In this document: piece by piece, positions 1 through 64,000 of the stretch
Layout: each line of letters begins with the position of its first letter
How positions within the stretch are numbered: the first letter of the stretch is position 1
Origin: an uncultured bacterium
GTDB taxonomy: Bacteria > Patescibacteriota > Minisyncoccia > Phycocordibacterales > UBA6065
Length of the DNA stretch: 64,000 bases
NCBI GenBank assembly: GCA_966243015.1
Contig: CBIMES010000002.1
Span: 117,458 to 181,457 of the forward strand
Direction of reading: 5' to 3'
Program-made: the position numbers and the translations under genes
The notes under the pieces: generated by a model
Database searches by the model: none
What the model was told of the DNA's origin: nothing
What the model saw: only the letters and a program-made list of their open reading frames with translations

Positions 1-306
1 CTGTACTCGCCTAATGGCGTCTCACTAGTTTTGGGCCTAAGCCCTACCAGGGTAAGAGTGAACTCATGACGCCTGGCAATCTACGCTCGTTCCGAACCAG
101 CGCACATTGCCAAGAATCATCACCGCCCACTGAAAACCCTTTGACCAAACCTTAAACGATTTTTACCGGCATGTGTGAAAGAACTTGTGGTCCCGTCAGA
201 GAAATTCTCTGCGACTCACAAAGACATTGTAGCAATCATTAAAGACATGTAAAGGACATACATGTGGATAAGTGTCCTTTATAAAAGACACTCCTGAAAA
301 AACGGC

Positions 307-1107
307 CTAGTTAAGAGTCTCCAGAAGAATCGGGCAATGATCCGATCCCATAATCTGAAAGAGGATGTCGGCTTTTTTTATCTTGCCGACAATGTCGTCG
401 CTCACGAAAAAGTAATCTATTCTCCACCCGACGTTTCGTTCCCGCGCGAACGTCTTCATATCCCACCAAGAGTAAGCATCCTTTCGATCAGGATTGAGAT
501 GTCGAAACGTGTCGACGTATCCGTGAGAGATTACCATATTTATCCAGGCGCGCTCCTCGGGAAGGAAGCCTGTATTTTTCTCGTTCTCCCTTGGTCGGGC
601 GAGGTCAATTGGCATATGCGCCGTATTTACATCGCCCGTAAAGATTACTGAATAGCCTTTTTTCCTCAAATTATCGACGTATTCAAGAAAGGCAGCGTAA
701 TACTTCATCTTGTATGCAAGTCGCTCGGGACCGCCGCCACCGTTGGGGAAATAGGTGTTAATAAGAGCAACCTTGGAAAGGGCCCCAAACCGACTCTCAA
801 AAAACAAGGTTATTTGACGCCCCTCCTGATCAAGCTCGGCAATATCGAAGCCGTATTCGACACTATCGGGCTTAACTCTCGTGTAAATAGCTACGCCGCT
901 GTAACCTTTCCGGGCCTTTGAATGGTCAAAATACGAATAGTAGCCGACGGGGTAGACTATATTTGATTCGAGCTGCTCTGGGTGGACTTTCGTCTCTTGA
1001 AGGCAGAATACGTCAAAATCCTGGGAGACGAGCCAATCAAACGAACCCTTCTTGATAACCGCACGAAGGCCGTTCACGTTCCAAGAGATGATTTTCATGA
1101 AACCCAT
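307..1107 (-). CDS. xth: Exodeoxyribonuclease III (AP endonuclease, ExoIII/Xth family). An alternative start at 1098 (MKIISWN...) is possible.
   Basis: The N-terminus MKIISWNVNGLRA and the ...CLQETK... motif are typical of ExoIII-family endonucleases. Length is about 260 aa. Confidence 0.9.
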   Translation of the reverse strand: MGFMKIISWNVNGLRAVIKKGSFDWLVSQDFDVFCLQETKVHPEQLESNIVYPVGYYSYFDHSKARKGYSGVAIYTRVKPDSVEYGFDIAELDQEGRQITLFFESRFGALSKVALINTYFPNGGGGPERLAYKMKYYAAFLEYVDNLRKKGYSVIFTGDVNTAHMPIDLARPRENEKNTGFLPEERAWINMVISHGYVDTFRHLNPDRKDAYSWWDMKTFARERNVGWRIDYFFVSDDIVGKIKKADILFQIMGSDHCPILLETLN

Positions 1108-1175
1108 AATACAACAGGGTCCGTCTCAAGACGAACCCCGCAAGGCGACAGCGGCACAATGTGAAACCGACCAGC

Positions 1176-2111
1176 CTAAGATTTCTTCTTATTGTGGAAT
1201 TGTTTGTGGATGTTTCTCAGGTGACTGTCGGTAACATGGGTGTAAATCTGGGTCGTGCCAATATTTGCATGGCCAAGAAGAGCCTGAACCGAGCGCAAAT
1301 CAGCGCCATTTGAGAGCAAATCGGTGGCGAATGAGTGGCGAATGACATGCGGAGTGACCTTTTTCGACATGATTCCAGCCTTCGCCGCATAGTGTTTCAC
1401 GATGCGCTCGACAGACCGGGTGGTAAGAGGCAAAGATTCCCCTTTATTCTTTTTCTCGTGGGAGACCTTAACAAAGAGAGCGTTATCAATATCATCGCGT
1501 TTATCGAGGTATCTTTTGATGATTTTTTTTGCGTCTTCCGACACGAATACCACACGCACCTTGTCTCCCTTACCGCGTATAGACAGGTCGTCCACGGAAA
1601 GGTCTATGTCTCGGGTGAGAGAGCAGAGCTCAGAGACTCGAAGCCCCGTGGAAAAAAGCATCTCGAGAATAGCCCGATCACGAAGGGATTTTAGGTCATC
1701 GCCGTCCGGGGCCTTGAGAAGGCGTTGCAATTCCTGGTCAGACATGAAATCGATATGTCGTTCGCCGACCTTTGCGAGCTCGATTCGCTCAGGAGACAGA
1801 GAGGGAATACCCCGTCGAGCGAGATACTTGAGAAAACCTCGCAAGGCAATCAAATAATAGTTCTGGGTCTTTTTCTTGAGAGTTTGGGCCGTGAAACGGT
1901 TGTTTCCCGTACTCTGCCTGTTGAGCCAGAGACGGAACTCACGGACAGAGGTGTCAGTTATGGCCGAAGGGCTATCCGATTTGATGAAGGAGAAAAAGCG
2001 ACTTACGTAGCGATCGTAATTCTCGACCGTCTTTACGCTACGGCCTCGTTCTATCTCTATATACTCCAAAAACTGCTGTTTGAGCTCTTTGAGGGAAGCC
2101 ATGTCGCACAA
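1176..2111 (-). CDS. xerC: Site-specific tyrosine recombinase XerC/XerD
   Basis: C-terminal catalytic motifs HVIRHSFATDLL and LLGHANIGTTQIYTHV carry the R-H-R-Y catalytic residues. Length is 311 aa. Confidence 0.85.
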   Translation of the reverse strand: MCDMASLKELKQQFLEYIEIERGRSVKTVENYDRYVSRFFSFIKSDSPSAITDTSVREFRLWLNRQSTGNNRFTAQTLKKKTQNYYLIALRGFLKYLARRGIPSLSPERIELAKVGERHIDFMSDQELQRLLKAPDGDDLKSLRDRAILEMLFSTGLRVSELCSLTRDIDLSVDDLSIRGKGDKVRVVFVSEDAKKIIKRYLDKRDDIDNALFVKVSHEKKNKGESLPLTTRSVERIVKHYAAKAGIMSKKVTPHVIRHSFATDLLSNGADLRSVQALLGHANIGTTQIYTHVTDSHLRNIHKQFHNKKKS

Positions 2112-2204
2112 TATTATAGCAAATAAGCCACCAGCATGCCGTCCTATAAAAAGGCCGGGAAAGGGCTTGCAATTTAAGAAGATATGTGCTATCCTTACTA
2201 CACC

Positions 2205-2471
2205 ATGCTTTCAACGACAAAGAAAACTAAAGTTATCAAGACAGCGGCAATCCACGACAAGGACACCGGTTCTCCGGAGGTTCAGGTCGCCCTTCTCACT
2301 TCTAAGATCGAGGAGCTCGCAAAGCACCTCAAGAAGCACTCAAAGGATCGACACTCGCGCCGCGGTCTTCTTGCGATGGTCGCTGACAGGCAGACCCATC
2401 TCAAGTACCTTCAGGCAAAGCATCCGAAGCGATACAGCGAGATCGCAAAGAAGCTCGAGCTCAAGAAGTAA
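2205..2471 (+). CDS. rpsO: 30S ribosomal protein S15
   Basis: The sequence ...GSPEVQVALLT..I..L..HLK.H.KD.HSRRGLL..V..R...L.YL is the S15 signature. The start was chosen at MLSTTKK (88 aa). A terminator hairpin follows. Confidence 0.9.
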   Translation: MLSTTKKTKVIKTAAIHDKDTGSPEVQVALLTSKIEELAKHLKKHSKDRHSRRGLLAMVADRQTHLKYLQAKHPKRYSEIAKKLELKK

Positions 2472-2479
2472 GTAACGAT

Positions 2480-2508
2480 ATCCGCCTTCAAAAGGCGGAT
2501 TCGTTTTT
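2480..2508 (+). terminator. Rho-independent terminator after rpsO
   Basis: Hairpin ATCCGCC-ttcaaaa-GGCGGAT followed by TCGTTTTT. Confidence 0.7.
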
Positions 2509-2637
2509 GATAACCTTCGCGATACAATGGCGCGAGAGCCCGTGACGGTTTTCGGCCGAGAGCAAACACTCGCGGGCGGCATGGCATTTATTTCACACGT
2601 TTAGACGGTATTTTTATAATCTAGTACTTTATATTTT

Positions 2638-3372
2638 ATGAGCGTAATCAAACACAAGAATCAACGAGTCGGCGTATTCATCGACGCGCAGAACCTCTAT
2701 CACAGCGCGAAGAACCTCCATCAGGGCCGAGTCAATTTCGGCGAGGTTCTCGCCACGGCAGTGGGGGAGCGACAGCTCGTCCGCGCCATCGCCTACGTCA
2801 TCACGACGGAATCGGGCGAGGAAAGCAACTTTTTCGACGCCCTCAACAAAGTGGGTATTGAAACCAAGACTAAGGACCTGCAGATTTTCTCGAGTGGATC
2901 AAAGAAGGCTGACTGGGACGTCGGTCTCGCCATCGATGCGGTAAAGCTGGCCGACAAGCTCGACGTGGTCGTGCTCGCATCGGGCGACGGCGACTTTGTG
3001 CCACTTGTCGAGTATCTCAAAATGAATGGCTGCCAGGTTGAAGTGATCACGTTCGGTAAATCCGCGTCAGGCAAGCTCAAGGAGGCCGCCGATGATTTTG
3101 TCGACCTCGACGAGAAACCCAATCTCTACGTCCTCGGACACGGGGGTAGGGGGTACGACAAGAGGCACGACGAGGCGAGAGCGCACAAGGGTCCACGCCC
3201 CAGCCAACAGGCTAGCGTCCCAACCATAGCGGGATCAATGCTTCCGCCAAAGCCAGAAAACGACCGAGCTGAGCGCACGCAGAACCGCCAGAGGCAGCAG
3301 GGAGGCCAGCGCCCAGAGCGACCAGCAAATCCACAGAATAAAATCACCAAAATCGTCAGGAAAATGAGGTAG
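2638..3372 (+). CDS. NYN/LabA-like (PIN-like) domain protein with a disordered basic C-terminus
   Basis: VGVFIDAQNLYHSAK...DVVVLASGDGDFVPLVEYLKMNGCQVEVI matches the NYN/LabA architecture. The C-terminal 80 aa are low-complexity and Arg/Gln-rich. Confidence 0.65.
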   Translation: MSVIKHKNQRVGVFIDAQNLYHSAKNLHQGRVNFGEVLATAVGERQLVRAIAYVITTESGEESNFFDALNKVGIETKTKDLQIFSSGSKKADWDVGLAIDAVKLADKLDVVVLASGDGDFVPLVEYLKMNGCQVEVITFGKSASGKLKEAADDFVDLDEKPNLYVLGHGGRGYDKRHDEARAHKGPRPSQQASVPTIAGSMLPPKPENDRAERTQNRQRQQGGQRPERPANPQNKITKIVRKMR

Positions 3373-3383
3373 AATAAAGGGAC

Positions 3384-4694
3384 ATGGAACCGAACGCTCT
3401 TAACCCCCAGAATCAGGCAGCGAAAAACGGAGCACCTGACATGACGAAGACGGTAAGCGACCTTCATGACGAAGGCGTCGATATCGTTGACCAGGGATCA
3501 TCAGAGCCAGATGAAATCGCGATGGGTTCAGAGACAGGTGCCCAGACGGAAGAAACAGAGGGAACCCTAGACGTTGACGTCGAGTCTGCCGAAAAGCCCA
3601 CTTTAGAAAAAAGCGCCGCATCGCAACCCCAGCCTCAGATTCACGTCGAATCACTCATACCTCGACCAACGGCACCGTCAGCAAGCCCCGCAAAAACCCA
3701 GGCGAGCTCAACACCAAACCCCTCTGCACCAAAACCTCAGACCCCTCCTCAGTCAGCCCTTCCAAAGACAGCCCTGCAGCAGGAAATGCAGGCGGCATGG
3801 GGAGATTCCTACGGTACAGAGCCGATGGCAAAGCCGACCGTACACAATGACCCTTCGATAAAGCCCCTCCGAACCTTCAAAAGCGACGCGGAAGAGGCCG
3901 TGCGTTATCAGAATATCTCAGCGGCGCAAATCGCCATCGCCGAGCAAAAGAAAAAGCAGGCCTCCACGCCAGTCGAAAGGGAAGAGGGGGAGAAGAGCTC
4001 GTCAGTTGGGATTCTTGCGCTCGCCCTCATAATCCTCCTTGTGGGCGCAGGCGGCGCATACTACTGGTTCTTCGTCATGAAAAAGAACCCTGCGAGCGCC
4101 CTCCCGCAGGAGCTTCGAGTAAGTACCATCATTCCGTACGCAAAGGCGAACACAGTCATTATTGGCCAGGGCAACATTATGGACACAATCGGCGGGGCAA
4201 TTCGCGCTGCAGAGCTTGAGCCGAACAGCGTCTACGCGCTCATTCCTGTCCCACAGGGAACCACAACCGTCGCGGCGCCAGTAACCTCCCTTCTCAGGGA
4301 TACCAAGATACCAAGCATGCTCAGCAGATCCCTAGCTTCGCAGTACATGGTAGGGGCCTACAACGGGACCACGAAAGACCCTTTCGTCATTCTCAAGAAT
4401 ACGTATTTCCAGAACGCCTTCGCGGGAATGCTTGAATGGGAAAAAGACCTCAGAAACGATCTCATCTCTCTCATCCGAGTCTCCCGACCCCAGGATGAAA
4501 TCACCCTCGTAAACAGAGACGTATTCGAGGATACCGTCATATCGAACATCGACGCGCGAGTCCTCAGGAACGAGGAGGGTGGAATCCTTGTCGCATACGC
4601 CTTTGCAGACAAGGACACCATTGTCATCGCAACCACGGTCGAAACCCTCAAGACAGTGCTCGACAAGCTCCTTGCGGTCAGGATTGTTCAATAA
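3384..4694 (+). CDS. Hypothetical single-pass membrane protein with a Pro/Ala/Ser-rich acidic N-terminal region
   Basis: Long ORF. One clear TM helix (SSSVGILALALIILLVGAGGAYYWFFV) separates a P/S/T-rich N-terminal half from a roughly 200-aa C-terminal domain. No recognisable family. Confidence 0.5.
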   Translation: MEPNALNPQNQAAKNGAPDMTKTVSDLHDEGVDIVDQGSSEPDEIAMGSETGAQTEETEGTLDVDVESAEKPTLEKSAASQPQPQIHVESLIPRPTAPSASPAKTQASSTPNPSAPKPQTPPQSALPKTALQQEMQAAWGDSYGTEPMAKPTVHNDPSIKPLRTFKSDAEEAVRYQNISAAQIAIAEQKKKQASTPVEREEGEKSSSVGILALALIILLVGAGGAYYWFFVMKKNPASALPQELRVSTIIPYAKANTVIIGQGNIMDTIGGAIRAAELEPNSVYALIPVPQGTTTVAAPVTSLLRDTKIPSMLSRSLASQYMVGAYNGTTKDPFVILKNTYFQNAFAGMLEWEKDLRNDLISLIRVSRPQDEITLVNRDVFEDTVISNIDARVLRNEEGGILVAYAFADKDTIVIATTVETLKTVLDKLLAVRIVQ

Positions 4695-4721
4695 TATGAT
4701 GGTCACATAGCAAAAAAACAC

Positions 4722-5105
4722 ATGTCACACACCGCACAGCTCAACACCACACACTTTAAGAAACTCCTCGAAAAGGAGCTCTCGACCCTCGAGGCCGAGC
4801 TTAAGAGCGTCGGCCACATCAACCCTGACAACCCAAAGGATTGGGAGCCGTCTTCGGGCGAGGTTGACGTGAACGCATCTGACAGCGCGGACATCGCCGA
4901 CAATATCGAGAGCTATGAATCGAACACCGCGATCCTCAAGCAGCTCGAGGCCCAGTACAACGACGTGAAGCGAGCGCTCGACAAGATAGAGAAGGGAACC
5001 TACGGGGTCTGCGAGGTCTCCGGCCACCCTATTGAGACGGAGAGGCTCGAGGCAAATCCCGCGGCGCGCACCTGCCTTGCGCACAAGGACTCCGTAGTCG
5101 CGTAA
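4722..5105 (+). CDS. DksA/TraR-family C4 zinc-finger protein
   Basis: An N-terminal coiled-coil-like region is followed by C-terminal CEVSGHPIETERLEANPAARTC, a Cys-x2-Cys...Cys-x2-Cys motif as in the DksA/TraR zinc finger. A strong terminator follows. Confidence 0.55.
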   Translation: MSHTAQLNTTHFKKLLEKELSTLEAELKSVGHINPDNPKDWEPSSGEVDVNASDSADIADNIESYESNTAILKQLEAQYNDVKRALDKIEKGTYGVCEVSGHPIETERLEANPAARTCLAHKDSVVA

Positions 5106-5121
5106 GCAAAGCATCAATATA

Positions 5122-5149
5122 AAAGGGCGCCAGAACTGGCGCCCTTTTA
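5122..5149 (+). terminator. Rho-independent terminator
   Basis: AAAGGGCGCC-agaac-TGGCGCCCTTTT. Confidence 0.8.
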
Positions 5150-5160
5150 TATTTCCTTGA

Positions 5161-6665
5161 ATGGTCGTTTGCTATGGTTGTCTCATGCCATTCGCCCGAG
5201 TATACAGTGCCCAGAATCACGCGCTCAAGGCGCACATTATATCCGTAGAGATAGACATATCTCGTGGCCTTCACTCGTTCTCAATCGTTGGACTTCCTAA
5301 TAAGGCAGTCGAGGAATCGAGAGACAGGGTGTCAGCGGCCATAAAGAACTCCGGATTTAAGTCACCCAAACAAACGCAAAGGTGACCGTTTCGCTTGCGC
5401 CGGCAAATCTCCGGAAAGAGGGCCCCGTGTTTGACTTACCCATCGCCATTGCCTATCTCTTGGCATCCGAACACCTCTCGTGCGATCCAGAGGGGAAGAT
5501 ATTCGTTGGCGAGCTCTCGCTCGATGGAAAGATAAGGCCGGTTCGAGGTATTTTCTCAATAGCAGAGATGGCCGCACGGAAGGGGGTAAGGGAAATATAC
5601 GTGGCCAAAGAGAATGCTGGCGATGCGGCAACGATCAAGGGACCCCTAGTGTTTGGATTCGAAACACTCGACGAGCTCATTTCACACCTATCGGGTACAA
5701 AGATGATCAAGCCCGCAAGGCTGTCTCAACGAGCAACAGCGGAGATGCCTTACAGCGTCACGCTCGATGACATAGCAGGCAATAATAGCGCCAAAAGAGG
5801 ACTCATCATTGCCGTCGCGGGAATGCACCCAATCGCGTTCTTTGGACCTCCGGGTACAGGCAAAAGCATGCTCGCCAAAGCCTCACAAAGCATATTGCCC
5901 GATTTAACGACCAAGGAGAGCCTCGAGGTCTCTGGTATCCACGCGGTGTCGGGACGCTTCCACTCCGGACTCATCACCAGGCCACCATTCAGATCTCCTC
6001 ACCACACGTCATCGCACACATCTATTATAGGTAGTGGTTCACCTCCGCTCCCAGGGGAGATGACGTTAGCACACAGGGGAATCCTCTTCCTCGACGAATT
6101 CCTGGAATTCGACAGGAGAACTATCGAATGCCTCAGGCAGCCACTCGAGGACAAGCGTGTCTGCATATCGCGAGCGAAGGGCGGGGCAGTTTTTCCCGCT
6201 GATTTCATGCTCATCGCCGCATTCAATCCATGCCTGTGCGGCAACAGGGGATCAAGGACGGCAAAATGCACATGCACTGCAAGCGACAGAAATCGATACG
6301 ATAGAAAACTCTCGGGCCCCATAATCGACAGAATAGACCTGTGGGTTGAGGTAGCGGAGGTGGATTACGAGGCACTCATGATTCCTGTCCCCTCAGGACA
6401 CGAAACCTTCCAGGCGAAGACACTCGTCGAGAAAGCAAGAAAGGCAAGGGAAAAAAGAGTGGCGCGAGGCGGCGAGCCCGACAGAGCAGGCATATCCGAC
6501 AAAGGGAGGGAGACGCTTCTGGCCTACGCAAAAGCAGGGAATATCTCAGCAAGGTCGCATAAAAACATCCTCCGCGTGGCGAGGACCATCGCAGATATCG
6601 AGGGGAGCGAAAACGTAGAAGCGCCCCATATTCTTGAGGCGCTTCAGTATAGAAAAAGAGAGTAG
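5161..6665 (+). pseudogene. comM: ComM/YifB-family Mg-chelatase-like AAA+ ATPase, interrupted by a frameshift near 5377-5385
   Basis: The N-terminal ComM domain (…SVEIDISRGLHSFSIVGLPNKAVEESRDRVSAAIKNSGF...) is in frame 1 and ends at a TGA at 5383-5385. The remaining roughly 427 aa (…VTVSLAPANLRKEG…, Walker A FFGPPGTGKSMLA, C-terminal Mg-chelatase domain) continue in another frame from 5382. Restoring a single A in the caaagg run gives a continuous protein. Confidence 0.8.
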
Positions 6666-6680
6666 GGCCCCAAAGAAAAC

Positions 6681-7640
6681 CTAGAACGGATTTGCCGCGC
6701 CTCGAATCTCGAAATGGACGTGAGGGCCCGTAGACTTTCCAGTCGAACCGACAAGGGCGATAGTGTCTCCCTTGGCAACAGCCTGTCCCTGGGTGATAAG
6801 GACCTTGCTTGCGTGAGCGTAGAGGGTCTGAGTTCCGTTCGGATGCGAGACCACAATGTAGGAACCGTAACCGCCGTTATAGCCAGACGATCGGACGATG
6901 ATGGCGACGCCGTCAGCGGAAGCATGGATAGGCGTACCAGTTGGCGCGGCGAGATCGACGCCGTTGTTGCCGTGAAGACCCTGGCTTCGTCGACCGCCGT
7001 CGATAGGCCTCATGTAATAATCCTTATAGAGAGGGCCGCCCGTGCTGCGGAGAGGTGCAGTAAGCTTGCCGTTTGAAGCAACGGTGGGAACCGCCTGAAT
7101 TTCGCCGTCAGGAATAAGAACGGTCGATCCGACGGCGAGCACGTCAGTTGATTTGAGGCCGTTGTAAGCCATAATTTCGTCCATGTCCGCCTTGTACTTT
7201 GTCGCAATCGAGCGGATGGTCTCGCCCTTGGCGACCGCGTGCGAAACACCGGTGATAGGAAGAATGACGAGCTCATCGCCCTCTCGAATGAGGCCCTTCT
7301 TGATGTCGTTGGCCCAAACAATGGTATTGACCGAGACGTCGAACATATCGGCGATCTGAGAGAGATTGTCGCCAGCGCGAACCACATAGAGACTGATTTC
7401 AGTCGACTTAGTCTCCGCAAAGTCTGCTGGAGTGCCCGTAACCCCCGAAGCCTGGACAAGGGCTGAGCCGTCCACAATGGTTACATCGGGACCACCTGTA
7501 GCGTTCGGATTGAGCCGAGACTGAAGGAGGGGCATATTCTGAGAGGTAAGGGTAGTGATGCCCGCATCCGCCTGCTTATTGGAAATGAGGTCTCCCACAA
7601 ACGAAAAAACGCCCGCGGAAGCGCTCAAAGGGCTCAACAT
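6681..7640 (-). CDS. LysM-domain M23-family peptidoglycan endopeptidase
   Basis: Two LysM repeats (YVVRAGDNLSQIADMF..., AVAKGETIRSIATKYK...) precede a C-terminal M23 domain (…GVDLAAPTGTPIHASADGV…GSTGKSTGPHVHFEIR). Confidence 0.85.
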   Translation of the reverse strand: MLSPLSASAGVFSFVGDLISNKQADAGITTLTSQNMPLLQSRLNPNATGGPDVTIVDGSALVQASGVTGTPADFAETKSTEISLYVVRAGDNLSQIADMFDVSVNTIVWANDIKKGLIREGDELVILPITGVSHAVAKGETIRSIATKYKADMDEIMAYNGLKSTDVLAVGSTVLIPDGEIQAVPTVASNGKLTAPLRSTGGPLYKDYYMRPIDGGRRSQGLHGNNGVDLAAPTGTPIHASADGVAIIVRSSGYNGGYGSYIVVSHPNGTQTLYAHASKVLITQGQAVAKGDTIALVGSTGKSTGPHVHFEIRGAANPF

Positions 7641-7901
7641 GGCCCCAAAAACAAAAAGAGGCTTTACGGAGTAAAGCGCTACATTGAGCCATATCTGGAA
7701 CCTCAGCCCATCCTTCTGGGGAGTAGGGGCGGAAGCTATGTGTGGGGTCTTAAAAATAACGTTAACTTATCCGGGATTTGCGGTATGTCCTTCTATTAAA
7801 TGGCTTTGTTAAGCCGTTTATGAAGGCATCTGAAGTTCGGTGTGGTATAACTATACCCAAGCCAATCCCCAAGTCAACGGTCACTTATCCCCCATGCTAG
7901 A

Positions 7902-9854
7902 ATGTCTCCTGTGACCTATCTAAACCATCTCAACGAGCAGCAGCGACAGGCTTTGAACAAAACCGAGGGACCGATGCTCATCCTGGCAGGCGCCGGAGCG
8001 GGAAAAACCAAAACAGTAACCTACAGAATCCTCCACCTGGTCAAAAAAGGGGTGCGCCCAGACAAAATCCTGGCAATCACCTTCACCAACAAGGCCGCAA
8101 AGGAGATGAGAGAACGTCTTTTCAAGCTTATTGAGCAGGATGCCGAGATAAACATGCCGGTTTCCTTCAACGAGCGACCGTTCGTGAGCACCTTCCACGC
8201 CCTCGGCGTGCACATCATCAGGGAAAACGCCCAGAAGTTCGGATTGACCCGCCATTTCACCATATTCGACCGAAGCGACTCGAAGAGAGCAGTCAAGAAT
8301 GCCATCGAGGAGATTCAGCTCGATCCGAAGCAATATGACCCGAACACAATTCTATCCATTATCTCGCGAGAGAAGGGAAATGCCGTCGGCATCGAGGAGT
8401 TCGCCAAGACCGTGAACGGCGAGTACATGCGCGAGATTATATATAAAGTATGGCAGAAGTACGAAATCGCCCTCAAAAAAGAGAAGGCTCTCGACTTTGA
8501 TGACCTGCTGCTGAAAGCCATGGAACTCCTTCGCGACGATGCGGCCGTACGAGCCCACTACCAGGAGACGTGGCACTACGTGCACATCGACGAGTACCAA
8601 GACACGAACCGAGTTCAGTACTCAATGGCGAAACTCATCACCGGCGAACGCAAGAACATCTGTGTGGTGGGCGACGTGGACCAGAACATCTACAGCTGGC
8701 GAGGGGCGGACATCAAGAACATCCTCAACTTCGAGCGAGACTTCGCGGGTTCGGTCATGGTCATGCTCGAGGAGAACTACCGATCGACCCAGACCATTCT
8801 CGAGGTAGCGAATCATATCATCAAGAAGAACAAGAACCGATTCGAGAAAAACCTCTTCACCAAAAACGGCGAGGGCGAGAAGATTACCGTCTACCCGGCA
8901 TTCGACGAGAACGACGAGGCCCGCTTTGTCGCAGAGAAGGTTCACACGCTGATAGGGCAGGGCGTCGACCCACGGGAAATCGCCGTGCTCTACCGCGCGA
9001 ACTTCCAGTCGCGAGCCCTCGAGGAAGGCATGCTCTCGCGAGGCATCGCATACCAGGTGCTCGGCACCAAGTTCTTCGACCGAAAGGAGGTTAAGGACGT
9101 GCTCTGCTTTATCCGAGGCGCTCTCAACCGCGACTCGCTCTCTGACCTCATGCGCATCATCAACGTTCCGCCGCGAGGCATCGGCAAGGCGAGCATCGCC
9201 AAGATCTTCTCGGGCATGATAGACAGCATGTCATCCGCACATCAAGAAAAGTGGCGGCAGTTCAGTGCCCTCCTCGACGGCATCAAGCACAAGGCTGAGA
9301 CCGAAAAGACGTCGGAGCTCGTCAAATACGTTCTCAACGCCACGGGGCTCGAGCAAAGCTTCCGCACCGAGGGAACGGAGGAGGCGATGGAGCGCATCGA
9401 AAACGTGCGCGAACTCGCGACACTCGCGACGAAATACGATTTCATGATGCCGGGCGAGGGCGTACAGAAGCTCCTCGAGGACGCCGCGCTCGCGAGCGAC
9501 CAGGACGAGATGGAAGAGGAGGCCCGTGCGGCGCGTCTCATGACCATACACGCCTCAAAGGGACTCGAGTTCGAATACGTCTTCATTGTCGGCCTCGAGC
9601 AGGACCTATTCCCGCACAAGGCCATGGAAAGCAAGGGCGGGAAGAAGGACGACGAGGAAGAGAGACGCCTCTTCTATGTGGCGCTCACGAGGGCGAAAAA
9701 GAAGATCTTCCTGTCACACACCTCTATCAGAACCATCTTCGGCCAGCGACAGGTGGCCGTGCCGTCTGAGTTCATCTTCGACGTACCAGACACCTACACT
9801 GAGGAGGAAGTGCGCACGACCGGCGGTGGCAAAGTTATCTATTTCGATATATAA
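7902..9854 (+). CDS. uvrD: ATP-dependent DNA helicase UvrD/PcrA family
   Basis: Helicase motif I (AGAGAGKTKT), ...TFTNKAAKEM..., ...DEYQDTN... (motif II), and C-terminal LTIHASKGLEFEYVFIVG...RLFYVALTRAK. Confidence 0.9.
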   Translation: MSPVTYLNHLNEQQRQALNKTEGPMLILAGAGAGKTKTVTYRILHLVKKGVRPDKILAITFTNKAAKEMRERLFKLIEQDAEINMPVSFNERPFVSTFHALGVHIIRENAQKFGLTRHFTIFDRSDSKRAVKNAIEEIQLDPKQYDPNTILSIISREKGNAVGIEEFAKTVNGEYMREIIYKVWQKYEIALKKEKALDFDDLLLKAMELLRDDAAVRAHYQETWHYVHIDEYQDTNRVQYSMAKLITGERKNICVVGDVDQNIYSWRGADIKNILNFERDFAGSVMVMLEENYRSTQTILEVANHIIKKNKNRFEKNLFTKNGEGEKITVYPAFDENDEARFVAEKVHTLIGQGVDPREIAVLYRANFQSRALEEGMLSRGIAYQVLGTKFFDRKEVKDVLCFIRGALNRDSLSDLMRIINVPPRGIGKASIAKIFSGMIDSMSSAHQEKWRQFSALLDGIKHKAETEKTSELVKYVLNATGLEQSFRTEGTEEAMERIENVRELATLATKYDFMMPGEGVQKLLEDAALASDQDEMEEEARAARLMTIHASKGLEFEYVFIVGLEQDLFPHKAMESKGGKKDDEEERRLFYVALTRAKKKIFLSHTSIRTIFGQRQVAVPSEFIFDVPDTYTEEEVRTTGGGKVIYFDI

Positions 9855-9863
9855 AGAGCCGAC

Positions 9864-10658
9864 ATGCTATTCGCAAAGAAATCGCTCGGCCAGAACTTCC
9901 TGATATCACCCGGCATCATCGACAGAATCGTCGAGGCAGGGGAGATACGCCAGGGTGAGACCGTCATCGAGATCGGCCCAGGAAAGGGTGCGCTCACCGC
10001 GGCGCTTCTTCGTGCCGGCGCACACGTAAAAGCAATCGAGAAGGATGATCGACTCATCCCCGTACTCGACCAGACCTTCGCGTCCGAAAAGGCAAGTGGC
10101 GCCTTCGAGCTCTTCCATGACGACGTCATGGAAATTACCCCTGAAAAGCTCGCCGCCCACGTCTCGGGAAACTACAAGCTCATCGCGAACATCCCTTATT
10201 ACATCACCGGTCAAATCATCAGGCTCTTCCTCTCGCTTCCGCAGAAGCCCGAGAACATGGTACTCATGGTTCAGAAGGAAGTCGCGAACCGCATCATCGC
10301 CCGAGACGAGAAGGAGAGCATCCTGTCTCTTTCCGTGAAAGCGTACGCGAAACCCGAGCTCGTCGTGAACGTCGCCCGTGGAAACTTCTTTCCGATACCA
10401 AACGTAGACTCGGCGGTCATTAAGCTCAGCGAGATACGAAACCCCTTTGCGAACCCAGCCGAGGAAGAGAGATTTTTCGAAGTCGTGAAGGCGGGCTTCG
10501 CACAAAAGAGGAAGAAGCTCGCGCGAAACCTCGAGAGCGCCGCGCCCGCCGAGGCAATCTCCGGGGCGTTTGCGGAGCTGGGCCTCGACGACAACGCACG
10601 TGCCGAGGACGTGTCGCTGAATCAGTGGATCGCGCTCGCGCAGAAACTAACGCAGTAG
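9864..10658 (+). CDS. rsmA: 16S rRNA (adenine1518/1519-N6)-dimethyltransferase RsmA/KsgA
   Basis: KSLGQNFL near the N-terminus, SAM-binding IEIGPGKGALT, and NIPYYIT. Confidence 0.9.
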   Translation: MLFAKKSLGQNFLISPGIIDRIVEAGEIRQGETVIEIGPGKGALTAALLRAGAHVKAIEKDDRLIPVLDQTFASEKASGAFELFHDDVMEITPEKLAAHVSGNYKLIANIPYYITGQIIRLFLSLPQKPENMVLMVQKEVANRIIARDEKESILSLSVKAYAKPELVVNVARGNFFPIPNVDSAVIKLSEIRNPFANPAEEERFFEVVKAGFAQKRKKLARNLESAAPAEAISGAFAELGLDDNARAEDVSLNQWIALAQKLTQ

Positions 10659-10664
10659 AATGAA

Positions 10665-10698
10665 AACAAAATCACCGCCTCGGGGCGGTGATTTTTTC
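10665..10698. terminator. Bidirectional hairpin terminator between rsmA and the convergent downstream gene
   Basis: AAAATCACCGCC-tcgg-GGCGGTGATTTT with T-rich flanks on both strands. Confidence 0.7.
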
Positions 10699-10701
10699 GA
10701 G

Positions 10702-11094
10702 TTACTTACCTCCGGGCAATCCCGTACCGACGAACCCCATCACGCCAAGCGAGGGAAGGGGAACGCAGGCGATACCGACGTAAATCCAACACGCCTGAAC
10801 GCCAGGGATATACGCACCATCATGGGGCACGGAAGGAATCGAGGGAAGAAAATTGGCAAAAGGAACAGTCGCATAGGGCACATATACGAGTGGCCCTGTT
10901 GCGATAACGGGGCCTCCGAGATAAAGAGGCGCAAACCAAGCCCAAATAGAAGCACTGCAGATGCAGGGAAAGATAAAAACGGGCCAGCCACCAAAGGGAA
11001 GCATGGGGGGAACGAGCGCATCGGCCTTCTGAACAGGAAAGAACAGCACGGCGAGGAGACAGAGGGAGACGGCGATTGCGGCGAGCTTCTTCAT
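10702..11094 (-). CDS. Hypothetical small secreted/hydrophobic Pro/Gly-rich protein
   Basis: The N-terminal signal peptide MKKLAAIAVSLCLLAVLFFPVQKADA is followed by a hydrophobic Pro/Gly/Val-rich sequence. No family is recognisable. Confidence 0.4.
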   Translation of the reverse strand: MKKLAAIAVSLCLLAVLFFPVQKADALVPPMLPFGGWPVFIFPCICSASIWAWFAPLYLGGPVIATGPLVYVPYATVPFANFLPSIPSVPHDGAYIPGVQACWIYVGIACVPLPSLGVMGFVGTGLPGGK

Positions 11095-11100
11095 AGATAA

Positions 11101-12204
11101 CTAATATTGTACATCAAAAACAAACGGCTCGGCGTTAAGGCCGCCATCGGCGAGAACGTACACGTAGAGCGGAATCTTCATACCCTTGACCGAAGGATCC
11201 TCGAGAACGAGCCTTGCATACTCAAGATCAGAGATGCGAAATGAAAGAGAGGTGCTCTTTGAGGGACCAAGTGTCGTATAAACGCCCTTCAATCCGCCGA
11301 GGTTCTCTCCAGAGAGCGTAATTACATCTCCGTATGAGGGATTCTCGGGCGACACCGAGATTATGCGAGGCGCAGCCACGGGATTGTTCGAAATAACCAT
11401 GTATATAGGCCTTTCGGATACTTGGGATGAGCCCCTGGCATTCGACACAGAGACGGCATACGTCCCTGAAGATACGGCCGGAACAGTAAAGGCGAGGGTT
11501 ATACCGTCCTCGCTTGCCAGACCCGAGACCGTGGTACCGCCGATATGGACGACATTGGTAGCGTCGAGAGCAAAACCCCAACCTTGAAGCCTTGCTAGGC
11601 TACCCGGCTTGTTCTGATAAGGCTGAACTGAGTAAAGAGTAAGGGGGGCCTCATTCGCGCTGCGCTGATAAAACCCTTCAACGCTCGTTTTCGCGATTTC
11701 CTCATCAGAAAGGCTCGTTTGAAACGAAGAAAGGCCGTCCGAAGAAGAAACAGGTGAAAAAAAGGGGGGCGAACTAACTGATTGAGCCCCATAGCTTCTC
11801 ACAAATGACTCATAAGCGCTTCGGGCAGGGGGGACCAAGGTCTCGACACGCGCGTCAGACGTGCCACGGAGACAGGAGGCTCGGGCAAGGGCACCCTCGA
11901 CTGAAGAGCAGAGCCCTTCATCTCCAGTTTCCTCAGCAAGCCTTGTAATACAGTCATTTTTTTCGAAAAGAGAGGCCTGTGGACACGCTGACTCGACAGG
12001 CGAAGGCGACGTCTGGGGCAAGGAAGGACGAGAGGCGAAAAAACAAGGCTTGTTTGAGTCCTCCGACTGGAAGACAAGGCACGCCCCGTCGACCATCGGG
12101 GTTGTGTCGACTGGCTGAATCTTTTCCTTTTTGAGGAAAAACCATACGGCCACAGAGGCGACTGCCAAGATGAGAAGGGAGGCGAGAAAAATTTTCTTGT
12201 TCAC
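11101..12204 (-). CDS. Hypothetical membrane-anchored surface protein with Ig-like (IPT/TIG-like) repeats. A GTG start at 12204 is likely; the track ATG at 12294 would give an N-terminal extension that overlaps the divergent gene.
   Basis: N-terminal TM (KKIFLASLLILAVASVAVWFFLKK), a Ser/Pro-rich linker, and C-terminal beta-rich repeats (…GGTTVSGLASEDGITLAFTVPAVSSGTYAVSVSN… and …ISVSPENPSYGDVITLSGENLGG…). Confidence 0.5.
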   Translation of the reverse strand: MNKKIFLASLLILAVASVAVWFFLKKEKIQPVDTTPMVDGACLVFQSEDSNKPCFFASRPSLPQTSPSPVESACPQASLFEKNDCITRLAEETGDEGLCSSVEGALARASCLRGTSDARVETLVPPARSAYESFVRSYGAQSVSSPPFFSPVSSSDGLSSFQTSLSDEEIAKTSVEGFYQRSANEAPLTLYSVQPYQNKPGSLARLQGWGFALDATNVVHIGGTTVSGLASEDGITLAFTVPAVSSGTYAVSVSNARGSSQVSERPIYMVISNNPVAAPRIISVSPENPSYGDVITLSGENLGGLKGVYTTLGPSKSTSLSFRISDLEYARLVLEDPSVKGMKIPLYVYVLADGGLNAEPFVFDVQY

Positions 12205-12245
12205 ATCAACAGTATAACAAAATAAGTGATATACTGTGACCACAT

Positions 12246-13205
12246 ATGTTTCGAAAGACACTCTCTTTTCTTGGCACGAAGATAGGACTCTCACTTATCG
12301 CGGCACTCGTGATAGTCGTCGCAGCATTCGCCTTCAAAGACATCAATATTTTCAGCGGAGCGTCTAAGAATTCAGCAGCCCTTGTCGCGGAAAAGAGCGC
12401 GACCGAGCAGGTCTTCGAGAAAGACACTGATGGCGACGGGCTCAAAGACTGGGAAGAGGCGCTCTACGGATTCGACATCAACAATCCAGACACCAAAGGG
12501 AATGGCGCGGGTGATCTCAAAGAGATCGAGAAACTCAAAACCGAATCGGCGGAAACCTCTGAGACAGGTGAGACAAGCTCATCTACGCCGACGGCCACCG
12601 ACAGATTCTCGAGGGAGCTTTTCATACGCTACGTCGAGGCGAAGCAGGCAGGTAAGGATATTACGCCCGAGTTGAGCAAAATAATAGCAGACGAGGTCCT
12701 CGCAAAGAGCTACGAGTCGGAGACTCCGGCCTTTGACGATAGTGTCCTCGTCACCGTGTCCACGAACGACACCTCTTTTATAAAGAACTACGGAAACGCG
12801 CTCGGAGCCATCGTGTCAGTGCCGCTTCCCGAAGAGACACCCAACGAGCTCTTCATCCTCGAAGAGATAACGGCCCGAGAGTCGACGACCAAGACCAACA
12901 GGGAAGACCTGGCAAAGCTGCTTGCTCGATACACCAAGATGCGAGACTCCGTAGTTGCGCTCAAGGTGCCGCTCGCGGCCAAAGCCGCCCACGCCCAACT
13001 CGCGCAGGGAATCGAGCTCATGATGGGTGTGGTGATCGGCGTTCAGAACCTCGAGACCGACCCTATCAGCTCACTGCCACGAATCTCCCAATATGAGGAC
13101 GGCGTCGACCTGCTCAGCGCCGGAACCCTGAGACTTCAGCAGTACTTCCTGAAAAGCGGTGTCAGCTTCTCCTCGCGCGACGCGGGTTACATCTTCATGC
13201 AATAA
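12246..13205 (+). CDS. Hypothetical N-terminally membrane-anchored protein, first gene of the T4SS-like locus
   Basis: TM helix LSLIAALVIVVAAFAF, then an acidic region with a DTDGDGLKD-like motif and Ser/Thr-rich linker. No family assignment. Confidence 0.45.
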   Translation: MFRKTLSFLGTKIGLSLIAALVIVVAAFAFKDINIFSGASKNSAALVAEKSATEQVFEKDTDGDGLKDWEEALYGFDINNPDTKGNGAGDLKEIEKLKTESAETSETGETSSSTPTATDRFSRELFIRYVEAKQAGKDITPELSKIIADEVLAKSYESETPAFDDSVLVTVSTNDTSFIKNYGNALGAIVSVPLPEETPNELFILEEITARESTTKTNREDLAKLLARYTKMRDSVVALKVPLAAKAAHAQLAQGIELMMGVVIGVQNLETDPISSLPRISQYEDGVDLLSAGTLRLQQYFLKSGVSFSSRDAGYIFMQ

Positions 13206-13240
13206 AGTGAGATATACTAATGTATAAGCACGAGACACAT

Positions 13241-15670
13241 ATGAAACGCCTCCTCATCAAGATAAGCTCATCTCTCATCATCTTCTCGCTTGTAAGCTCA
13301 AATCTCTTCCTCGCACTCCCCGAGAAGGCCGAAGCCCAGGGCGCCGCCGCCTCGTGTACCGCAGGTTACGTTGCGGCAGGACTCGCTGCGCTGATGGCGG
13401 TTCCCCAGAACATCATCGGAGTACCAAAGTCGCAAGCTGGAGATACGGCCCAGAACGCAGTCACCGGAGGCAGCACGAACGCGATGTCCTTCAATAACTG
13501 CATACTCAAGCCCCTTGGCCAGATGATGGTTATCTCCCTCATCCGAAACATCGGAGCAAGCATCGTCGACTGGGTGAACAGCGGCTTTCAGGGAAAGCCG
13601 TCTTTCGTGACCGACTTCGGAGGCACCCTCCTCAACGCCGCAGACCAGGCAATCGGAAAATTCATCGAGGGAACAGAGCTAGGCTTTCTCTGTAACGACT
13701 TCTCGTTCCAGATTCGCATCGCCCTCGCGCTCAAATACAGCAAGCCGTACCGAGAGGAGATAAGGTGTACGCTTTCGGGAATAGGGGACAACGTAAACAA
13801 TTTCGTCGAAAACAACGGTGGAGCAGGCTGGAACAACTGGCTGCAGCTCACCACCGAGCCAAACAATAACGTATACGGTGCATACCTCGCGGCAGACAGC
13901 GAGCTGGCGCAGCGAGCGCTCACGGCCACGGGACTTCAGGACAAGAAGATCACGATAGGGCAGGGCTTCCTCGACTTCGAAACCTGCGATGAGTACGAGA
14001 CTCCGACCGAGGCCCAGACCCGCTACCTCGAAGAGACGAAGTCTCTCAACACGTCTTCTTCAAACAACGCCTTTGATTCAAGCATCAACGTAAACACCGA
14101 CATAAACAGCTTCGAAAATTCCGGATTTGACGACGGTAGCGGCAATAACAGCATTAACAGCAACACCTTCGACACCTCGGGAGTAAACATCCCATCGTCG
14201 CCGTCATCAGCGACTTTCGACTCAAGCTTCAGCTCAACGGCGACGCCTCAGTGTAAGCCGGGCAAGATGACCTCAAAGACCCCGGGAGGGGTAATCGCGC
14301 GCAAACTCGACTCCGTACTTGGTCAGGGAGAAATCCAGGCGGCAGTGGCAGACGAGATCGACGAGGTTATCGCAGCCACCCTTAACCAGCTCGCTACCAT
14401 GGCGATTCAGGGAGCAGGTGGACTTCTTGGTCTCTCGAAGAAAAGCTCTTCTTCGGGCTCTTCATACATAAACCGATACAGGAGCCAGTACTATTCAGGC
14501 AACAGTGGGTCAACCTCATCGGGAGTCGACACGGCCGAGGACATCTATACCGTAGACGTAGGAGCGTCATCAGCACTCGACGACTATCGAGTAAGCAACT
14601 ATGACGAGGCAAATGCCATTCTCAACAACCCAGACGACGAGGGGCTTCAGGAGATTTACGATACGACAGACGATGCCGTAAACGACGGAATTGACGGTCA
14701 GAAACAGCAGATTGACGCGATAAACAACAAGGCAAACCTCAACACGCAGCAGGAGCTCAACATAGCCCTTCTCGAAAAGACAACTCAGTCATCGGGAGAC
14801 GATGGGTCGCATGCGGTTGACGGCATCAACGACACTTCGAAGTACAAGCCCGGAACAGCGACCTCGAACCAGGACAGCGCGAACCCGTGGTGGGAGGTTG
14901 ATCTCGGCAAGGACCAGAAAATAGATGAGGTGAGAATCTGGAAGTTCAGCGGCAAGGATACGCGATACACGCTCGGAACCTTCCGTGTCATCGTCAAAAA
15001 AGAGAACGGAAACCGATGGACCAGCACTTCTATCAACAGCGCATCGACGGCAAACCCAACCAAGGTAACGGTAGGGCAGACGGGTCGCTATATTCGCATC
15101 GAGAAGAACGCCTACAGCTACTCGTGCGGAAACACGCGATTCCCTCAAACCTGCTACCACCCTCTCCAGCTCGCAGAGGTTAAGGCCATTCAGTTCATAA
15201 GCGCACCAACTGGATCGACAACAACTCCGACAACAGGAAACAATAATGACGAAGAGGAGACAACGGGAGGAGGCACGGTAACGATTCAGACGCCCTCAAT
15301 GACCCAGACGGTGCTGGCAGGGAAGGACGCCGTCCTCGGCGTCGCAGTCAACGCACCTCAGAATACGACCATACCGAGCGTCGAGGTTCGGATCACCTCA
15401 AACGGAAACCCGGCAAACTTCAGCAACGTCTTTCTTAACGCAAACCTGGGGATAAATGTCTCGGGAAAAACTGGCAACGTATCCATCGGGAACGTCCCAG
15501 CGGTCAAACTCACCAATCTCGCCGCCGGAAAATCCTATAATACAAGCCTCGTATTCTCAGGAAAGATACGAGATGACCAGAAGGGGGCTCGATACGAGAT
15601 AACCATCACCGCGCAGGACAAGGACGGAGACCCGATCAGTACTGGCACACTTGATTTTGTAGTAGAATAA
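13241..15670 (+). CDS. Large secreted protein with a C-terminal F5/8 type C (discoidin) domain, a putative surface adhesin
   Basis: Signal peptide MKRLLIKISSSLIIFSLVSSNLFLALPEKAEA. Ser/Asn-rich low-complexity middle. SHAVDGINDTSKY…NPWWEVDLGKDQKIDEVRIW…GRYIRIE matches the discoidin-fold pattern. The track ORF starts 7 codons upstream at 13220. Confidence 0.6.
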   Translation: MKRLLIKISSSLIIFSLVSSNLFLALPEKAEAQGAAASCTAGYVAAGLAALMAVPQNIIGVPKSQAGDTAQNAVTGGSTNAMSFNNCILKPLGQMMVISLIRNIGASIVDWVNSGFQGKPSFVTDFGGTLLNAADQAIGKFIEGTELGFLCNDFSFQIRIALALKYSKPYREEIRCTLSGIGDNVNNFVENNGGAGWNNWLQLTTEPNNNVYGAYLAADSELAQRALTATGLQDKKITIGQGFLDFETCDEYETPTEAQTRYLEETKSLNTSSSNNAFDSSINVNTDINSFENSGFDDGSGNNSINSNTFDTSGVNIPSSPSSATFDSSFSSTATPQCKPGKMTSKTPGGVIARKLDSVLGQGEIQAAVADEIDEVIAATLNQLATMAIQGAGGLLGLSKKSSSSGSSYINRYRSQYYSGNSGSTSSGVDTAEDIYTVDVGASSALDDYRVSNYDEANAILNNPDDEGLQEIYDTTDDAVNDGIDGQKQQIDAINNKANLNTQQELNIALLEKTTQSSGDDGSHAVDGINDTSKYKPGTATSNQDSANPWWEVDLGKDQKIDEVRIWKFSGKDTRYTLGTFRVIVKKENGNRWTSTSINSASTANPTKVTVGQTGRYIRIEKNAYSYSCGNTRFPQTCYHPLQLAEVKAIQFISAPTGSTTTPTTGNNNDEEETTGGGTVTIQTPSMTQTVLAGKDAVLGVAVNAPQNTTIPSVEVRITSNGNPANFSNVFLNANLGINVSGKTGNVSIGNVPAVKLTNLAAGKSYNTSLVFSGKIRDDQKGARYEITITAQDKDGDPISTGTLDFVVE

Positions 15671-15675
15671 GGAGG

Positions 15676-17949
15676 ATGAGAAAGCTCCTCTCTCCATACA
15701 ACCTTATAACGGTCTTGCTCGTTGGAGTGAGTGTGTTTGCCTTGCCCCAGTTTGCCCATGCGGCAATCTGGGACGGCATCCTCAACGGTCTCAATTTCGG
15801 CGCAAATTGGTTCTACGGCCTTATCGCCAAGGTGTTCTGGTGGGGAACCATTCCTCTGACCAGCTGGGTGCTCTGGCTCGTGGGAGTCATGATAGACGGC
15901 ATCATCGCCCTGTCTTCTGACCCGTCTTTCTACAACGCGCCCGCCATATCAGCGTCATGGGGGATAGTCCGCGACGTTTGTAACATGCTGTTCATATTCA
16001 TCCTCATCTACGAGGGAATACGAACCATTCTTAACCTCGGCAACATGGTGAGCGTGAAGACCACCATCGCAGGAGTCATCCTTGCGGCCGTATTCATCAA
16101 CTTCAGCCTCTTCGCGACCAAAGTCGTTATCGACGTCAGCAACATAACCGCAGCATGGTTCATACAGGGCGTTAAGAACGTCGGGGGTACGGAAAGCATC
16201 AGCGATGCAGTCGTCGCATCGCTTCAGATGAAGAAACTCGTCCAGAACAAGGACTACGGCAGGGGAGCGATGACCAAGGAGTCCTTTGTGGCGGGATTGG
16301 CGATGACCGTCCTCAACTGCGTGGCGATATACGTGATGTTCAAAGTCTTCTTCCTCCTTCTCGGAAGGCTCATCACCTTCATGTTCCTCCTCGTTACCGC
16401 ACCAATCGGCTTTGTCGGCCCCCTTCTGCCTCAGCTCAAGAAATACGCCGAGAAGTGGTGGAACGAACTGAACTCGATGGCCATAATGGCGCCAATGTTC
16501 TTCCTGATGCTCTATATCACCCTGTTCATTATCGATCAGGTGGACACCTTCGTGTTCGGAGGAGCGGGATCGGCAGACCCCGTGACCGGATCGAGCTTCG
16601 CCCCGACGAACTACATCATGTTCGCGATCATCATCGCCATGCTGCTCAAGGTACTTGAGATAACCGAGGAATACAGCGGCGAAATGGCAGGGAAGATAGG
16701 TGAGCTGTTCAAGAGCAGCGTGGGCGTGGCCCTCGGTGGCGTAACCGCTGTGGGAGGTGTCATCGGCCGACAGACCCTCGGAAGGGCCGCATTTAACATC
16801 ACTCAAGATGACAAGAAGATGGGCGCACTTCGATCAGAGGCGGCCACAAGCCTGTTCGGCAAAGTGAAGCTTGCCGCAGTTACCAAGGGCGCGTCATCGA
16901 GCTTTGATGCTCGAGCCACAACCGTCGGAGGAAAAGCGTTGGGTGCCTTCAATCCAAAAATAAGCGTTGCCGGTATCTCTGTTGACGCCTCTAAGGTTGG
17001 AAAGACCGAAAGCGGTGGATTTAAAGCTGGTGCAGAGGCATTCGCCAAGAAAGAGAAGGACTGGGCGGAGAAAAATCTCGGCAAGGGCGCAGCAGGGGAG
17101 ATCAATCGAATGCGATTCTCTGAGAGCATGCAGAAGGGAACCCTTCTCACGAATTACAACAAGCTCGCCAATGCTGGTGTTGGCAAGAACGCTTACAAGG
17201 ATGCCTATAGGGATATAGAGAAGGCCGCTCGAGACAACTTCCGAAAGAAGACACTTGAGGATGCAAAGAAGGGCACCAAGGACATCAGCAACAAGATCGT
17301 GGACGAACAGATGGCAATCTACCAGATGGAGGAGGCTATCAAGTCAAATAACAACGACCAGATTAACGCCGCTCTTGAAACAGAGAAGAATAGAATCGAG
17401 GGCATCTGGTCCGAGATGGAGAAAAATGCCCTTGAGAAAAACAAGGCCGCACATATCGAATACAGCCTCACTCAGGTGGAGAAGAGGGTTGCGGAGCCGG
17501 GTCCAGTCGGTGAAGCGGCAAGGGCAACCAAGACATCACTTGAAAAAGAGCTTGCTGATTTGAGGACAAATATGACCGCAGACGAAAAGAATAAGGCAAG
17601 CGAGGAGGCGGAAAAACTCAGATCATACAAAGATTACAAGGAGAAACAGGTCGATGCCGTTAAGTCTGCGATTGAGGAGTCAAACCCTGTCGCAAAGAAG
17701 GAACTCACCAAGGGAGTCATCGGGGTCATAAAGACCAAGAGGATTGGCGAGAGAGAGGAATTCAAAGATGAGGAGGGGAAGAAAAAGAAAGTCGCCCCTA
17801 AGGGAACCCTCAACTGGGAACTCGACAAGAAGAAAACCAGCCTCAAGGAGGCCCAGGAGGAACTCGATGCGATAGAAGGAAAGAAAGAGGAGAAGAAGGA
17901 GGAAAAGAAAGAGGAGAAGAAAGAAGAAGGGGATAGCAAAAAGAAATAA
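15676..17949 (+). CDS. VirB6/TrbL-like polytopic membrane protein with a long charged coiled-coil C-terminal tail
   Basis: GGAGG RBS 6-8 nt upstream. Signal/TM N-terminus, at least 6 predicted TM helices in the first 330 aa, then a roughly 400-aa Lys/Glu-rich tail ending in EEKKEEKKEEKKEEKKEE. It sits upstream of PrgI/VirB4 homologs. Confidence 0.5.
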   Translation: MRKLLSPYNLITVLLVGVSVFALPQFAHAAIWDGILNGLNFGANWFYGLIAKVFWWGTIPLTSWVLWLVGVMIDGIIALSSDPSFYNAPAISASWGIVRDVCNMLFIFILIYEGIRTILNLGNMVSVKTTIAGVILAAVFINFSLFATKVVIDVSNITAAWFIQGVKNVGGTESISDAVVASLQMKKLVQNKDYGRGAMTKESFVAGLAMTVLNCVAIYVMFKVFFLLLGRLITFMFLLVTAPIGFVGPLLPQLKKYAEKWWNELNSMAIMAPMFFLMLYITLFIIDQVDTFVFGGAGSADPVTGSSFAPTNYIMFAIIIAMLLKVLEITEEYSGEMAGKIGELFKSSVGVALGGVTAVGGVIGRQTLGRAAFNITQDDKKMGALRSEAATSLFGKVKLAAVTKGASSSFDARATTVGGKALGAFNPKISVAGISVDASKVGKTESGGFKAGAEAFAKKEKDWAEKNLGKGAAGEINRMRFSESMQKGTLLTNYNKLANAGVGKNAYKDAYRDIEKAARDNFRKKTLEDAKKGTKDISNKIVDEQMAIYQMEEAIKSNNNDQINAALETEKNRIEGIWSEMEKNALEKNKAAHIEYSLTQVEKRVAEPGPVGEAARATKTSLEKELADLRTNMTADEKNKASEEAEKLRSYKDYKEKQVDAVKSAIEESNPVAKKELTKGVIGVIKTKRIGEREEFKDEEGKKKKVAPKGTLNWELDKKKTSLKEAQEELDAIEGKKEEKKEEKKEEKKEEGDSKKK
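17875..17932 (+). repeat. Short tandem purine-rich repeat encoding (K/E)EEKK units at the 3' end of the VirB6-like gene
   Basis: gaggagaagaaggaggaaaagaaagaggagaagaaagaagaagg has GAR-GAR periodicity. Confidence 0.6.
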
Positions 17950-17951
17950 TC

Positions 17952-18611
17952 ATGGACAAAGAACTTCAAACCCGATTTGATTCGCTCCCTGCCGACATAC
18001 AGACGGCGCTTCAGTCGACTGACATCATCGAGAAACTCCAGGCCATCGGAAGAGCCCATGATCTGCACACCGATCAGCTTGGGGGACTGGAAGCATGTGT
18101 GAGCAGAATCATGCTCGGCATAGATAAGACCGATGATTTTGTCGAGAGCATTGAAAACAACCTTAATGTAACGACGGATGATGCCATAAACATAGCGACG
18201 GAGGTAAACACGACCATATTCCTCCCCGTCAGGGAATCCCTCATGAAAATGCAGGCCGCTGGAACAGAAACCCCCGCAATAAGCAACGAACCGACCGTCG
18301 ACGAACACCCCATGAAAGCGGACATCCTCGCCGAGATAGAGGATCCGAAGCCGGTGGCTCAGCCTATATCGTCGATACGACCCGCACCAACCCCCGCAAC
18401 CCCCGTAAACACAGCACTCCCGACAATTGAACCGTCACATCTTCCAACCACCGCATCTCAGCCGAAACCGACCCCGACATTCCAGACTCCGGCACCAAAA
18501 CCCCAGAGCTCCAGTGTCACCAACGAGTTCATAGCGGGGAAGATGACCGAGACCGTGAATATGCCGCCTCAGAAATACAGCGCAGACCCTTACAGGGAAC
18601 CGCTCAACTAG
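17952..18611 (+). CDS. Hypothetical soluble protein with a Pro/Thr-rich C-terminal half (locus member)
   Basis: The start is 3 nt after the upstream stop, suggesting translational coupling. No TM helix. PAPTPATP… proline-rich tail. Confidence 0.45.
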   Translation: MDKELQTRFDSLPADIQTALQSTDIIEKLQAIGRAHDLHTDQLGGLEACVSRIMLGIDKTDDFVESIENNLNVTTDDAINIATEVNTTIFLPVRESLMKMQAAGTETPAISNEPTVDEHPMKADILAEIEDPKPVAQPISSIRPAPTPATPVNTALPTIEPSHLPTTASQPKPTPTFQTPAPKPQSSSVTNEFIAGKMTETVNMPPQKYSADPYREPLN

Positions 18612-18619
18612 GCGAAAAT

Positions 18620-18651
18620 AAAAGGCTCAGTCCACTGAGCCTTTTATTTTT
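18620..18651 (+). terminator. Rho-independent terminator with an adjacent TATAAT -10 element
   Basis: AAAGGCTCAG-tccac-TGAGCCTTTT-ATTTTTG followed by TGTGTATAAT at 18651-18660. Confidence 0.7.
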
Positions 18652-18666
18652 GTGTATAATGAACTC

Positions 18667-19113
18667 ATGCGATTCCAGGTTCCTCAGTTCATCGAGGTGG
18701 AGGACAAGATCTTCGGCCCCCTCACCATCAAGCAGTTCATCTACCTCGTTGGAGGCGCGGGACTTTCCTTTATTGCCTACACTCTCATAGGCAACATATT
18801 CATCAGCGTCATCTTCATCCTGCCGATCATGGGCCTTTCGCTCGCCCTGGCGTTCTATAAGGTCAACAACAAGCCGCTCATCAACGTCATCGAGGCCGCA
18901 TTCAACTACTTCGTGAGCAACAAGCTCTATATCTGGAAGAAAATCGACAAGCCAATAGAAAATAAGGCCCGGGAGAACCCAGCAGGGGACCTGACCTCAA
19001 ACTTCTACATACCAAAGCTGTCTGACTCGAAGCTCAAGGATCTCACCTGGAGCCTCGACATCAAGCAGAGCGCGAACCCAGCGCAGAACCAACAGGGCAA
19101 GAAAACATTTTAG
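18667..19113 (+). CDS. PrgI-family (VirB3-like) small membrane protein
   Basis: MRFQVPQFIEVEDKIFGPLTIKQFIYLVGGAGLSFIAY… matches the PrgI family pattern (vP.dl...edKiffgLt.rQ..yl). It has two TM helices and sits immediately upstream of a VirB4 homolog, as prgI-prgJ does. The track ORF starts at 18652 (GTG). ATG 18667 is preferred and lies only about 6 nt after TATAAT, so the mRNA may be leaderless. Confidence 0.6.
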   Translation: MRFQVPQFIEVEDKIFGPLTIKQFIYLVGGAGLSFIAYTLIGNIFISVIFILPIMGLSLALAFYKVNNKPLINVIEAAFNYFVSNKLYIWKKIDKPIENKARENPAGDLTSNFYIPKLSDSKLKDLTWSLDIKQSANPAQNQQGKKTF

Positions 19114-19130
19114 GCGGTATACTATAGCTC

Positions 19131-19766
19131 ATGGCGCTTAACGCGAAGACAACACAGGAGTTCGTTCCGATAAAGGAAATCCGACAGGGAATCGTCATCC
19201 TCCGCGACGACTCTCTGCGAGGCGTCGTCATGGCGTCATCGCTCAACTTCGCCCTCAAATCGGCCGACGAGCAGCAGTCAATCATCTTTCAATTCCAGAA
19301 CTTCATCAACTCGCTCGACTTCTCGGTGCAGATCTTTATCCAGTCTCGTAAGCTCGACATCAGGCCATACATCGCCCTTCTCGAGAACAGGCTTCGCGAG
19401 CAGATGAGCGATCTCCTCAAGATCCAGACGCGCGAGTACATCGAGTTCGTGAAGAACTTCACCGAGAACTCGAACATCATGACAAAGACCTTCTTCATCG
19501 TCGTACCGTACAGCCCGACGGTCGTCTCGAAGGGAAGCGTGCCGAACCCGCTCGGCAAGAAGAAGACGGGGGAGGAGACCGCCGAGCGAAGACTCGAGCT
19601 CTTCGAGGAGCATCGCAGCCAGCTCGAGCAGCGTATCAGCGTCGTCACCCAAGGTCTTAGCCGCTGCGGAATCCGCAGCGTCGAGCTGGGAACGGAGGAG
19701 ATCGTCGAGCTCTTCTACAAGATCTTCAATCCGGGCGACACCGAGAAGCCTATACCTCTCAACTAA
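19131..19766 (+). CDS. VirB4/TrbE/PrgJ-like ATPase, N-terminal domain fragment (211 aa)
   Basis: TQEFVPIKEIRQGIVILRDDSLRGVVMASSLNFALKSADEQQSIIFQFQNFINSLDFSVQIFIQSRKLDI is the characteristic N-terminus of Gram-positive-type VirB4 proteins. It ends at TAA 19764-19766, 4 nt before the next ATG. Confidence 0.7.
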   Translation: MALNAKTTQEFVPIKEIRQGIVILRDDSLRGVVMASSLNFALKSADEQQSIIFQFQNFINSLDFSVQIFIQSRKLDIRPYIALLENRLREQMSDLLKIQTREYIEFVKNFTENSNIMTKTFFIVVPYSPTVVSKGSVPNPLGKKKTGEETAERRLELFEEHRSQLEQRISVVTQGLSRCGIRSVELGTEEIVELFYKIFNPGDTEKPIPLN

Positions 19767-19770
19767 ACAC

Positions 19771-21576
19771 ATGGGAATCTTCGATTTTCTAAAAAAGAAA
19801 GAGAATAACATCAACATCTCCCCGGTTCTTCCGCAGGAGATTTACGAGGCGGGCGTGCTCGAGCTCAAGGACGTTATCGCGCCGTCGGCCCTCAAGGTCA
19901 CGCCGCGCGAGCTTAATCTCGGAGACAAAATCGTCCGAAGCTTCTTCGTCATCTCATACCCTCGATATCTCTCAGAGTCATGGTTCGCACCGATCATCAA
20001 CCTCGACAAGGTCTTCAACATTTCCATATTTGTCCACCCCGTCGACACCGCTCGAGTTCTCCGCCAGTTCCAGAAGAAAGTGGCCGAGGTGCAGAGCCAG
20101 ATCTCCATCAGGGAGCAGAAGGGCCTCGTCCGCGACCCGATGCTCGACACCGCGTACCAGGATCTCGAGGGCCTGCGCGACCAGCTCCAGCAGGCGCAGG
20201 AGAAGCTCTTTGACGTGGGCATCTACATCTCAATCTACGCCGACAGCGACGCAGAGCTCGATAAGACTGAGAGCGAGATCAAGTCGATTCTCGAGTCAAA
20301 GCTCGTGTACGTAAAGCCGGCGCTCTTCCAGCAGGAACAGGGGTACCGCAGCAACCTACCGACGGCAAACGACGAGCTCCTTGTCCATTCCAAGCTTAAC
20401 TCAAGCCCTCTTTCGTCACTTTTCCCGTTCATATCCTTCGACCTCACCTCTGACAAGGGAATCCTCTACGGCATCAACAGGCACAACTCGTCGCTCGTGC
20501 TCTTCGATCGCTTCTCGCTCGAGAACTACAACTCGATTACCTTCGCGAAGTCAGGTTCGGGTAAGTCATACGCCACCAAGCTCGAGATTCTCCGAACGCT
20601 CATGTTCGACACCGAGGTGATCGTCATCGACCCGGAGAGGGAATACGAGTACCTTGCCGAGGCAACGGGAGGAAAGTACTTCAACATCTCCCTCAACTCC
20701 GAGCATCACATCAACCCGTTCGACCTGCCAATCCCGCGCGAGGACGAGTCGACCGCCGACGTGCTTCGCTCGAACATCATCAACCTCGTAGGACTCTTCC
20801 GCATAATGATGGGAGGCCTGACCCCCGAGGAAGACGCGCTCATCGATAAGGCGATCACCGAAACCTACGCGCTCAAGGACATCACGCCTGACTCAGACTT
20901 CAGGAACACCGAACCGCCGCTCCTGTCTGACTTCGAGCTCGTGCTTGCCGGCATGGAGGGAGGGGAGTCGCTCGTGCAGAGGCTGACCAAATACACCAAG
21001 GGAACCTGGTCTGGCTTCATCAACAGGCCGACAAACGTCGACATTAACGCGAAGTTCATCGTCTTCTCGCTCCGAGACATGGAGGAGGAGCTCAAGCCCG
21101 TCGCGATGTACATCGTGACCCACTACATCTGGAACGCGGTGCGCAAGAACCTCAAGAAGCGCCTGCTCGTCATCGACGAGGCGTGGTGGATGATGAAGTC
21201 GGACGACACCGCGTCGTTCCTCCTCGGACTCGCCAAGCGAGGCCGAAAGTACTTCCTCGGACTGGCGACCATTACCCAGGACGTGGACGACTTCCTCAAG
21301 TCGCCGTACGGAATGCCGATTATCACCAACTCGTCGATACAGATGCTGCTCAAGCAGTCCCCATCGTCGATCGACAAGCTTCAGACGGTCTTCAACCTCA
21401 CGGAAGAGGAAAAATACCTCCTTCTCGAGTCAGACGTGGGAGAGGGAATCTTCTTCGTGGGACTTAAGCACGTGGCCATCAAGATTATCGCCTCGTACAC
21501 CGAGGACCAAATCATCACCTCTGACCCTTCGCAGATTCTCGCCATCAAGGAAGCGAAAAGAAACCTTCAGGGGTAG
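19771..21576 (+). CDS. VirB4/TrbE/PrgJ-like ATPase, ATPase portion (601 aa)
   Basis: …LKDVIAPSALKV…YPRYLSESWF…, Walker A FAKSGSGKSYA, Walker B LLVIDEAWWMM, and C-terminal …GLATITQDVDDF… form the VirB4 (CagE_TrbE_VirB) architecture. Together with 19131..19766 it totals about 812 aa, typical of a single VirB4. Confidence 0.8.
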   Translation: MGIFDFLKKKENNINISPVLPQEIYEAGVLELKDVIAPSALKVTPRELNLGDKIVRSFFVISYPRYLSESWFAPIINLDKVFNISIFVHPVDTARVLRQFQKKVAEVQSQISIREQKGLVRDPMLDTAYQDLEGLRDQLQQAQEKLFDVGIYISIYADSDAELDKTESEIKSILESKLVYVKPALFQQEQGYRSNLPTANDELLVHSKLNSSPLSSLFPFISFDLTSDKGILYGINRHNSSLVLFDRFSLENYNSITFAKSGSGKSYATKLEILRTLMFDTEVIVIDPEREYEYLAEATGGKYFNISLNSEHHINPFDLPIPREDESTADVLRSNIINLVGLFRIMMGGLTPEEDALIDKAITETYALKDITPDSDFRNTEPPLLSDFELVLAGMEGGESLVQRLTKYTKGTWSGFINRPTNVDINAKFIVFSLRDMEEELKPVAMYIVTHYIWNAVRKNLKKRLLVIDEAWWMMKSDDTASFLLGLAKRGRKYFLGLATITQDVDDFLKSPYGMPIITNSSIQMLLKQSPSSIDKLQTVFNLTEEEKYLLLESDVGEGIFFVGLKHVAIKIIASYTEDQIITSDPSQILAIKEAKRNLQG

Positions 21577-21624
21577 GGGAGCGGTGGATTGGCGCGCGGG
21601 GTTTCGTGCTACAATATACTCGTC

Positions 21625-22623
21625 ATGCTTCTCAAAAGGATATCTCTTATCTTTGCTTTTGTCGGTGTACTCCTCTCATGCTCCTTTGCCCATGCTCAGT
21701 CTATTCCAGGCATACAGAATCCTCTCGTCGTGAGCGTCATACCGACCGAACCGAGGGCCAATCAGACGGTCTATATCGGCATTCAGAGCTACAGCCTTGA
21801 TCTCGACAAGGCTCTCATCACTTGGTACGTAGACGGCAAGGAAACATCGAGCGGGGTCGGCCTCAAGGAATTCAGGGTACTCGCCGGACCGTCGGGTTCG
21901 ACCAAGACGGTCGACGTAAAGGTGGCAACCGTGGGCACAGGAACCTTCTCCGATACCGTCGTCATCAGGCCGGCAGACGTTGGCCTCCTCTGGGAATCTG
22001 ACACCTACACCCCTCCTTTCTACCAGGGAAAGGCTCTTCATTCTTACAACGGCTCCTTCAAAGTTACCGCGTTGCCAGAGCTCTACACTTCGGCGGGCGC
22101 AAAGATTGATGCGAAGGACTTGATCTACACCTGGAAAAAGAACGGTGAGATTCAGGGTGCCGCATCTGGATACGGCAAGAACACCTATATCGGCAGCCAG
22201 ACGAGCTACCTCAGGGAAGGGGAGGATATCTCCGTTGAGGTGTCAGCGCCGCGAGACAACGTGGTCGCCTCAAACAGCATCCTCATCACGCCAGCGGTGC
22301 CTTACGTATCGTTCTACGAGAAGAGCCCTCTCTACGGAATCATCTACGAAAAGAGCCTTCGCAACAGGACCAGCCTGACCAACGAGGAGGTCTCGATCAT
22401 CGCCGAGCCATTCTTCTTCTCAATTCCAAACCGAGACTCCTCGAACCTCTCGTATACCTGGACCCTCAACGGCAGCCCCCTCCCTGACTTCTCGGGAGAG
22501 AGTCTCATGACGCTCCGAAAGGCGGGCGGGGAAGCGGGAAGGGCTGATCTTCGCGTCGTCCTGCAGAACAACATGAAGCTCCTTCAGGGCGCCTCGCAGA
22601 ACCTAACCATTTTCTATGAATAA
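21625..22623 (+). CDS. Hypothetical secreted beta-rich protein (locus member)
   Basis: Signal peptide MLLKRISLIFAFVGVLLSCSFAHAQS. No TM helix afterwards. No family assignment. Confidence 0.45.
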   Translation: MLLKRISLIFAFVGVLLSCSFAHAQSIPGIQNPLVVSVIPTEPRANQTVYIGIQSYSLDLDKALITWYVDGKETSSGVGLKEFRVLAGPSGSTKTVDVKVATVGTGTFSDTVVIRPADVGLLWESDTYTPPFYQGKALHSYNGSFKVTALPELYTSAGAKIDAKDLIYTWKKNGEIQGAASGYGKNTYIGSQTSYLREGEDISVEVSAPRDNVVASNSILITPAVPYVSFYEKSPLYGIIYEKSLRNRTSLTNEEVSIIAEPFFFSIPNRDSSNLSYTWTLNGSPLPDFSGESLMTLRKAGGEAGRADLRVVLQNNMKLLQGASQNLTIFYE

Positions 22624-23821
22624 AACCCGAGCACTCGCCATCGCCTCAGCAAGCATCGTCACGCTCTTCGCGGGCTGGGCAACTGTCGCGTCGGCACAGA
22701 CAACCGAATACGTTCCCCTCACGACGGTTCCCGGCCTCTTCAAGCAGGGAAGCTCGACCAACCCCGTCACCATCATCAAGGGAATCTACGGACTGGCCAT
22801 CGGCATCGGCAGCGTCATCGCCACTGTCATGCTCATCATCGCCGGCTTCGAGTATATGTACCAGGAGTCAATCACGGGAAAGTCACAGGCAAAGGAGCGC
22901 ATCACCAATGCGTTTCTCGGTCTCTTGGTCATCCTTGGATCGTACATACTCCTCCGAACTATCAACCCAGCACTTGTAGACTTCAACCTCACACTCCAGG
23001 GTGGCAGCAATCGACTCAAGGGACTGATTGCCGACAAGGCATATGACGATCTAAGGGAAAGGCAGAAGGCCTTGCAGGAAGATCAGACCGCCATCAACAA
23101 GCTCAAGGCAAATGGCGTGGAAATGGAGAAGCTGATTGAGCAGAAAGAGGACACCATGCGCGGCTACGACTGCGAGAACGAGGATAAGGCTGATTGCGAG
23201 AGAATCGAGAAAGAGATCGCCGAGCTTGAAACGCGAGTAAAAGAGAACACGGACAACATCGCCGCAACGCAAATAGAGCAGGGAAAGGGGATTGCCTCGA
23301 CCTATGTGTACGAACTCCTCGAAACCAGGTATTGGGAGCTCGCCGGCAAGCTCAGACAGGACAACGGTCAGGGGGAGCTTGAGTTCGACGAATTCCTTCA
23401 GGCAGCCTCAGCCGCATACAAGAGCTCAATCGACGGCGTGGAGAAACAGCTGGTCGCCATAAAAGCCGTACAGACGAACGATGCCGGGATCCTGAAACAA
23501 AAGACGGATACCATCAGAGACCTCGAGAACGAGAAAAAATATCTCGCCCTCGCCGCTACGTACGTCATTTGGCAGAACAGCTATGACAATAACGGCCTCG
23601 ATCTCACGGATCTAGCGAACAGCATCAAGTACAGGACTGATGCCTACACAAAGAAGCTCAAGGAGGCGGGTTTCAGCAACGAGTTCATCGAGGAGCGCGT
23701 AAAACGCGACAGAACCAATCTCATAACCGCATTCTCGATGTCTGAGGAGGTACAGGAAGACTGCGCATCAAATACCGATGTGCTCCCGGCCGACTACGCA
23801 CAGCTCTGCTCAAACGCATAA
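22616..23821 (+). CDS. VirB2/TrbC-like T4SS pilin-like protein with a roughly 270-aa C-terminal coiled-coil extension
   Basis: Signal peptide (…VASA|Q) is followed by two hydrophobic helices (IYGLAIGIGSVIATVMLIIAGFEYMY and ITNAFLGLLVILGSYILLRTI), the classic T4SS pilin topology. The C-terminal part is coiled-coil-like. The start overlaps the upstream gene by 8 nt. Confidence 0.5.
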   Translation: MNKTRALAIASASIVTLFAGWATVASAQTTEYVPLTTVPGLFKQGSSTNPVTIIKGIYGLAIGIGSVIATVMLIIAGFEYMYQESITGKSQAKERITNAFLGLLVILGSYILLRTINPALVDFNLTLQGGSNRLKGLIADKAYDDLRERQKALQEDQTAINKLKANGVEMEKLIEQKEDTMRGYDCENEDKADCERIEKEIAELETRVKENTDNIAATQIEQGKGIASTYVYELLETRYWELAGKLRQDNGQGELEFDEFLQAASAAYKSSIDGVEKQLVAIKAVQTNDAGILKQKTDTIRDLENEKKYLALAATYVIWQNSYDNNGLDLTDLANSIKYRTDAYTKKLKEAGFSNEFIEERVKRDRTNLITAFSMSEEVQEDCASNTDVLPADYAQLCSNA

Positions 23822-23827
23822 AACAAC

Positions 23828-25060
23828 ATGTCGAAAAAAACATTCACGCTCTTCATCATAGTACTCCTGGGAATCATCGCCTTCCTCGGCTGGTTCTTTT
23901 TCTTCCGCGCGAATGAGTCAACGCTTCCCGGTGACCCCAACCAGCCGACCGACCTCTTTCCCTTTGGGCAGGGGAGCACAACCCCTGATGGAAACAACAC
24001 GGGGCAAACGGGCAGCTCGACGGGGCAGATAGACATCTCGGGTGACACCCCACGCCTTCCTCGACTAAGACAAATCTGGCGAGACCAGACCGCAGGCGCC
24101 ACGTTCTTTCCAGGCACGGGAACCACGACAAGCGTGAGGTTCGTCGACAGAGCAACGGGTCACATCTACGAGTCTCCTATCGAGGCGACGGGGGAGACCA
24201 AGATATCGAACGTCACCATCCCACAGGTGCACGAAGCGCTTTGGGCATCAAACGGAAACGAGCTCATCTTCCGCTACCTCAGGAGCGATTCGATGACGAT
24301 ACAGTCGTTCTATGGAACGCTCGCCACATCGAGCGCCACTACAACCATGACGGTGGAAGGTTACTTCTTGCCCGCAAACATCCGCGACATCTCGGTATCA
24401 GGCGACAGGATTCTCTATTTCAACCCAGCCGTTCAGATCGGAAGCCTCGTCGACGCACGCGTCGACGGCACAGGAAGACGCGTGGTCATGAGCTCCGAGG
24501 CACGAGACTGGTCTCTCTCATACACCAACACAAAAACCGCATTCCTCGAAACCAGGCCAAGCGGTCTCGTAAAGGGATTCGGCTACGCCCTTAACCTCGC
24601 CACGGGAGCGACTTCAAAAATAGCTGGTGACATACTCGGTCTCACCGGAACCATAAACCCAGCAGGGGACAGAGCGCTTATGTCAGCGCAGGAGGGCGGA
24701 AGCATCGTCACGGCAGGCTACGACATGACGTCAAAGAGGGCCTCCACCCTTTCCATCAAAACCCTTTCCGACAAATGCGTGTGGAGCAGGAAAAAGGCCG
24801 AGATGGCATACTGCGCAGTGCCCTCAAACATTCCGTCGGGAACATATCCTGATGACTGGTATCGAGGCGACACGAGCTTCTCCGATCGACTCTGGACCGT
24901 CGACCTCTCGACAGGGGAGACCGATCTCATCATGGACCCATCCTATGAGACCGGCCAGAGCATGGACATCATGAAAATCAGCGTGGACAGCGGGGAGGAG
25001 TACATTACATTCACCAACAAGAAGGACATGAGCCAGTGGCTGCTGAGGATCGAGGAATAA
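23828..25060 (+). CDS. Hypothetical N-terminally anchored extracytoplasmic beta-rich protein (last locus gene)
   Basis: TM helix FTLFIIVLLGIIAFLGWFFFF, then a Gly/Thr-rich linker and a roughly 330-aa domain. A bidirectional terminator follows. Confidence 0.45.
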   Translation: MSKKTFTLFIIVLLGIIAFLGWFFFFRANESTLPGDPNQPTDLFPFGQGSTTPDGNNTGQTGSSTGQIDISGDTPRLPRLRQIWRDQTAGATFFPGTGTTTSVRFVDRATGHIYESPIEATGETKISNVTIPQVHEALWASNGNELIFRYLRSDSMTIQSFYGTLATSSATTTMTVEGYFLPANIRDISVSGDRILYFNPAVQIGSLVDARVDGTGRRVVMSSEARDWSLSYTNTKTAFLETRPSGLVKGFGYALNLATGATSKIAGDILGLTGTINPAGDRALMSAQEGGSIVTAGYDMTSKRASTLSIKTLSDKCVWSRKKAEMAYCAVPSNIPSGTYPDDWYRGDTSFSDRLWTVDLSTGETDLIMDPSYETGQSMDIMKISVDSGEEYITFTNKKDMSQWLLRIEE

Positions 25061-25073
25061 GAAAGCCCCAAAA

Positions 25074-25105
25074 GAAAGCCGCATCGATCGATGCGGCTTT
25101 CTTTT
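25074..25105. terminator. Bidirectional terminator between the T4SS-like locus and yidC
   Basis: AAAGCCGCATCG-atcg-ATGCGGCTTTCTTTTTC, with a T-run on the opposite strand as well. Confidence 0.75.
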
Positions 25106-25106
25106 T

Positions 25107-25862
25107 CTATCTAACCTTCACCGCCAAATTCTCCTTCGCCTCCTTCTCCCGCGCCATCTGCCGTCGGATGTACAGCTCCTGCCCGATCATGAACAGGTTG
25201 CTCGTCACCCAGTACAGGGCGAGGGCCGAGGCCACGTGGTAGGCGATGAAGAGGATCATGATAGGGAAGACGTACTTCATCTGAGTCTGCATGTTGCGGG
25301 CGAAGTCCTCCTGGAAGTTGCCGTTGCCGGTCTTGGGGGCAGCCTTTGGTATCGAGAGCCTTATCTGGAAGTACTGGGAGACCGCCGCGAGAACCGCGAG
25401 AGCGAAGCTTTTGGTACCCATGTCTATGAGACCAAGGAAGTTCATGTTAACAACCTCAGGAACCTTAACGAACGAGTAGAGGAGACTCGGGTCAGGCGCC
25501 GAAATGCCTGACGAATAAAAGATTCGATACAAGGCGAAGAAGATAGGAAGCTGGAGAAGGATAAGGAAGATGCCGGCAAACGGGTTTATGCCCTTTGCCT
25601 TGTAGAAGGCCATGACCTGAAGCGCCTGCGCCTGCCGATCGTCCTTGTACTTCTCCTTGATGGCATTCATCTCGGGCTCGTACATCTTGAGGGCAACCTG
25701 GGTGCGGGCAGACTTTCTCGAAAGAGGGAAGAGGATGACCTTAACGATAACCGTGAAGAGGATAATGACGACGCCTGCGTCGAGGAAGGGGAGGTGGCCG
25801 GCGAGGAATACAAGACCGTTATAGAGGGGCTCGTAGATGAACGTAGTATAAAGATAATGCAT
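25107..25862 (-). CDS. yidC: Membrane protein insertase YidC/Oxa1 (short form)
   Basis: 251 aa and multi-TM. Its position downstream of rnpA and rpmH is the conserved rpmH-rnpA-yidC arrangement. Hydrophobic core motifs are typical of the 60-kDa IMP family. Confidence 0.8.
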   Translation of the reverse strand: MHYLYTTFIYEPLYNGLVFLAGHLPFLDAGVVIILFTVIVKVILFPLSRKSARTQVALKMYEPEMNAIKEKYKDDRQAQALQVMAFYKAKGINPFAGIFLILLQLPIFFALYRIFYSSGISAPDPSLLYSFVKVPEVVNMNFLGLIDMGTKSFALAVLAAVSQYFQIRLSIPKAAPKTGNGNFQEDFARNMQTQMKYVFPIMILFIAYHVASALALYWVTSNLFMIGQELYIRRQMAREKEAKENLAVKVR

Positions 25863-25915
25863 ATGATTATTGTGCGGGCTAAGCCATAGTAGCCTATTTC
25901 AGACCCTTACTCAAT

Positions 25916-26242
25916 CTACGCGAGACCAGCTTTTTTCAACGTAGCCTGTATATCAGAGGAAACCGCTTCAGGGGAAGCGGCTAGACACTCCTTCTTAGGG
26001 AGAATCATGGCAAATACCGGTGTTTTAAGGCTTTTCTTTGCGGACCTGAGGGCAAGATACACCTTTCGGCGCACGGAATTCCTGTCGACGGCCCTGGCTG
26101 CCACTTTTTTGGACACAGGCACGGCGAACTTCGCCCTCTCGGCGGGAACGAAGCGCAAAGAAAGAAGCGTCCCGAAGACGCTTTTTCCTTGAGAGAGAGC
26201 TGCTACCTCTTTTGTGGTGAGACGGTCAGCCTTCCTGAGCAT
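25916..26242 (-). CDS. rnpA: Ribonuclease P protein component
   Basis: 108 aa basic protein. …FAVPVSKKVAARAVDRNSVRRKVYLALR… matches the RnpA RNR motif region. It lies between rpmH and yidC. Confidence 0.8.
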   Translation of the reverse strand: MLRKADRLTTKEVAALSQGKSVFGTLLSLRFVPAERAKFAVPVSKKVAARAVDRNSVRRKVYLALRSAKKSLKTPVFAMILPKKECLAASPEAVSSDIQATLKKAGLA

Positions 26243-26245
26243 GGG

Positions 26246-26383
26246 TTAGATCTTAACAATCTTCTTTCGACCCTTCTGTCGTCGTCGGACGAGCACCTTC
26301 TTGCCGGTAGGGGAGTTCTTTCGGGCAAGGAAGCCATGGGCTCGAGCGCGCTTCCTGTTCTTTGTTTTGTATACGATTGCCAT
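26246..26383 (-). CDS. rpmH: 50S ribosomal protein L34 (not in the supplied ORF track because it is under 60 aa)
   Basis: The reverse strand translates to MAIVYKTKNRKRARAHGFLARKNSPTGKKVLVRRRQKGRKKIVKI, the L34 signature. It is directly upstream of rnpA and divergent from dnaA. Confidence 0.85.
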   Translation of the reverse strand: MAIVYKTKNRKRARAHGFLARKNSPTGKKVLVRRRQKGRKKIVKI

Positions 26384-26503
26384 AAATTGGGATTTCTAAA
26401 AGATATGTTCACATATTATTAACATACTTAGCGCCTGTTCACAAGTAGCGCGCCTCGTACCACGCTATATACTTACAGGAACCATAACGATCCGGTAACT
26501 CAC

Positions 26504-27847
26504 ATGGACAACAAGAAACTCTGGGAAAGCGTGTTAGGTGCACTGGAACTTCAGGTATCCAAGGCAACCTTCAGCACCTGGCTGAGAGAGACCCACATCC
26601 ACAAACAGGATGACGGCGTCATCTACCTCTCGGTACCGAGTATCTTCGCCAAGGACTGGCTCTCCAACAAGTTCCACAAGGTTATCCTCAAATGCCTCAG
26701 GGACTTCGGCAACGACGTGAGGTCGCTCGAATACGTCATCGCCAAGGCCCCCGAGAAAAAGCAGGAGGTCGAGGAACCAAAGAAGCCGGCACCGACCTAC
26801 GAGCTACCCCTCCAGGATCTCTATATAAGCAAAGAAGACAACCTCAACCCGAAATACACCTTCGACACCTTTGTCATCGGTCCCTTTAACGAGCTCGCCC
26901 ACGCCGCGGCGCAGGCGGTAATGAAGAATCCCGGCATCGCCTACAACCCACTCTTCATCTACGGGGACACGGGAAGAGGGAAGACCCACCTCATCCAGGC
27001 CGTCGGCAACTACATCAAGCACAACCACCCCTCAAAGAAGGTGTTCTACATCACCTCAGAGCGCTTTGCCGTCGATTACATGAACTCGCTTCAGCTTGGA
27101 AAGGCGAACCAGTTCAAGGAAAAGTACCGAAAGTACGACGTCCTCATCATGGACGACGTGCAGTTCTTCTCGAGCAAGGAGAAGTCACAGGAGGAGTTCT
27201 TCCATCTCTTTAACACCCTCCACGAGAACAACAAGCAGCTCATCTGCTCTTCGGACAAGCACCCGAACCACATCCCCGACCTCGAAGACCGCATAAAATC
27301 ACGCTTCAGCGCGGGAATGATTGTCGACGTGTCCGCCCCAGACCACGACTCACGCCTCGCCATCCTCAGAAACAAGACCCTCACGCAGAGAATCAACCTC
27401 TCGGACGAGACCATCGAATTTCTCGCCAAGACCGTGGAGGGAAACGTGCGAGAACTCGAAGGCATCGTGAACTCCATCGCCATGCAGACCCATATCCGGG
27501 GAAGGGAGCTCAACCTCATCGAGATCAAGAATCTCATCAAGAACAGCACGAAGCCGAAGAAAACTGTGTCTATCAAGGACGTGGTGAAGGTCGTCTGCGA
27601 CTTTTACAACATAAACGAGAATTCCGTATACGAGAAAACCCGAAAAAAGGAGGTCGTTAAGCCACGACAGGTCATCATGTACATCCTCAGGGAGGACCTG
27701 AACATCTCATACCCTTCAATTGGCGAGAAAATGGGAGGCCGCGACCACACCACCGTCATACATTCTTGCGAAAAGATAAAGGAGGATATAAAGTCTGACC
27801 AAACGCTCATACAGGAGGTCAATCACATCCGATCCCTCATCTCATAA
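26504..27847 (+). CDS. dnaA: Chromosomal replication initiator protein DnaA
   Basis: N-terminal domain, AAA+ Walker A (NPLFIYGDTGRGKTHL), sensor motifs, and C-terminal DNA-binding helix-turn-helix (…VVKPRQVIMYILRED…). 447 aa. Confidence 0.95.
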   Translation: MDNKKLWESVLGALELQVSKATFSTWLRETHIHKQDDGVIYLSVPSIFAKDWLSNKFHKVILKCLRDFGNDVRSLEYVIAKAPEKKQEVEEPKKPAPTYELPLQDLYISKEDNLNPKYTFDTFVIGPFNELAHAAAQAVMKNPGIAYNPLFIYGDTGRGKTHLIQAVGNYIKHNHPSKKVFYITSERFAVDYMNSLQLGKANQFKEKYRKYDVLIMDDVQFFSSKEKSQEEFFHLFNTLHENNKQLICSSDKHPNHIPDLEDRIKSRFSAGMIVDVSAPDHDSRLAILRNKTLTQRINLSDETIEFLAKTVEGNVRELEGIVNSIAMQTHIRGRELNLIEIKNLIKNSTKPKKTVSIKDVVKVVCDFYNINENSVYEKTRKKEVVKPRQVIMYILREDLNISYPSIGEKMGGRDHTTVIHSCEKIKEDIKSDQTLIQEVNHIRSLIS

Positions 27848-28120
27848 CTGGGGATAAACTTGTTAATAAGTGGGTATAAGCTTGTGGGTAAGTTTATACA
27901 CAGACTGTGAATTGCCTGGGGATGGAATCTAACAAACTGTGGATGATTTTGAAGGATGGGGAATAGCCCCTGTTTCTATTCGCGAGAACTCCACAGGAAC
28001 ACGTCCTTATAATGCCATCAAACCCTTACAGATAAACGTTTTATGGGTTATACACATATCCCCAGTGATTATAGAAATAGTAGTTATTCTTTAAATATAT
28101 AAGAGAGATATACTAGGAAC
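27848..28120. promoter_or_regulatory. oriC: Candidate oriC: AT-rich dnaA-dnaN spacer with multiple DnaA-box-like 9-mers and an AT-rich DUE
   Basis: One-mismatch variants of TGTGGATAA/TTATCCACA occur at about 27849 (TGGGGATAA), 27885 (TGTGGGTAA), 27894 (TTATACACA), 27935 (TGTGGATGA) and 28045 (TTATACACA). An A/T-rich stretch (atagaaatagtagttattctttaaatatataagag) lies at about 28070-28112. The rpmH-rnpA-yidC | dnaA-dnaN context supports it. Confidence 0.6.
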
Positions 28121-29221
28121 ATGAAAATCGAGTGCATCAAGGAAAAACTGATTGAGGCGGTTTCCAAGGCTGACAGACTGACGGGGAAGAACCTCTCTCT
28201 TCCCGTGCTCTCGTGCGTCAGCATCAAGACCGACGAGAATTCCCTCCTTGTACGCGCGACAAATCTTGATTGCGGTATCGAGATCAGGATCCCCGCCAAA
28301 GTCGACGCTACGGGCGAAATTGCCGTTCAGGGAGGCATCCTCACCTCTCTTCTCTCTGGCCTCCCGAAGGAGAAGAACGTGACCCTTGAGCTTAAGGAGG
28401 GGAACGTGCTCGTCTCCACCTCTTCCAATAGAACGCTGGTTAAGGCCTTTCCCGCCGAGGATTTCCCCTCGATTCCCAAGATTGAGGCTTTCAAGAGCCT
28501 TGAGCTGAGCCCGAAGACCCTCCTCAAGGGATTTAAGTCGGTTGTTTACAGCGCATCTGTTTCGACTGTTAAGCCTGAGCTTGCGAGCGTGTACGTCTAC
28601 AAGGACGAGGCTGACCTTGTGTTCGTGTCCACCGACTCGTTCAGGCTCGCGGAGAAGAGGCTTAAGATTAAAGAGACCCTCGACTTCCCGTCGGTAATCA
28701 TTCCCGCCAAGAATGTGACCGACATCGTCAGGTCTCTCGAGGCAGCGACTGACGACGTGCGCGTCATTTTCGACAAGAATCAGATCGCTTTCGAGTCGAA
28801 GGACACCTATCTCATGTCCCGCGTCATTGACGCCACCTTCCCAGACTACAAGAACATCATCCCCAAGGCATTCGTGACCGAGGTTGTCGTGCTTAAGCAG
28901 GATTTCATTGATTCTCTCAAGACGTCTCATATCTTTGCGGACAAATTCAATCTCGTGAACATCAAGGCCCTTCCCTCGAAGAAAACCTTTACCATATCAA
29001 CCAAGAACAGTGACGTGGGTGAGTACGTAAACACCATCGATTCGAGCGTCACGGGCGAGGACGTGGATATAAACTTTAACTACAAGTACATCTCAGACTG
29101 CTTCCAATCGATCGACGCCGACAGCCTCTCCCTTTCGATCGCGGGCATGAACAGGCCTCTCGTCATCAGGGGTGTCTCCGACAGGTCGTTCATGTGTCTT
29201 GTGATGCCAATGAACAGATAG
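28121..29221 (+). CDS. dnaN: DNA polymerase III beta sliding clamp
   Basis: 366 aa with three-domain clamp architecture and the typical MKIECIKEKLIEAVSKADR… N-terminus. It follows dnaA. Confidence 0.9.
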   Translation: MKIECIKEKLIEAVSKADRLTGKNLSLPVLSCVSIKTDENSLLVRATNLDCGIEIRIPAKVDATGEIAVQGGILTSLLSGLPKEKNVTLELKEGNVLVSTSSNRTLVKAFPAEDFPSIPKIEAFKSLELSPKTLLKGFKSVVYSASVSTVKPELASVYVYKDEADLVFVSTDSFRLAEKRLKIKETLDFPSVIIPAKNVTDIVRSLEAATDDVRVIFDKNQIAFESKDTYLMSRVIDATFPDYKNIIPKAFVTEVVVLKQDFIDSLKTSHIFADKFNLVNIKALPSKKTFTISTKNSDVGEYVNTIDSSVTGEDVDINFNYKYISDCFQSIDADSLSLSIAGMNRPLVIRGVSDRSFMCLVMPMNR

Positions 29222-29222
29222 C

Positions 29223-29474
29223 ATGTTCAACGTCGCCGACTATTTCAAGAAGTTCGCGAAAATAGAGGGTGAGAGCCTCGCCTTGAGAGATTCGATACGG
29301 GTGGCGCTGCTTGAGGTGTGCGGGGTGGGGAAGGCTGATTTTGAGGTTAAGAAAGGTGTTTTGATTATGAAGGGTCACCCTGTCATCAAGTCGATGGTGT
29401 TCATGAAAAAGAAAGAGGTTCTCGAGCATCTCTCGAGAACCTCTCCTCAGTCCAGGATTTCCGATATCCGCTAG
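29223..29474 (+). CDS. Small protein, possibly DUF721/DciA-like (putative helicase-loader family)
   Basis: 83 aa, immediately after dnaN. The C-terminal …GVLIMKGHPVIKSMVFMKKKEVLEHLSRTSPQSRISDIR resembles the DUF721 pattern (…vL.v.v.s…eL.f.k.eil.rLn…v.dIr). The call rests on pattern and position only. Confidence 0.35.
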   Translation: MFNVADYFKKFAKIEGESLALRDSIRVALLEVCGVGKADFEVKKGVLIMKGHPVIKSMVFMKKKEVLEHLSRTSPQSRISDIR

Positions 29475-32014
29475 CCGTCGAGCTGTACCTGGAAACTCGA
29501 TGAGGCTTCCGCCTTGTTGTACACGGTATCCGTTCCTATGACGCGGATATCGTTTTTCTCGCTGATGTTCGGGATGTCCTTGGGGCTAAACCTGAAGATG
29601 AACGGCTGTTTGTCGATGGTCTCGATGAAGGCGCCGTTTATGTAGAGGGATGCCTTTGCGAGTGAGTATCTGCCCGCTGATGACACGAAGAGCGAGATGC
29701 TCTCGTTAGGGCCATAGAGCTTCGACCCGTCGACGTTCTGGATGTGTATGGTTGGTCTGCCCTCTATTACATGCACGTCGTCCGTTTGGGTCGGTATCTC
29801 AGAGCCATCCTCGTCCTCGTACCCATTCTCGAGGGCCCATTTCCTTACAGGCGTCTCCCATCGCTCGAACTGCGGGTCGTCGGCGGGATTCTCTGGCGGT
29901 GGACCGAGCGGGTTCTTCTTGTCTATCCAGTAGAGGATTGAGTGCACCGACTGGACCTCTCGCTCCTCGCGGGTCTCTGGTGGGGTGAGATCGGTCGCGA
30001 GCTTTCCGGATATCGTGTCTACGAAATATGTCTCGCCGCCGCGCCACATGCCGTACATGATGGGCTTCAGGTTTGTCCTGTCGATTGGGTTCGGCTCGAC
30101 AAAGCGCTCGTCTGGTACGATCGCGAGGGCCTCTTTCATTGCTGCGTTCCAGAGGGGGGCAACGATTTGCCCCGCGACCTTTTTTACCATGGGCGCGTTG
30201 TCGTTGTTTCCTGCCCATACGCCGATGACGATGTTGGGGCTGTAGCCAACGGTCCATGCGTCGACCGAGTTGTTGGTGGTTCCCGTCTTCACCGCGACGT
30301 CTCGGTCGGAGAAGTTGAGCACGGAGTTCGGCCCGTAGGCCGGTGTTCGCGCCTCGTTGTCGCTCAGGATGTCTGAGACGGTTCGTGCGACGTTCGGGTC
30401 GAGAACCTGGCTTGATCGCTGGGAGGGGAGAGTGACCTCTTTTCCGTTCGAATCAAAAACCTGAAGCACAGACTTGTAAGGAACTCTTGTGCCGTCGTTC
30501 GCGAACACGCCGTAGGCGCTCGTCATCTCGAGAAGGGAGATCTCGCCGCCTCCGAGCACGAGGGTGAGGCCGTAACGGTCACCATCGGTGAGGCTCGTAA
30601 TACCCATGTCCTTGGCGAGATCAAGGGAGTCCTTGATGCCGGCGAGGTAGAGAGTCTTGATGGCTGGAATGTTGATTGATTGGGCCAGGGCGTTCCTGAG
30701 GCTGATTGGCCCTCTGAACGTCTCGTCGTAGTTTCCGGGGCTGTAGCAGACGGCGTCAGGCGTGAGGGGCTCGCTTTCGAGCGAGCATTGCGAGCTGAAT
30801 TCGGTCTTAAGGTCGAAGACGACGGTGTCGGGAGTGTATCCCTTGGTGAAAGCCTCGGCGTAGATAATCGGCTTCATCGTCGATCCCGGCTGTCTGTTCG
30901 GCGCGATGGCCGCGTTGAACTGGCCGTCGATGTCCTTGTCGAAGTAGTCTCGCGACCCAACCATGGAAAGTATCTCTCCGGTCTTTGGGTCAATTGCCAC
31001 GAGCGCCGCGTTCTCGGCGGTGAAGTCCTCTTCGTTTCTGAGGGCGGTCGCCTTCACAAGCGCCTCGTTCTTGTCCTGGAGGTCTATGTTGAGCGAGGTG
31101 ATGACTTTGTAGCCGTTGTTGTCGAGCGCCTCCTCGCCGAGTATGCCTTCGAGGTAATCCTTCACGAAGAACACAAAGTGGGGGGCTCTTATTCCGTATT
31201 TGGTCTGAGGGGAGAATGTGACCCTCTCGTTTTTCGCCTGTTCGTATTCCTCGGGGGTAATCTGTCCCGTTTCGAGCATGAGGCTGAGCACGAGATTCTT
31301 GCGGGCCTCGAGCTTGTCGGTGTTCTTTCCGTACGGCGAGTAGAAGGTCGTCGCCTGGGGAATGGCCGCAAGATACGCCGCCTCCGCCAGGGTCACGTTC
31401 TTCGAAGACTTGTTGAAGAACTGTTGTGCGGCCTCCTCGACGCCGTACATGTTGCCGCCGTACGCAGTTTCATTGAGGTAGAGCTCAAGAATCTTGTCCT
31501 TGGGAAGCTGTCTGTCGAGTTTGATGGCGAGAACCCATTCCTTCAGCTTTCGCGAAATTGTCTTGTCCGTGGTGAGCACGGTGTTCTTGATGACCTGTTG
31601 GGTGAGGGTGGATCCTCCCTGGCTGTAGCCTCCGGTCGTGAGGTTGGCAAAGACCGCGCGGATGATTGACGAGATCTTGATGCCTCCGTGCTCGTAGAAG
31701 TCCTTATCCTCGATGGCGACGGTCGCCTTCTTGATGTAGGGGGAGACGTCGTCTCCGGACACGACGGTTCTCTTCACGGTGTCGTGCAGGTCAAAGAGAA
31801 GCACTTCGCCGGTGCGGTCGTATATCTTGGTTGATTCCGATATTCTGCGCTGGTCGAAGGAGGTGAGGTCGGGGAGCCTGAACGATGAGATCCAGAGTAT
31901 GCCGCCGCCGGCGACCAGGAAGGCGAGGGAGGCGCCGAGCACCAAGAGGTCTTTCGCGGTGTGGGACTTAAAGTGTCGTACGATCTTTCGGACCGTGCTT
32001 TTTTTGGTGTGCAT
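29471..32014 (-). CDS. mrcA: Class A penicillin-binding protein (PBP1A: glycosyltransferase + transpeptidase) with a C-terminal extension
   Basis: N-terminal TM. GT51 motifs (EDKDFYEHGGI, GGSTLTQQ). Transpeptidase motifs (S*TMKP, SxN, KTGT). 847 aa. Confidence 0.9.
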   Translation of the reverse strand: MHTKKSTVRKIVRHFKSHTAKDLLVLGASLAFLVAGGGILWISSFRLPDLTSFDQRRISESTKIYDRTGEVLLFDLHDTVKRTVVSGDDVSPYIKKATVAIEDKDFYEHGGIKISSIIRAVFANLTTGGYSQGGSTLTQQVIKNTVLTTDKTISRKLKEWVLAIKLDRQLPKDKILELYLNETAYGGNMYGVEEAAQQFFNKSSKNVTLAEAAYLAAIPQATTFYSPYGKNTDKLEARKNLVLSLMLETGQITPEEYEQAKNERVTFSPQTKYGIRAPHFVFFVKDYLEGILGEEALDNNGYKVITSLNIDLQDKNEALVKATALRNEEDFTAENAALVAIDPKTGEILSMVGSRDYFDKDIDGQFNAAIAPNRQPGSTMKPIIYAEAFTKGYTPDTVVFDLKTEFSSQCSLESEPLTPDAVCYSPGNYDETFRGPISLRNALAQSINIPAIKTLYLAGIKDSLDLAKDMGITSLTDGDRYGLTLVLGGGEISLLEMTSAYGVFANDGTRVPYKSVLQVFDSNGKEVTLPSQRSSQVLDPNVARTVSDILSDNEARTPAYGPNSVLNFSDRDVAVKTGTTNNSVDAWTVGYSPNIVIGVWAGNNDNAPMVKKVAGQIVAPLWNAAMKEALAIVPDERFVEPNPIDRTNLKPIMYGMWRGGETYFVDTISGKLATDLTPPETREEREVQSVHSILYWIDKKNPLGPPPENPADDPQFERWETPVRKWALENGYEDEDGSEIPTQTDDVHVIEGRPTIHIQNVDGSKLYGPNESISLFVSSAGRYSLAKASLYINGAFIETIDKQPFIFRFSPKDIPNISEKNDIRVIGTDTVYNKAEASSSFQVQLDG

Positions 32015-32083
32015 TCATGTACGATAACACCAATCAAAAGGCCTCACAAGACAATAAAATACGGCTGTGATACAGTATTTTCC

Positions 32084-33313
32084 ATGATGTTTTCAAAGAT
32101 TCTGCCCAATACCGACAAGGCGGCAATAGACAGCTTCCTCTCGCGCGGCGTCGAGGCTGTTTTCCCCTCCAAAGAGGCCTTTGCCAAGGCTCTTTCGAGC
32201 GGTAGGCGACTCTCTATGTATCTCGGCGTAGACCCGACTGGTCCAACGCTTCACCTCGGCCATGTTATCCCTCTCATGAAGCTCGCCGAGCTTCAGAGGC
32301 TTGGTCACCAGATTATCTTCCTTATCGGAGACTTCACTGCCATGATTGGCGATCCAACCGACAAGGCGGCCGCGCGCAAGAAACTCACGAGGAGGGAGGT
32401 TCTGAGAAACCTCAGACTCTACAAGAAGCAGGCGTCAAAGTTTATCTCGTTCTCAGGAAAAAACGCTGCGAAGATAAAATACAACAGTGCGTGGCTCGGA
32501 AAAATGAGCTTTGCCGATGTTGTCGAGCTCGCCTCCCATATGACGGTTGACCAGATGCTCAAGCGAGACATGTTCCGCAAGAGGATGGACGAGGGCAAGC
32601 CGGTGTTCATACATGAGTTCATGTACCCGCTCATGCAGGGATATGACAGCGTCTTTATGAACGTGGACGCAGAGGTGGGTGGAAACGATCAGACTTTCAA
32701 CATGCTCGCGGGACGAGACTTCGTTAAGTCGCTCCAGGGAAGGGAGAAGTTTGTCGTGGCGACAAGGCTCCTTGTCGACCCAACGGGCAAGAAGATGGGT
32801 AAGACCGAGGGAAACATGATTACCCTTCAGGACAGTGCGTCGGATATGTTTGGAAAGGTCATGAGTTGGTCAGATGATCTTATTGTCTCTGGTCTCGAGC
32901 TGTGTACCCCTGTCTCTGATACTGATATTGAGAAGGAGAGGGCGTTTCTCGCAAGCGGTGGCAACCCTCGTGATGCGAAGGTTCGCCTCGGCGAGGCCCT
33001 CGTCGCCCTTCACCACGGCGCCGAGGCCGCACAGAGGGCGCGCGAGTCTTTCTTCTCAACCTTTAGCGCAGGCACCATTCCCGCTGACGCACCTGAGGCA
33101 AACGTTGTCTCCGGGACCCTTCTCGTGGATGTCCTCCTTCAGAACGAAGTCGTCTCGTCGAAAACTGATTTCAGGAGGCTTGCCTCCGAGGGGGCGATCA
33201 AGAACCTGAAGAATGGGGGTGAGGCCATCAAGGCTTTTGACGCAACAATCTCCGAGGATGCCGATCTCAAGATAGGCAAGCACAGGTTCCTCAAGGTTCG
33301 CGTCAGGAAATAG
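32084..33313 (+). CDS. tyrS: Tyrosine--tRNA ligase
   Basis: HIGH-class motif (PTGPTLHLGHV), KMSKS-class motif (KKMGKTEG), and a C-terminal S4-like domain. The start was chosen at MMFSKILPN. Confidence 0.9.
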   Translation: MMFSKILPNTDKAAIDSFLSRGVEAVFPSKEAFAKALSSGRRLSMYLGVDPTGPTLHLGHVIPLMKLAELQRLGHQIIFLIGDFTAMIGDPTDKAAARKKLTRREVLRNLRLYKKQASKFISFSGKNAAKIKYNSAWLGKMSFADVVELASHMTVDQMLKRDMFRKRMDEGKPVFIHEFMYPLMQGYDSVFMNVDAEVGGNDQTFNMLAGRDFVKSLQGREKFVVATRLLVDPTGKKMGKTEGNMITLQDSASDMFGKVMSWSDDLIVSGLELCTPVSDTDIEKERAFLASGGNPRDAKVRLGEALVALHHGAEAAQRARESFFSTFSAGTIPADAPEANVVSGTLLVDVLLQNEVVSSKTDFRRLASEGAIKNLKNGGEAIKAFDATISEDADLKIGKHRFLKVRVRK

Positions 33314-33321
33314 CAAAAGAA

Positions 33322-33350
33322 AAAAGCGCCCGTTGGGGCGCTTTTCGTTT
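33322..33350. terminator. Bidirectional terminator (tyrS / convergent acidic-protein gene)
   Basis: AAAGCGCCC-gttg-GGGCGCTTT-TCGTTTTC. Confidence 0.75.
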
Positions 33351-33351
33351 T

Positions 33352-33618
33352 CTACCAGCTCTCTTCCTCGTCTACGAGGAAGTCGTTGACTGGGTCATCG
33401 CTCTCCTCGCTGCCCTCGCCGTCTTCGTCGAGCGAGTCGTCGTCGAAGTCAGAGTCGCTGTCCTCGTCCGCGGTCTCGTCGTCATCGCTCGCGACCTTCT
33501 TTGGGCTCGGATCATCGTCACCCTCTTCCTCGTCGGTTTCCTCTTCCTCGTTCTGTGCAGCGATGGGCTTCTTTACCTCTTCCGCGTCTTCTTTTCGTGC
33601 GATTTTCTTGCTTGGCAT
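33352..33618 (-). CDS. Extremely acidic small protein (about 45% Asp/Glu), function unknown
   Basis: The 88-aa ORF MPSKKIARKEDAEEVKKP… continues into D/E/S-rich sequence ending …DDPVNDFLVDEEESW. Codon usage matches neighbouring genes. No strong SD. Confidence 0.45.
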   Translation of the reverse strand: MPSKKIARKEDAEEVKKPIAAQNEEEETDEEEGDDDPSPKKVASDDDETADEDSDSDFDDDSLDEDGEGSEESDDPVNDFLVDEEESW

Positions 33619-33689
33619 TTCCTTTGAAATTTAGAGTCCTCTATTTTTAGCAGATGTAGTTTTTTGACGCAATATGTGGATAAGTACAT

Positions 33690-33790
33690 GTACCGAGACC
33701 GTCGGAAAAAGCACGGATATTCGCCTGCTGGCGAATTCCTCGAGCTCGCGCCGGTCGCGCTCGCTAGTCTTTTTCCGACGGTCTCGGTAC
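33690..33790. repeat. Long perfect hairpin (22-bp stem) holding a 57-nt conserved loop element. This is copy 1 of a dispersed repeat, with a perfect DnaA box just upstream.
   Basis: GTACCGAGACCGTCGGAAAAAG … CTTTTTCCGACGGTCTCGGTAC, with loop cacggatattcgcctgctggcgaattcctcgagctcgcgccggtcgcgctcgctagt. TGTGGATAA lies at 33675-33683. The loop recurs about 89% identical at 61430-61486. Confidence 0.7.
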
Positions 33791-33807
33791 TCGGCGGTGA
33801 TAGAAAA

Positions 33808-34284
33808 TTAGAAGCGTTCAATCGCGAAGCAGGTGAGACCTACGGCGATGGCGTCATACTCGTCGTCGTGCCGTATGTCCTTGTCGATTTTTATGAGGCG
33901 GGAAACCATGGCGATGACCTGTTCCTTGTCGCTCGCGCCATAGCCCGTGACGGCGACCTTGATTTGTCCGGGGCCGTACTCGTAGACGGGAAGCCTGTTT
34001 GTGGCGGCCTGGTAGAGAATGACGCCTCGGGCCTCGGCGACGGTGATGGCGCTCTTCTTGTTGCTGCTGAAGAAGAGGTTCTCGAGGCAGAGTGCCTGGG
34101 GCGCGTATTCGCCGATGATGCGGGCGATTTCCGCGCCGATGAGCCCGAGGCGTTCGTGATGGGGGAGCTTGGCCGAGGTCTTGAAGCAGTCTGAATACAC
34201 AAGCGTCTCCTTCTGGCGGGGGAGCTTCTCGATGACGGCGATGCCGAGGCGTTCGTATCCGGGATCGATGGCGATGATGCGCAT
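33808..34284 (-). CDS. ruvC: Crossover junction endodeoxyribonuclease RuvC
   Basis: MRIIAIDPGYERLGIAVIE… RNase H-like fold motifs and …DEYDAIAVGLTC… carry the catalytic acidic residues. 158 aa. Confidence 0.9.
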   Translation of the reverse strand: MRIIAIDPGYERLGIAVIEKLPRQKETLVYSDCFKTSAKLPHHERLGLIGAEIARIIGEYAPQALCLENLFFSSNKKSAITVAEARGVILYQAATNRLPVYEYGPGQIKVAVTGYGASDKEQVIAMVSRLIKIDKDIRHDDEYDAIAVGLTCFAIERF

Positions 34285-34308
34285 GTGCGTATATCATACC
34301 TCAAAACA

Positions 34309-34332
34309 AAAGCGGCCCGCGGGCCGCTTTTT
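34309..34332. terminator. GC-rich hairpin between yebC and ruvC, a possible terminator or attenuator
   Basis: AAAAGCGGCCCGCGGGCCGCTTTT with T-runs on both strands. Confidence 0.55.
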
Positions 34333-34333
34333 T

Positions 34334-34861
34334 CTATTCGACGTTGGTGAAGACCTCCTGCACCTCCTCGTTCTCCTCGAGGGCGTCTACAAGCTTTCCG
34401 AGGGCCTCGAGATCCTCGTCAGAGAGGTCGACCGTCGTGTTTGGCTTCCAGCCGGCACCCTCGCGGGTGAAGGCCCATGATGCTGATCCCGGCGCGGCAA
34501 GCGACGATCCGTTCTCGGAGAGGATGTGCTTCACCTCCTGGGCGGCCTTGTTCTTGCTCGCGGTGAGCGCCTCAATAATGAGGGCGCATCCGCCCGGCCC
34601 ATATGCCTCGTAGGTGATGGACTCGAGCGCCGCGCCCGGTTCCGACGCCTTCTTGATGGCTCGGTCGATGACTTCGTTCGTGACGTCCTCGGACTTCGCT
34701 CGCTCGATAAGCGCTCGCAGCGAAGGGGAGTTTCGGTCACCCTTCACCTTCTGCGCCTCAGCGGAGATGAGCTTCGAGTATTTCGAATAGAGCTTAGACT
34801 TAGCCCCGTCAGTCTTTGCCTTCTTGTGCTTGATCTGTGACCATTTATTGTGTCCGGACAT
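34334..34861 (-). CDS. yebC: YebC/PmpR-family DNA-binding regulator (compact form, about 70 aa shorter than E. coli YebC)
   Basis: MSGHNKWSQIKHKKAKTDGAKSK… N-terminus, …YEAYGPGGCALIIE…, and the C-terminal …EVQEVFTNVE motif. It sits in the conserved ruvC neighbourhood. Confidence 0.8.
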   Translation of the reverse strand: MSGHNKWSQIKHKKAKTDGAKSKLYSKYSKLISAEAQKVKGDRNSPSLRALIERAKSEDVTNEVIDRAIKKASEPGAALESITYEAYGPGGCALIIEALTASKNKAAQEVKHILSENGSSLAAPGSASWAFTREGAGWKPNTTVDLSDEDLEALGKLVDALEENEEVQEVFTNVE

Positions 34862-34951
34862 GTGGTTTTCTGATTAGTGAGAAAAGTATGTCTCAACGCT
34901 GGCCAAAAAACAACCCGCGCTTTTGGCGGGGGCTGTCTCATGGTGCGAATA

Positions 34952-35983
34952 TTACTCTTTCTTGATTTTAAGATGCGTCCAGGCCTTCTCGGTCGCCTTG
35001 CGGCCTCGGGGCGTTCGCTCGATGAGGCCGAGCTGAAGGAGGTACGGCTCGTGAACTTCCTCGACGGTGGCATCCTCCTCGGCGAGCGATGCCGCGAGGG
35101 TGTTAAGGCCGACGGGGCCGCCGTTGAACTTGTCGATGAGGGTCTTGAGAAGCTCGCGGTCGCTCTGCGAGAGGCCGAGCTCGTCGATGCCGAGCATGGA
35201 AAGGGCCCGATTGACGATGTCGGGGGAGACGGGGGTCTTCTCGACCTGGGCGAGGTCGCGCACGCGCTTGAGGAGGAAGTTCGCCGTTCGCGGGGTAAAG
35301 CGGCTGCGCTCGGCGATCTTCTGGGACGAGGCGCTGTCTATGTCGATTCCGAGAACGCGGGCCGATCGGTGGATGATGTCCTGTATCTCCTTGTCCGTAT
35401 AGAATTCGAGCCTGAAGGTTCCGCCGCTGAAGCGAGATCGGAGCGGCGCGGAGAGAAGGGCGATACGCGTCGTTGCCGCGATGAGGGTGAACGGGGGGAG
35501 TTCGAGCTGAATCGTGCGTGCGCTTGGTCCCTTGCCGATGATGATGTCGAGCGAGCCTGACTCCATGGCAGGGTAGAGGACTTCCTCAATCGCCTTGTTC
35601 AGTCGATGGATCTCGTCGATGAAGAGCATGTCTCCCGGCGCGAGGTTGGTGAGGATTGACGCGAGGTCCCCGACCTTCTCGATTGCGGGACCGGAGGTTG
35701 TCTTTATCTGCGACGCGGTCTCCTTCGCGATAAGGTGGGCCAAAGTCGTCTTTCCGAGACCTGGCGGTCCGTAAAAGAGGATGTGCTCGGGCGGGTGCTT
35801 TCGCTCCGCGGCCGCTTTGAGCAGGACCTTGAGGTTCTCCTTTATGGATTTCTGGCCAATGTATTCGTCCCACGAAGAGGGGCGCAGCGTTTGATCCAGG
35901 AAAAGGTCATCATTTCCAAAAGAGCCCTTATTTTCAGGCTTTTTATGGGTTTCCGAATCTGGGCGGGCGGGAGTACTTGACAT
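34952..35983 (-). CDS. ruvB: Holliday junction branch-migration ATPase RuvB
   Basis: Walker A (FYGPPGLGKTTLAHLIA), Walker B (MLFIDEIHRL), sensor 2, and a C-terminal winged-helix domain. 343 aa. Confidence 0.95.
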   Translation of the reverse strand: MSSTPARPDSETHKKPENKGSFGNDDLFLDQTLRPSSWDEYIGQKSIKENLKVLLKAAAERKHPPEHILFYGPPGLGKTTLAHLIAKETASQIKTTSGPAIEKVGDLASILTNLAPGDMLFIDEIHRLNKAIEEVLYPAMESGSLDIIIGKGPSARTIQLELPPFTLIAATTRIALLSAPLRSRFSGGTFRLEFYTDKEIQDIIHRSARVLGIDIDSASSQKIAERSRFTPRTANFLLKRVRDLAQVEKTPVSPDIVNRALSMLGIDELGLSQSDRELLKTLIDKFNGGPVGLNTLAASLAEEDATVEEVHEPYLLQLGLIERTPRGRKATEKAWTHLKIKKE

Positions 35984-36005
35984 ATGTAAAGCTTTATGCT
36001 AAGAT
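35977..36005 (+). promoter_or_regulatory. Sigma70-type promoter (TTGACA-17-TAAGAT) driving a plus-strand non-coding transcript
   Basis: TTGACA at 35977-35982, a 17-nt spacer, and TAAGAT at 36000-36005. It overlaps the ruvB start codon on the other strand. Confidence 0.55.
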
Positions 36006-36011
36006 ACAAGA

Positions 36012-36238
36012 GTAGTCAGGTTGAAACGGCGGTACTCCAGAATATAAATCTCTAAGCAATTAAACCTTTACGGTTTACTAGTTGATATTCTCGGGACGTT
36101 CTGGTTTGCACTTCGGTGCACTTACTGGGGCTATCCTAAGAACTCTGCTTAACTTTAGATGCACATCTTTAAGTATTGCTTAGAGATTTATGTTCTCGAG
36201 CGAGAGGCTCGCTTCCGAAAGGGGCGAGCTTTTCTTTC
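36012..36238 (+). ncRNA. Candidate small structured RNA of about 225 nt with a promoter and an intrinsic terminator. Class unknown, 6S-like architecture possible.
   Basis: There is no ORF of at least 60 aa on the plus strand here. A perfect UUCG hairpin (GCAC-UUCG-GUGC) lies at about 36127-36138. A 15-bp perfect long-range inverted repeat (AAATCTCTAAGCAAT at 36044-36058, ATTGCTTAGAGATTT at 36176-36190) encloses about 117 nt. A terminal GC-rich hairpin with a GAAA loop is followed by TTTTCTTT at 36204-36238. Confidence 0.4.
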
Positions 36239-36322
36239 CCTATGGTACTACTCCTATTACTCCCCGCAACTACGTTTTAGCAGGGGAGCACAGAGGTAAT
36301 TTTAAGTAAATCTTGACGGAAT

Positions 36323-38008
36323 TTAGACGATTTCCGAGATGTCGATGACGCGCTCGAGCTCGTCGAGCGAAGTGATGCCTTTGAGCACCTTCACGATGCC
36401 GTCCTCGCGCATGTCGGGGATCCCCTGGATGCGCGTCGCGGCCTTGATGTCGCGCTCGCTTGGGTTCTTCTCGACTGCGGATTCGAGGGTTTCGTCCGTT
36501 GCCACGGCCTCGTATATGCCGATTCGCCCCTTGTATCCGCTCTGGTTGCACGCTTCGCAGCCTGCGGCGGCCCACATCTTTTCGGTCTGGAGCCCCACTA
36601 CGGAATTTTTGTCCTGGACGCCTGAGACGATCTCGTCGACGCGTCGCTTCGTCTCGCCTTCGAGAATTACTTCCGTCTTGCAGACGGCGCAGAGCTTTCT
36701 CACCAGTCGCTGGGCGAGCACGATGTTAATCGCCGAGGTCATGGTCTTTGAGTTTACGCCGAGATCGATGAGGCGAGGGTATGCACCCGCCGCCGAGTTG
36801 GTGTGGAGGGTGGAGAAGACGAGGTGTCCCGTCTCCGCGGAGTCGACGGCGATCTTCGCGGTTTCCTCGTCTCGGATCTCTCCCACCATGATCACGTCTG
36901 GGTCTTGTCTGAGCGCCGAGCGGAGACCGAGCCCGAAGGTGTAGTTCTTGTCGGGGTTGACCTGCGTCTGTACGATGCCGGGGAGGTGGTACTCGATAGG
37001 GTCCTCGATGGTAATGATTTTAACTCCCGGGCTGTGAATCTTGCGGAGGAAGGCGTACAGGGTCGTGGTCTTTCCAGATCCCGTCGGACCGGTGGTGAGA
37101 ATCATGCCGTTTGGTCGCGCAATCTCCTTGAGGAGGATGCCAAGGAGCTTCTCGGGAATGCCGAGGTTCTCGAGGGGCACCTGAATCGAGCGGGGATTGA
37201 GGATTCGGAGCACAATGGACTCATTGTACGCGCCAGGCAAGACCGAGGTTCGGATCTCGATATCGTCCTCGCCGACCTTCACGCTGAAGCGGCCGTCCTG
37301 GGCCTCGCTCTTCACGTTGAGCTTGAGTCCCGAGAGCAGCTTGATGCGCGAGAGAAGGAGAAGGAATGTCTCGGTGTCGAAGCTGAGTATGTCTGTGAGC
37401 ACGCCGTCGAGTCGATAGCGGAGCCGCACATACGCTTCTTCCGGCTCGACGTGGATGTCTGACGCTTTGGTCGCGAGCGCTCCCGAGAGCACGATCTCGA
37501 GGATCTTCGAGATGCGGAAGCCCTTTTTGAGTTTGAGGACCTCGGCCATCGAGGCCTTCACGTCATCGATGCCTTTAATCTGGCCGAGGTAGTTTTTGAT
37601 GTCCTCGCTCGAGATGTCGAGAGCGCCCGCCTTGGTCTCCGTCGAGAAGGAGAGGTCAGCGTAGCGGCTCCAGACCTTTTCGAGGCTCGAGAGCGAGGCG
37701 ACAGCCACGGTCACCTCGTATCCCTTGTTCGTGACCGTGTCGAGGATGGCGAGGGTCTTGTCGCTGACGGGGGAGAGGACGGCGATCTTCACGCGCTTGC
37801 CGACGAGGCTGAACGGCGCGATCTTCGTGTCGCGGGCCTCCGCCTCGGTGACGACGCGGAGGGCGTCCATGTTAATAGGCACCGGACCGAGGTCCGCGTA
37901 CTCGAGGCCGTGTCGCGAGGCGATGATCTGGGCGAGATCCTCTTCCTCGCGCTTTCTGAATTCCTCGAGCTTTTTACCCTGCTTTTCCTCGTCAAATGAG
38001 AGTGACAT
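36323..38008 (-). CDS. pilB: Type IV pilus / type II secretion assembly ATPase (PilB/GspE family)
   Basis: N-terminal GSPII-like domain, Walker A (LTTGPTGSGKTTTL), Asp/His boxes, and a tetra-Cys motif (CAVC…CEAC). 561 aa. Confidence 0.9.
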   Translation of the reverse strand: MSLSFDEEKQGKKLEEFRKREEEDLAQIIASRHGLEYADLGPVPINMDALRVVTEAEARDTKIAPFSLVGKRVKIAVLSPVSDKTLAILDTVTNKGYEVTVAVASLSSLEKVWSRYADLSFSTETKAGALDISSEDIKNYLGQIKGIDDVKASMAEVLKLKKGFRISKILEIVLSGALATKASDIHVEPEEAYVRLRYRLDGVLTDILSFDTETFLLLLSRIKLLSGLKLNVKSEAQDGRFSVKVGEDDIEIRTSVLPGAYNESIVLRILNPRSIQVPLENLGIPEKLLGILLKEIARPNGMILTTGPTGSGKTTTLYAFLRKIHSPGVKIITIEDPIEYHLPGIVQTQVNPDKNYTFGLGLRSALRQDPDVIMVGEIRDEETAKIAVDSAETGHLVFSTLHTNSAAGAYPRLIDLGVNSKTMTSAINIVLAQRLVRKLCAVCKTEVILEGETKRRVDEIVSGVQDKNSVVGLQTEKMWAAAGCEACNQSGYKGRIGIYEAVATDETLESAVEKNPSERDIKAATRIQGIPDMREDGIVKVLKGITSLDELERVIDISEIV

Positions 38009-38130
38009 GGCCTTTATTGTAGCGCTTTAAGGCCGTTTTTCTTCTATTGACAAATCGGTATTATTTGATATAATATACACAGAACAACATGGCATGGTGC
38101 CGTGATACAGAAACTCTGGATTTTCTACCG

Positions 38131-38622
38131 ATGCACAAGAAACTGCTAGCGATCATTGTCAGCCTGTTTGTGGTCAGTGTCTTCAGCGGATGCGCCTCGC
38201 GTCTTCAGCGGGGTGCCCGTGTCGGAGACAAGCCTCCTCTCATGTCTCAGTGGGGTAACGCCCTCTCGTTCAACATGAGTCCCGCGCAAGGTAATGTGTT
38301 TGCTCAGCCTGCGATATGGGCGGGTGATATTGCCAAGGTTCCGAATGCGACTCCTTTCACCCTTGCTATCAGGGGCAATACGAGCGACAAGGTGGTGTAT
38401 CTGAGGCCGGGCGAATCGACTGAAATCGACCTGTCTCTGACGAATTACTCGATCATGGTATATGCGCAGATTGATGGCGAGCAGCAGTTCGTTCTCTCTC
38501 GGAGCTTCGCCAGGTCGGGGGATACCGTCAACCGCTATCACTATACCTTCACGGTCAAATACTATGACGGTCCGAGTTACGAGAATCGGCTTAATCGCTT
38601 CTACGGCGAAATGAGCTGGTGA
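38131..38622 (+). CDS. Putative lipoprotein, function unknown
   Basis: Signal peptide with lipobox MHKKLLAIIVSLFVVSVFSGC. The track ORF starts upstream at 38089. A UUCG-loop terminator follows. Confidence 0.55.
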   Translation: MHKKLLAIIVSLFVVSVFSGCASRLQRGARVGDKPPLMSQWGNALSFNMSPAQGNVFAQPAIWAGDIAKVPNATPFTLAIRGNTSDKVVYLRPGESTEIDLSLTNYSIMVYAQIDGEQQFVLSRSFARSGDTVNRYHYTFTVKYYDGPSYENRLNRFYGEMSW

Positions 38623-38641
38623 TCGTTCTCCTAACAGGGTC

Positions 38642-38675
38642 CACTTCGGTGGGCCCTTTTCTTTTGTCCGCGCCG
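38642..38675 (+). terminator. Rho-independent terminator (UUCG tetraloop hairpin)
   Basis: GGGTCCAC-ttcg-GTGGGCCC-TTTTCTTTT. Confidence 0.7.
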
Positions 38676-38696
38676 CATCTGATATATAGTATCGGC

Positions 38697-39131
38697 ATGA
38701 TATCGAAAGGCATTCAGGACACCTTCGCCATCGCTGCCGAGTTCGCTCGCGGGCTTGAGTCGCGCGAGGGCGGGGCGACCGTCATTGCCCTGAAAGGAGA
38801 CCTTGGTTCGGGCAAGACGACCTTTACCAAGGCTTTTGCTGCCGCCCTGGGTGTTCCCGCAGAGGAGATAACCAGCCCAACCTTCGTCATCGAGAAGCGC
38901 TTTGACCTCGCCGGTCACGCCTTTTTCAAGAATCTTATACATATAGACGCCTATCGTCTCGAGCGGCCCGAGGAGATTCAGAAGCTCGGGTGGTCTGAGA
39001 CCCTGAAGGGGAAGGGTAACCTCGTCCTCGTAGAGTGGCCCGAGCATATTGGCGCCGCGTTGCCTCCGAATACCCCCACGATTTCGTTCCGTTTCATAGA
39101 TGAGAATACTCGGGAAATAGTGTTTAATTAG
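38697..39131 (+). CDS. tsaE: tRNA threonylcarbamoyladenosine biosynthesis ATPase TsaE (YjeE)
   Basis: P-loop LKGDLGSGKTTFTKAFAAALGV, about 145 aa and in the TsaE size range. The track ORF is extended upstream to 38619. Confidence 0.8.
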   Translation: MISKGIQDTFAIAAEFARGLESREGGATVIALKGDLGSGKTTFTKAFAAALGVPAEEITSPTFVIEKRFDLAGHAFFKNLIHIDAYRLERPEEIQKLGWSETLKGKGNLVLVEWPEHIGAALPPNTPTISFRFIDENTREIVFN

Positions 39132-39134
39132 GGG

Positions 39135-41558
39135 GTGAAAAGACTCATTCTTCTGGACTCTCACGCCATCCTTCACCGGGCCTATCACGCGCTCCCGGAC
39201 TTTTCGACGGCTGCTGGCGAGCCGACGGGCGCCCTCTACGGTGTGGCGACCATGCTTATCGGCATCATCGAGACGCTCAAGCCCGATTACATCGTTGCGG
39301 CCTACGATTTGCCGAAGCCGACCCATAGGCATGAGGCGTACAAGGACTACAAGGCCGGAAGGGCAAAGACCGACGACGCCCTCGTCGCGCAGATTATTCG
39401 CTCGCGCGACGTCTTCGACGCGCTCGGCATTCCTGTGTACGACAAAGAGGGTTTTGAGGCGGACGATATCCTGGGAACCATCGTCGAGAAAACAAGGAAA
39501 GAGCGCGAGGCGGGCGAGCTTCAGATTGTCATCGCCTCGGGCGATATGGATACGCTCCAGCTCGTCTCGGGCGAGAGCGTCCAGGTCTACACCCTCAAGA
39601 AGGGAATCAAGGACACGGTTATCTACGATGAGGCCGCGGTGCGCGAGCGCTTCGGCTTTGGCCCAGAGCTTCTCCCTGACTACAAGGGGCTCAGGGGCGA
39701 TCCGTCAGACAACATCATCGGCATCAAGGGTATCGGCGAGAAGACCGCCACGACCCTCATCACCACCTTCGGCACCATCGAGAATATGTATAAGGCACTC
39801 GCCGAGGACGACGCCGCGTTCCGCGATGCGGGCATAACGCCTCGCGTCATTGAGCTTCTGCGGGCGGGCGAGGAGGACGCCGAGTTCTCCAAGGTGCTCG
39901 CCACCATTCGTCGGGACGCGCCCATCGAGTGGAAGGCGCCCGTTGTCGGTTGGCGCGATTCTATTGATATGGACAAGACGGCAAAGCTTTTCGCCGATCT
40001 CGAGTTTAGGACGATGATGCCACGCCTCAAGGCAGCGATCGAGGGCAGGATTCCCACAAAATCACCGGCAAAGGCTTCGGGCGCTGGTGGCGTCGGCGCC
40101 GAGACTCATTCATCAGCCACCGTCGCTGACGAGGAAAAGAGGCTCGCCGAGATGGAGGCGGCCATTCCCGCAGACAGGCTCCGCGAGGCGGCACTCATGC
40201 TTTGGCTCGTCAACTCGAACATATCGGATCCAAAATTCTCGGACATCCTCTCGTTCGCCAAGGCGAAGACCTTTGACGACGCCTACGCAGTTCTCTCGAA
40301 AGAAATCACGCGCCTTGGCCTTACGAGGGTATACGAGGAAATCGAAAAGCCTCTCATCCCTCTCCTCGACAGGATGAAAAAAGTGGGTGTGAAGATAGAC
40401 GGGGAGTACCTTCAGTCGCTCGGCGACGAGTATCGCAAGGAGCTCTCGGCCATCGAGCAGTCTATCTGGCGCATGGCCGGCATGGAGTTTAACGTGTCGT
40501 CGCCCAAGCAGCTTGGCGAGGTGCTGTTCGTGAAGCTTGGTCTGAAGTCAAAGAAGAAGACGGCTGGGGGCGCACTTTCCACCAAGGAGAGTGAGCTCGA
40601 GAAACTCGCTGACGAGCATCCCATCATCGACGAGATACTCCGCTATCGCGAGCTTTCCAAACTTCTTGGCACCTATATCGAGACTATTCCGGCGCTTCTC
40701 GACGAGAACTCCCGCGTCCATCCGACGTTCATACAGACGGGCGCCGTGACCGGTCGCATGGCGACCAAGGACCCGAGCATCCAGAACATACCAAACAGGA
40801 CGGAGCTCGGTCGCAGGATCAGGAACGCCTTCGTGGCGGAGAAGGGCTGGAAGCTCGTGGCCTTTGACTATTCTCAGATCGAGCTTCGCATCGCCGCGTT
40901 TCTCTCGAAGGACGAGAAGTTCATCGACATCTTCCGCAGGGGAGAGGACGTGCACGCCGCGGTTGCCGCACAGGTGTTTGGCGTGCCGGTCGCGGCAGTC
41001 ACCAAGACTATGCGCTCTCAGGCGAAGGTCATCAATTTCGGCGTCATGTACGGTATGGGGGTGACGGCCCTTCAGAAAAATCTTGGCACCGACCGCAAGG
41101 CGGCGCAGAAGTTCTATAACGACTATTTCGAGAAGTTCCACGGTCTCGCGGGGTATCTCGAGAGCGTGAAGGCGCAGACCGCGCGCACGGGCTATACCGA
41201 GACGTTTTTCGGCCGACGCCGCTACTTCGACGGCATTAAGTCAAAAGTCCCGTTCATCCGCGCGGCCGCCGAGCGCATGGCCATCAATGCGCCGATTCAG
41301 GGGACAGAGGCCGATATCGTGAAGCTCGCCATGATTCGCATAGACGAGTATCTCCGCGACAGGGGACTCTCCGAGGACGCGCGCATTCTCATGCAGGTGC
41401 ACGACGAAATTGTCCTGGAGGTTAAGAGTGAGCTTGTGAACAAGATATCCCCAGATATCAAGAATATTATGGAAAATATCGTCTCCCCAGACGATATTCA
41501 AGGCATCGTCATCGCGGCTGAGGAAAAGGTTGGGGACAACTGGGGTATTATGGAATAG
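39135..41558 (+). CDS. polA: DNA polymerase I (5'-3' exonuclease + polymerase; the 807-aa length implies a reduced or absent 3'-5' proofreading domain)
   Basis: N-terminal FEN/5'-nuclease motifs (LILLDSHAILHRAYHA). Pol A motif (…DYSQIELRIAA…), motif B (…RSQAKVINFGVMYG…), and motif C (…QVHDEIVLE…). Confidence 0.9.
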   Translation: MKRLILLDSHAILHRAYHALPDFSTAAGEPTGALYGVATMLIGIIETLKPDYIVAAYDLPKPTHRHEAYKDYKAGRAKTDDALVAQIIRSRDVFDALGIPVYDKEGFEADDILGTIVEKTRKEREAGELQIVIASGDMDTLQLVSGESVQVYTLKKGIKDTVIYDEAAVRERFGFGPELLPDYKGLRGDPSDNIIGIKGIGEKTATTLITTFGTIENMYKALAEDDAAFRDAGITPRVIELLRAGEEDAEFSKVLATIRRDAPIEWKAPVVGWRDSIDMDKTAKLFADLEFRTMMPRLKAAIEGRIPTKSPAKASGAGGVGAETHSSATVADEEKRLAEMEAAIPADRLREAALMLWLVNSNISDPKFSDILSFAKAKTFDDAYAVLSKEITRLGLTRVYEEIEKPLIPLLDRMKKVGVKIDGEYLQSLGDEYRKELSAIEQSIWRMAGMEFNVSSPKQLGEVLFVKLGLKSKKKTAGGALSTKESELEKLADEHPIIDEILRYRELSKLLGTYIETIPALLDENSRVHPTFIQTGAVTGRMATKDPSIQNIPNRTELGRRIRNAFVAEKGWKLVAFDYSQIELRIAAFLSKDEKFIDIFRRGEDVHAAVAAQVFGVPVAAVTKTMRSQAKVINFGVMYGMGVTALQKNLGTDRKAAQKFYNDYFEKFHGLAGYLESVKAQTARTGYTETFFGRRRYFDGIKSKVPFIRAAAERMAINAPIQGTEADIVKLAMIRIDEYLRDRGLSEDARILMQVHDEIVLEVKSELVNKISPDIKNIMENIVSPDDIQGIVIAAEEKVGDNWGIME

Positions 41559-41563
41559 CCCAT

Positions 41564-42283
41564 ATGCTGTATCTCATTCACGGAACTGATATCGAAACCG
41601 CTCGCGCCAAGGCCCGCGCGCTCTTTGAGGCGCTCAGGCAGAAGAAGCCAGACGCGTCTGCGGGGACCCTGTCGGCCGAGCAGGTGACATTCGAGCGCCT
41701 CGACGAGCTTACCCAGACGCAGGGCCTCTTCGAGAACAGGCAGATTATTTTCATGGACCGCACGCTCGAGAATAAGGACATGCGTGACGTCGTCCTCGAG
41801 CGCATCGACGCCCTTGCCGAGTCGCCGAACATATTCATATTCTCGGAGGGCAAACTCACCAAAGAGGTTCTCAAGAAATTCGAGAAGCGCGCCGAGAAGG
41901 TACAGGAATACGAGGCAAAAGAGGCGTCCAAGGCAAAGCAGGACGGCGGTTTCTTCGCTCTCGCTGACGCTCTCGGCTCTCGCGACAAGAAGAGCCTCTG
42001 GGTACTCTTCAGGGACGCGATGGACAAGGGCGCCGCGCCAGAAGAAATTCACGGTATTCTCTTCTGGCAGGCGAAGTCTCTTGCGCTCGCCGAGCGAACG
42101 CGCGACGCGGCCGAGGCGGGACTCAATCCGTTCGTGTATGGGAAGGCGAAGAGGCACTCTTCAAACTTCAGGGAAGGCGAAGTTGACTCGCTCGTGTCTC
42201 GGCTCGTCCATCTGTATCATCGGGCGCATCGCGGTCAGGAGGATTTCGAGGTGTCGCTCGAGAAGCTGATTCTCGATCTCTAG
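41564..42283 (+). CDS. holA: DNA polymerase III delta subunit-like protein (HolA family, short)
   Basis: N-terminus MLYLIHGTDIETA… and overall helical clamp-loader-delta-like pattern (…ILFWQAKSLALA…). It lies immediately downstream of polA. Assigned by pattern only. Confidence 0.45.
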   Translation: MLYLIHGTDIETARAKARALFEALRQKKPDASAGTLSAEQVTFERLDELTQTQGLFENRQIIFMDRTLENKDMRDVVLERIDALAESPNIFIFSEGKLTKEVLKKFEKRAEKVQEYEAKEASKAKQDGGFFALADALGSRDKKSLWVLFRDAMDKGAAPEEIHGILFWQAKSLALAERTRDAAEAGLNPFVYGKAKRHSSNFREGEVDSLVSRLVHLYHRAHRGQEDFEVSLEKLILDL

Positions 42284-42291
42284 GATAAAAA

Positions 42292-42325
42292 AGTCCCCGC
42301 TGGAAAGGCGGGGACTTTTGTTTGC
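42292..42325 (+). terminator. Rho-independent terminator
   Basis: AGTCCCCGC-tggaaag-GCGGGGACT-TTTGTTT. Confidence 0.75.
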
Positions 42326-42329
42326 CGTT

Positions 42330-42722
42330 TTATGCGGCGGCCTCTTCGTCATCCGGCATGACCACGGCGGGCCGGGGGCGATGGGTGGGGAATTCGAATT
42401 GCTTCAGAATTTCCTCGGGAAGATTCGCGCGGACGTATTCCATTGAAACCGAGAACAGGAAGTGCTCGCCTCGCTCGCTGTGGTGGCTGACGTTTGCCGC
42501 CTCGGCCGCGTAGAAACTCAACCCTCCACTGATGAATGACTCCTGATGGCCCCGCCTGCTTGTCTCAGGTATGCCGCTTATGGCGGATACCGGAATCCTG
42601 ATCCATTCGGGGTCGTTGAAGCGACTGATGACGAGCTCTGTCGCCCCTTCGGGTATTGGCTTGATCATGGCTGATGTGTTCCAAGGAACTCGCGATATGC
42701 CCTCGCGTAAGGCTGTGCGCAA
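42330..42722 (-). CDS. Hypothetical protein
   Basis: 130-aa ORF. An alternative start at MIKPIPEG is possible. No family is recognisable. Confidence 0.35.
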   Translation of the reverse strand: MRTALREGISRVPWNTSAMIKPIPEGATELVISRFNDPEWIRIPVSAISGIPETSRRGHQESFISGGLSFYAAEAANVSHHSERGEHFLFSVSMEYVRANLPEEILKQFEFPTHRPRPAVVMPDDEEAAA

Positions 42723-42814
42723 CGTGCGCGTTTGTAGAAAACATTACGCCCGCCAGATTAGTTTGTCAAAACTTCTGTACCTTGCGAAGTTTTGTGGTAT
42801 TATCGGTTTCAATT

Positions 42815-42887
42815 CCGCCCATAGCTCAGTCGGTAGAGCAGCTCCCTTTTAAGGAGAGGGTCGTTGGTTCGATTCCAACTGGGCGGA
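42815..42887 (+). tRNA. tRNA-Lys (anticodon TTT)
   Basis: Cloverleaf: acceptor CCGCCCA/TGGGCGG, D-arm GCTC-AGTCGGTA-GAGC, anticodon loop CTTTTAA, T-arm GTTGG-TTCGATT-CCAAC, discriminator A. An upstream TGGTATTAT extended -10-like element is present. Confidence 0.9.
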
Positions 42888-42893
42888 CACTGT

Positions 42894-43367
42894 ATGAAGC
42901 GCGACGTCAGGATCCTCCTTCACGACATTCGCAGCGTCCATAATGTCGCAGCGATATTCCGTACCGCGGACGCAATCGGCGCGACCAAGATATACCTGGG
43001 TGGATACAGTCCGGCGCCCGTGGATCGTTTCGGGAACGCACGCGCTGATTTTTCGAAGGCCGCTCTTGGCTCCGAGAACACGGTTTCATGGGAGGCAATT
43101 AAAAACCCGATAACCCTCATTGCCAAGCTCAAAGGCGAGGGGTTTTCTGTCGTGTCTGTCGAGCAGGATGCTCGATCTGTCGATTACAAAAAGACGAAAC
43201 CCGGCCCGAGGGCCCTCATCGTCTTCGGTAACGAAGTGACCGGTGTTTCGAAGAAAGTCCTTGCCGTCTCTGATACTGTCGCCGAGATACCCATGCGTGG
43301 CTTGAAGGAGTCCCTGAACGTATCGGTTTCGGCCGGAATCGTTCTGTATAGGTGGTTCGACAAGTAA
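42894..43367 (+). CDS. SpoU/TrmH-family tRNA/rRNA 2'-O-methyltransferase
   Basis: …HNVAAIFRTADAIGA… and C-terminal …LIVFGNEVTGVS…IPM.G..ESLNVSVSAGIVLY are the SPOUT class motifs. Start taken at MKRDVRIL. Confidence 0.8.
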   Translation: MKRDVRILLHDIRSVHNVAAIFRTADAIGATKIYLGGYSPAPVDRFGNARADFSKAALGSENTVSWEAIKNPITLIAKLKGEGFSVVSVEQDARSVDYKKTKPGPRALIVFGNEVTGVSKKVLAVSDTVAEIPMRGLKESLNVSVSAGIVLYRWFDK

Positions 43368-43397
43368 AAGCCCTCGGATACCGAGGGCTTTTACTTA
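43367..43397. terminator. Bidirectional terminator
   Basis: AAAGCCCTCG-gatac-CGAGGGCTTTT. Confidence 0.7.
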
Positions 43398-44363
43398 GAA
43401 GGTTATTGCGTCGAGAACCTCTCCCTTGGCGTCACGGAGCCTGATGATCTCCTGGCGGCTCCTCCAGAGCTCCTTGGTCTCCTCGAGGAAAAGTCTCCAC
43501 TCGTTCTTCAGGAACCCCCTTTCTTTCTGGTGCGCATAGACACAGCTGTTGTAGTTAAGCGTCTCGGCCACGAACGCTTTGCACGTTGGCGATATGTCAC
43601 TTGGAAGCGTTTCTTCGTATGTGCGGCAGCGGGGAATGGTCTCCACGAATTTTCGACACGACTCCTCTTCGTATGGCCCTGACGCCTTGAGCTCGTCGAG
43701 GGGCTCGGGGCAGTCCTTCCTGAGATCAGGCGTGTACGACTGGAACTGGTCGAGATATCCGCTGCAGATGTTTACTCGGAATGATGTGCCGACGGGGGAG
43801 CGGCCCGAGGTGATGAGGACGCGACCCTCTGCCGGAACGGATACTGCGGTTTTGAGGTAAGGGGTACCGAGCACGAGAAGGTCGGCAGCCGTCGGGATGC
43901 TCTTGATGATGTCGCGCGCATCGCCCGTGATAGTCATGCCCTCGAGTGACAAAGGGGCTTTTGCGGACGACTCGGCGATAATGCGGAGATACTCGTCCTG
44001 GGGCGAGGTTGCTGCCGCACCTGCGATTCCGTCGATGCGGAGCTCGCCTGATCCTCTGGTGACGGGGTGGATTTCCTTGGCCGTGCGTGGCTGCGAGAAA
44101 AAGCTGATGATGCTCGCGCTTATGGTGCGCGCGACCCTGGCGGGCGCCTCGGGGAGGTTGAGGGTTTCCTGCCTCTCTGGGTCGCCGCCAAAATAGGTTC
44201 GCCCATAGGTATCGCCGCTGTCGATAGGGGCGAGTGGCTTTATGTATGGTTGGCGGGCGTCAGGGTCGCTTGCCCCTCCGGTGAGGAACCAGATGAGGCC
44301 AATGCCGACGAGTCCCCAGATGAGCCAGGCGAACTCTTTGTGTAGTCCTTTGAGTATATCCAT
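43395..44363 (-). CDS. Hypothetical N-terminally anchored extracytoplasmic protein (Cys-containing C-terminal region)
   Basis: TM helix FAWLIWGLVGIGLIWFL. 322 aa. Several Cys in the C-terminal third may form disulfides. Confidence 0.45.
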   Translation of the reverse strand: MDILKGLHKEFAWLIWGLVGIGLIWFLTGGASDPDARQPYIKPLAPIDSGDTYGRTYFGGDPERQETLNLPEAPARVARTISASIISFFSQPRTAKEIHPVTRGSGELRIDGIAGAAATSPQDEYLRIIAESSAKAPLSLEGMTITGDARDIIKSIPTAADLLVLGTPYLKTAVSVPAEGRVLITSGRSPVGTSFRVNICSGYLDQFQSYTPDLRKDCPEPLDELKASGPYEEESCRKFVETIPRCRTYEETLPSDISPTCKAFVAETLNYNSCVYAHQKERGFLKNEWRLFLEETKELWRSRQEIIRLRDAKGEVLDAITF

Positions 44364-44379
44364 GACGGTAAGTATAGTG

Positions 44380-45324
44380 CTAGCGCGCCTTTCTCAGCAA
44401 CTTCTGGTGTACGGGGCAGAAGTGCGCGCTCCTCCCGCCCACGACGATTCTCTCGATGACGCCGTCGCAGCCTTTCTTGGCGCAGGGAAATCCCGTCTTG
44501 CGGTAAGCGTTGTGCTTTTCCTGGAACGATCCTCGTTCCCCGAGTATGTTGCGATAGTCCGACATTGAGTCTCCGCCGAAATCGATACCTTTTATGAGCG
44601 TTTCCTTGATTGCCTTGAGCACAATCTTCCATTGTTTCTCGGTAACGTGCTTCACGCGCTCGAGTGGGTGGATGCCAGCGCGCCACAGTACCTCGTCAGA
44701 GTAGATGTTTCCGATGCCGGAGACGATGGTGTGATCCATGAGCACGGTCTTGATAGGGCCGTTAGGTCTTTGTGACACTGCGGCCACGAGCTCGTTTGGG
44801 CCAAAGCCTTCGTCGAGAGGCTCGGGGCCGTGATGTCTGATGTGCTCGGACTCGTGCAAGCCTGCCGTGTCCGTAACGGTCACCTTTGCAAACTTTCGCA
44901 TGTCAGAGAGCACGAGATGGGTGCCGTCGGAGAAGGAGAGGACGAAGTGTATGAAGCGGTTGAAGGGGTCGTTGAGGGCCTTGTCGTCGGGATCAGCCGG
45001 CCTCCACGACTCTCCTTGGCTGTCTTTCCGGGCGAGTCTGCGATAGCGGCCGTGCATGACGTGGCCCGTCATTTTCATGTGAATCAGAATCGTCTTCCCG
45101 TTCGAAAGGTTGATGAGGATGTTCTTGCCCCGCCGCTCCGCGCCCCCGATGCGCGCGCCGATGACCTGTTTCCTGAAGAGGGGGAAGAAGCGCGGGTTCT
45201 TTATGTTGTCGCTCTGGGCGTGGAAGGGACTGTCATAGTCTGTCCAGGCATCCGAGATAAGGAGGCCTTTCGTGCGGGAGTTTATCCCGTTCACCGTCGT
45301 TTGTACCTCGGGGAGTTCGGGCAT
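44380..45324 (-). CDS. fpg: Formamidopyrimidine-DNA glycosylase / Nei-family DNA glycosylase
   Basis: N-terminal catalytic MPELPEV, H2TH region, and C-terminal zinc finger CAKKGC…CPVHQ. The track ORF starts 3 codons upstream. Confidence 0.85.
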   Translation of the reverse strand: MPELPEVQTTVNGINSRTKGLLISDAWTDYDSPFHAQSDNIKNPRFFPLFRKQVIGARIGGAERRGKNILINLSNGKTILIHMKMTGHVMHGRYRRLARKDSQGESWRPADPDDKALNDPFNRFIHFVLSFSDGTHLVLSDMRKFAKVTVTDTAGLHESEHIRHHGPEPLDEGFGPNELVAAVSQRPNGPIKTVLMDHTIVSGIGNIYSDEVLWRAGIHPLERVKHVTEKQWKIVLKAIKETLIKGIDFGGDSMSDYRNILGERGSFQEKHNAYRKTGFPCAKKGCDGVIERIVVGGRSAHFCPVHQKLLRKAR

Positions 45325-45350
45325 ATACTTCATATAAGCACAAACGAATC

Positions 45351-46586
45351 ATGTTGAGAACCATACAGCAGTACGTCTCTATCCTCATCCTTTTTGCCTG
45401 CTCAAGCATGATACTGAAGGCGGCCTTTGATTACTGTCTGCCGATTCTCATGTTGGGCGAGAACGCCGCTGCGGTGTATTTCGTGGACAACAAGACAGCC
45501 TCTGATCTCAAGAACACCTACGCCTCCGCATCGACGACTGAGGGTCGTTTGAGGATTTTCATCATGCCGGGACACGAGCCGGGTTTTGGCGGCGCTGAAT
45601 ACCGTGTGCTGAGGGAGCGCGACATGAATGTGGCCCTTGCCCAGTATCTTGCTGACTATTTGTACGCGCAGGGGAAGTATGACGTGATTGTCGGTCGCGA
45701 CGGTTCGTCCTGGCTACCCGAGCTCGATGCATATTTCGAGGCTCACGAGGACGAGATTATCGCATGGAAGGAGAGTCAGGAGGATATCACGGACAGCCTG
45801 ATCGAGGGCGGTCATTTCGAGGTGGACGCAAATCCTGTTCCTCACATGTCGGTTAAAAGTGACGTCGCCATGCGACTCTATGGCATCAACAAGTGGATAG
45901 GGGAGAACGATTTCGATCTCGCGGTCCACGTCCACTTCAATGACTATGGGTCGCGACGTCGAGGTCAGCCCGGCGAATTCGCGGGCTTCGCCATTTATGT
46001 CCCCGATGGGCAGTATTCAAACGCGAAGGCGGCCCATGACGTGGCCGAGTCGCTTCGCGGAAGGCTCGATGACATCGTTGCTCCGAGCAGCGCCCCTCGC
46101 GAGAAGGGAGGGATCGTCGAGGATCAGAACCTCATTGCCCTCGGCAGCAACAATACCGCTGACGCCCCGAGCATCCTCATTGAGTACGGGTATATCTACG
46201 AGCCGCAGTTCCAGGACAAGAAGACGAGCGATCTCCTCATGAGGGAGTACGCGTATCAGACATTCCTCGGCATAGAGGACTTCTTCAGGGTGGGACAGAG
46301 GGATCTCGCCTACAGGACGAGCGTTCTGCCGTATCGCTGGGATTCAAACGTGCCTCGCTCGACCGTCGCGAGCGCCGACGTTCTTGGCCTGCAGTTCACG
46401 CTCCTCGCGGGCGGCATGTATCCTCCCGCGGGCAAGGATCTTTCCTCGTGCCCACTTTCCGGTGTTTTTGGGCCGTGTACCGTTTCGGCCCTCGCTGATT
46501 TTCAGAGGAAAAACGACATAGAAGGTGACGGAACCTTTCTCGGCCCCCGAACCAGGGAGTTACTGAACGCTCTCTTTAGAGAGTAG
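45351..46586 (+). CDS. N-acetylmuramoyl-L-alanine amidase (Amidase_3) with a C-terminal peptidoglycan-binding domain
   Basis: N-terminal TM/signal. …IMPGHEPGFGGAE…NVAL…DLAVHVHFND… are Zn-ligand motifs of Amidase_3. The C-terminal …ALADFQRKNDIEGDGTFLGPRTRELL is PG_binding_1-like. Confidence 0.75.
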   Translation: MLRTIQQYVSILILFACSSMILKAAFDYCLPILMLGENAAAVYFVDNKTASDLKNTYASASTTEGRLRIFIMPGHEPGFGGAEYRVLRERDMNVALAQYLADYLYAQGKYDVIVGRDGSSWLPELDAYFEAHEDEIIAWKESQEDITDSLIEGGHFEVDANPVPHMSVKSDVAMRLYGINKWIGENDFDLAVHVHFNDYGSRRRGQPGEFAGFAIYVPDGQYSNAKAAHDVAESLRGRLDDIVAPSSAPREKGGIVEDQNLIALGSNNTADAPSILIEYGYIYEPQFQDKKTSDLLMREYAYQTFLGIEDFFRVGQRDLAYRTSVLPYRWDSNVPRSTVASADVLGLQFTLLAGGMYPPAGKDLSSCPLSGVFGPCTVSALADFQRKNDIEGDGTFLGPRTRELLNALFRE

Positions 46587-47840
46587 CTTTCGGAGTTCCT
46601 CGCGCGAAACCTCGGCGTCGCTCCACGGAATTTTGGTGTTGTTTGCTCCCATGATGTACGGGTCAGTGCCTTTGCCCGTTATAAGGACAGCGTCGCCGGT
46701 ATTTGCCTTGGAAAGCGCGAGGGCGATCGCCCCACGACGATCCATAACGATGTGAGGCTTAGCCTCAGGCATCGCGTCGGCCATGTCCTTTACGATTTGA
46801 TGAGGGTCGTCGTCGTAGGGGTCCTCGTTGGTGAGGATTATCTCGTCGCACGACTTCGCGGCGATCTGCGCCATCTCATCTCGCTTCCACACGTCTCGTC
46901 CGCCGCCCGTGTTGCCGAGCACGCATATCCTGCGCGACCTCTGGAACACGTCGTATAGCTTCTGGAGGGAGTCGGGTGTGTGCGCATAGTCCACGATCAC
47001 CTCGAAGTCCTGGCCCTCGTCGATCTTCTCGACGCGGCCGCGGATGCCGGTGAACTTCTCGATGGCCTTGCGCGAGGTCTCGATGTCGACTCCCTGCGTC
47101 TCGGCTGCGGTGATTGCCGCAAGCACGTTGTAGACGTTGAACTCGCCCGAGAGGTGAGAGTGGATGAGCTTGTGTCGGACAGTGATGTCGAATCCTTCCT
47201 TGAACACGTTGTACGGCTTGGCGTCGTCGAGAGAGTAGGGGCGCCTGTCGGTAAAGCCCTTTGTCAGGAATTTCTCTGCCTGAGCGTCGTCGCTGTTTGC
47301 GATGATGAAGGTCTTCGGTTTCTTTGACTTGACTACGGCGTCGGCGATGGAGAGTTTCGCGTTCACATAGTTCTCGAACGAGCCGTGCGCCTCGATATGT
47401 TCGGGCGCGATGTTGGTGAAGACAAGAGCGTCAAAGTCGATGAACTTGTGTCGGCTGAGAATCGCACCCTGCGAGGTCGCCTCAAGGACAACGTGGGTGC
47501 ACCCAGCCTTTACCGCTTTCGCGAGGAACCTCTGTACGAAAAAACGTCCGGGCATCGACATCTTATAGAGATTGTCCGTGGACTCGTCGCCGACCTTGAA
47601 GCGAATGGTGTTTGAAAGCGCAGTCTTGAGACCTGCCTCCTCGAGAATGGCGTTGGTGATTTCGGTGACGGATGTCTTGCCCTTGGTTCCCGTCACGCCG
47701 ATGACCGTGAGCTTGCGGGAAGGAAAGCCGTAGCGAGCCGCGCCCATGAGGGCCATCGTCCAGTGGTACTTCGGCTGGATGAAGCGGAAGACTGGGGCGG
47801 GAACAAGCTTGCGGAGGGAGTGGAGGGTTTGGTCGATCAT
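46560..47840 (-). CDS. murE: Mur ligase family protein, most like MurE (UDP-MurNAc-tripeptide synthetase), N-terminally shortened
   Basis: P-loop VIGVTGTKGKTS, …DYAHTPDSL…, and the C-terminal Mur ligase domain. 426 aa is shorter than typical MurE. Confidence 0.7.
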   Translation of the reverse strand: MIDQTLHSLRKLVPAPVFRFIQPKYHWTMALMGAARYGFPSRKLTVIGVTGTKGKTSVTEITNAILEEAGLKTALSNTIRFKVGDESTDNLYKMSMPGRFFVQRFLAKAVKAGCTHVVLEATSQGAILSRHKFIDFDALVFTNIAPEHIEAHGSFENYVNAKLSIADAVVKSKKPKTFIIANSDDAQAEKFLTKGFTDRRPYSLDDAKPYNVFKEGFDITVRHKLIHSHLSGEFNVYNVLAAITAAETQGVDIETSRKAIEKFTGIRGRVEKIDEGQDFEVIVDYAHTPDSLQKLYDVFQRSRRICVLGNTGGGRDVWKRDEMAQIAAKSCDEIILTNEDPYDDDPHQIVKDMADAMPEAKPHIVMDRRGAIALALSKANTGDAVLITGKGTDPYIMGANNTKIPWSDAEVSREELRKLLSKESVQ

Positions 47841-47849
47841 AAAAATGTT

Positions 47850-48419
47850 TTATTTTCCTAAAACCTTGAGGGCCTTCTTCACGCGCTCTCCCGTATCCGT
47901 AATCGAAGGGTCGATATCCTTGAGCGCCTCGCGCGCCTCGTTGTGCTTATAGCCGAGGGCCTTGAGCGCCTCGAGTGCGTCTACCTCGTCGCGGAGGGTG
48001 ATGCTCTGGGCCGCCTCGGCCGCAAACTTGCCCTTGAGCTCGAGAACGATTTTCTCGGCGACCTTCTTGCCGATGCCCGACACCTTGGTGAGGTGGGAGG
48101 TGTCACCGGTCGATACCGCGGTGCGAATGGCCTTTACCGACGATACGTTGAGGATGCCGAGGGCGGTCTTGGGACCGATGCCCGACACCGACGAGATGAG
48201 AAGTTCGAAGAAATAGAGCTCCTCCTTGTCGATGAAGCCGTAGAGGGTGTGGGCGTCCTCGCGCACGGCGAGGTGGGTCCAGAGCGAGGCCTCGGCGTTT
48301 TCCTTGAGGTGGTCGAGGGTCTGACTGGTGCAGAATGCCTTGTATCCGACGCCGCTTACGTCGATGACGGCCGAGCGCTCCTCCTTGTCTATAACTGTGC
48401 CTCTCAGGTGGGTAATCAT
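47850..48419 (-). CDS. ruvA: Holliday junction DNA helicase subunit RuvA
   Basis: N-terminal OB domain MITHLRGTV…, two HhH motifs (…ISSVSGIGPKTALGIL…, …LTKVSGIGKKVAEKIVLELK), and the C-terminal RuvB-interaction domain. Start chosen at MITHLRG (189 aa). The track ORF is extended to 48509. Confidence 0.85.
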   Translation of the reverse strand: MITHLRGTVIDKEERSAVIDVSGVGYKAFCTSQTLDHLKENAEASLWTHLAVREDAHTLYGFIDKEELYFFELLISSVSGIGPKTALGILNVSSVKAIRTAVSTGDTSHLTKVSGIGKKVAEKIVLELKGKFAAEAAQSITLRDEVDALEALKALGYKHNEAREALKDIDPSITDTGERVKKALKVLGK

Positions 48420-48502
48420 GGCCCAAGTATAGCAGGGGAAGGGGATAAAACGCATCTGGCGCTTGCTTTTTCCGTTGTTCGCTGTTAAAGTAATCGCCAC
48501 AT

Positions 48503-48766
48503 ATGCCAATCACATCTTCAGCAAAAAAGGCCCTTCGATCGTCAAAGCGCAAGCGCGTGTACAACGTACGCCGACGCGACGCGGTCTCTGAGGTCACCAA
48601 GCAGATCAAGAAGCTCGCCGTCTCAGGCAAGAAGGCCGAGGCAAACAAGCTCCTCGCCCAGGCCTACAAGCAGCTCGACAAGTCAGCGAAGGCCGGCTTC
48701 ATCAAGAAGAACACCGCCGCTCGAAACAAGTCGCGACTCTCTGCCCTCATCAAGAAGGTAAAGTAA
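48503..48766 (+). CDS. rpsT: 30S ribosomal protein S20
   Basis: MPITSSAKKALRSSKRKRVYNVRRR… is the S20 signature. 87 aa. Terminator at 48774-48805. Confidence 0.9.
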   Translation: MPITSSAKKALRSSKRKRVYNVRRRDAVSEVTKQIKKLAVSGKKAEANKLLAQAYKQLDKSAKAGFIKKNTAARNKSRLSALIKKVK

Positions 48767-48773
48767 TCAAAAG

Positions 48774-48805
48774 AAAAACCGCCCTGCAGGGCGGTTTTTC
48801 TTTTT
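48774..48805 (+). terminator. Rho-independent terminator after rpsT
   Basis: AAACCGCCC-tgca-GGGCGGTTTTTCTTTTT. Confidence 0.8.
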
Positions 48806-48846
48806 CCTCGTTTACTTTTCCTGAATTTCCTGTAAGTTAATAGCAC

Positions 48847-48921
48847 GCTCTCGTCGTTCAATGGATAGGATTCAACTTTGCGGAAGTTGCGATGTAGGTT
48901 CGATTCCTACCGAGAGCACCA
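48847..48921 (+). tRNA. tRNA-Arg with apparent anticodon GCG (unusual; CCA encoded)
   Basis: Acceptor GCTCTCG/CGAGAGC, D-arm GTTC-AATGGATA-GGAT, anticodon stem CAACT/AGTTG with loop TTGCGGA, T-arm GTAGG-TTCGATT-CCTAC, then ACCA. Confidence 0.7.
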
Positions 48922-48926
48922 TACGA

Positions 48927-48952
48927 AAAGCGCCCCTTAGGGCGCTTTTCGT
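48927..48952. terminator. Bidirectional terminator
   Basis: AAAGCGCCC-ctta-GGGCGCTTT-TCGTTT. Confidence 0.75.
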
Positions 48953-49411
48953 TTAGAGACCGAGTCTGTCCAGAATAACCTGGAAGGGGCTTTCCTCGTA
49001 GGGTTCCGCCTTGAGCTTTGTATCGAGAAATTCTCCGAGCTCCTTTATGTCATCGTGCTCTACCGCGATGATGATGTAGGGCATGATCATCTTCTGGGAC
49101 ACGAGAATGAGTCGGGCTCCTTCACGGTGCTCCTCGTCAATCCAGAATGACTTGAGTGTCTTGAAAGGGTAGAGAACGTTGCCGACGCGCACGCCTTTTT
49201 CGCCGATGTCGACGTTTACAATGTTCGGCTTGCGCGCGGCGAAGAGCGCGATGACGAACGCTCCGATGACGATGACGATGGCGAAGAGGACGTTGCCGAA
49301 AATGATCGACGTGATTGCTGCCGCGACCGCAACGATGCCGAGCACCCAGAACCAGTCCTGGGTCTTCTCCCTGTGGGCGTATTCGTGAGTGTGCCAAGAA
49401 AACTCTTTCAT
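48953..49411 (-). CDS. Hypothetical small membrane protein (2 TM)
   Basis: WFWVLGIVAVAAAITSIIFGNVLFAIVIVIGAFVIALFAA forms a hydrophobic hairpin, with a soluble C-terminal domain. 152 aa. Confidence 0.5.
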   Translation of the reverse strand: MKEFSWHTHEYAHREKTQDWFWVLGIVAVAAAITSIIFGNVLFAIVIVIGAFVIALFAARKPNIVNVDIGEKGVRVGNVLYPFKTLKSFWIDEEHREGARLILVSQKMIMPYIIIAVEHDDIKELGEFLDTKLKAEPYEESPFQVILDRLGL

Positions 49412-49478
49412 TGCCTCAGTATAGCACCGATGCCTCGCGGCTTGCTATTATTCGATTTCACTATATATTTGTAGGCAC

Positions 49479-49565
49479 GGAGGAGTGCCTGAGTGGTTTA
49501 AAGGAACAGTCTTGAAAACTGTCGTATCCGAAAGGGTACCGTGAGTTCGAATCTCACCTCCTCCG
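49479..49565 (+). tRNA. tRNA-Ser (anticodon TGA), class II with a long variable arm
   Basis: Acceptor GGAGGAG/CTCCTCC, anticodon loop CTTGAAA, variable arm CGTATCCGAAAGGGTACC, T-arm GTGAG-TTCGAAT-CTCAC, discriminator G. Confidence 0.9.
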
Positions 49566-49623
49566 CAGCCAAGAATCCGCCCGCAAGGGCGCGATTTCAT
49601 TTCGGTCATCCTGTTTTAATCCT

Positions 49624-50331
49624 ATGGAACGCATCGATCGCATACTCTCAAATCTCGGATACTGCACGCGCAAGGAAGCTCGTGACATTCTTCGCGCGGG
49701 TGTCGTCACGGTGAACGGGGAAGAGGTCTCGGACCCGGGGGCGCGCGTCCGCGCCGCCGACGTTCTCTTTGACGGCGAGCCACTTGATCACGCAGACGGC
49801 ATCCTCATCGCCTTCAACAAGCCTATCGGCGTTGTCTGCTCAAAGAGCGCGAACGAGGGCCCGACTGTCTACGAGTATCTGCCAGAGCAGTGGCTTCGAA
49901 GGAATCCCGAAGTGTCGACCGTTGGTCGCCTCGACAAGGATACGAGCGGTCTTGTACTTATCACTGATCAGGGCGTTCTCTCGCACAGGCTGGCGTCACC
50001 CAAGACGCACGTGCCGAAGGTCTATCGCGTTTACGTCGATCGCGATCTCTCGCCGGAACTCGTGGGCCTGTTCGCCGCGGGCAATCTCTTGCTTGAGGGG
50101 GAGGGGGAGCCGTGCGCTCCCGCGGAGCTCAAAATCGTCGGCCCGAGGGAGGCAGAGCTCACTCTCTACGAGGGACGTAACCGCCAGATTCGTCGCATGT
50201 TCGCGAGTCAGGGATACATGGTGACGTCGCTTCGTCGCGAGAAGATCGGCGGGCTTGAGCTCGGTGACCTCGAGGAGGGGAAGTGGCTTGAGCTGCCCCT
50301 CGACCTTTTCGGCGCTTTCCAGTCAAAGTAA
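49624..50331 (+). CDS. rsuA: 16S rRNA pseudouridine synthase (RsuA family; S4 domain + PseudoU_synth_2)
   Basis: N-terminal S4 domain (MERIDRILSNLGYCTRKEARDIL…). Catalytic …VGRLDKDTSGLVLIT…. …NRQIRRMF…. Confidence 0.85.
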   Translation: MERIDRILSNLGYCTRKEARDILRAGVVTVNGEEVSDPGARVRAADVLFDGEPLDHADGILIAFNKPIGVVCSKSANEGPTVYEYLPEQWLRRNPEVSTVGRLDKDTSGLVLITDQGVLSHRLASPKTHVPKVYRVYVDRDLSPELVGLFAAGNLLLEGEGEPCAPAELKIVGPREAELTLYEGRNRQIRRMFASQGYMVTSLRREKIGGLELGDLEEGKWLELPLDLFGAFQSK

Positions 50332-50349
50332 CGGTGTTATCATAAAAGT

Positions 50350-50739
50350 ATGACCACATACCGCCTCATGGCCCTCGACTATGGCACCAAGCGCATCGGC
50401 GTGGCGCTTTCCGACGATCAGGGCATGATGGCCTTTCCGCACTCTGTCATTCATCGAACCAAAGAGTATGTGGCCGAGATCGCAAGGCTCGCCCGTGAGA
50501 ACGGGGTGACAACCATCGTGATGGGGGACTCGAAAGACTATGCCGGCGTTCGTAATCCAATCATGAAGGAGGCGCTGGAGTGCGTCGACGCGCTCAGGGC
50601 CCTCGGCTTTGAGGTTGTGCTTGAGCCGGAAATACTCTCGTCCCACCAGGCGTCTCACTTTCAGGGCAAGACCGACATGACTGACGCGGCGGCGGCGAGC
50701 ATCATTTTGCAGAGCTATATCGACAGAAAAAAGAACTAA
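50350..50739 (+). CDS. ruvX: Putative pre-16S rRNA nuclease YqgF/RuvX
   Basis: LMALDYGTKRIGVALSDD… RNase H-like N-terminus. 129 aa. Confidence 0.85.
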   Translation: MTTYRLMALDYGTKRIGVALSDDQGMMAFPHSVIHRTKEYVAEIARLARENGVTTIVMGDSKDYAGVRNPIMKEALECVDALRALGFEVVLEPEILSSHQASHFQGKTDMTDAAAASIILQSYIDRKKN

Positions 50740-50754
50740 CATACAACCAATCAT

Positions 50755-51159
50755 ATGATTACCTACGACGATTTTTCGAAGGTTGAGATAAAGGTGGGAA
50801 AGATCCTCTCCGCGGAGAAGGTGCCTGAGACCGACAAACTTCTCAAGCTGTCGGTCGATTTCGGCATTGTCGCAGCCGCCCCCGTTGCTACCGTTCAGGT
50901 GGAAGGGGAGCCCGTCGCCCACATCGAGATGCAGGAGCTCAAGAAGGACGTCCGTCAGATTGTTTCGGGCATCTCTGCGTTTTTTCCAGATCCGCAGACG
51001 CTTGTCGGCAGGAAGTGCATGTTCGTGACAAATCTCGAGCCTCGCAAGATCAAGGGTCTTGAGTCGAACGGCATGCTCTTCGCCGTCTCGACCCCTGAGG
51101 GCAAGTTCTCTCTTCTCGAGCCGCATTCTGAAATTCCTGAGGGCACTCGAGCGTACTAG
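50755..51159 (+). CDS. csaA: tRNA-binding protein (CsaA/Myf/EMAP-like OB-fold domain)
   Basis: …FSKVEIKVGKILSAEKVPETDKLLKLSVDFG… …RKIKGLESNGMLFAVS… matches the MetG C-terminal-like tRNA-binding domain. Confidence 0.75.
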   Translation: MITYDDFSKVEIKVGKILSAEKVPETDKLLKLSVDFGIVAAAPVATVQVEGEPVAHIEMQELKKDVRQIVSGISAFFPDPQTLVGRKCMFVTNLEPRKIKGLESNGMLFAVSTPEGKFSLLEPHSEIPEGTRAY

Positions 51160-51163
51160 TTAC

Positions 51164-51802
51164 ATGCCTGAATTCCTTGATCCTAAATTTCTCATACAGA
51201 CCGTAGGGCTCATCGGCGTCATCTCCATTGTGTTCGCGGAGTCTGGTCTCTTCTTCGGATTCTTCCTGCCGGGCGACTCTCTGCTCTTCACCGCGGGACT
51301 GTTTGCGTCACAGGGGTACTTCAATATCGTCTGGCTCACCATCGGGACTATCGTCGCCGCGATTCTCGGAGACAGTGTTGGTTACGCGTTTGGCCGCAGG
51401 GTAGGGCCGGCGCTTTTTTCAAAGGAGGACTCGTTCTTCTTCCACAAGAAGCACATCGACCGCGCGAGCGCTTTCTATGCCAAGTACGGCGTGAAGACCA
51501 TCATGCTCGCGCGTTTCGTGCCAATCGTGAGGACCTTTGCCCCTATCGTCGCGGGCATCGGTCAGATGAGCTATCGCACGTTCCTCACCTATAACGTTAT
51601 CGGAGGAATCGTCTGGGCGGGTTCGATGACGCTTGGCGGGTACTTCCTCGGCGAGCTCATCCCGAACTCCGAGAAGTATCTCCACTACATCATCGCCGGC
51701 ATCATCATCGTCTCCTTCATTCCTATCATCATCGAATGGCTCAAGGCTCGAAAGGAGAGGAAGAGCGCGGCGGAGAAGGTGAGTGACGGCGGACTGCTTT
51801 AG
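51164..51802 (+). CDS. dedA: DedA-family (VTT/SNARE-associated) membrane protein
   Basis: …GLFFGFFLPGDSLLFTAGLFA… …ARFVPIVRTFAPIVAGIGQM… is the DedA signature. Start chosen at MPEFLDP. The track ORF is extended to 51059 and overlaps csaA. Confidence 0.8.
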   Translation: MPEFLDPKFLIQTVGLIGVISIVFAESGLFFGFFLPGDSLLFTAGLFASQGYFNIVWLTIGTIVAAILGDSVGYAFGRRVGPALFSKEDSFFFHKKHIDRASAFYAKYGVKTIMLARFVPIVRTFAPIVAGIGQMSYRTFLTYNVIGGIVWAGSMTLGGYFLGELIPNSEKYLHYIIAGIIIVSFIPIIIEWLKARKERKSAAEKVSDGGLL

Positions 51803-51841
51803 AATCGGTCCCTACGGGACCAGTACGGGTTTTTCTTTTTG

Positions 51842-51913
51842 TGCCCTCGGTAGGAATCGAACCTACATAACCGGCTTAGAAGTCCGGTGTTCTATCCATT
51901 GAACTACAAGGGC
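51842..51913 (-). tRNA. tRNA-Arg (anticodon TCT)
   Basis: Reverse complement: GCCCTTG-TA-GTTC-AATGGATA-GAAC-A-CCGGA-CTTCTAA-GCCGG-TTAT-GTAGG-TTCGATT-CCTAC-CGAGGGC-A. One A:G mismatch sits at the base of the anticodon stem. Confidence 0.8.
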
Positions 51914-51959
51914 AACGGGCACTGAAGAGAATAGCAGGAAAGGGGACGAGAGAGAAGTT

Positions 51960-52036
51960 TGGTGCGCCCTGAGGGATTCGAACCCCCGACCCCCTGTGTG
52001 TAAAACAGGTGCTCTAACCAACTGAGCTAAGAGCGC
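51960..52036 (-). tRNA. tRNA-Val (anticodon TAC), CCA encoded
   Basis: Reverse complement: GCGCTCT-TA-GCTC-AGTTGGTTA-GAGC-A-CCTGT-TTTACAC-ACAGG-GGGTC-GGGGG-TTCGAAT-CCCTC-AGGGCGC-A-CCA. A TTGAAA-17-TATTGT promoter-like element lies upstream on the minus strand at about 52060-52095. Confidence 0.9.
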
Positions 52037-52197
52037 TTCGTCTGGCCTCGCGGCTGACTGCGAGGATAACAATAGCCCATGTCGGCCCTTTTTTCAAGGA
52101 AAACCGGTGATTTCCGCCGTATTCTTGCTAATTTCAGGCTCGCATGTTAGATTAACTGCCACGTTAGCAACGTTTACAAATTATCAAAAATCCCCGG

Positions 52198-52632
52198 ATG
52201 GAAAGCAAAGTAACTATTTCTCCAGTCGACATGAACGCTCGCAAGGCTCTCGAGCTGCGATCGGGCGACACCGTGCGCGTATGGCAGAAGATCAAGGAGG
52301 GTGACAAGACCCGACTTCAGGCCTTCGAGGGCCTTATCCTCGCCCGAAAGCACGGCGACGAGGCCGGCGCGACGTTCACCGTCCGCAAGACTATCGACGG
52401 AGTCGGCGTAGAGAGGATCTTCCCGCTCTACTCGCCGGTCATCGACGAGATCGAGATCATCCGACGATCTAAGGTCCGACGCGCGAAGCTCTACTTCGTG
52501 CGCGAGAAGGCGGCAAAGGAGATCCGACGCCAGATGCGAAACCTCCGAAAGGAGAAGGGCGGAAACACCGACGTGGTGAAGAGCCCAAAGGCTGCCAAGG
52601 CAGAGGCTCCGGCAGAGGAGGCAAAGGCCTAA
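52198..52632 (+). CDS. rplS: 50S ribosomal protein L19
   Basis: …[31 protein letters not shown]… is the L19 signature. A Lys/Ala-rich C-terminal tail. An alternative start at MNARKAL (52231) is possible. Confidence 0.85.
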
Positions 52633-52643
52633 AACTCTCACGA

Positions 52644-52676
52644 AAAAACTCCGCGAAAGCGGGGTTTTTCTTTTGC
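52644..52676 (+). terminator. Rho-independent terminator after rplS
   Basis: AAAACTCCGC-gaaa-GCGGGGTTTT-TCTTTTG. Confidence 0.8.
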
Positions 52677-52785
52677 CTCTATCGAGAATCGCGCGAAATA
52701 GTTGAAAAGTAGGGCGTCTTTATGCATAATAGGCAGACTCAGGTTGGGAAGGGCCTCGGGCACGCCGAACCAGAGATCGAAATAT

Positions 52786-52872
52786 GCGCGGATGGCGAAA
52801 TTGGCAGACGCACTACCTTGAGGTGGTAGCGCCCTCACGGGCATGGAGGTTCAAGTCCTCTTCCGCGCACCA
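52786..52872 (+). tRNA. tRNA-Leu (anticodon GAG), class II, CCA encoded
   Basis: Acceptor GCGCGGA/TCCGCGC, anticodon stem CTACC/GGTAG with loop TTGAGGT, long variable arm, T-arm GGAGG-TTCAAGT-CCTCT, ACCA. Confidence 0.9.
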
Positions 52873-52922
52873 GGAGAACGACGGACGGATGATCCGTCCG
52901 TCGTTTTTCTAAAGAAAAAGAT

Positions 52923-52994
52923 GGTGCCTATAGTTTAGTGGTAAAACGCTGGATTGTGGTCCCGGTGTCGAGGGTTCGATTCCCTCTAGGCACC
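52923..52994 (+). tRNA. tRNA-His (anticodon GTG) with encoded G-1 pairing with C73
   Basis: G-GTGCCTA…anticodon loop TTGTGGT…T-arm GAGGG-TTCGATT-CCCTC, then TAGGCAC-C. The 8-bp acceptor with G-1:C73 is the bacterial tRNA-His hallmark. Confidence 0.85.
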
Positions 52995-52999
52995 CCGAT

Positions 53000-53033
53000 G
53001 AGAAAGCCGCCCTCGTGGCGGCTTTCTCATTTG
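53000..53033 (+). terminator. Rho-independent terminator after the tRNA-Leu/His pair
   Basis: GAGAAAGCCGCC-ctcg-TGGCGGCTTTCTC-ATTTG. Confidence 0.75.
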
Positions 53034-53088
53034 CCAAACGGGATCAATTTGCTGGCGTGGTATACTTTTTGCATCAAATTTTAAATAC

Positions 53089-53862
53089 ATGGTGAATATC
53101 CAATTGCTCGAATATATTAAGCAACAGCTAGCGCTAAATACAGATAGAGAGGCAGTAAAGCGCAATTTGGTTGCTAGTGGCGGGTGGTCGATTCAAGATA
53201 TAGACCAGGCATTTTCGGCGCTTTCTTCGGGACAAAAACCTTCCAAGGTAACCTTGCTCGCTCTGGTTGTTGTCGTTGTCTTGTGCGTGGTGGGAGGAAT
53301 TTACGTATTTTTTAAAAAAGCTCCCGATGAGAAAGGGGCTTTCGTTGAGACGGTGGATTCGTCCGCCGCAGGCCCATCTCAGCCGGGTGGGGGTTATTAC
53401 CTTTACACGAATCCGGCAATACCTTATTCATTGGAGCTGCCAGAAGGTTGGGGTGTTGCAGATCGAGATTCTGAAGGAGAGTACCGAAAACAGCTGGATG
53501 TTCTCACGCCATCGGAGAGCCGCTATGTGGAATACTCAGCGACTGAACAGGCGGTCCTTCTGGCGAAAAGTTATATTCAGATATCGATAGTTACTCCCAC
53601 GGAGGACAATCGGGCGAAGATTTGGTCTATGCATACGAGCGGGGGAACCAGGATTGAAGTCGCGAATGCGTCTGAACCTGTAAGAGAGGTTATTCAATTT
53701 GATTCCCAGGGCCCTCTGGAGAATTGCACCGGGGCAGGTTACGCGATACTTACGACGAAAAGGATATATCAGATTGCCTCGTGCTCAAAAAATGAATCTG
53801 ACCGAGGTGATCTCATCGGTCATTTGAATAGGATTGTTCAGACCTTGGTCGAAAGGGAATAG
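53089..53862 (+). CDS. Hypothetical N-terminally anchored protein in a lower-GC segment next to tRNA-His
   Basis: TM helix VTLLALVVVVVLCVVGGIYVFF about 50 aa in. It is visibly more AT-rich with different codon usage than its neighbours. No family assignment. Confidence 0.45.
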   Translation: MVNIQLLEYIKQQLALNTDREAVKRNLVASGGWSIQDIDQAFSALSSGQKPSKVTLLALVVVVVLCVVGGIYVFFKKAPDEKGAFVETVDSSAAGPSQPGGGYYLYTNPAIPYSLELPEGWGVADRDSEGEYRKQLDVLTPSESRYVEYSATEQAVLLAKSYIQISIVTPTEDNRAKIWSMHTSGGTRIEVANASEPVREVIQFDSQGPLENCTGAGYAILTTKRIYQIASCSKNESDRGDLIGHLNRIVQTLVERE

Positions 53863-53963
53863 TTTGAAATGATTTTCATATCCCGGATTTTACCAAGCAG
53901 GCCGCTGATGTGACTGGCGTTTTGGAGAATGTTTATAATACTGTCCTGCCACTGACCCACGAG

Positions 53964-53990
53964 GAAAACCGCCGCAGGGCGGTTTTTCGT
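53964..53990 (+). terminator. Rho-independent terminator
   Basis: AAAACCGCC-gcag-GGCGGTTTTTCGTT. Confidence 0.75.
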
Positions 53991-54090
53991 TGGCCGAAGT
54001 GATTTCGATTCCGCGGAGACTTAGTTTCGGGTAGCGATTTGCTTTTGATTTCTCTCGGGGTAGGGTGATGGCAGAATCCCGAAACTAACC

Positions 54091-54804
54091 ATGAACCTTC
54101 ATAGTCAAATCAAAAACCTGCAGGAACTCTTCGGCCAGCGAAACGCGATGTATATAAAAGGGCAGCGCCTTTTCTTTCTCTTGGACGCAGTCAGGATATT
54201 TGCCAAGCATGTCAGGAGGGAGTCGGCGAAGCCCCATCTCGAAAGCTCGCTTGCGAGCGTGTTCAGGTGGACCTGCGCCGTTGCCGACGAGTTCAAGGAT
54301 TTGCCCCTCGTCGAGGCGATGTGCGAGAAGTTTCCCGCTGGTCGCTGTGCCTATTGCGGCGACCCTGTCTGCACATGCCATACCGCAAAGCGGAAAGACA
54401 TTATCTTGGCGGTTCCCGACCCTCGTCAGCTTGATTGGTCGGCAAACGACTGGATGGCCAACCTGATGTCGGTCTACGGCGAGGGCAACAGAAAGAGGGG
54501 CATGCAGTTCGTCATAGGCCGCCTCTATGAGGAGGTCGGGGAGACGAGCGGCGCCCAGCTTTTGGAGATACACCGTCCCAACATGAGCCTTGCCGACATG
54601 CGCAAGGCTGTGTCGCACGAGCTGGCCGACATCTTCTCGTGGGTATTGGTTATCTCCGGCTTGCTGGAGATCGATATGGATAGGGTGCTTGCCGAGAAGT
54701 ATGAGGGCAAGCACTATCGTTGTGGCTCTCGTCCCTGCAATTGCGGGCCGCACTACGCTCACTACGACACTCCGCATCCCTATATCGCGAAACGAATCAG
54801 GTGA
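54091..54804 (+). CDS. MazG-like all-alpha NTP pyrophosphohydrolase-fold protein with two Cys-rich motifs
   Basis: …RLYEEVGETSGAQLLEI…HELADIFSWVLVISGLLEIDMDRVLAEKYEGK resembles the MazG/HisE core (E-x2-E…E-x2-D). Cys motifs are CAYCGDPVCTCH and CGSRPCNCGPH. A fully overlapping antisense ORF (54085..54777) was judged spurious. Confidence 0.45.
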   Translation: MNLHSQIKNLQELFGQRNAMYIKGQRLFFLLDAVRIFAKHVRRESAKPHLESSLASVFRWTCAVADEFKDLPLVEAMCEKFPAGRCAYCGDPVCTCHTAKRKDIILAVPDPRQLDWSANDWMANLMSVYGEGNRKRGMQFVIGRLYEEVGETSGAQLLEIHRPNMSLADMRKAVSHELADIFSWVLVISGLLEIDMDRVLAEKYEGKHYRCGSRPCNCGPHYAHYDTPHPYIAKRIR

Positions 54805-54812
54805 GGTGTATG

Positions 54813-54850
54813 TATCAAGGCCCGCCGCTTTACCGCGACGGGTCTTTTTT
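54813..54850 (+). terminator. Rho-independent terminator
   Basis: GGCCCGCCGC-ttta-CCGCGACGGGTC-TTTTTT. Confidence 0.6.
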
Positions 54851-55663
54851 ATGCTAATCTCTCATTTACGTATGACCATCTCGTTCATCATCTCCGAGTT
54901 CCTTGCCTTCCTCCGCAAGCAGGCCTCGAGCTCGCTCTTCGGCGGTTTGATGCTGTTCTTCCTCGTCGTGTCTCGATACGTGGAGATCCCTGGTCTCTAT
55001 CGATACGATTTTCTTTTTCTCGCCGCGCTTGCAACGCAGGCGGCTCTCATCATTGCCAGGCTCGAGACCAAGAGGGAGGTGTTCGCCATCGTCGTTTTTC
55101 ACCTGCTCGCCATGGGCATGGAGATATTCAAGACCGCCCCGTCGGTCGGGTCATGGACCTATCCCGAGCCGGCGTTCTTCGCTGTGGCGACCGTGCCGCT
55201 GTTCACCGGTTTCCTGTATTCGTCCGTTGGCTCCTATATGGCAAGGTCATGGAGGATAAACAGGTTTCAGTTTGTTAACTTCCCGAACCCGGTCGTTCTC
55301 GCCTCTGTCGGCGCGCTCATCTACGCGAACTTCTTCACCAATCATTACGTTCCTGACGTGAGGTGGGCCATTCTCGTTCTCCTCGTCATCATCTTCTGGA
55401 AGACGAAGCTCCGTGTGGAGCTTACCAACAGGGTTTGGGTTTTCCACCCTCTTGCCTCTAACGCCCTTCTGGCCTTCTTTGTCTGGATCGCCGAGCAGAT
55501 CGGCACCTTTGCCCGGGCGTGGGTGTATCCAAGCCAGGCGGAACAATGGGTCCCTGTCTCGTTCCACATGTTCACGTCGTGGTACATGCTGCTCGTATTC
55601 TCCTTCATCATCATTGCTCTCATTAACGGTCTGAGGTATGAGGCACCCGCGCTCGAGAAATAG
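54851..55663 (+). CDS. DUF817-family (YoaT-like) polytopic membrane protein
   Basis: 270 aa with 7-8 TM helices and the typical …EIFKTAPSVGSWTYPE… …WVYP… segments. Start chosen at MLISHLRM, after the terminator. The track ORF is extended upstream into the previous gene. Confidence 0.6.
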   Translation: MLISHLRMTISFIISEFLAFLRKQASSSLFGGLMLFFLVVSRYVEIPGLYRYDFLFLAALATQAALIIARLETKREVFAIVVFHLLAMGMEIFKTAPSVGSWTYPEPAFFAVATVPLFTGFLYSSVGSYMARSWRINRFQFVNFPNPVVLASVGALIYANFFTNHYVPDVRWAILVLLVIIFWKTKLRVELTNRVWVFHPLASNALLAFFVWIAEQIGTFARAWVYPSQAEQWVPVSFHMFTSWYMLLVFSFIIIALINGLRYEAPALEK

Positions 55664-55698
55664 CTGTCCGACACGCCCGTTCTGATATACTCCTTTTT

Positions 55699-56220
55699 AT
55701 GAGTCTTCTCATACTCTCAACCAAGACCCCTGTCGGAGACCTTCACCTTGTCATCGAGAGGGAAGGGCGTCGGGGCAAGACGCGCGACATCGTTAGGGCG
55801 TCGGGCTTTGGCGAGCTCGGTGATCTGCTCGCGCGATTCTCGACAGACGTAAGCCTCGCTGACATGCAGGACGCGCCGATGTCCCATCCGTATGCCAAGG
55901 CGATTGCGGCGTACTTCAGGGGCGACGCGAGGGCGCTCGAGGCGGTCGAGTGTAAACAGAAGGGAAGCGAGTTCCAGCAGAAGATCTGGAAGGCGATGTC
56001 CAAGGTGAAGTTCGGCGAGACGGTCTCGTATCAGGAGCTCGCCGAGAGGGCGGGCGAGCCGGCGGCCATCCGCGCCGCAGGCTCTGCCTGCGCGAAAAAC
56101 CTCCTCGCACCGTTTATCCCATGTCACAGGATACTCAAATCCGACGGCTCGGTCGGCAGCTACTATTACGGCTCTGAGATAAAGGAGGCGTTGCTCGCCC
56201 TGGAGGGTTCTCTCAAATAA
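55699..56220 (+). CDS. ogt: Methylated-DNA--protein-cysteine methyltransferase (Ogt/Ada C-terminal domain)
   Basis: Active-site PCHRIL and helix-turn-helix …TVSYQELAERAGEPAAIRAAGSACAKN…. Confidence 0.85.
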   Translation: MSLLILSTKTPVGDLHLVIEREGRRGKTRDIVRASGFGELGDLLARFSTDVSLADMQDAPMSHPYAKAIAAYFRGDARALEAVECKQKGSEFQQKIWKAMSKVKFGETVSYQELAERAGEPAAIRAAGSACAKNLLAPFIPCHRILKSDGSVGSYYYGSEIKEALLALEGSLK

Positions 56221-56247
56221 GGGCCTTGTTGAGGGCTGGTGTGACTA

Positions 56248-56276
56248 TTGACTTTTATTGAATAGTGGTGTATTAT
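56248..56276 (+). promoter_or_regulatory. Near-consensus sigma70 promoter (TTGACT-17-TATTAT) for the small gene at 56335
   Basis: TTGACT at 56248-56253, a 17-nt spacer, and TATTAT at 56271-56276. An AAGGAG RBS lies 7 nt before the ATG at 56335. Confidence 0.6.
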
Positions 56277-56334
56277 TAGATAGTAATACCGTTCAGTCAA
56301 CCAGTACCATCAAACCAAGAAGGAGACCCTTAAG

Positions 56335-56688
56335 ATGACAGCTAATACACCCGACGTTCTCACCCTCGATGGCCTTGTTGAAGCCATGACCGAAGCCCTC
56401 GGAGGAGTGGTTACGCAGGAGAAAAATTCCGTCGAAGACAAGCGGATTGTGTTTGGGAGTGACAGTGATCGGCAGTCTATTGATTCCGTCGAGGCGGCCG
56501 TTCTCGCTTATTGCGAGATGTTCGGATGCGAAGTTCTGGTTATTCAGAAGAAATCGTCCGGTCCGCAGCGCGTAGACCTTCTCGATTGCCAGATCCAGGA
56601 TACCGATGGCCGTCAGCTCAGTCTGGTTATCACGGGATACCTGGAAAGAATCGACGTTCGCCTCCGCGTCTTGATCGCCGCCCGTTAA
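56335..56688 (+). CDS. Hypothetical small acidic protein (117 aa), standalone transcription unit
   Basis: Consensus promoter, AAGGAG RBS, and a strong terminator at 56712-56748. No family is recognisable. Confidence 0.55.
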   Translation: MTANTPDVLTLDGLVEAMTEALGGVVTQEKNSVEDKRIVFGSDSDRQSIDSVEAAVLAYCEMFGCEVLVIQKKSSGPQRVDLLDCQIQDTDGRQLSLVITGYLERIDVRLRVLIAAR

Positions 56689-56711
56689 CAGGCGATCGAT
56701 CTGCGTTAGAT

Positions 56712-56748
56712 TAAACCGCCCTCAGTATTGAGGGCGGTTTTTGTTTTC
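56712..56748 (+). terminator. Rho-independent terminator
   Basis: AAACCGCCCTC-agtat-TGAGGGCGGTTT-TTGTTTTC. Confidence 0.8.
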
Positions 56749-56803
56749 CCGCTCTCACGCCGCGGGAGTTTGTGGGCGAGTGGGGGACTGATATAATGAC
56801 GGC

Positions 56804-57781
56804 ATGAAGCATGTGACTCTCTCTCATATCTTTGCCGCCGCACTTCTCTCGGCGTCCTTCGTCGCGCCCTCCGTTTCTTTTGCGGCCGCATCTTGCACAA
56901 AGTTAACCGCTGATATCGGTACGGGCTCGAGCGACTCGTACGGCTCCCAGAACGTCATCGCGCTTCAGCGATTCCTTGTCTCGGCGGGATACATGGCTGC
57001 GACGCCTAATGGTTATTTTGGCCCGGCGACTACGATGGGCGTGAAGATGTTCCAGGCGGCGCGGGGCATCTCTGCTACGGGCTTCGTTGGACCCCTTACC
57101 CGCGCCGCCATCGAGACGGCGAGCTGCTCTGGTTCGACGGCAAGCCCTTCGGCGCGATCAGATTCTTCGTCGCAGGCGCCCGTTCTCAAGAATCCCTCGT
57201 CGACCCTCTTTAGCGCGCCGAAGGCGGGCGAGGCTCTCGCGATTGGCTCAACTTACAAAATCTCCTGGAATGCTCCGTCGAGCGGGGCGTATAGTCTCGT
57301 TCTCGATAACGCGACCAGTACGGCGAGGGGAGTGATAGAGTACTACTCTCCCGATTCCGGCAAGAAGACTTGGGACGTCGGCGCGGTTACGGTTGGCTCT
57401 GAGAAGGAGTTTATCGAGCCGGGTATGTACCGTCTCCGTCTCCAGGACAGGACCCAGGGACCCACCGCGTCTGACCAGGTGAGCAACTGGTTCGAGATTA
57501 CCGCGCCCGCGGCATCTATCAAGACCATGCTTCCCTCGGTTGCCGTCGCGGATGGCAAGACCGCGGTCGTCATGTACGGGTCGGGCTTTACGCAGGGGAC
57601 CTCTCTCTATGTGTATGATTCGTACAAGAAATGGATGAACGTGCTCTTCACCTCGGCCGATGCCACGGTCATGGTATTCTCGGTGCCGACCGAGATCAGC
57701 GCGGGGACGTATGACCTCATCATCACCGACAAGTACGGCGCGATCTCGACGGGACCTCGGGTCACTATAAGGAAGCCATAA
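56804..57781 (+). CDS. Secreted protein with an N-terminal peptidoglycan-binding (PG_binding_1-like) domain and C-terminal Ig-like domains
   Basis: Signal peptide MKHVTLSHIFAAALLSASFVAPSVSFAAAS. …VIALQRFLVSAGYMAATPNGYFGPATTMGVKMFQAARGISATGFVGPLTRAAI matches the PG-binding repeat pattern. A Ser-rich linker precedes beta-rich C-terminal domains. Confidence 0.6.
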   Translation: MKHVTLSHIFAAALLSASFVAPSVSFAAASCTKLTADIGTGSSDSYGSQNVIALQRFLVSAGYMAATPNGYFGPATTMGVKMFQAARGISATGFVGPLTRAAIETASCSGSTASPSARSDSSSQAPVLKNPSSTLFSAPKAGEALAIGSTYKISWNAPSSGAYSLVLDNATSTARGVIEYYSPDSGKKTWDVGAVTVGSEKEFIEPGMYRLRLQDRTQGPTASDQVSNWFEITAPAASIKTMLPSVAVADGKTAVVMYGSGFTQGTSLYVYDSYKKWMNVLFTSADATVMVFSVPTEISAGTYDLIITDKYGAISTGPRVTIRKP

Positions 57782-57788
57782 CTAACAG

Positions 57789-58874
57789 ATGCCAAGCCTC
57801 AGCGACATAAAGGCCTTCGCGCTCAAGTACGAGCGATACGTATCGCCGGTAACCCTGGTGACGGGATTTATCTTTGACAGCATGATGCTGAAGAGGATTG
57901 ACGTCCTCTTCAGCAACGCGCTCCTCATCGGCTACCTTCTCATTGCCTCTCTCTCGATCCTGCTCCTTAACGTGTCAGTGAGCAGGAGGGCGGACGAGGA
58001 GAAGGAGTCTACCTTCCACGTCATCCTGGTCTTCATGATGCAGTTCTCCTTCGGAGGACTGTTCAGCGCGTCGTTCCTCTTCTATTCGAAGAGCGGATCG
58101 ATCGTGGCGAGCTGGCCGTTCCTTGTTCTTATTTTCGGATACATGCTCGGAAACGAGTTCTTCAGGAAGAACTACACCAGACTCGGCTTCCAGGTGTCTG
58201 CTCTCTTCTCGGCCCTGTTCTCGTTCCTTATCTTCTTTTTCCCTGTCATCCTCGGCAGAATGGACGACGCCATATTTCTTCTGAGCGGTATCGCGTCCCT
58301 CATCATCACGGGGTTTTTCGTGTACGTGCTGTCGTGGTTCACGCCTCAGAGGGTCAAGAAGGGAGCCTTCATGCTTATCGCGAGCGTCTTCGGTATCTTC
58401 GCCCTCATCAACTCGCTCTATTTCACCAATCTTATCCCGCCCATCCCTTTGTCGCTCAAGGATCTGGGCGTGTACCGTTCGCTTACCAAGTTCCCGGACG
58501 GATCGTATCTTCTGAGCGGGGAAAAGCAATCCTGGGTTGATTCGCTTTTTGGCAGGGCTGACCTGCACCTGGTGATGGGGGAGCCTCTCTACGCCTTCAA
58601 CGCCATATTTGCGCCGACGAGTCTTTCGGCAAACATCGTGCACGTGTGGCAGTACTACGACGAGGACAACGGCTGGACGACCTCGAGCCGCGTGAACCTT
58701 TCGATCGTCGGCGGTCGCGACAACGGCTTTAGGACCTACTCAACCAAGACTAATCTCTTCCCGGGAAAGTGGAGGGTGAGCGTCGAGACGCTCAGGGGCC
58801 AGCTTATAGGTCGCCTTACCTTTAACCTCGAGCTTTCCGATGGTACCGAGGAGGTTGTGGCAGACGTCAAATAG
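57789..58874 (+). CDS. Hypothetical polytopic membrane protein with a C-terminal extracytoplasmic beta domain
   Basis: About 6 TM helices in the first 230 aa, then a roughly 130-aa soluble domain. 361 aa. Confidence 0.5.
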   Translation: MPSLSDIKAFALKYERYVSPVTLVTGFIFDSMMLKRIDVLFSNALLIGYLLIASLSILLLNVSVSRRADEEKESTFHVILVFMMQFSFGGLFSASFLFYSKSGSIVASWPFLVLIFGYMLGNEFFRKNYTRLGFQVSALFSALFSFLIFFFPVILGRMDDAIFLLSGIASLIITGFFVYVLSWFTPQRVKKGAFMLIASVFGIFALINSLYFTNLIPPIPLSLKDLGVYRSLTKFPDGSYLLSGEKQSWVDSLFGRADLHLVMGEPLYAFNAIFAPTSLSANIVHVWQYYDEDNGWTTSSRVNLSIVGGRDNGFRTYSTKTNLFPGKWRVSVETLRGQLIGRLTFNLELSDGTEEVVADVK

Positions 58875-58963
58875 TCGCTATTGGCAAGTGCGGAGGCGTG
58901 CTATACTTTCGGGACAGTGTCGCTTATCAGTTAACCGCGGCACCTAGTTAATTCTTAGTTTCT

Positions 58964-59593
58964 ATGAATAAAAAAGGGATTCTTGCCGCTCTCGTCATCA
59001 TCGTTCTCGCCGTCGTGGCCGTTAAGGCCTTCAAGGGAGGCGATGTGACAGCTCCTTCGACTTCGACCAGCACCCCATCAACCACTACCGAGGTTCCTGC
59101 GGGCGTTACCAAGGACGATTTCGCTCCTGTTACCAAGGACTCGACTGATAGCACCCTCCTCGGTCGCCTCAAGAGGACTTCTGTCGGCGTAAGCGAGGAT
59201 GGAACTCGCATCGCGCTTTCGAACGGAAAGGCGACTTTCACCGTTCCGGGCACCAAGACTACCGGCACCGCCGCTCTCGGTGACATCGCGGTCGAGAAGG
59301 CTGAGGGTTCCCGAAAGGACGTTCTCGCTTCTCTTGCGGTTAATAACGGCGGATCGGCTACCTACAGCTACGTAGTTCTCTTCGAGGACAACGGCTCAAC
59401 CCTCGCTGACAAGTCATACGCTGTTGTGGGCGAGAATGTCACCGTTACCGGCGTCCGAGCCGACGACGTGTCTGACGCAAGCATCGACTACATCGTCTCT
59501 GTGTCGTACAAGGATAAGGCGGGCGCAGCGCGCACCAAGATCCTCGTCGTTCAGGGAGGAGCGTTCAACCCTGCCAAGGAGATCAATCTCTAG
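58964..59593 (+). CDS. Hypothetical N-terminally anchored or secreted Thr/Ser-rich protein
   Basis: Signal/anchor MNKKGILAALVIIVLAVVAVKAF, then an S/T-rich linker. The terminator at 59633-59660 is AAAAAGCCGCC-ttcg-GGCGGTTTTT. Confidence 0.5.
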   Translation: MNKKGILAALVIIVLAVVAVKAFKGGDVTAPSTSTSTPSTTTEVPAGVTKDDFAPVTKDSTDSTLLGRLKRTSVGVSEDGTRIALSNGKATFTVPGTKTTGTAALGDIAVEKAEGSRKDVLASLAVNNGGSATYSYVVLFEDNGSTLADKSYAVVGENVTVTGVRADDVSDASIDYIVSVSYKDKAGAARTKILVVQGGAFNPAKEINL

Positions 59594-59727
59594 TCACAGG
59601 CCTCGCCGCGGCATTCACTTGCCGGTCTTCGGAAAAAGCCGCCTTCGGGCGGTTTTTCCTACCAGGCTCTCCTGACCCGCCTGACTTATTGTTGAGAGGT
59701 TTCCCTTGCGGTGCTATAGTCTCCTCC

Positions 59728-60600
59728 ATGATTATTCTCGATGGCAGGAAGGTCCGCGACGCTCATGCCGCTCGACTCGTCGAGCGGGTTCGCGCGTTGT
59801 CGTGTCAGCCCACGCTTGCCCTCTTCCAGGTGGGGGATAACAGGGAGTCGAACGTGTACATCGCCCAGAAGAAGAAGTTTGCGGAGTCGATTGGCGCGCG
59901 AGTCATTCACCGGCGCTTCGCCGAGGACGCGTCCTTTTCAGTTCTCGCGGATGCCGTGCGCATGGATAATGCCGACGACTCAATTCACGGAATCATCGTT
60001 CAGCTTCCTCTGCCTCCGCATGTGAACAAGGATGACCTCATCGACGTCATTGATCCGCTCAAGGATGTTGACGGCCTGACCACCGAGAACCAGAGGCTGT
60101 TGGCGGAGGGCAATCCCGGCCTCGTCCCGGCGACGGCCCGGGCCGTCATGTTCATCCTCGACTTCTACGGTATCGACATGAGGGGAAGGAAGGTTGCCGT
60201 GCTCGGTCGCTCGAGGCTTGTCGGCTCGCCGGTCGCGCGTCTTCTTTCTCTGCGCGGCGCAGAGGTCTCGGTCTGCCATTCAAAGACCCTGAATACCAGG
60301 GAAATTACGAGTTCCGCGGACATTGTCGTAGTCGCCATCGGTAAGCCGGAATTTATTGGCGCCGACTATTTCAAGGCAGGTGCCACGGTCGTCGATGTGG
60401 GCATCAACAGCGTCGCGGGGCAGGCTTTCGAGAACGAGGTCCCGAAACGAAGGCTCGTTGGTGATGTCGATCATAGGGCCGTAGAAGGCCTTGTTTCAGC
60501 CATCACCCCTGTGCCTGGGGGTGTGGGGCCTGTGACGGTCCTTTCGTTGTTTGATACACTGGTGGGGTCGGCAGAGAAATCGTGCCGTATGGATTCCTAG
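59728..60600 (+). CDS. folD: Bifunctional 5,10-methylene-tetrahydrofolate dehydrogenase/cyclohydrolase FolD
   Basis: MIILDGRKV…, …HGIIVQLPLP…, and the NAD(P)-binding …VAVLGRSRLVGSPVARLL… are FolD motifs. The track ORF starts 13 codons upstream. Confidence 0.9.
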   Translation: MIILDGRKVRDAHAARLVERVRALSCQPTLALFQVGDNRESNVYIAQKKKFAESIGARVIHRRFAEDASFSVLADAVRMDNADDSIHGIIVQLPLPPHVNKDDLIDVIDPLKDVDGLTTENQRLLAEGNPGLVPATARAVMFILDFYGIDMRGRKVAVLGRSRLVGSPVARLLSLRGAEVSVCHSKTLNTREITSSADIVVVAIGKPEFIGADYFKAGATVVDVGINSVAGQAFENEVPKRRLVGDVDHRAVEGLVSAITPVPGGVGPVTVLSLFDTLVGSAEKSCRMDS

Positions 60601-60630
60601 TCTCTGTCATTACCCATAATTAAACACATC

Positions 60631-61407
60631 ATGGAAAACACTCAGGTAAGGAAGGTTGCCCTGACGCTCGGCGCGGTCCTCATCGCCCTCGTTGCGGTTA
60701 AGATCGTGAGCGAGCTCAAGGCTATGCCGTACATCGGCAAGAGTGAGAACATCGCGAACGTTATCACCGTCTCGGGCAAGGGTGAGGTTCTCGCGACCCC
60801 TGACATCGCGACCTTCTCGTTCAGCGTGACCGAGGAGGCGGCGACTGTTGGCGAGGCTCAGTCGAAGGCGACCGAGAAGGCGAACGGTATTATCGCTTAT
60901 GTTAAGGATGCTGGCGTCGAGGACAAGGACATCAAGACTTCCTCGTACAACATCTACCCTCGATACGAGTATCGAAACGCGACCATCTACACCTCGGGAA
61001 CCCGATATCTCGCGGCATACGTAGTGTCTCAGTCGGTTGAGGTCAAGGTTCGCAACATCGAGAAGGCGGGTGAGATTCTCTCGGGCATCGGCGAGTTTGG
61101 CGCTGACAACGTGTCTGGCCTCTCGTTCTCGATCGACGAGCAGGACGCCCTCGCGCGAGACGCCCGCGAGCAGGCAATCAAGGACGCCCGCGAGCAGGCC
61201 AAGACTCTCGCGAAGGCCCTCGGCGTCAGCCTCGGCCGCATCACGAGCTTCTACGAGTCAGCCCCTTATCAGCCATACCCAATGTACTACGCAAAGGACA
61301 TGGTTATGAACGCATCAGGATCGGCTCGACCAGAGGCCGCCCCAGAGCTTCCTGCCGGCGAGAACAAGATCATCTCGAACGTCACTATCACGTACGAAAT
61401 AAAATAG
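60631..61407 (+). CDS. SIMPL-domain (DUF541) periplasmic/outer-surface protein
   Basis: N-terminal anchor. …ITVSGKGEV..PDIA.FSF.V…A..A…N… and C-terminal …G..E..…KI.SNVTITYEI match SIMPL / 26-kDa periplasmic immunogenic protein family proteins. Confidence 0.75.
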   Translation: MENTQVRKVALTLGAVLIALVAVKIVSELKAMPYIGKSENIANVITVSGKGEVLATPDIATFSFSVTEEAATVGEAQSKATEKANGIIAYVKDAGVEDKDIKTSSYNIYPRYEYRNATIYTSGTRYLAAYVVSQSVEVKVRNIEKAGEILSGIGEFGADNVSGLSFSIDEQDALARDAREQAIKDAREQAKTLAKALGVSLGRITSFYESAPYQPYPMYYAKDMVMNASGSARPEAAPELPAGENKIISNVTITYEIK

Positions 61408-61413
61408 TCGCTC

Positions 61414-61501
61414 GTGAGTTCCCGAAGGGCACGGATATTTTCCTGGTGGAAAATTCCTCGAGCTCGCGCCAGTCGCGCTCGCTAGTCCCTTCAGAAATCA
61501 C
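61414..61501. repeat. Copy 2 of the dispersed hairpin-embedded 57-nt element
   Basis: The loop cacggatattttcctggtggaaaattcctcgagctcgcgccagtcgcgctcgctagt is about 89% identical to 33712-33768. It is flanked by an imperfect inverted repeat GTGAGTTCCCGAAGGG…CCCTTCAGAAATCAC. Base changes in the stem keep the pairing (GAAAAAG/CTTTTTC versus GAAGGG/CCCTTC). Confidence 0.7.
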
Positions 61502-61530
61502 TCGCTCCTCATTGGAAGACAAAGACAGCC

Positions 61531-61556
61531 TTAACAGGCTGTTTTTGCTTGTCTGG
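61531..61556 (+). terminator. Rho-independent terminator
   Basis: ACAGCCT-taac-AGGCTGT-TTTTGCTTG. Confidence 0.65.
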
Positions 61557-61610
61557 AGAAGGGGATGACATCCCTTTACTTTTTCGTTAGATTTGGTAAT
61601 ATATAAGAAC

Positions 61611-61637
61611 AAACAGCCCGTCGGGGCGGTTTTTATT
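61611..61637 (+). promoter_or_regulatory. Terminator-like hairpin plus U-run in the 5' leader of secE-nusG-rplK, a possible attenuator
   Basis: AAACAGCCC-gtcg-GGGCGGTTT-TTATT lies between a TGGTAATAT extended -10-like element (about 61598-61610) and the secE ATG at 61654. Confidence 0.4.
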
Positions 61638-61653
61638 AACCAGAAACAACACC

Positions 61654-61836
61654 ATGAAACTCGTCGAATACATCAAGGACACGAAGGGGGAGATGAAGCA
61701 CGTTACGTGGCCTACCAAGAAGCAGGCTCTCAATTACACGCTCCTCGTGATCGGCCTTTCGGGAGTTGTCGCCCTCGTTCTCGCGCTCGCCGACAAGCTC
61801 TTCGCCCTCGGCCTCGAGAGGATAATCATCAACTAA
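61654..61836 (+). CDS. secE: Preprotein translocase subunit SecE
   Basis: 60 aa with a single C-terminal TM (…LLVIGLSGVVALVLALADKLFALGLE…). It sits directly upstream of nusG. Confidence 0.85.
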   Translation: MKLVEYIKDTKGEMKHVTWPTKKQALNYTLLVIGLSGVVALVLALADKLFALGLERIIIN

Positions 61837-61840
61837 CCAC

Positions 61841-62386
61841 ATGTCCAAGCAGCAAACTGGCGGTGAACGCCACTGGTATGCGATCCATACCTACGCGGGA
61901 TACGAGAACGCGGTTGCCCGAAACCTCAGGCAGCGCATCGACTCCCTCGGCATGCAGGAGAAAATCTTCAACGTTCTCGTCCCGACCGAGACCAAGATCA
62001 AGGTTAAGGGAGGCAAGAGGGTAGAGGAGGAGGAGAAGGTATACCCGGGATACATCCTCGTCGACATGATCGTGGACGACGCGTCGTGGTTTATGGTCCG
62101 AAACACCCCTCGCGTGACGGGATTCGTCGGATCGGGAGTGCACCCGGTGCCTCTCACCCAGAAGGAGATTGACCAGCTCGTCGGACGCATGGACTCACTC
62201 AAGGTCAAGCACGACATCAATCTCGCCCAGGACGACATCGTCCGCATCTCGGACGGTCCATTCAAGGACATGGAGGGTCGTGTCAGCGAAGTCGACGACG
62301 AGAAGGGCAAGGTCAAGGTTCTCGTGGCTATGTTCGGCCGAGAGACCCCTGTCGAGCTCGATTTCTTGCAGGTTAAGAAGATTTAA
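61841..62386 (+). CDS. nusG: Transcription termination/antitermination factor NusG
   Basis: NGN domain (…WYAIHTYAGYENAV…) and KOW motif (…DIVRISDGPFKDMEGRVSEVD…). Confidence 0.9.
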   Translation: MSKQQTGGERHWYAIHTYAGYENAVARNLRQRIDSLGMQEKIFNVLVPTETKIKVKGGKRVEEEEKVYPGYILVDMIVDDASWFMVRNTPRVTGFVGSGVHPVPLTQKEIDQLVGRMDSLKVKHDINLAQDDIVRISDGPFKDMEGRVSEVDDEKGKVKVLVAMFGRETPVELDFLQVKKI

Positions 62387-62416
62387 GGTAGTCTACTCCT
62401 CACTCAACAAACATTT

Positions 62417-62839
62417 ATGGCAAAGAAAATTACAAAGCAGCTTAAGCTTCAGATCCCGGGCGGCAAGGCCGTTCCAGGACAGGCTCTCGGACCAGCGCTC
62501 GGTTCGGCCGGTATCAACATCGGTGAGTTCGTGAAGCGCTTCAACGACGAGACCAAGACCCGCGTAGGCGAGATCGTCCCTACCATCATTGAGGTCTACG
62601 ACGACCGAAGCTACAAGCTCATCTACAAGACTGAGCCCGCATCGAAGATGATCCTCAAGGTTCTCGGAAAGGAGAGCGGATCAGGCAAGCCAAACTCAGT
62701 GAAGGTTGGCACCATCACCAAGGCTCAGGTCAAGGCGATCGCCGAGAAAAAGCTCGCTGACCTCAACACCGACGACGTGAACGCGGCCATGAAGATGGTC
62801 GAGGGCACCGCTCGAAACATGGGTGTCGACGTTAAGTAA
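62417..62839 (+). CDS. rplK: 50S ribosomal protein L11
   Basis: MAKKITKQLKLQIPGGKA…PGQALGPALGSAGINIGEFVKRFN… is the L11 signature. 140 aa. Confidence 0.95.
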   Translation: MAKKITKQLKLQIPGGKAVPGQALGPALGSAGINIGEFVKRFNDETKTRVGEIVPTIIEVYDDRSYKLIYKTEPASKMILKVLGKESGSGKPNSVKVGTITKAQVKAIAEKKLADLNTDDVNAAMKMVEGTARNMGVDVK

Positions 62840-62851
62840 AACATCTCTCAA

Positions 62852-62884
62852 GAAAAGCCTCCCGAAAGGGAGGCTTTTCTTTTG
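62852..62884 (+). terminator. Rho-independent terminator after rplK
   Basis: AAAAGCCTCCC-gaaa-GGGAGGCTTTT-CTTTTG. Confidence 0.8.
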
Positions 62885-62942
62885 TGGGGAAGAGGAGTCT
62901 TTACTTTGCGCGTTCGTGGGTATACTCTGGGACGCAAACACC

Positions 62943-63392
62943 ATGAGACCCAAACTTGGTATTGCTCTTGTCGGCGTCAGTCTGTGTCTTCTCTCCGTTC
63001 CCATGCCGAGTTCGATGTCCCAGCGTCAGACTCAGTCGGTGAGCGTCATCGTCATTGATGTGTCGGGTATTCCCGCTCAGATGTTGCCTCTGCCCGGGTC
63101 CATACCTGTGCCCAAGCCGTTGCCCGTCGAGCCGGTCATCCCTCGGATTCCTCGACTCTGTGTCCCGGTATCCGGCGGGGACTTTGTTTCGTTTCGCACG
63201 CTCAAGCTTTCGGTCGCGATTCCCTCGTGGCCGATGGAAACAGCACCCTTGAGAGGTTTGACGCATACGGGACAAACGAGTCAGCAATACCCGTATGACA
63301 CGCTCGATCCGGGATTAGAATCTCGCCATGTGAGTCAGGAGAATACTTCGGCGGCCCTCTGTGGGGCCGCCTTTTTCTTTTCTATATCTTGA
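62943..63392 (+). CDS. Questionable ORF: putative small secreted Pro-rich protein occupying the position where rplA would be expected
   Basis: A signal-peptide-like N-terminus (MRPKLGIALVGVSLCLLSV) is present. However the last 14 codons translate a terminator hairpin (63351-63371), and the ORF overlaps the dcd 3' end by 11 nt. No family assignment. Confidence 0.25.
   Translation: MRPKLGIALVGVSLCLLSVPMPSSMSQRQTQSVSVIVIDVSGIPAQMLPLPGSIPVPKPLPVEPVIPRIPRLCVPVSGGDFVSFRTLKLSVAIPSWPMETAPLRGLTHTGQTSQQYPYDTLDPGLESRHVSQENTSAALCGAAFFFSIS
63350..63382. terminator. Bidirectional terminator
   Basis: GGCGGCCC-tctgt-GGGGCCGCC-TTTTTCTTTTC. Confidence 0.65.
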
Positions 63393-63909
63393 ATCTCTCT
63401 TTGAGTTCCCTGATGGCACCCTTTTGGATGAGATCTATCTCTTCCTCGTCCTGTCCCTTGAGTCCCGGGTTGTTTCGGATAGCGCCTTCGATGATGTCCT
63501 TTCCGTGATAGCGGTTCGTCTCGGTCGCGTCGGGGAGGGCGCTGCCGATTTCCTGTATGACGATCTGGCAGATGCGCTCGCCGGGGTAGAGCTTGATGAC
63601 TTGATGGGAGGTGTTGTTCTTCACGGGGATGGCAAGCTGGCCAGAGTACCCGGAATCCACTATTCCGGTGAGGTCGACGGAGAGGCCCCGACGGTTGACC
63701 GATGACCTCGGGTAGAGGACCGCCATGGCGTCGGTCGGCATGGTTATTTTCTCGAGGGTCGAGACGATGACGTGCTCGCCGGGGAGGATCTCGAAATACT
63801 GGCCCTGCTCGAGCTCGACTACGTCGAAATACTCGGGACGGTTCTTGTCCATGTGGTCGATCGACATTGCCTCGCGTCCCTTTGCCGACAGTCGCCATGA
63901 CTTTGGCAC
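63382..63909 (-). CDS. dcd: dCTP deaminase (dUTPase superfamily)
   Basis: …VDSGYSGQLAIPVKNNTSHQVIKLYPGERICQIV… is the dUTPase-fold motif III/IV region. 175 aa. Confidence 0.8.
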   Translation of the reverse strand: MPKSWRLSAKGREAMSIDHMDKNRPEYFDVVELEQGQYFEILPGEHVIVSTLEKITMPTDAMAVLYPRSSVNRRGLSVDLTGIVDSGYSGQLAIPVKNNTSHQVIKLYPGERICQIVIQEIGSALPDATETNRYHGKDIIEGAIRNNPGLKGQDEEEIDLIQKGAIRELKERFKI

Positions 63910-64000
63910 GAGGAACGTGTAGCCGAGTCGCAGGTCGATCGCGTGGGGGCGGAGCTGGAAGAGGTCGAGGGAGGGGGAGAGCTTGAGGCTGCCAGAGGCT

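What the first reader, a model, noticed from the sequence alone, without database searches (positions are those of the whole stretch)
22616..23821. T4SS-pilin-like protein with a long coiled-coil C-terminal extension
Residues 1-130 have the VirB2/TrbC pilin layout: a cleavable signal peptide followed by two hydrophobic helices separated by a short polar loop. The protein then continues for about 270 aa of heptad-like, charged sequence (…LQEDQTAINKLKANGVEMEKLIEQKEDT…). Canonical T4SS pilins are about 100-130 aa, so a pilin fused to a long coiled coil is unusual. It could form a fibrous surface appendage or a ruler/tether.
Basis: partly seen in the sequence, partly recalled or inferred. Interest (0 to 1): 0.55.

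Follow-up and report, generated by a model that had tools for sequence, protein, structure and literature searches.

The report
Patescibacterial T4SS pilin with helical-bundle tail
This gene encodes the only pilin-like subunit of a type IV secretion system beside the replication origin of an ultra-small (Patescibacteria) bacterium, and unlike textbook pilins it carries a fast-evolving, disulfide-stapled helical domain of about 265 residues that should sit outside the cell; the secretion system is already described, but this tail is not.

Summary
The ORF at 22616-23821 (+, 401 aa) is real. Its N-terminal third matches Pfam PF18895 T4SS_pilin above the gathering score. It has a signal peptide with an A-S-A cleavage site, then two hydrophobic helices joined by a short basic loop.

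It lies in a tight operon with PrgI/VirB3, a split VirB4 and a VirB6-like protein, 2.7 kb from dnaA. This is the chromosomal Patescibacteria T4SS described in 2025 (PMC12102498).

The 266-residue tail is helical, acidic and has few prolines. AlphaFold2 models it with pLDDT about 90-97 in most of the domain as a folded multi-helix bundle built on a 50+54-residue hairpin. It is not one long coiled-coil rope.

The tail has 4 Cys, and all 30 close homologues have 2 or 4, including a terminal C-x(2-14)-C. Its median identity is about 15%, against about 70% for the pilin module, yet dN/dS is only 0.10-0.16.

The extension is not rare in this family. Of the 153 nearest single-domain relatives, 125 have at least 100 residues after the pilin domain. 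The experimentally studied Saccharibacteria pilins are short (126-138 aa).

Verdict: a new variant of a known kind. Whether it polymerises or is only anchored in the membrane is unresolved.

The parts
22616..22696 (+). Signal peptide, residues 1-27. It has a basic n-region (MNKTR), a hydrophobic core and an A-S-A|Q cleavage site.
   Evidence: Hydropathy. The A-x-A motif is conserved in the alignment. This is the fast-evolving part of the N-terminal region, at 41% identity to the orthologue.
22697..22771 (+). Mature N-terminal segment, residues 28-52, with the conserved Y-x-P-L-T-x-x-P-G ... T-N-P-V motif. It is predicted to be extracytoplasmic.
   Evidence: Invariant or near-invariant columns Y32, P34, L35, P39, G40, T48, N49, P50 and V51. 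The topology is inferred from signal-peptide cleavage.
22772..22861 (+). Hydrophobic helix 1 of the pilin hairpin, residues 53-82.
   Evidence: Hydropathy maximum of 2.4. AlphaFold2 helix 50-86. Lies within the PF18895 match to residues 47-107.
22862..22906 (+). Short polar, basic loop, residues 83-97 (QESITGKSQAKERIT). It is predicted to be cytoplasmic, or lumenal in a pilus.
   Evidence: Conserved E84, S85, K89, S90, A92, K93 and I96. The location is inferred by analogy with VirB2/TraA.
22907..22966 (+). Hydrophobic helix 2 of the pilin hairpin, residues 98-117.
   Evidence: Hydropathy. AlphaFold2 helix 92-116.
22967..23020 (+). Conserved post-membrane segment (P-x-L-V-x-F-N-L) and Gly-rich linker (GGSNR), residues 118-135. 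It could be a hinge or a processing site.
   Evidence: L120, V121, F123, L127, G130 and G132 are at least 90% conserved. pLDDT is below 50 at residues 124-132.
23021..23818 (+). C-terminal helical extension, residues 136-401. It is built on a 50+54-residue pair of long helices, is acidic, evolves fast and is predicted to be extracytoplasmic.
   Evidence: AlphaFold2 gives block-mean pLDDT of about 86-97 over most of the domain. No specific fold or sequence relative was found. Identity to homologues has a median of 15%. dN is 0.38, against 0.023 for the pilin module. dN/dS is 0.10-0.16.
23171..23197 (+). Cys186 and Cys194 pair, in the loop that joins the two long helices.
   Evidence: Cys positions. 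The loop at 183-190 lies between helices 133-182 and 191-244. The pair is conserved in P0002 and P0003. The disulfide is inferred.
23762..23809 (+). Terminal Cys383 and Cys398 pair. This is the family-wide C-x(2-14)-C motif at the extreme C-terminus.
   Evidence: All 30 homologues have 2 or 4 Cys in the tail, always including this terminal pair. C398 is invariant.
21589..22623 (+). Upstream 344-aa secreted or anchored protein of unknown function. Its stop codon overlaps the pilin ATG by 8 nt.
   Evidence: The overlap TATGAATAA. N-terminal hydrophobic segment. The position is conserved in five related loci.
19771..21576 (+). VirB4-type ATPase (C-terminal, ATPase-bearing part).
   Evidence: NCBIfam conju_CD1110 scores 377 bits, above the 325-bit cut-off. 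Pfam P-loop_TraG E 1.7e-26.
19131..19766 (+). TrsD-like protein, equivalent to the N-terminal domain of VirB4 encoded as a separate gene.
   Evidence: Weak NCBIfam hits, all below their cut-offs, to the N-terminal region of VirB4_plasma (4e-12) and to TrsD (9.5e-5). Orthologues carry PF26593 TraC-like.
18652..19113 (+). PrgI/VirB3-like protein.
   Evidence: Pfam PF12666, E 2.4e-10, 41.3 bits, above the 27-bit cut-off.
15676..17949 (+). Polytopic membrane protein that is the VirB6/TrbL-like candidate.
   Evidence: A signal peptide plus at least 6 hydrophobic segments. The orthologue in L007 has a weak PF04610 TrbL hit.
23828..25060 (+). Downstream 410-aa membrane-anchored protein of unknown function and last gene of the operon.
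   Evidence: It starts 6 nt after the pilin stop codon. N-terminal anchor. Synteny is conserved. No Pfam or PDB match.

Best explanation
This is the VirB2-like (PF18895) subunit of the chromosomal, origin-proximal T4SS of a Paceibacteria-type Patescibacterium, in an extended form.

Proposed mechanism:
1. Sec export and signal-peptide cleavage leave the N-terminus outside.
2. The two hydrophobic helices insert as a hairpin, with the basic loop on the cytoplasmic side.
3. The 266-residue C-terminal domain therefore lies outside the membrane. There it folds into a helical domain about 7-8 nm long, stapled by two disulfides.
4. The highly conserved hairpin module is the part that docks into, or is polymerised by, the VirB3/VirB4/VirB6 machine.
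5. The fast-diverging helical domain is the outermost, exposed part. It either decorates a VirB2-type filament radially or projects through the thin wall.
6. The helical domain is the element most likely to contact the host cell or the environment.

Shown here: family membership, operon context, hydrophobic layout, helical-domain prediction, Cys pattern and rate asymmetry. Inferred: topology, disulfides, polymerisation and the host-contact role.
For: Family and layout:
- PF18895 above its gathering score.
- A signal peptide plus two hydrophobic helices with a basic loop.

Operon and genome context:
- Tight operon with 8-nt and 6-nt junctions.
- PrgI/VirB3, TrsD-like, VirB4 and a VirB6-like protein in the same operon.
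- rpmH-rnpA-yidC / dnaA-dnaN immediately downstream. This is the arrangement described for Paceibacteria T4SS in PMC12102498.
- It is the only pilin-domain ORF in the 64-kb window and within 6-10 kb on either side of the gene (less where the contig ends) in all six related loci.
- Identical synteny is seen in loci whose pilin genes are 27-63% identical to the window protein, measured over the full length.

Extracytoplasmic tail:
- An even number of Cys (2 or 4) in the tail of all 30 homologues, with an invariant terminal pair.
- No Cys downstream of the signal peptide within the pilin module (columns from residue 28 on); the Cys counted in the first ~135 residues of five homologues fall in the signal peptide.

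Tail as a real, folded, selected domain:
- pLDDT of about 86-97 over most of the domain.
- dN/dS of 0.10-0.16 in a close pair.
- The window protein and its 63%-identical orthologue are both 401 aa and align without indels, despite 48% replacement in the tail.

Exposure and low constraint of the tail:
- dN of 0.38, against 0.023 for the pilin module and 0.01-0.28 for 12 neighbouring genes.

Importance of related pilins:
- PF18895 pilins in the T4SS locus of S. epibionticum are essential for epibiotic growth (PMC10633639).
Against: - No direct evidence exists that any PF18895 protein polymerises.
- The link to VirB2 is weak at sequence level. The protein has no PF04956 hit. The PDB profile search puts Agrobacterium VirB2 first, but only at E 0.35. 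hhalign probability is 22%.
- The fold search with the isolated hairpin model was uninformative.
- A domain of about 30 kDa on every subunit would be unprecedented for a VirB2-type filament, and packing was not modelled.
- dN/dS is below 1, so the divergence may reflect low constraint, not host-driven diversification.
- Topology was inferred by rule. No dedicated signal-peptide or transmembrane predictor was available.
Confidence: 0.55

Rival explanations
1. The protein is a non-polymerising, membrane-anchored T4SS component. The pilin-like hairpin only anchors it in, or next to, the VirB3/VirB4/VirB6 membrane complex. The rigid helical domain acts as a fixed-length stalk or spacer that reaches through the wall or S-layer.
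For: - Tail length is kept within 208-278 residues across 30 homologues while the sequence drifts to about 15% identity. The window protein and its orthologue differ by no indel. Length and helicity, not sequence, appear to be what is conserved.
- Monoderm T4SSs are generally described as lacking pili (PMC12102498, PMC12857230).
- The same pilin module is fused to enzymes (YkuD, peptidase M15) that need anchoring and not polymerisation.
Against: - The extracellular flanks of the hairpin (Y-x-PLT-x-x-PG, TNPV, INPxLVxFNL) are far more conserved than a simple anchor would need.
- The gene is the sole VirB2-like gene of the locus, so if any filament is made it must use this protein.
Confidence: 0.27
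2. The protein is a pro-pilin. The C-terminal domain is cleaved at the conserved Gly-rich linker (about residues 128-135). This releases a canonical pilin of about 100 residues, by analogy with the C-terminal trimming of RP4 TrbC and Ti VirB2 before cyclisation (from established knowledge). The helical domain would then be an assembly chaperone or a co-secreted factor.
For: - The motif L127-x-x-G130-x-G132-R/K is conserved at the exact domain boundary, with very low pLDDT.
- Canonical-length relatives of the same pilin domain exist, at 116-160 aa.
Against: - A 266-residue pro-piece with conserved disulfides that is under purifying selection is far larger than any known pilin pro-peptide.
- No TraF-like or other dedicated peptidase was recognised in the operon.
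- The mature N-terminal residue is not conserved, which argues against head-to-tail cyclisation.
Confidence: 0.1
3. The protein is not a T4SS component. It is a generic bitopic or hairpin envelope protein whose match to the pilin family comes from hydrophobic composition, and it lies in the operon by chance.
For: - The Pfam score is only 4 bits above threshold.
- Structural searches do not recover VirB2/TraA.
Against: - Relatives score up to E 9.8e-28 on PF18895.
- The polar motifs outside the membrane helices are conserved.
- The gene keeps the same position two genes after virB4 in all five loci examined. It keeps that position also in a genome of the published survey, GCA_000505065.1, where VirB4 is gene 535 and VirB2 is gene 537.
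Confidence: 0.03

Closest known systems
VirB2-like pilins (Pfam PF18895) of the Patescibacteria chromosomal T4SS (Quinonero-Coronel et al. 2025, PMC12102498; Wang et al. 2023, PMC10633639)
   Same: - Same Pfam family.
- Same locus type: PrgI/VirB3, TrsD and VirB4 with a VirB6-like protein, close to dnaA/dnaN/rnpA/ksgA. No relaxase or coupling protein was recognised among the ORFs scanned.
- The gene sits two positions after virB4, as in genomes of the published survey.
   Different: - The essential S. epibionticum pilins are 126-138 aa and occur as an array of several divergent paralogues.
- Here a single gene encodes 401 aa, with a 266-residue helical domain.
- Neither paper mentions C-terminal extensions. 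[quoted passage not shown]
Canonical conjugative pilins VirB2 (Ti), TrbC (RP4) and TraA (F)
   Same: - Signal peptide, two hydrophobic helices and a short basic connecting loop.
- Encoded next to VirB3/VirB4.
- Agrobacterium VirB2 is the top hit of a PDB-wide profile search, though not significant.
- 8 of 127 relatives, and two S. epibionticum pilins, also hit PF04956 weakly.
   Different: - No PF04956 hit for this protein.
- Three times longer.
- Found in a monoderm host.
- Head-to-tail cyclisation (VirB2, TrbC) cannot take place with the tail attached.
- No VirB5, VirB7-11 or VirB1 homologues were recognised in the operon.
Small pilin-like proteins of monoderm conjugation systems (NCBIfam Mbov_0395 family of Mycoplasma ICEs)
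   Same: Weak similarity over the hairpin (E 3.2e-4). The neighbouring VirB4 also resembles the Mycoplasma ICE VirB4 family.
   Different: The score of 20.3 bits is below the 40-bit cut-off. Those proteins are about 80 aa and have no tail.
Generic antiparallel helical bundles (STAT coiled-coil domain, spectrin-like repeats, SNARE/SMC-type coiled coils)
   Same: Long antiparallel helices with a charged, Ala/Leu/Glu/Lys/Gln-rich composition. These are the best but non-significant structure and profile matches.
   Different: No significant match was found (best Foldseek E 0.04, TM 0.2-0.27). The resemblance is one of fold class only, not of family.

Membership tests
Pfam PF18895 T4SS_pilin | Profile match at or above the curated gathering score | tested here: met
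   30.8 bits against a 26.6-bit cut-off, E 3.2e-7, residues 47-107. 109 of 127 relatives also match, with a best E of 9.8e-28.
Patescibacteria chromosomal T4SS locus (PMC12102498) | virB4 of the monoderm (FATA-like) type clustered with PrgI/VirB3, TrsD and VirB6-like genes | tested here: met
   VirB4 scores 377 bits on conju_CD1110. The 211-aa neighbour hits TrsD only below the NCBIfam cut-off (E 9.5e-5, 22.3 bits against 200), supported by PF26593 TraC-like in its orthologues. PrgI scores 41.3 bits. A polytopic 757-aa protein has an orthologue with a weak TrbL hit.
Patescibacteria chromosomal T4SS locus (PMC12102498) | Chromosomal position next to the replication origin genes | tested here: met
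   yidC, rnpA and rpmH on the minus strand, then dnaA and dnaN, start 46 nt after the operon. ksgA lies upstream. Synteny is identical in four other genomes.
Patescibacteria chromosomal T4SS locus (PMC12102498) | No relaxase or coupling protein in the cluster | tested here: inconclusive
   None was found among the 30 ORFs scanned against Pfam, but not every ORF of the window was scanned.
VirB2/TrbC pilins (PF04956) | Profile match to PF04956 or significant similarity to a solved VirB2/TraA pilin | tested here: not met
   No PF04956 hit at E<=0.01. The PDB profile search ranks VirB2 8cue/8exh first, but at E 0.35 and 0.74. hhalign probability is 22%. Foldseek with the hairpin model does not list any pilin.
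VirB2/TrbC pilins (PF04956) | Signal peptide followed by a two-helix hydrophobic hairpin with a short basic loop | tested here: met
   Hydropathy and AlphaFold2 helices 50-86 and 92-116. The loop contains K89, K93 and R95.
VirB2/TrbC pilins (PF04956) | Small mature size (about 70-100 residues) | tested here: not met
   The mature protein is predicted to be 374 residues.
VirB2/TrbC pilins (PF04956) | Polymerises into a lipid-containing helical filament | not testable with these tools
   No multimer modelling or experimental data are available.
Canonical coiled coil | Sustained heptad (3.5-residue) hydrophobic periodicity over a long uninterrupted helix | tested here: not met
   Fourier power at period 3.5 is weak (at most 0.97) in every 42-residue window. 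AlphaFold2 breaks the tail into eight helices.
VirB5/TraC-type pilus-tip adhesin (as an identity for the tail) | Structural or sequence similarity to VirB5/TraC | tested here: not met
NCBIfam pLS20_p028 conjugation transmembrane protein | Score at or above the curated cut-off | tested here: not met
   20 bits against a 150-bit cut-off. The pLS20 protein itself is 974 aa and lies between the VirD4-like gene and a DUF5592 gene. tblastn against plasmids found nothing.

The most novel reading that the evidence does not exclude
The PF18895 hairpin may be a general display-and-polymerisation scaffold in Patescibacteria. In Paceibacteria-type genomes, every subunit of the T4SS filament would carry a hypervariable helical domain of about 30 kDa. 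This would give a 'bottle-brush' conjugative-type pilus whose outer coat is the host-recognition surface.

The same C-terminal fusion point is used elsewhere in the family. There it carries peptidoglycan enzymes and up to about 11 tandem pilin domains. The array of short divergent pilins in Saccharibacteria and the single long-tailed pilin here would then be two solutions to the same need for surface variability.
Probability: 0.2. Interest if true: 0.7.

Novelty: new variant of a known kind. Interest (0 to 1): 0.45.

Why it matters
[quoted passage not shown] Its pilin genes are essential as well (PMC10633639, PMC12857230). What the system transports, and whether it builds a pilus in a monoderm, are open questions.

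In a large Paceibacteria lineage the only pilin-like gene of the locus encodes a protein dominated by an exposed, rapidly diverging helical domain. Any model of a simple VirB2 tube therefore has to be revised for these organisms. The tail also becomes a concrete candidate for the host-contact determinant.

There is a practical point for genome surveys. Surveys that treat VirB2 homologues as small proteins will mis-describe most of this subfamily.

Tried and rejected
- **PDB sequence profile with the whole family.** This returned only generic coiled-coil proteins such as CT398, SNARE, UspA1 and SMC, which I treat as compositional matches.
- **Structural test of VirB2 membership.** I modelled the isolated hairpin (pLDDT 70.5) and ran Foldseek against PDB. 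No hit was better than E 5 and no pilin was listed. A two-helix hairpin is too simple for this test to mean anything.
- **pLS20_p028 as an architectural analogue.** I rejected this. The hit is 20 bits, over the transmembrane region only. The pLS20 protein is 974 aa and sits beside the VirD4-like gene. tblastn against 72,556 plasmids found nothing.
- **Separately encoded tail.** The single-sequence search re-found only the protein itself and its orthologue. The profile search re-found only pilin-fused family members. The profile search did not even recover all of its own input sequences, so this negative result is weak.
- **Second, short pilin gene.** Narrow and broad pilin-domain HMMs against all six-frame ORFs of the window and of seven loci found none.
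- **Positive selection on the tail.** I rejected this at whole-domain level, because dN/dS is 0.10-0.16. dS is saturated in the window/L001 pair. Site-wise tests were not possible.
- **Common origin of all tails.** hhalign links the tails into three groups with near full-length collinear matches, but not across the groups. Extreme divergence and domain replacement cannot be told apart.
Full report
**1.

The ORF 22616..23821 on the + strand encodes 401 residues.

- Its ATG overlaps the stop codon of the preceding gene by 8 nt (TATGAATAA). The next gene starts 6 nt after its stop codon.
- Hydropathy shows three hydrophobic segments, at residues 6-25, 50-82 and 95-121.
- The first segment ends in V-A-S-A|Q. 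This A-x-A motif is conserved in the family, and I read it as a signal-peptidase I site.
- The other two segments are joined by a 15-residue polar loop with three basic residues.
- Pfam PF18895 (T4SS_pilin) matches residues 47-107 at 30.8 bits, above the 26.6-bit gathering score.
- The remaining 266 residues are 33% charged, with 54 acidic and 35 basic residues, one proline and four cysteines.

**2. Genomic context**

The gene is the ninth of ten tightly packed + strand genes spanning 12246-25060.

*Recognisable T4SS parts:*
- a polytopic 757-aa protein whose orthologue has a weak TrbL/VirB6 hit;
- PrgI/VirB3;
- a 211-aa TrsD-like protein that corresponds to the N-terminal domain of VirB4, supported by below-threshold NCBIfam hits and by PF26593 TraC-like in its orthologues;
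- a 601-aa VirB4 ATPase, at 377 bits on the NCBIfam CD1110 family.

*Other members of the operon:*
- Four further proteins (319, 816, 344 and 410 aa) each have an N-terminal signal or anchor segment.
- Two of them carry adhesion-type domains: a below-threshold TSP3 repeat hit in the 319-aa protein and an F5/8 type C domain in the 816-aa protein.

*Flanking genes:*
- Immediately downstream lie yidC, rnpA and rpmH on the minus strand, followed by dnaA and dnaN.
- ksgA lies upstream.
- The rest of the window is housekeeping, including RuvB, PolA, Fpg, a Mur ligase and a PilB-type ATPase.

This is the chromosomal, origin-proximal T4SS described for Paceibacteria and other Patescibacteria by Quinonero-Coronel et al. 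2025 (PMC12102498). In that survey PF18895 hits are counted as VirB2. At least one genome there has the same order, with VirB4 as gene 535 and VirB2 as gene 537.

The relatives come from Candidatus Paceibacterota, Candidatus Taylorbacteria and unclassified Patescibacteria metagenome-assembled genomes.

**3. The family**

Thirty close homologues are 340-413 aa long and share the architecture.

- Synteny is identical in five loci examined, whose pilin genes are 27-63% identical to the window protein over the full length.
- A pilin-domain HMM finds exactly one such ORF in the 64-kb window. It finds one in each of the six related loci, which hold 6-10 kb on each side of the gene, less where the contig ends. 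This long protein is therefore the only VirB2-like gene found near the system.
- The pilin module (residues 32-135) has a median identity of 68-73%. The tail has 15%.
- Against the orthologue in L001, the pilin module has dN 0.023 and the tail has dN 0.38. The tail value is the highest among 13 genes compared. The two proteins are both 401 aa and align without gaps.
- In a closer pair (L006 and L007), dN/dS is 0.01 for the pilin module and 0.10-0.16 for the tail. The tail is therefore a selected protein domain under much weaker constraint, not a pseudo-sequence. Domain-wide positive selection is not seen.
- All 30 tails contain 2 or 4 Cys and always include a terminal C-x(2-14)-C. Downstream of the signal peptide, the pilin module contains no Cys. 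The one or two Cys counted in the first ~135 residues of five homologues lie in the signal peptide. This fits an oxidising, extracytoplasmic location for the tail.

**4. Structure**

AlphaFold2 with the 30-sequence alignment gives mean pLDDT 77 and pTM 0.61.

- The hairpin helices are 50-86 and 92-116. The linker at 124-132 is disordered.
- The tail is modelled with block-mean pLDDT of about 86-97 over most of residues 151-370, as helices 133-182, 191-244, 257-283, 290-322, 330-350, 355-375, 377-385 and 392-400.
- Cys186 and Cys194 lie in the loop between the two 50-residue helices. Cys383 and Cys398 bracket the last two short helices.
- The heptad periodicity is weak.
- The tail is best described as a folded helical bundle about 7-8 nm long built on a pair of long helices, not a fibrous coiled coil. 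The length is inferred from the helix lengths, and the packing of the helices was not checked because coordinates could not be read.
- No specific structural or sequence relative was found.
- hhalign links the tails of the 30 homologues into three groups by near full-length collinear matches, but not across the groups.

**5. How unusual is the extension?**

A phmmer scan of 1.84 billion representative proteins with residues 28-135 found 14,465 clusters at E<=1e-3 and 2,257 at E<=1e-10.

- Among the 168 sequences in hand, 153 have a single pilin domain. The tail after that domain has a median of 215 residues, and 125 of the 153 have at least 100 residues.
- Most of these tails are helix-type (rich in Ala, Glu, Leu, Lys and Gln, with few Pro or Gly) and carry two Cys.
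- Others are Cys/Gly/Pro-rich globular domains. They include a YkuD L,D-transpeptidase and a peptidase M15.
- Fifteen proteins contain 2 to about 11 tandem pilin domains.
- This sample is biased toward relatives of the query, so it does not describe PF18895 as a whole.
- The essential pilins of Southlakia epibionticum are 126-138 aa. [quoted passage not shown]
- I found no paper in the searchable library that mentions extended PF18895 pilins.

**6. Mechanism**

*Shown:* family membership, operon membership, hydrophobic layout, helical-bundle prediction, Cys pattern and rate asymmetry.

*Inferred:*
- Cleavage of the signal peptide places the N-terminus outside. Two membrane passes then place the tail outside as well.
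- In VirB2/TraA filaments both termini face the exterior and the loop lines the lumen (established knowledge). If this module polymerises in the same way, each subunit would project its bundle radially.
- The strong conservation of the extracellular flanks of the hairpin (Y-x-PLT-x-x-PG, TNPV, INPxLVxFNL) argues for conserved protein-protein contacts, either with the machine or with neighbouring subunits.
- The drifting tail is the exposed part.

My preferred reading (0.55) is a T4SS surface element whose conserved hairpin is handled by the VirB3/VirB4/VirB6 machine and whose tail is displayed outward.

I cannot separate a decorated filament from a non-polymerising stalk or spacer (0.27). I also cannot exclude cleavage at the conserved Gly-rich linker (0.10).

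**7. Comparison and membership**

- The protein is a member of PF18895 and of the published Patescibacteria T4SS locus type.
- It does not itself meet PF04956 (VirB2/TrbC). The link is indirect: 8 of 127 relatives and two S. epibionticum pilins hit PF04956 weakly, and Agrobacterium VirB2 is the top but non-significant hit of a PDB-wide profile search.
- The weak NCBIfam hits to pLS20_p028 and Mbov_0395 are far below their cut-offs. The pLS20 protein is a 974-aa protein encoded next to the VirD4-like gene, so it is not an analogue of this architecture.

**8. Verdict**

The system and the pilin family are known. The long helical tail on the sole pilin of the locus is an undescribed but widespread variant. 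I score interest at 0.45. The finding is concrete and bears on an active question, namely what the essential Patescibacteria T4SS builds. It is not categorically new, and its function remains inferred.

Noticed in passing
Proteins P0098, P0164, P0046, P0039, P0056, P0138 and others: Fifteen relatives carry 2 to about 11 tandem PF18895-like pilin domains in one polypeptide. P0098 (618 aa) has four near-complete domains, each at E 1e-17 to 1e-21. P0138 (1775 aa) has 11. These are concatenated pilins, or polytopic proteins built from pilin hairpins.
   Followed up: partly
Proteins P0031, P0033 and several of P0065-P0168: The same pilin module is fused at its C-terminus to peptidoglycan enzymes. 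These include a YkuD L,D-transpeptidase (E 1.6e-13), a Peptidase_M15_4 (E 7.7e-13) and a protein that its source names D-Ala-D-Ala carboxypeptidase. Many Cys/Gly/Pro-rich tails end in an HWHV or HFSVY motif that Pfam does not capture. Such fusions might supply the VirB1-type wall-remodelling function that the published survey found missing near most loci.
   Followed up: partly
window 19131-19766 and 19771-21576 (+): VirB4 is split into a 211-aa TrsD-like protein (weak, below-threshold hits to the N-terminal region of VirB4 models) and a 601-aa ATPase. The split is conserved in all related loci that include this region.
   Followed up: partly
window 12246-15670, 21589-22623 and 23828-25060 (+): Four operon proteins with N-terminal signal or anchor segments have no assigned T4SS role. 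They are a 319-aa protein with a below-threshold TSP3-repeat hit, an 816-aa protein with an F5/8 type C (discoidin-like) domain, a 344-aa protein and a 410-aa protein. All four are syntenic in relatives and are possible adhesins or envelope parts of the system.
   Followed up: partly
window about 25100-29200: This is a classical replication-origin neighbourhood: yidC, rnpA (25916-26242) and rpmH (26246-26383) on the minus strand, then dnaA (26504-27847) and dnaN (28121-29221). AT skew changes sign near 28 kb.
   Followed up: partly
window 36323-38008 (-): A PilB-type T2SSE ATPase with an MshEN domain (E 1.3e-119). A type IV pilus or competence machinery is therefore also encoded about 12 kb from the T4SS operon.
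   Followed up: no
window 6681-7640 (-) and 45351-46586 (+): A LysM plus peptidase M23 protein and an Amidase_3 protein lie within the window. They are candidate wall hydrolases that could serve the T4SS, since the operon has no VirB1 homologue.
   Followed up: no

Follow-up and report, generated by a model that had tools for sequence, protein, structure and literature searches.

A replication origin locus in an uncultured Candidatus Paceibacterota bacterium with a predicted basal unwinding system and a very probable minimal DciA relative downstream of dnaN

An uncultured bacterium of Candidatus Paceibacterota (Minisyncoccota, CPR) has its chromosomal replication origin at the locus analysed here, in the classic ancestral layout. 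It lies in a 64-kb stretch of DNA, which we refer to as the window. We consider it probable that oriC is located in the spacer between dnaA and dnaN and is of the basal unwinding system type (BUS; Richardson 2019, Pelliciari 2021), and that the 83-aa open reading frame following dnaN, ORF83, encodes a DciA protein that consists of the domain only and likely loads DnaB. Overall, the origin is ordinary, and its minimal DciA is of modest interest.

Results

Gene organization of the locus

Three genes on the minus strand, yidC (25107..25862; 251 aa, a short YidC/Oxa1-type insertase; PF02096 E=6e-47, TIGR03592 161 bits), rnpA (25916..26242; RNase P protein, 108 aa; PF00825 E=4.9e-12) and rpmH (26246..26383; ribosomal protein L34, 45 aa; PF00468 E=5.7e-15, TIGR01030 42.4 bits), diverge from dnaA and dnaN on the plus strand. 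The dnaA gene (26504..27847) encodes a protein of 447 aa in which domains I, III and IV were all found (TIGR00362 504 bits; PF11638, PF00308, PF08299), and dnaN (28121..29221) encodes the β sliding clamp of 366 aa (TIGR00663 237 bits; PF00712, PF02767, PF02768). The spacer between rpmH and dnaA is 120 bp long (26384..26503; GC 0.40) and that between dnaA and dnaN 273 bp (27848..28120; GC 0.38, compared with 0.55 in the window). Thus, searches of Pfam and NCBIfam bore out the divergent arrangement described in a first-pass annotation of this DNA, the coordinates and spacer lengths of which were all correct, and the gene order agrees with the ancestral bacterial origin arrangement that it had recognized.

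The start codon of ORF83 (29223..29474, plus strand) is located 1 nt past the dnaN stop codon, and the two genes are possibly translationally coupled. The last 4 nt of ORF83 overlap the end of a convergent PBP1A gene. Synteny was identical in 13 related Paceibacterota loci.

DnaA boxes, trinucleotide repeats and an AT-rich tract in the dnaA-dnaN spacer

The dnaA-dnaN spacer contained five 9-mers with at most one mismatch to TTATCCACA, compared with ten in the whole window. None of 5000 dinucleotide-preserving shuffles of the spacer reached five (mean 0.13, maximum 2), and every other 273-bp stretch of the 64 kb contained at most one near-consensus box. The earlier count of at least five such 9-mers was therefore reproduced. 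Further, exact TTATNCACA occurred five times in the window (0.63 expected), twice in this spacer. The upstream part of the DnaA-box cluster (27849..27946) comprises four boxes in reverse orientation, TTATCCCCA (27849-27857), TTATACCCA (27871-27879), TTACCCACA (27883-27891) and TCATCCACA (27938-27946), and a forward box, TTATACACA (27894-27902); its TG(G/T)GGATAA boxes could be aligned across relatives. The box cluster, which exceeds chance expectation, adjoins dnaA and is located beside an AT-rich element.

Closer to dnaN, a tandem pair of DnaA boxes in the same orientation, TTATACACA and (A)TATCCCCA, with an offset of 8 nt, faces dnaN on the plus strand (28048..28064). The tandem boxes are conserved in relatives: they were present as TTATNCACATATNCACA in 12 of 13 spacers (window included), 39-71 bp 5' of the dnaN ATG, and formed the best-conserved block of alignment A3. 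Four nucleotides past them, in the position of a DnaA-trio, are the trinucleotide repeats TTA TAG AAA TAG TAG (28069..28083, plus strand). When nine genomes were aligned, A was invariant at 28073, 28076, 28079 and 28082, and T at 28084, 28087 and 28090; four to five copies of TA(A/G) were found in 12 of the 13 spacers (window included). The AT-rich tract, a predicted DNA-unwinding element, spans 28066..28112. The 45-mer starting at 28068 has a GC content of 0.156, the minimum of the 64-kb window, and 60-bp windows at the tract have a GC content of 0.25-0.28. These values agree with the previous description of an AT-rich spacer with an A/T unwinding element next to dnaN. The same order of elements, namely tandem TTATNCACA boxes, a spacer of 4-6 nt (often GC-rich), TA(G/A) repeats and AT-rich DNA, was kept in 12 of 13 spacers, window included.

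A BUS is defined positionally by three or more trinucleotide motifs (3'-NAN-5') no further than 16 bp from a DnaA box, which usually belongs to a co-oriented tandem pair (Pelliciari et al. 2021, PMC8287927). The boxes at 28048-28064, the 4-nt spacer and the four to five periodic repeats at 28069-28083 conform to this definition. The canonical trio, which is 3'-GAT-5' opposite the 5'-TTATCCACA-3' strand and so 5'-CTA-3' on the box strand, was not found in these repeats. The box strand reads 5'-TA(G/A)-3', and the best frame on the canonical strand is 3'-(C/T)AT-5'. The repeats carry GAT on the strand opposite to that of the canonical BUS; on a less likely reading, this could mean that the geometry in which DnaA engages single-stranded DNA differs in this phylum.

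The AT-rich tract probably overlaps the 5' leader and ribosome-binding site of dnaN. A Shine-Dalgarno-like AGGA ends the AT-rich block 4 nt 5' of the dnaN ATG, and AGATATACTAGGAA, a part of the conserved sequence, is leader-like. These features, together with an examined region of only 64 kb, would suit an origin located elsewhere, with the AT-rich block serving only as promoter, leader and ribosome-binding site of dnaN and the boxes controlling dnaN. We regard this explanation as very unlikely, because a consensus promoter scan detected nothing on the plus strand at the block and the total of promoter-like sites was below chance, the box density of the spacer is unique in the window, and a composition switch of origin polarity maps to the spacer within ~230 bp (see below).

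Strand composition around the spacer

In the 64-kb window, the minimum of the cumulative GC skew was detected at 29167 and the maximum of the AT skew at 29123. A regression that separated the effect of the coding strand from that of the replication side placed the breakpoint at 28-29 kb. The cumulative curve of A-T at third codon positions peaked at 28147 and was within 5 of its maximum between 27811 and 28264. The ratio A3/T3 was 67/34 in dnaA and 27/72 in dnaN (Fisher P=2.8e-8). Thus, the third-position composition of dnaA is that of the left arm and the composition of dnaN that of the right arm, indicating that the switch is located downstream of dnaA. When genes of the same orientation were compared, the right arm had higher G3 and T3 on the plus strand, which is the polarity of an origin and not of a terminus. 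The strand switch was observed in both GC3 and AT3 within the window. Around the origin, only 33% of the coding length was co-oriented with the predicted forks, and the majority of genes were head-on to them, which is atypical.

The first-pass annotation had proposed oriC in the dnaA-dnaN spacer. We likewise place the putative unwinding core there, on the basis of four independent tests that agree: the clustering of boxes, the extreme AT tract, the composition switch with its third-position skew peak, and the architecture kept in 12 of 13 spacers.

Degenerate DnaA boxes upstream of dnaA

In the rpmH-dnaA spacer, TGTTCACA was found at 26406 and 26436 (five in the window, 1.1 expected). These repeats had been noted before as an alternative to DnaA boxes; their presence is confirmed, but not that role. 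Three degenerate DnaA boxes in the same orientation, ATGTTCACA (26405-26413), TTATTAACA (26416-26424) and CTGTTCACA (26435-26443), are located in this spacer, the block TTGTTCACATATTATTAACA...TTCACAAGTA...TATACTTA is kept in nine genomes, and the first upstream box of the closest relative (L008) is a perfect TTATCCACA. The TGTTCACA repeats are conserved degenerate DnaA boxes. Therefore, a bipartite origin or autoregulation of dnaA is possible, and the spacer is probably either the promoter/operator of dnaA or the second box cluster of a bipartite origin.

We also considered whether unwinding occurs in the rpmH-dnaA spacer, or requires both spacers as in the bipartite origins of B. subtilis, C. 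difficile and H. pylori. Bipartite origins around dnaA are known, and in C. difficile unwinding in vitro requires both halves. Besides its three conserved co-oriented boxes, the 120-bp spacer is AT-rich, and its 45-mer at 26382 has the third-lowest GC content in the window. However, its boxes in the window are weak (2-3 mismatches) and are not followed by a module of trinucleotide repeats and AT tract, and the composition switch is located downstream of dnaA. We therefore consider this explanation unlikely. A role of these boxes as an accessory cluster or dnaA operator is fully possible and compatible with unwinding in the dnaA-dnaN spacer.

Sequence relationships of ORF83

ORF83 belongs to a family of proteins of 81-102 aa. 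Its homologues (77 representatives at 50% clustering, E<=1e-3) are of the same length and align over their full length, with a conserved MFN(V/I)xDY N-terminus and DIR C-terminus, and a family gene directly followed dnaN in 13 of 13 related loci examined. A terminator-like minus-strand hairpin (29446-29412) is located within ORF83, as would be expected if it were a chance reading frame over the terminal part of the convergent PBP1A gene and its terminator. The conservation described above effectively refutes this explanation; further, the reading frame is kept in genomes without the hairpin, and its predicted fold is confident (see below). We give a chance origin almost no weight.

The first-pass annotation had described the C-terminus of ORF83 as DUF721-like. 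When ORF83 was searched alone, there was no match to PF05258 at E<=1 and none in NCBIfam, and the sequence did not attain the 24-bit gathering score of PF05258. At the family level, in contrast, the description was upheld: 35 of 85 members matched PF05258 (best E=1.6e-5), and any other Pfam family was matched by at most two. Two members, P0046 (25.5 bits) and P0062 (24.7 bits), exceeded the gathering score of 24, the match of P0062 covering profile positions 4-88 of 89, and both are full-length phmmer matches of ORF83 (E=2.2e-5 and 1.3e-4, respectively, against 1.8 billion library proteins). Alignment to bona fide DciA with hhalign gave P=8.5e-4 in the expected register, with a probability of only 24% and a narrow template. 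Real DciAs outscored shuffled and reversed controls with the family HMM. Sequence searches of the PDB with ORF83-family profiles found no DciA.

Predicted fold of ORF83

The AF2 model of ORF83 (pLDDT 77.8) comprises helix 4-33, strands 40-43 and 46-49, helices 53-61/63-73 and a strand at 81-82. The predicted elements, a long α1, a β1-β2 hairpin, a kinked α2 and β3, correspond to a KH-like fold, and this α-β-β-kinked α-β topology is that of the published DciA domain (Blaine et al., bioRxiv 10.1101/2022.01.24.477630). In a Foldseek search, V. cholerae DciA (VcDciA; 8a3v_D) was the top match in both probability (0.98) and TM (0.65), and Deinococcus radiodurans DciA (7ykm) ranked eighth; all E-values exceeded 0.09, which is not significant for this small domain, and the E-value of the unrelated FKBP26 was below that of VcDciA.

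In 15 of 23 phyla, PF05258 genes are part of the dnaA-dnaN-recF-gyrB operon (Brezellec et al. 2016, PMC5109545), and ORF83 adjoins the replication genes dnaA-dnaN in the manner typical of dciA. From the PF05258 matches of the family, the predicted fold, the profile-profile alignment and the strict synteny, we conclude that ORF83 is very probably a stripped-down, hitherto unannotated relative of DciA, divergent and domain-only, resembling the "Group 4" DciAs.

Discussion

The arrangement of the spacer suggests how initiation might proceed. The locally encoded DnaA would bind the boxes of relaxed consensus (TTATNCACA) that are clustered in the 273-bp spacer, with the two tandem co-oriented boxes (28048-28064) as a platform. 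A DnaA oligomer would grow from the tandem boxes over the neighbouring TA(G/A) repeats and then melt the extremely AT-rich tract just 5' of dnaN. DnaA-driven unwinding at this position is predicted from sequence architecture and would make this origin one of the BUS type, comparable to B. subtilis incC. The three weaker boxes between rpmH and dnaA would probably either autoregulate dnaA or form the other half of a bipartite origin.

The 83-aa protein linked to dnaN would provide the KH-like DciA (DUF721) domain only. By analogy with the proposal for Group 4 DciA, ORF83 most likely acts as a loader/operator of the DnaB helicase instead of DnaC/DnaI. ORF83 has no P-loop and so is not a loader of the DnaC/DnaI type. 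No Walker-A protein in the 64-kb window resembled DnaC, DnaI or DnaB. By Pfam, the Walker-A open reading frames of the window encode ComM, UvrD, a TraG-like ATPase and RuvB, and two others are GspE/PilB-like and TsaE-like by motif and size only. An AAA+ ATPase of ~250-310 aa with an IstB/DnaC-like domain was absent from the window, in which the sole IstB_IS21-like match was the AAA+ domain of DnaA.

A second possibility is that ORF83 is a small KH-like nucleic-acid binder with the ancestry or fold of DciA that does not load DnaB, and that another factor loads the helicase. Such a protein could, for example, regulate DnaA/DnaN or bind single-stranded DNA at the origin; the DUF721 domain of Caulobacter DciA is reported to bind single-stranded DNA (PMC12547741). 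The PF05258 signal of ORF83 itself is weak, ORF83 lacks the extension with the helix hairpin that binds the LH-DH module of DnaB in VcDciA (PMC9912922), and domain-only DciAs may require an additional partner (Cargemel et al., PMC9912922). On the other hand, the kinked α2 and β3 of the VcDciA KH domain also contact the DH helix of DnaB (PMC9912922), and the gene was strictly linked to dnaA-dnaN in all loci examined, which is the typical context of dciA (PMC5109545). Further, most Bacteroidetes, Thermotogae and Chlorobi have no DciA other than the domain-only type (bioRxiv 10.1101/2022.01.24.477630), and an alternative loader was not seen within the 64-kb window. We therefore give the non-loader explanation a minor but appreciable chance and prefer a role of ORF83 as helicase loader.

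The grouping of DciAs left out Candidatus lineages (Blaine et al., bioRxiv 10.1101/2022.01.24.477630), and domain-only DciA has had no experimental test (bioRxiv 10.1101/2022.01.24.477630). We tentatively suggest, with somewhat less than even confidence, that the DnaB loader of Paceibacterota, and perhaps of a large part of the CPR, is a KH-domain-only DciA of 81-88 aa that is co-transcribed with dnaN at the origin. If this is true, proteins of the ORF83 type are among the smallest helicase loaders proposed and offer a naturally reduced system in which to study the mode of action of extension-less ("Group 4") DciAs, a standing question in the field.

Comparison with known systems

Compared with the ancestral operon dnaA-dnaN-recF-dciA-gyrB-gyrA (PMC5109545), the locus shares the linkage of dciA to dnaA-dnaN and the divergent rpmH-rnpA-yidC upstream. 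In contrast, it lacks recF, gyrB and gyrA and is immediately followed by a convergent gene for PBP1A.

The BUS regions of B. subtilis (incC) and C. difficile (oriC2) resemble the present spacer in that the unwinding module is located between dnaA and dnaN and consists of a co-oriented box pair, a spacer of ~4 nt that is often GC-rich, repeats with a 3-nt period and an AT-rich tract. Both species also have further boxes upstream of dnaA. However, the repeats described here are 5'-TA(G/A)-3' on the box strand, or 3'-(C/T)AT-5' on the canonical strand instead of 3'-GAT-5', and the two boxes share one base owing to their 8-nt offset. Further, the loader machinery of the Firmicute DnaD/DnaB/DnaI type is not implied at this origin.

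In fold, the ORF83 model matches the KH-like N-terminal domain of V. cholerae DciA in complex with DnaB (PDB 8a3v; TM 0.65, rmsd 2.8 Å, 79 columns) and the DUF721 domain of D. radiodurans DciA (PDB 7ykm), at a sequence identity of about 16%. VcDciA (157 aa) continues beyond this domain with a linker and, at its C-terminus, a helix hairpin that stacks on the LH-DH module of DnaB (PMC9912922); ORF83 has neither. The closest likeness is to the Group 4 DciAs, such as those of Bacteroides fragilis (96 aa), Thermotoga maritima and Rickettsia conorii. Unlike these proteins, ORF83 is shorter (83 aa), scores below the PF05258 gathering threshold, is annotated merely as hypothetical in databases, and is located directly after dnaN with neither recF nor gyrB nearby. 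Like the Group 4 DciAs, ORF83 consists of one KH-like DUF721 domain that is extended at neither terminus, has the same predicted topology of long α1, β hairpin, kinked α2 and β3, and is encoded among replication genes.

Gene organization around dnaA and dnaN

The first-pass annotation had recognized an ancestral origin arrangement in this part of the window, and the ORF map and profile scans bore out this arrangement and all gene identities and coordinates that it named. The genes yidC (25107-25862; PF02096, E = 6e-47), rnpA (25916-26242) and rpmH (26246-26383), the latter two assigned by profile scan, lie on the minus strand. They diverge from dnaA (26504-27847; TIGR00362, 504 bits; domains I, III and IV all found) and dnaN (28121-29221; TIGR00663, 237 bits) on the plus strand. 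The sizes given for the rpmH-dnaA spacer (120 bp, 26384-26503) and the dnaA-dnaN spacer (273 bp, 27848-28120) were correct. An ORF of 83 aa (ORF83; 29223-29474, plus strand) begins 1 nt past the dnaN stop codon, and its final 4 nt are overlapped by the end of a convergent class-A PBP gene (PBP1A; 29471-32014, minus strand). DnaB, DnaC/DnaI, recF and gyrB were not found within the 64-kb window. By the names that ORF83 homologues and related genome records carry, the organism belongs to Candidatus Paceibacterota (phylum Minisyncoccota at NCBI), a CPR lineage.

The order yidC-rnpA-rpmH, divergent from dnaA-dnaN and an ORF83-like gene and followed by convergent PBP1A, was common to eight related genome loci (L001-L008) and five metagenome places (L009-L015), where the ORF83 relatives showed 20-70% identity. 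Three of these loci, L001, L006 and L007 (CAYJCZ010000001.1, CAZBVG010000004.1 and CAYJAC010000001.1), carry the title 'uncultured Candidatus Saccharibacteria'. At the origin they nevertheless showed complete synteny with the window and the Paceibacterota records, with proteins 65-80% identical (rnpA about 45-53%), and the Saccharibacteria labels may be wrong.

Directly left of yidC, a series of large secreted or membrane proteins is encoded on the plus strand (13220-25060). Among them are a TraG/VirB4-like P-loop ATPase (19771-21576) and a type IV secretion pilin-domain protein (22616-23821), and the run looks like a T4SS-like or pilus cluster. To the right, at 39135-42283, polA (807 aa) precedes a holA gene (DNA polymerase III delta; weak Pfam matches) that is unusually short at 239 aa. 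ARAGORN called a 'tRNA-Stop (tta)' at 42815-42888 (plus strand). Its anticodon loop reads CUUUUAA in the Rfam alignment, so the gene is an ordinary tRNA-Lys(UUU), and the suppressor call was rejected as a register artefact.

Strand composition switches between dnaA and dnaN

In the raw cumulative skew of the window, the GC minimum was at 29167 and the AT maximum at 29123. Since the coding strands of this genome are C- and A-rich, raw skew is confounded by gene orientation, and we therefore separated coding-strand from replication-side effects. A regression with one term for each gave a best breakpoint at 28-29 kb for GC and AT skew alike. Further, the third-codon A/T skew of the plus strand was positive in almost every gene left of 27.8 kb and negative in almost every one at 28.1-46.5 kb, irrespective of the strand encoding them. 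The cumulative third-position A-T curve peaked at 28147 and was within 5 of its maximum from 27811 to 28264. A3/T3 was 67/34 in dnaA versus 27/72 in dnaN, two adjacent co-oriented genes (Fisher P = 2.8e-8). This contrast places the switch downstream of dnaA, which favours the dnaA-dnaN spacer over the rpmH-dnaA spacer. The earlier assignment of oriC to the dnaA-dnaN spacer was supported within the 64-kb window.

A terminus at the same site was suggested by the nearby genes, most of which point inward. When genes of equal orientation were compared, however, the right arm was richer in G3 and T3 on the plus strand, which is the polarity of an origin and not of a terminus. Because the GC3 and AT3 skews of same-orientation genes both show origin polarity, the terminus was rejected.

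Taking the origin at about 28.0 kb, 33% of the coding length (41% of genes) in window 1-50000 is co-oriented with the inferred forks. All of the 13.2-25.1 kb cluster and most genes at 29.5-38 kb point toward the origin. In this small sample, the gene-strand bias near the origin is opposite to the usual rule, although the skew polarity is that of an origin. The segment 46560-54466 has a mixed or positive third-position A/T skew, unlike the remaining right arm. Its GC is lower (0.51), its intergenic gaps are long and it carries six tRNA genes; the segment may have been inverted or acquired.

ORF83 is very probably a domain-only DciA homologue

As judged from its conservation, ORF83 is a real gene. 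There were 17 close homologues of 82-84 aa, and clustering at 50% gave 77 representatives of 81-102 aa with full-length alignments; the family has kept the N-terminus MFN(V/I)xDY as well as the C-terminus DIR. An intrinsic-terminator-like hairpin (15-bp stem and T run; 29412-29446, minus strand) lies inside the ORF83 CDS, at a position that fits termination of the convergent PBP1A gene, and equivalent hairpins were found in L008, L003 and L015. The hairpin may impose an additional nucleotide-level constraint on the conserved KKKEVLEHLSRTSP stretch in ORF83.

The family is annotated only as "hypothetical", with no precomputed Pfam domain among the top matches. In Firmicutes, the usual small gene after dnaN encodes the S4-like YaaA. 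This identity was rejected for ORF83, which had no S4 match and a predicted fold that we take to be unlike S4.

The ORF had initially been described as DUF721/DciA-like. Direct scans of ORF83 alone did not show this, as a search of 29223-29474 returned no match to PF05258 (DciA) at E <= 1 in Pfam and no NCBIfam family; at family level it was borne out by Pfam matches, predicted fold and hhalign. When PDB sequences were searched with profiles A1 and A2 of the family, no DciA was returned, only chance matches to heavy-metal-binding and designed proteins. A search of 5.8 billion proteins with the broad profile A2 returned 171 proteins and enlarged the CPR family. Precomputed PF05258 was on none of the 120 matches listed, and the DciA link therefore rests on hmmscan of individual members. 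PF05258 was the sole Pfam family matched repeatedly, by 5 of the 17 close members and, across the family, by 35 of 85 (best E = 1.6e-5). Two members scored above its gathering score of 24, namely P0046 (25.5 bits), which carries a precomputed flag "DciA (weak)" in its own contig, and P0062 (24.7 bits; profile positions 4-88 of 89).

The AlphaFold2 model of ORF83 (mean pLDDT 77.8) comprises a long alpha1 (residues 4-33), a beta hairpin (40-43/46-49), a kinked alpha2 (53-61/63-73) and a terminal strand, in agreement with the DciA-domain topology published by Blaine et al. (bioRxiv 10.1101/2022.01.24.477630). When this model was compared with the PDB using Foldseek, V. cholerae DciA (8a3v_D) had both the top probability (0.98) and the top TM-score (0.65), with an rmsd of 2.8 A over 79 columns, and D. 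radiodurans DciA (7ykm) ranked eighth; the E-values were non-significant, as expected of an 80-residue domain.

Alignment of the family with bona fide DciAs using hhalign gave P = 8.5e-4 but a probability of only 24%, mainly to a mycobacterial template, with G34, the beta hairpin, alpha2 and beta3 aligned in the expected register. The template was narrow because the bona fide DciA profile is dominated by mycobacteria; its seed was the M. tuberculosis Rv0004 sequence, checked by 99-100% identical PF05258 database proteins. With the family HMM, the median score was 3.5 bits for real DciAs versus -2.3 for shuffled and -1.6 for reversed sequences, and at least 5 bits was reached by 18 of 120 real DciAs versus no control of either kind. 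Weak pairwise signals are normal in the DciA family, since even between the bona fide DciAs of M. tuberculosis and D. radiodurans the match is only at E = 0.06.

In 15 of 23 phyla, PF05258 genes are found within the dnaA-dnaN-recF-gyrB operon (PMC5109545). On its family matches and modelled fold, ORF83 is very probably a DciA homologue that is divergent and consists of the domain only, corresponding to "Group 4" of Blaine et al., whose grouping left out candidatus lineages. The DciA-like gene is a new member of a known family, unusually small and previously without annotation.

Possible modes of helicase loading

CPR bacteria have reduced genomes, and their replication machinery is little studied. 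Our literature search found nothing linking DciA or helicase loading to CPR/Patescibacteria. As a domain-only DciA, ORF83 would fill the helicase-loader gap in the phylum with a predicted candidate, and would offer a very small, well-conserved test case for DciAs without the DnaB-binding extension.

In V. cholerae DciA, a C-terminal helix hairpin stacks on the LH-DH module of DnaB, and the KH domain touches the DH helix as well, through its kinked alpha2 helix and beta3 strand (PMC9912922). A residue of the DnaB DH helix, Ser in the DciA type and Gly in the DnaC/I type, has been described as discriminating the two (Marsin et al. 2021). ORF83, in contrast, has the KH domain only. If it loads DnaB, it might do so via the KH-domain surface (alpha2/beta3), via ssDNA binding by the DUF721 domain (PMC12547741), or with an additional partner. 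All three options have been raised for Group 4 (Blaine et al.; PMC9912922).

DnaA boxes in the two spacers

Window-wide, 9-mers within one mismatch of TTATCCACA were not above chance (10 in 64 kb). Five of them fall in the dnaA-dnaN spacer, for which at least five had been reported. This clustering exceeded that in 5000 dinucleotide-preserving shuffles of the spacer (mean 0.13 boxes, maximum 2, 0/5000 reaching five), and no other 273-bp window of the 64 kb had more than one such box. The AT-rich character of the spacer (GC 0.38 vs 0.55 for the window) and the A/T tract beside dnaN were likewise confirmed, the 45-mer from 28068 having the lowest GC of the window (0.156). The box consensus of the clade is a relaxed TTATNCACA, exact matches to which numbered 5 in the window vs 0.63 expected, two of them within the spacer. 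The 5' half of the spacer is populated by reverse-oriented TG(G/T)GGATAA-type boxes. A sigma-70 promoter scan of the region found none above chance, and gave no plus-strand promoter in either spacer.

The rpmH-dnaA spacer contains two copies of TGTTCACA (5 in the window vs 1.1 expected), which had been noted there in place of DnaA boxes. The repeats are real, and the block TTGTTCACATATTATTAACA...TTCACAAGTA...TATACTTA holding both copies is kept in 9/9 genomes. Because of this conservation, and because the first copy is a perfect TTATCCACA in L008, the closest relative, we read them as degenerate DnaA boxes. In the window they are co-oriented, with 2-3 mismatches, 11 and 30 bp apart. Judged by sequence, these upstream boxes would most likely serve dnaA autoregulation or form the accessory half of a bipartite origin of the kind known from B. 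subtilis, C. difficile and H. pylori.

A conserved putative unwinding module beside dnaN

We aligned nine dnaA-dnaN spacers and anchored 13, including that of the window. The conserved 3' module starts with two co-oriented boxes at an 8-nt offset, TTATNCACATATNCACA (28048-28064), followed by 4-6 nt that are often GC-rich and then by four or five TA(G/A) trinucleotide repeats (28069-28083). A is invariant at 28073, 28076, 28079 and 28082, and T at 28084, 28087 and 28090. AT-rich DNA then reaches as far as the ribosome-binding site of dnaN, 39-71 bp from the boxes. TA(G/A) repeats followed the tandem boxes in the window and in L001, L002, L004-L009, L012, L014 and L015. In the L003 spacer (1/13), the box pattern was missing and CAG repeats replaced TA(G/A).

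The basal unwinding system (BUS) was first described in B. subtilis and has been predicted for 85% of bacterial origins. Its elements are, in order, a tandem box pair, ~10-13 bp of spacer measured from the better box, at least three trios and AT-rich DNA (PMC8287927). The positional layout of the window module is like that of the B. subtilis BUS. Canonical trios read 3'-GAT-5' opposite the 5'-TTATCCACA-3' strand, that is, 5'-CTA-3' on the box strand, as in C. difficile (5'-CTACTACTATTACTACTA-3') and likewise in H. pylori, and the captured dinucleotide in B. subtilis is 3'-GA-5'. In contrast, the box strand of the window reads 5'-TA(G/A)-3', the reverse complement of the canonical arrangement, and in the best frame the canonical strand reads 3'-(C/T)AT-5' rather than 3'-GAT-5'. 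Both this repeat polarity and the head-on orientation of the genes near the origin are minor peculiarities. The origin, a textbook one chiefly useful as a fixed point in the assembly and orientation of CPR genomes, is ordinary, with the ancestral arrangement and a B. subtilis-like module between dnaA and dnaN.

Follow-up and report, generated by a model that had tools for sequence, protein, structure and literature searches.

We have identified a previously uncatalogued family of structured repeats that is spread across many genomes of Patescibacteria (CPR). The family is real and its structure is backed by covariation. A long closing stem (P1) carries a three-way junction of two short hairpins, P2 (GGAUAUUNNCC-UGCU-GGNNAAUUCC, with a single bulged U) and P3 (AGC-UC-GCGC-C(R)GUC-GCGC-UC-GCU, which consists of 3 bp, a symmetric UC/UC internal loop, 4 bp and a loop of 4-5 nt). 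Whole copies have multiplied in one genome, and copies are present or absent among close relatives. In terms of the nature of the family, we give about an even chance to the reading that it is a mobile or recently mobile REP/MITE-like structured repeat, the core of which would dock a putative trans-acting factor.

Two copies, site 1 and site 2, lie in the window, which is the whole stretch of 64,000 nucleotides analysed here. Their features are given below, together with the scores of the covariance model R1; the corresponding alignment, A1, contains 114 distinct copies with their flanks.

33690-33711, + strand: site 1, 5' arm of P1 (GTACCGAGACCGTCGGAAAAAG), complementary to 33769-33790 over all 22 bp and paired in the MFE fold of either strand.
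33712-33768, + strand: site 1, conserved 57-nt core forming the three-way junction; R1 gives 114 bits over 33680-33800.
33715-33739, + strand: site 1, hairpin P2 (GGAUAUUCGCC-UGCU-GGCGAAUUCC, one bulged U), supported by pairing and covariation in 114 copies.
33743-33765, + strand: site 1, hairpin P3 (AGC-UC-GCGC-CGGUC-GCGC-UC-GCU, symmetric UC/UC internal loop), supported by pairing, with the inner 4 bp covarying.
33769-33790, + strand: site 1, 3' arm of P1, the complement of the 5' arm.
61408-61414, + strand: site 2, 5' base motif TCGCTCG, retained in relatives without the element.
61414-61429, + strand: site 2, 5' arm of P1 (GTGAGTTCCCGAAGGG), diverged from the arm of the orthologous locus L067, with the opposite arm changed to match.
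61430-61486, + strand: site 2, conserved 57-nt core; R1 gives 97 bits over 61400-61515.
61433-61457, + strand: site 2, hairpin P2 (GGAUAUUUUCC-UGGU-GGAAAAUUCC), with two compensatory pair swaps relative to site 1.
61461-61483, + strand: site 2, hairpin P3 (AGC-UC-GCGC-CAGUC-GCGC-UC-GCU), supported by the covariation of the family.
61487-61501, + strand: site 2, 3' arm of P1 (CCCTTCAGAAATCAC), which pairs with the 5' arm.
61501-61506, + strand: site 2, 3' base motif CTCGCT, which with 61410-61414 repeats the GC-UC-G / C-UC-GC module of P3.
61525-61547, + strand: intrinsic terminator hairpin and T-run outside the element, conserved in relatives with and without the element.

The initial annotation had described these two sites as a 57-nt loop of equal length and about 89% identity, enclosed by inverted repeats of 22 bp and roughly 16 bp, and these statements all hold on re-checking, as do the coordinates. 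What was described as a loop is actually the three-way junction, in which P2 and P3 stand atop the closing stem P1. The two cores are unlike at 6 of 57 positions (89.5% identity), and the enclosing repeat is perfect at site 1 and imperfect over 15-16 bp at site 2. Four of these six differences form two fully compensatory pair swaps in P2 (C-G/G-C to U-A/U-A), and the remaining two sit in the P2 loop and the P3 loop. A 34-base core pattern has exactly two matches in the window and none in 100 shuffles, and when all of the window was scanned with the covariance model, filters off, sites 1 and 2 were the sole copies returned. The folding energies of site 1 are -65.2 kcal/mol on the + strand and -67.7 on the - strand (z = -8.2 and -9.3 versus shuffles), and those of site 2 are -36.5 and -49.0 kcal/mol (z = -2.5 and -5.4). 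The placement of both copies at gene ends, downstream of ruvC and upstream of secE, was also borne out. Site 1 falls in the spacer between the stop of ruvC at 33808 and the start of an acidic ORF of 88 aa at 33618, both on the minus strand. The element at site 2 begins one base past the TAG stop (61405-61407) of a SIMPL/DUF541 gene and is followed by a canonical terminator and then by secE-nusG-rplK.

The fold of the family was assessed on the 114 copies of alignment A1. For P1, P2 and P3 together, 90.2% of 4218 cells are standard pairs, compared with 40-54% when the partners are slid by 1-3 columns, and the covariation score is 0.59, compared with 0.11-0.18 in the slid controls. None of 500 shuffles attained the observed pairing or covariation values, and RNAalifold independently yields the same three helices from the alignment. 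The hairpin P2 is paired in 99.6% of its cells, with changes on both sides at 6 of 10 pairs (U-A/A-U/C-G/G-C), and P3 in 98.1%, where each of the four inner pairs shows exchanges; for P1 the figure is 82.7%, with variation at every position. G.U pairs occupy 2 of 1140 cells in P2, and wobble of either polarity is nearly absent from P2 and P3. The near-invariant parts are the C(A)GUC loop of P3 and its UC/UC internal loop, which is pyrimidine-pyrimidine in 227 of 228 cells. These compensatory changes exceed what relatedness accounts for, as is generally expected of a structured RNA, and a DNA hairpin would give the same pattern.

Divergent members that are missed by sequence patterns are recovered by R1, and their architecture is kept. 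They retain YAC at the 5' junction and AG at the 3' junction, together with the loop's 5' UC and the C(A)GUC loop, and their P3a helix covaries (AGC/GCU, UGU/ACA, UGC/GCA, CUC/GAG). In a sister subfamily, the P3b module alone is unchanged. A hammerhead core, considered by eye (CUAGCGA...GA against CUGANGA...GAAA), was rejected, as the junction strands are too short and G5/A6 are swapped.

The full element measures about 100-135 nt. P1 of the main subfamily keeps a single pairing register out to 18 bp, in which the sequence is free and the pairing is kept. Beyond P1, many copies repeat the P3 module (5' GCUCG and 3' CUCGC, forming GC, UC/UC and G-C), and others have an alternative outer helix, AAAACUC/GAGUUUU with an internal loop. 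The motif CTCG stands 17-28 nt ahead of the core, at about -21, in 41 of 111 copies, at about +19 in 37 of 111 and on both flanks in 31 of 111, and it is also part of the folded base module. An A-tract at -27 to -32 and a T-tract at +28 to +31 pair together as outer stem; the A-tract is assigned to this stem, rather than read as mere stop codons, because it is just as strong in copies that have no upstream gene end at this point. We also considered the idea that the core was inserted into the loops of pre-existing terminator hairpins. It was rejected for the main subfamily, in view of the P1 register that is fixed to position 18, the conserved motif that lies beyond P1, and the element-less site 1 in loci L134 and L135, which has no hairpin.

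In terms of family size, an exact pattern scan of one genome per species returned 15 loci in at least 9 MAGs, including 6 loci from one MAG, and the named hosts of these genome loci are all Patescibacteria, Saccharibacteria or Paceibacterota. Going by the names attached to homologues of its RuvC and SIMPL proteins, the organism of the window is itself related to Paceibacterota. A looser pattern returned 116 loci (~130 copies) from metagenomes. The pooled pattern matches number 135, of which 3 look random, leaving 132 plausible copies with 99 distinct cores. On viral contigs, no copy was found with either pattern. Rfam 15, which covers hammerhead, twister, twister-sister, pistol, hatchet, 6S, SRP and Y RNA among others, returned 7 tRNAs and nothing else for the whole window at the gathering threshold, a permissive scan (E <= 10, both strands) of 33600-33850 gave no match, and no description of the element was found in the literature on Patescibacteria/CPR repeats, MITEs, structured RNAs and Rho.

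The initial annotation had supposed a small REP/MITE-like or sRNA/protein-binding family with a functional hairpin, a supposition to be given up if further copies and conservation in relatives were lacking or if the copies belonged to a larger duplicated segment. The 15 genome loci and ~130 metagenome copies provide the further members, and both window sites have orthologous copies in relatives. The unrelated flanks (167 clusters among 193 neighbouring proteins) show that the copies do not come from a larger duplicated segment. The Rfam scan that it had suggested shows no known family. The supposed family is supported in these respects, except that an independent sRNA gene is not, as the element is transcribed within mRNAs.

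This last point comes from the genomic context. No gene families other than housekeeping genes recur beside the copies, and among the 808 ORFs examined at the loci no transposase-like family does so. In about 50 copies, an upstream gene running in the same sense stops 21-41 nt ahead of the core (peak at 27-28 nt), compared with 9 in the opposite sense. Tandem gene pairs contain 26 sense versus 6 antisense copies, and convergent gene pairs make up 20 of 61 classified contexts. Copies are found within operons, between rplJ and rplL (L062), between groES and groEL (L066) and between an S21-like gene and ybeY (L022), with 8-15 nt from the stem base to the next start codon. In four genomes (L081, L105, L126, L131), the element follows rpsG, in the rpsG-fusA spacer. 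As the operon spacers have no room for a promoter, polymerase must read through them in the + sense, so that the element belongs to the mRNA; judging from this gene order, it must be part of the mRNA and not an independent sRNA gene. The same read-through implies that the element in the + sense is not an efficient terminator.

Elsewhere, the genome of the window uses ordinary bidirectional terminators consisting of an A-tract, a hairpin and a T-tract. A terminator scan of the window calls neither element, and no T-run follows P1 on either strand. An intrinsic terminator was rejected on these grounds, namely the missing U-run, the result of the scan and the intra-operon copies without promoter room. 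An independent antisense sRNA gene was rejected as well, since the opposite strand shows no more than a weak enrichment of -10-like hexamers 70-85 nt upstream, and at site 2 the terminator leaves a promoter no room. Nor is there support for an orientation set by the direction of replication, in that the three copies near dnaA/dnaN, too small a sample, show no consistent relation to the fork. A structured Rho-loading site made of unpaired YC dinucleotides seems unlikely for an RNA that is largely double-stranded; a search for rho in 1.1 Mb of sequence gave no hit, which carries no weight in so small a sample of ~100 genomes.

The comparison of orthologous loci indicates how the core and the stem evolve. 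Between the window and L067 at site 2, the flanking DNA is 75-82% identical and the 5' arm of P1 is about half identical (manual count on the aligned arms), with the changes matched on the other arm, and the differences between the cores are limited to one compensatory pair and loop changes. Among carriers with 74-88% identity in EF-Tu, 74-83% in EF-G and 60-73% in S7, the cores are nearly the same. The core appears to be under sequence selection, with a conservation above that of EF-Tu or ribosomal protein genes. This identity is found between genomes, beyond the reach of gene conversion within a genome, and therefore something must read the core sequence. The initial annotation had taken the covariation of the stem as an argument that the hairpin is functional. 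The pairing changes that it noted are present; the stem alone is no proof of function, because palindromes can co-evolve through template switching. The retention of the core while P1 drifts at orthologous loci is the stronger argument.

Both sites are present or absent in relatives, which bears out the positional variation that had been proposed as a check. At site 1, all strains with identical RuvC carry the element in independent assemblies (L137-L142), and L132 and L133, with a RuvC 84% identical, have a diverged copy in the same place and orientation; the element is absent from L134 (RuvC 92%) and from L135 and L136 (83%). At site 2, a copy is also present in L067, and no complete copy is present in L143 (SIMPL 90%), L144 (80%) and L145 (72%). 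Alignment A2 shows what is left at these three loci: TCGTTCG and the first 9 nt of the 5' arm of P1 in L144, a P3-only remnant, TCGCTCG-CGCCGTCGCG-CTCG, in L143, and TCG alone in L145. The L143 remnant equals the window sequence minus exactly two segments, each of which lies between CTCG motifs. Based on the remnants in these relatives, the element at site 2 is probably ancestral and was then lost three times, and in the aligned sequences the break points of this loss are marked by CTCG motifs. Since relatives have lost copies, the element is locally dispensable.

Multiplication is seen in the MAG CAZFHL01, where near-identical whole copies, outer arms included, stand at different loci. Two loci of this MAG, L001 and L005, have 3 model matches each within 3-8 kb, and together with L020 they are among the loci with at least 3 model matches within 3-13 kb. 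At 5390-5580 of L004, a complete copy is nested in a truncated older copy. No target-site duplication is evident at the copy ends, and tblastn with approximate IS200/IS608 TnpA queries gave nothing below E = 0.3 in 1.1 Mb, a small sample of ~100 genomes, in which no RAYT-like gene turned up.

The two strands of the element are not equivalent. In 108 of 114 copies, the better fold is that of the strand complementary to the usual mRNA sense, by a mean of 6.3 kcal/mol, and the covariation-supported P3 is recovered in the MFE fold in 82% on the complementary strand versus 63% on the mRNA strand. On the complementary strand, the internal loops take the form of tandem G.A mismatches within CGAG, a motif that is stable in both RNA and DNA. 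With related copies weighted, the mismatches in P1 are pyrimidine-pyrimidine over purine-purine by ~2:1 (p about 1e-5) and A.C over G.U by ~1.6:1 (p = 0.002-0.04). The excess of pyrimidine-pyrimidine mismatches is robust, whereas the A.C bias is fragile, in that its raw ratio of 3:1 is inflated by related copies and falls to 40 versus 36 with one representative per loose cluster. The strand bias is independent of the direction of the flanking gene, as judged from 7 antisense cases only. The transcribed strand is therefore not the one that forms the structure best. It is possible either that the functional fold is that of single-stranded DNA (or RNA) of the opposite strand, or that insertions are tolerated mainly where the mRNA has the weaker, pyrimidine-looped version.

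As a mobile or recently mobile repeat, the element would be a compact insertion owing to its self-folding, by which the stop codon would stay beside the next start codon or terminator; because of this proximity, it could be tolerated at cistron boundaries. The core, which is conserved far beyond its surroundings, would have to be read by a conserved trans-acting factor. Most likely, this putative factor would be a protein able to recognise the P3 module in single-stranded nucleic acid and to copy or move the element. In addition, the folded RNA may act in a secondary, non-essential way, for instance on 3'-end protection or segmental mRNA stability, as REP does. The better folding of the non-mRNA strand is not predicted by the RNA-level part of this explanation. 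The most conserved part of the element is the P3 module, with its 4-bp helix and C(A)GUC loop bracketed by UC/UC (on the other strand GA/GA, in CGAG context). We tentatively consider it possible that the junction is a phylum-wide, sequence-specific ligand of a conserved Patescibacteria factor, serving either as a novel mRNA punctuation or processing signal at cistron boundaries or as the substrate of a novel hairpin-directed ssDNA mobilisation at CTCG sites.

The main rival of the mobile-repeat account is a signal of the host, which we regard as rather doubtful. It holds that the element is a cis-acting RNA "punctuation" in 3' UTRs and intercistronic spacers, whose + sense junction would be bound by a conserved protein or RNase, with mRNA 3'-end protection, polycistronic processing or termination-reinitiation coupling via stop-start proximity as the outcome, and that the changes in copy number are ordinary duplication and loss. 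Such a signal would account for the strong sense-orientation bias and the tight stop-codon spacing, for the copies in highly expressed operons that need unequal cistron output (rplJ-rplL, groES-groEL, rpsG-fusA), for the core kept at orthologous loci across deep divergence, for the fixed P1 length of the main subfamily with its register to position 18, and for L005, in which three copies stand behind three successive genes of one MAG. However, of the two folds that of the mRNA sense is the weaker and has UC/UC loops and C-containing mismatches, and the near-absence of G.U from P2 (2 of 1140 cells) would be unusual under RNA structural selection. The loss of the element, without visible replacement, from three of five relatives at site 2 and from two of four at site 1 also argues against a host signal, as does the uneven density, which ranges from 2 copies per 64 kb here to several per 3-13 kb (L001, L005, L020), and the near-identical whole copies and the nested copy look like transposition. 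Some observations go against the mobile-repeat reading in turn. No transposase or recombinase was found near the copies, no target-site duplication is evident and no copy was found on viral contigs, and both the occupation of the rpsG-fusA spacer in four deeply diverged genomes and the conservation of the core at orthologous loci are easier to reconcile with an RNA selected by the host than with a selfish repeat.

Less likely than a host signal are two further readings. The better folding of the opposite strand in nearly all copies (108 of 114), the A-rich tract at -27 to -32 that would be a U-tract on that strand, the 20 of 61 contexts with convergent pairs, and a divergent copy in L135, which stands where the window genome has a plain bidirectional terminator after yidC, agree with an orientation-dependent terminator or insulator, in which the strong strand (CUAGCGAG...GUG, tandem G.A) stops antisense polymerases and the weak strand passes sense ones. 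We consider this improbable, given that the A-tract pairs with the T-tract in the outer stem and leaves no free tail, that a U-run is missing after both window copies on both strands, that the genome already has canonical bidirectional terminators, one of them directly after site 2, and that the outer arms in the high-copy MAG are 5'-U-rich and 3'-A-rich, the reverse of a terminator. About as improbable in our view is a small stable RNA hosted in mRNAs, for which RNase III would cut the P1 stalk and free a trans-acting junction of ~60 nt in the style of rRNA or snoRNA precursors. The long, near-perfect, sequence-free P1 around a highly conserved core and the multi-copy presence in transcribed spacers agree with such processing; the pyrimidine-rich loops of the transcribed strand, atypical of stable functional RNAs, the copy number per genome from few to probably more than 100, and the dispensability of individual copies disagree with it. 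Finally, chance similarity, an assembly artefact or membership in a larger duplicated segment is almost certainly wrong, as the pattern is absent from all window shuffles, the flanks are unrelated, more than 130 copies come from independent assemblies and sources, and the same locus is filled in the strains L137-L142.

Patescibacteria make up a very large share of bacterial diversity, most of it uncultivated; their genomes are tiny, and few regulatory RNAs or mobile elements are known from them. The family described here is abundant in some CPR genomes, well defined structurally and absent from Rfam. If it is mobile, it would be a rare repeat that colonises gene boundaries, those of essential operons included, in streamlined genomes, and it would imply a mobilising enzyme. 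As a host RNA signal, it would instead reveal how CPR organise mRNA ends and operon expression. In either case, model R1 and alignment A1 are a ready tool for the annotation of CPR genomes, and the element is usable as a marker of strain-level variation.

Compared with known systems, the element shares single traits with several of them. The attC sites of integrons are, like the element, imperfect palindromes right after a gene stop, in fixed orientation and with unpaired features in the stem, and in both the better-folding strand (in attC, the recombinogenic one) is the complement of the coding strand. However, attC sites have a conserved base (R''/R' boxes, RYYYAAC / GTTRRRY) and a variable tip and form arrays beside intI with cassette genes, whereas the base of the element is GCUCG/CUCGC and its copies are dispersed singly after housekeeping genes (rpsG, groES, rplJ, ruvC, yidC). 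The derivatives of IS200/IS605 (PATEs; HUH/Y1) resemble it in the absence of target duplication, in strand-specific hairpins and in a flanking tetranucleotide, here CTCG; the exact loss of two segments between CTCG motifs in L143 is a further likeness. PATEs have two similar subterminal hairpins at separate ends, whereas the element is one hairpin with a branched tip, and no TnpA was found in the 1.1 Mb searched. The TIGR-Tas or box C/D-like arrays of CPR are tandem arrays that adjoin a Tas gene (PMC12045711), whereas the elements are dispersed single hairpins, and this assignment was rejected. MIRU sequences share the intercistronic position in operons, the single orientation to transcription and the abutting of stop and start codons, but they are tandem direct repeats that carry small ORFs and have no junction-core hairpin.

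The closest systems are extragenic repeats. As in MITEs, the element is small and non-coding, with near-identical copies in one genome and presence/absence polymorphism; terminal repeats with a duplication are not found, and the outer arms differ between genomes. ERIC/IRU, Correia (NEMIS), BOX, RUP and bcr1 repeats are, like the element, ~100-160 bp long and non-coding and lie in transcribed intergenic DNA, where they form long RNA hairpins and vary in presence between strains, some of them with orientation-dependent effects on mRNA. On the one hand, these repeats end in conserved inverted repeats, usually with TA or short target duplications, and their whole sequence is conserved within a species group. 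On the other hand, the element has a variable outer stem and a conserved centre, shows no duplication and is superphylum-wide. The REP/BIME sequences of Enterobacteria and Pseudomonas, which are associated with RAYT transposases, are likewise high-copy extragenic palindromes at gene 3' ends and between cistrons. REP and the element are both co-transcribed hairpins without target-site duplication and with strand-asymmetric folding, and REP protects upstream mRNA (malE-malF). However, REP sequences are simple imperfect hairpins of 20-40 nt with a GTAG/CTAC tetranucleotide at the foot, in sets limited to a genus or family, whereas the element has 100-135 nt, a branched core and a sequence-free stem and is common to genomes with EF-Tu only ~75% identical. 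Its foot nucleotides are CAC...CUAG and CUCG instead of GTAG/CTAC, so that it departs from REP in size and foot and agrees with REP in its high-copy extragenic location at gene ends. Based on this comparison, the element would behave most like the REP/ERIC/Correia-type repeats, among which its unusual traits are an inverted conservation with a variable stem and a conserved branched tip, a superphylum-wide reach and a transcription-biased orientation.

The folded element consists of a closing stem (P1) and a three-way-junction core with hairpins P2 and P3, and several of its copies in other genomes were found to be altered, nested or paired. The copy at L003 243-446 has retained its P1 stem and P3 whole, but about 85 additional bases with more hairpins have been inserted between P2 and P3; this could be a branched form of the element or the result of a secondary insertion. 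At L004 5375-5600, an older copy is truncated, without its P3 and 3' arm, and its P2 region holds a whole 131-nt element as an insertion. L009 carries head-to-head elements of different subfamilies at 2576-2698 (plus strand) and 2790-2910 (minus strand), with 90 nt between them. In L143, a relative of the window genome, TCGCTCG-CGCCGTCGCG-CTCG (10118-10142) is all that remains after the SIMPL stop codon. This remnant is the base motif and the P3 module joined together, and looks as though the two inter-CTCG segments had been precisely excised.

A sister subfamily follows the pattern GGUCAC...P2...CGACCCCNCC-UC-NNNN-CGUC-NNNN-UC-CGG, and shares with the main family only the P3b module (the inner 4-bp helix of P3 with its loop) and the overall architecture. 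Its members are as follows.

L014 6178-6301
L016 1247-1361
L018 8251-8374
L029 7524-7648
L112 9728-9851
L119 14074-14196

Beside site 1, the copy downstream of ruvC, a perfect DnaA box lies 6 nt past the element and upstream of a small acidic ORF, with dnaN/dnaA about 6 kb from this locus. The position of the box is kept in relatives both with and without the element.

33675-33683, minus strand, window: perfect DnaA box, TTATCCACA
10598-10606, L132: DnaA box
L134: DnaA box variant, TTATCCCCA
L135: DnaA box variant, TTTTCCACA

The ORF behind ruvC (33352-33618, minus strand) encodes 88 residues and is extremely acidic (D/E-rich); it is kept in relatives as an 82- or 78-aa gene (L132 10674-10922; L135 10594-10830), and no Pfam hit is on record for it. 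Elsewhere in the window, seven tRNA genes lie within 42815-52994, five of them clustered on both strands at 51.8-53.0 kb.

Ordinary gene ends in the window genome have the look of textbook bidirectional intrinsic terminators, with an A-tract, a G+C hairpin and a T-tract. Model R1, the covariance model of the element family, matched the following nine weakly, via its P1 part.

5106-5163
10655-10708
18602-18663
25060-25115
42275-42333
43347-43411
48759-48814
52858-52924
62836-62895

The same gene end can carry either structure. The hairpin behind the PBP gene in the window (29395-29463) has CTCGAG on each arm and is a plain terminator, whereas a diverged three-way-junction element occupies this gene end in L135 (14767-14888) and L136 (9117-9238). 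Likewise, the yidC end carries an element in L135 (19157-19278) and a plain terminator in the window genome.
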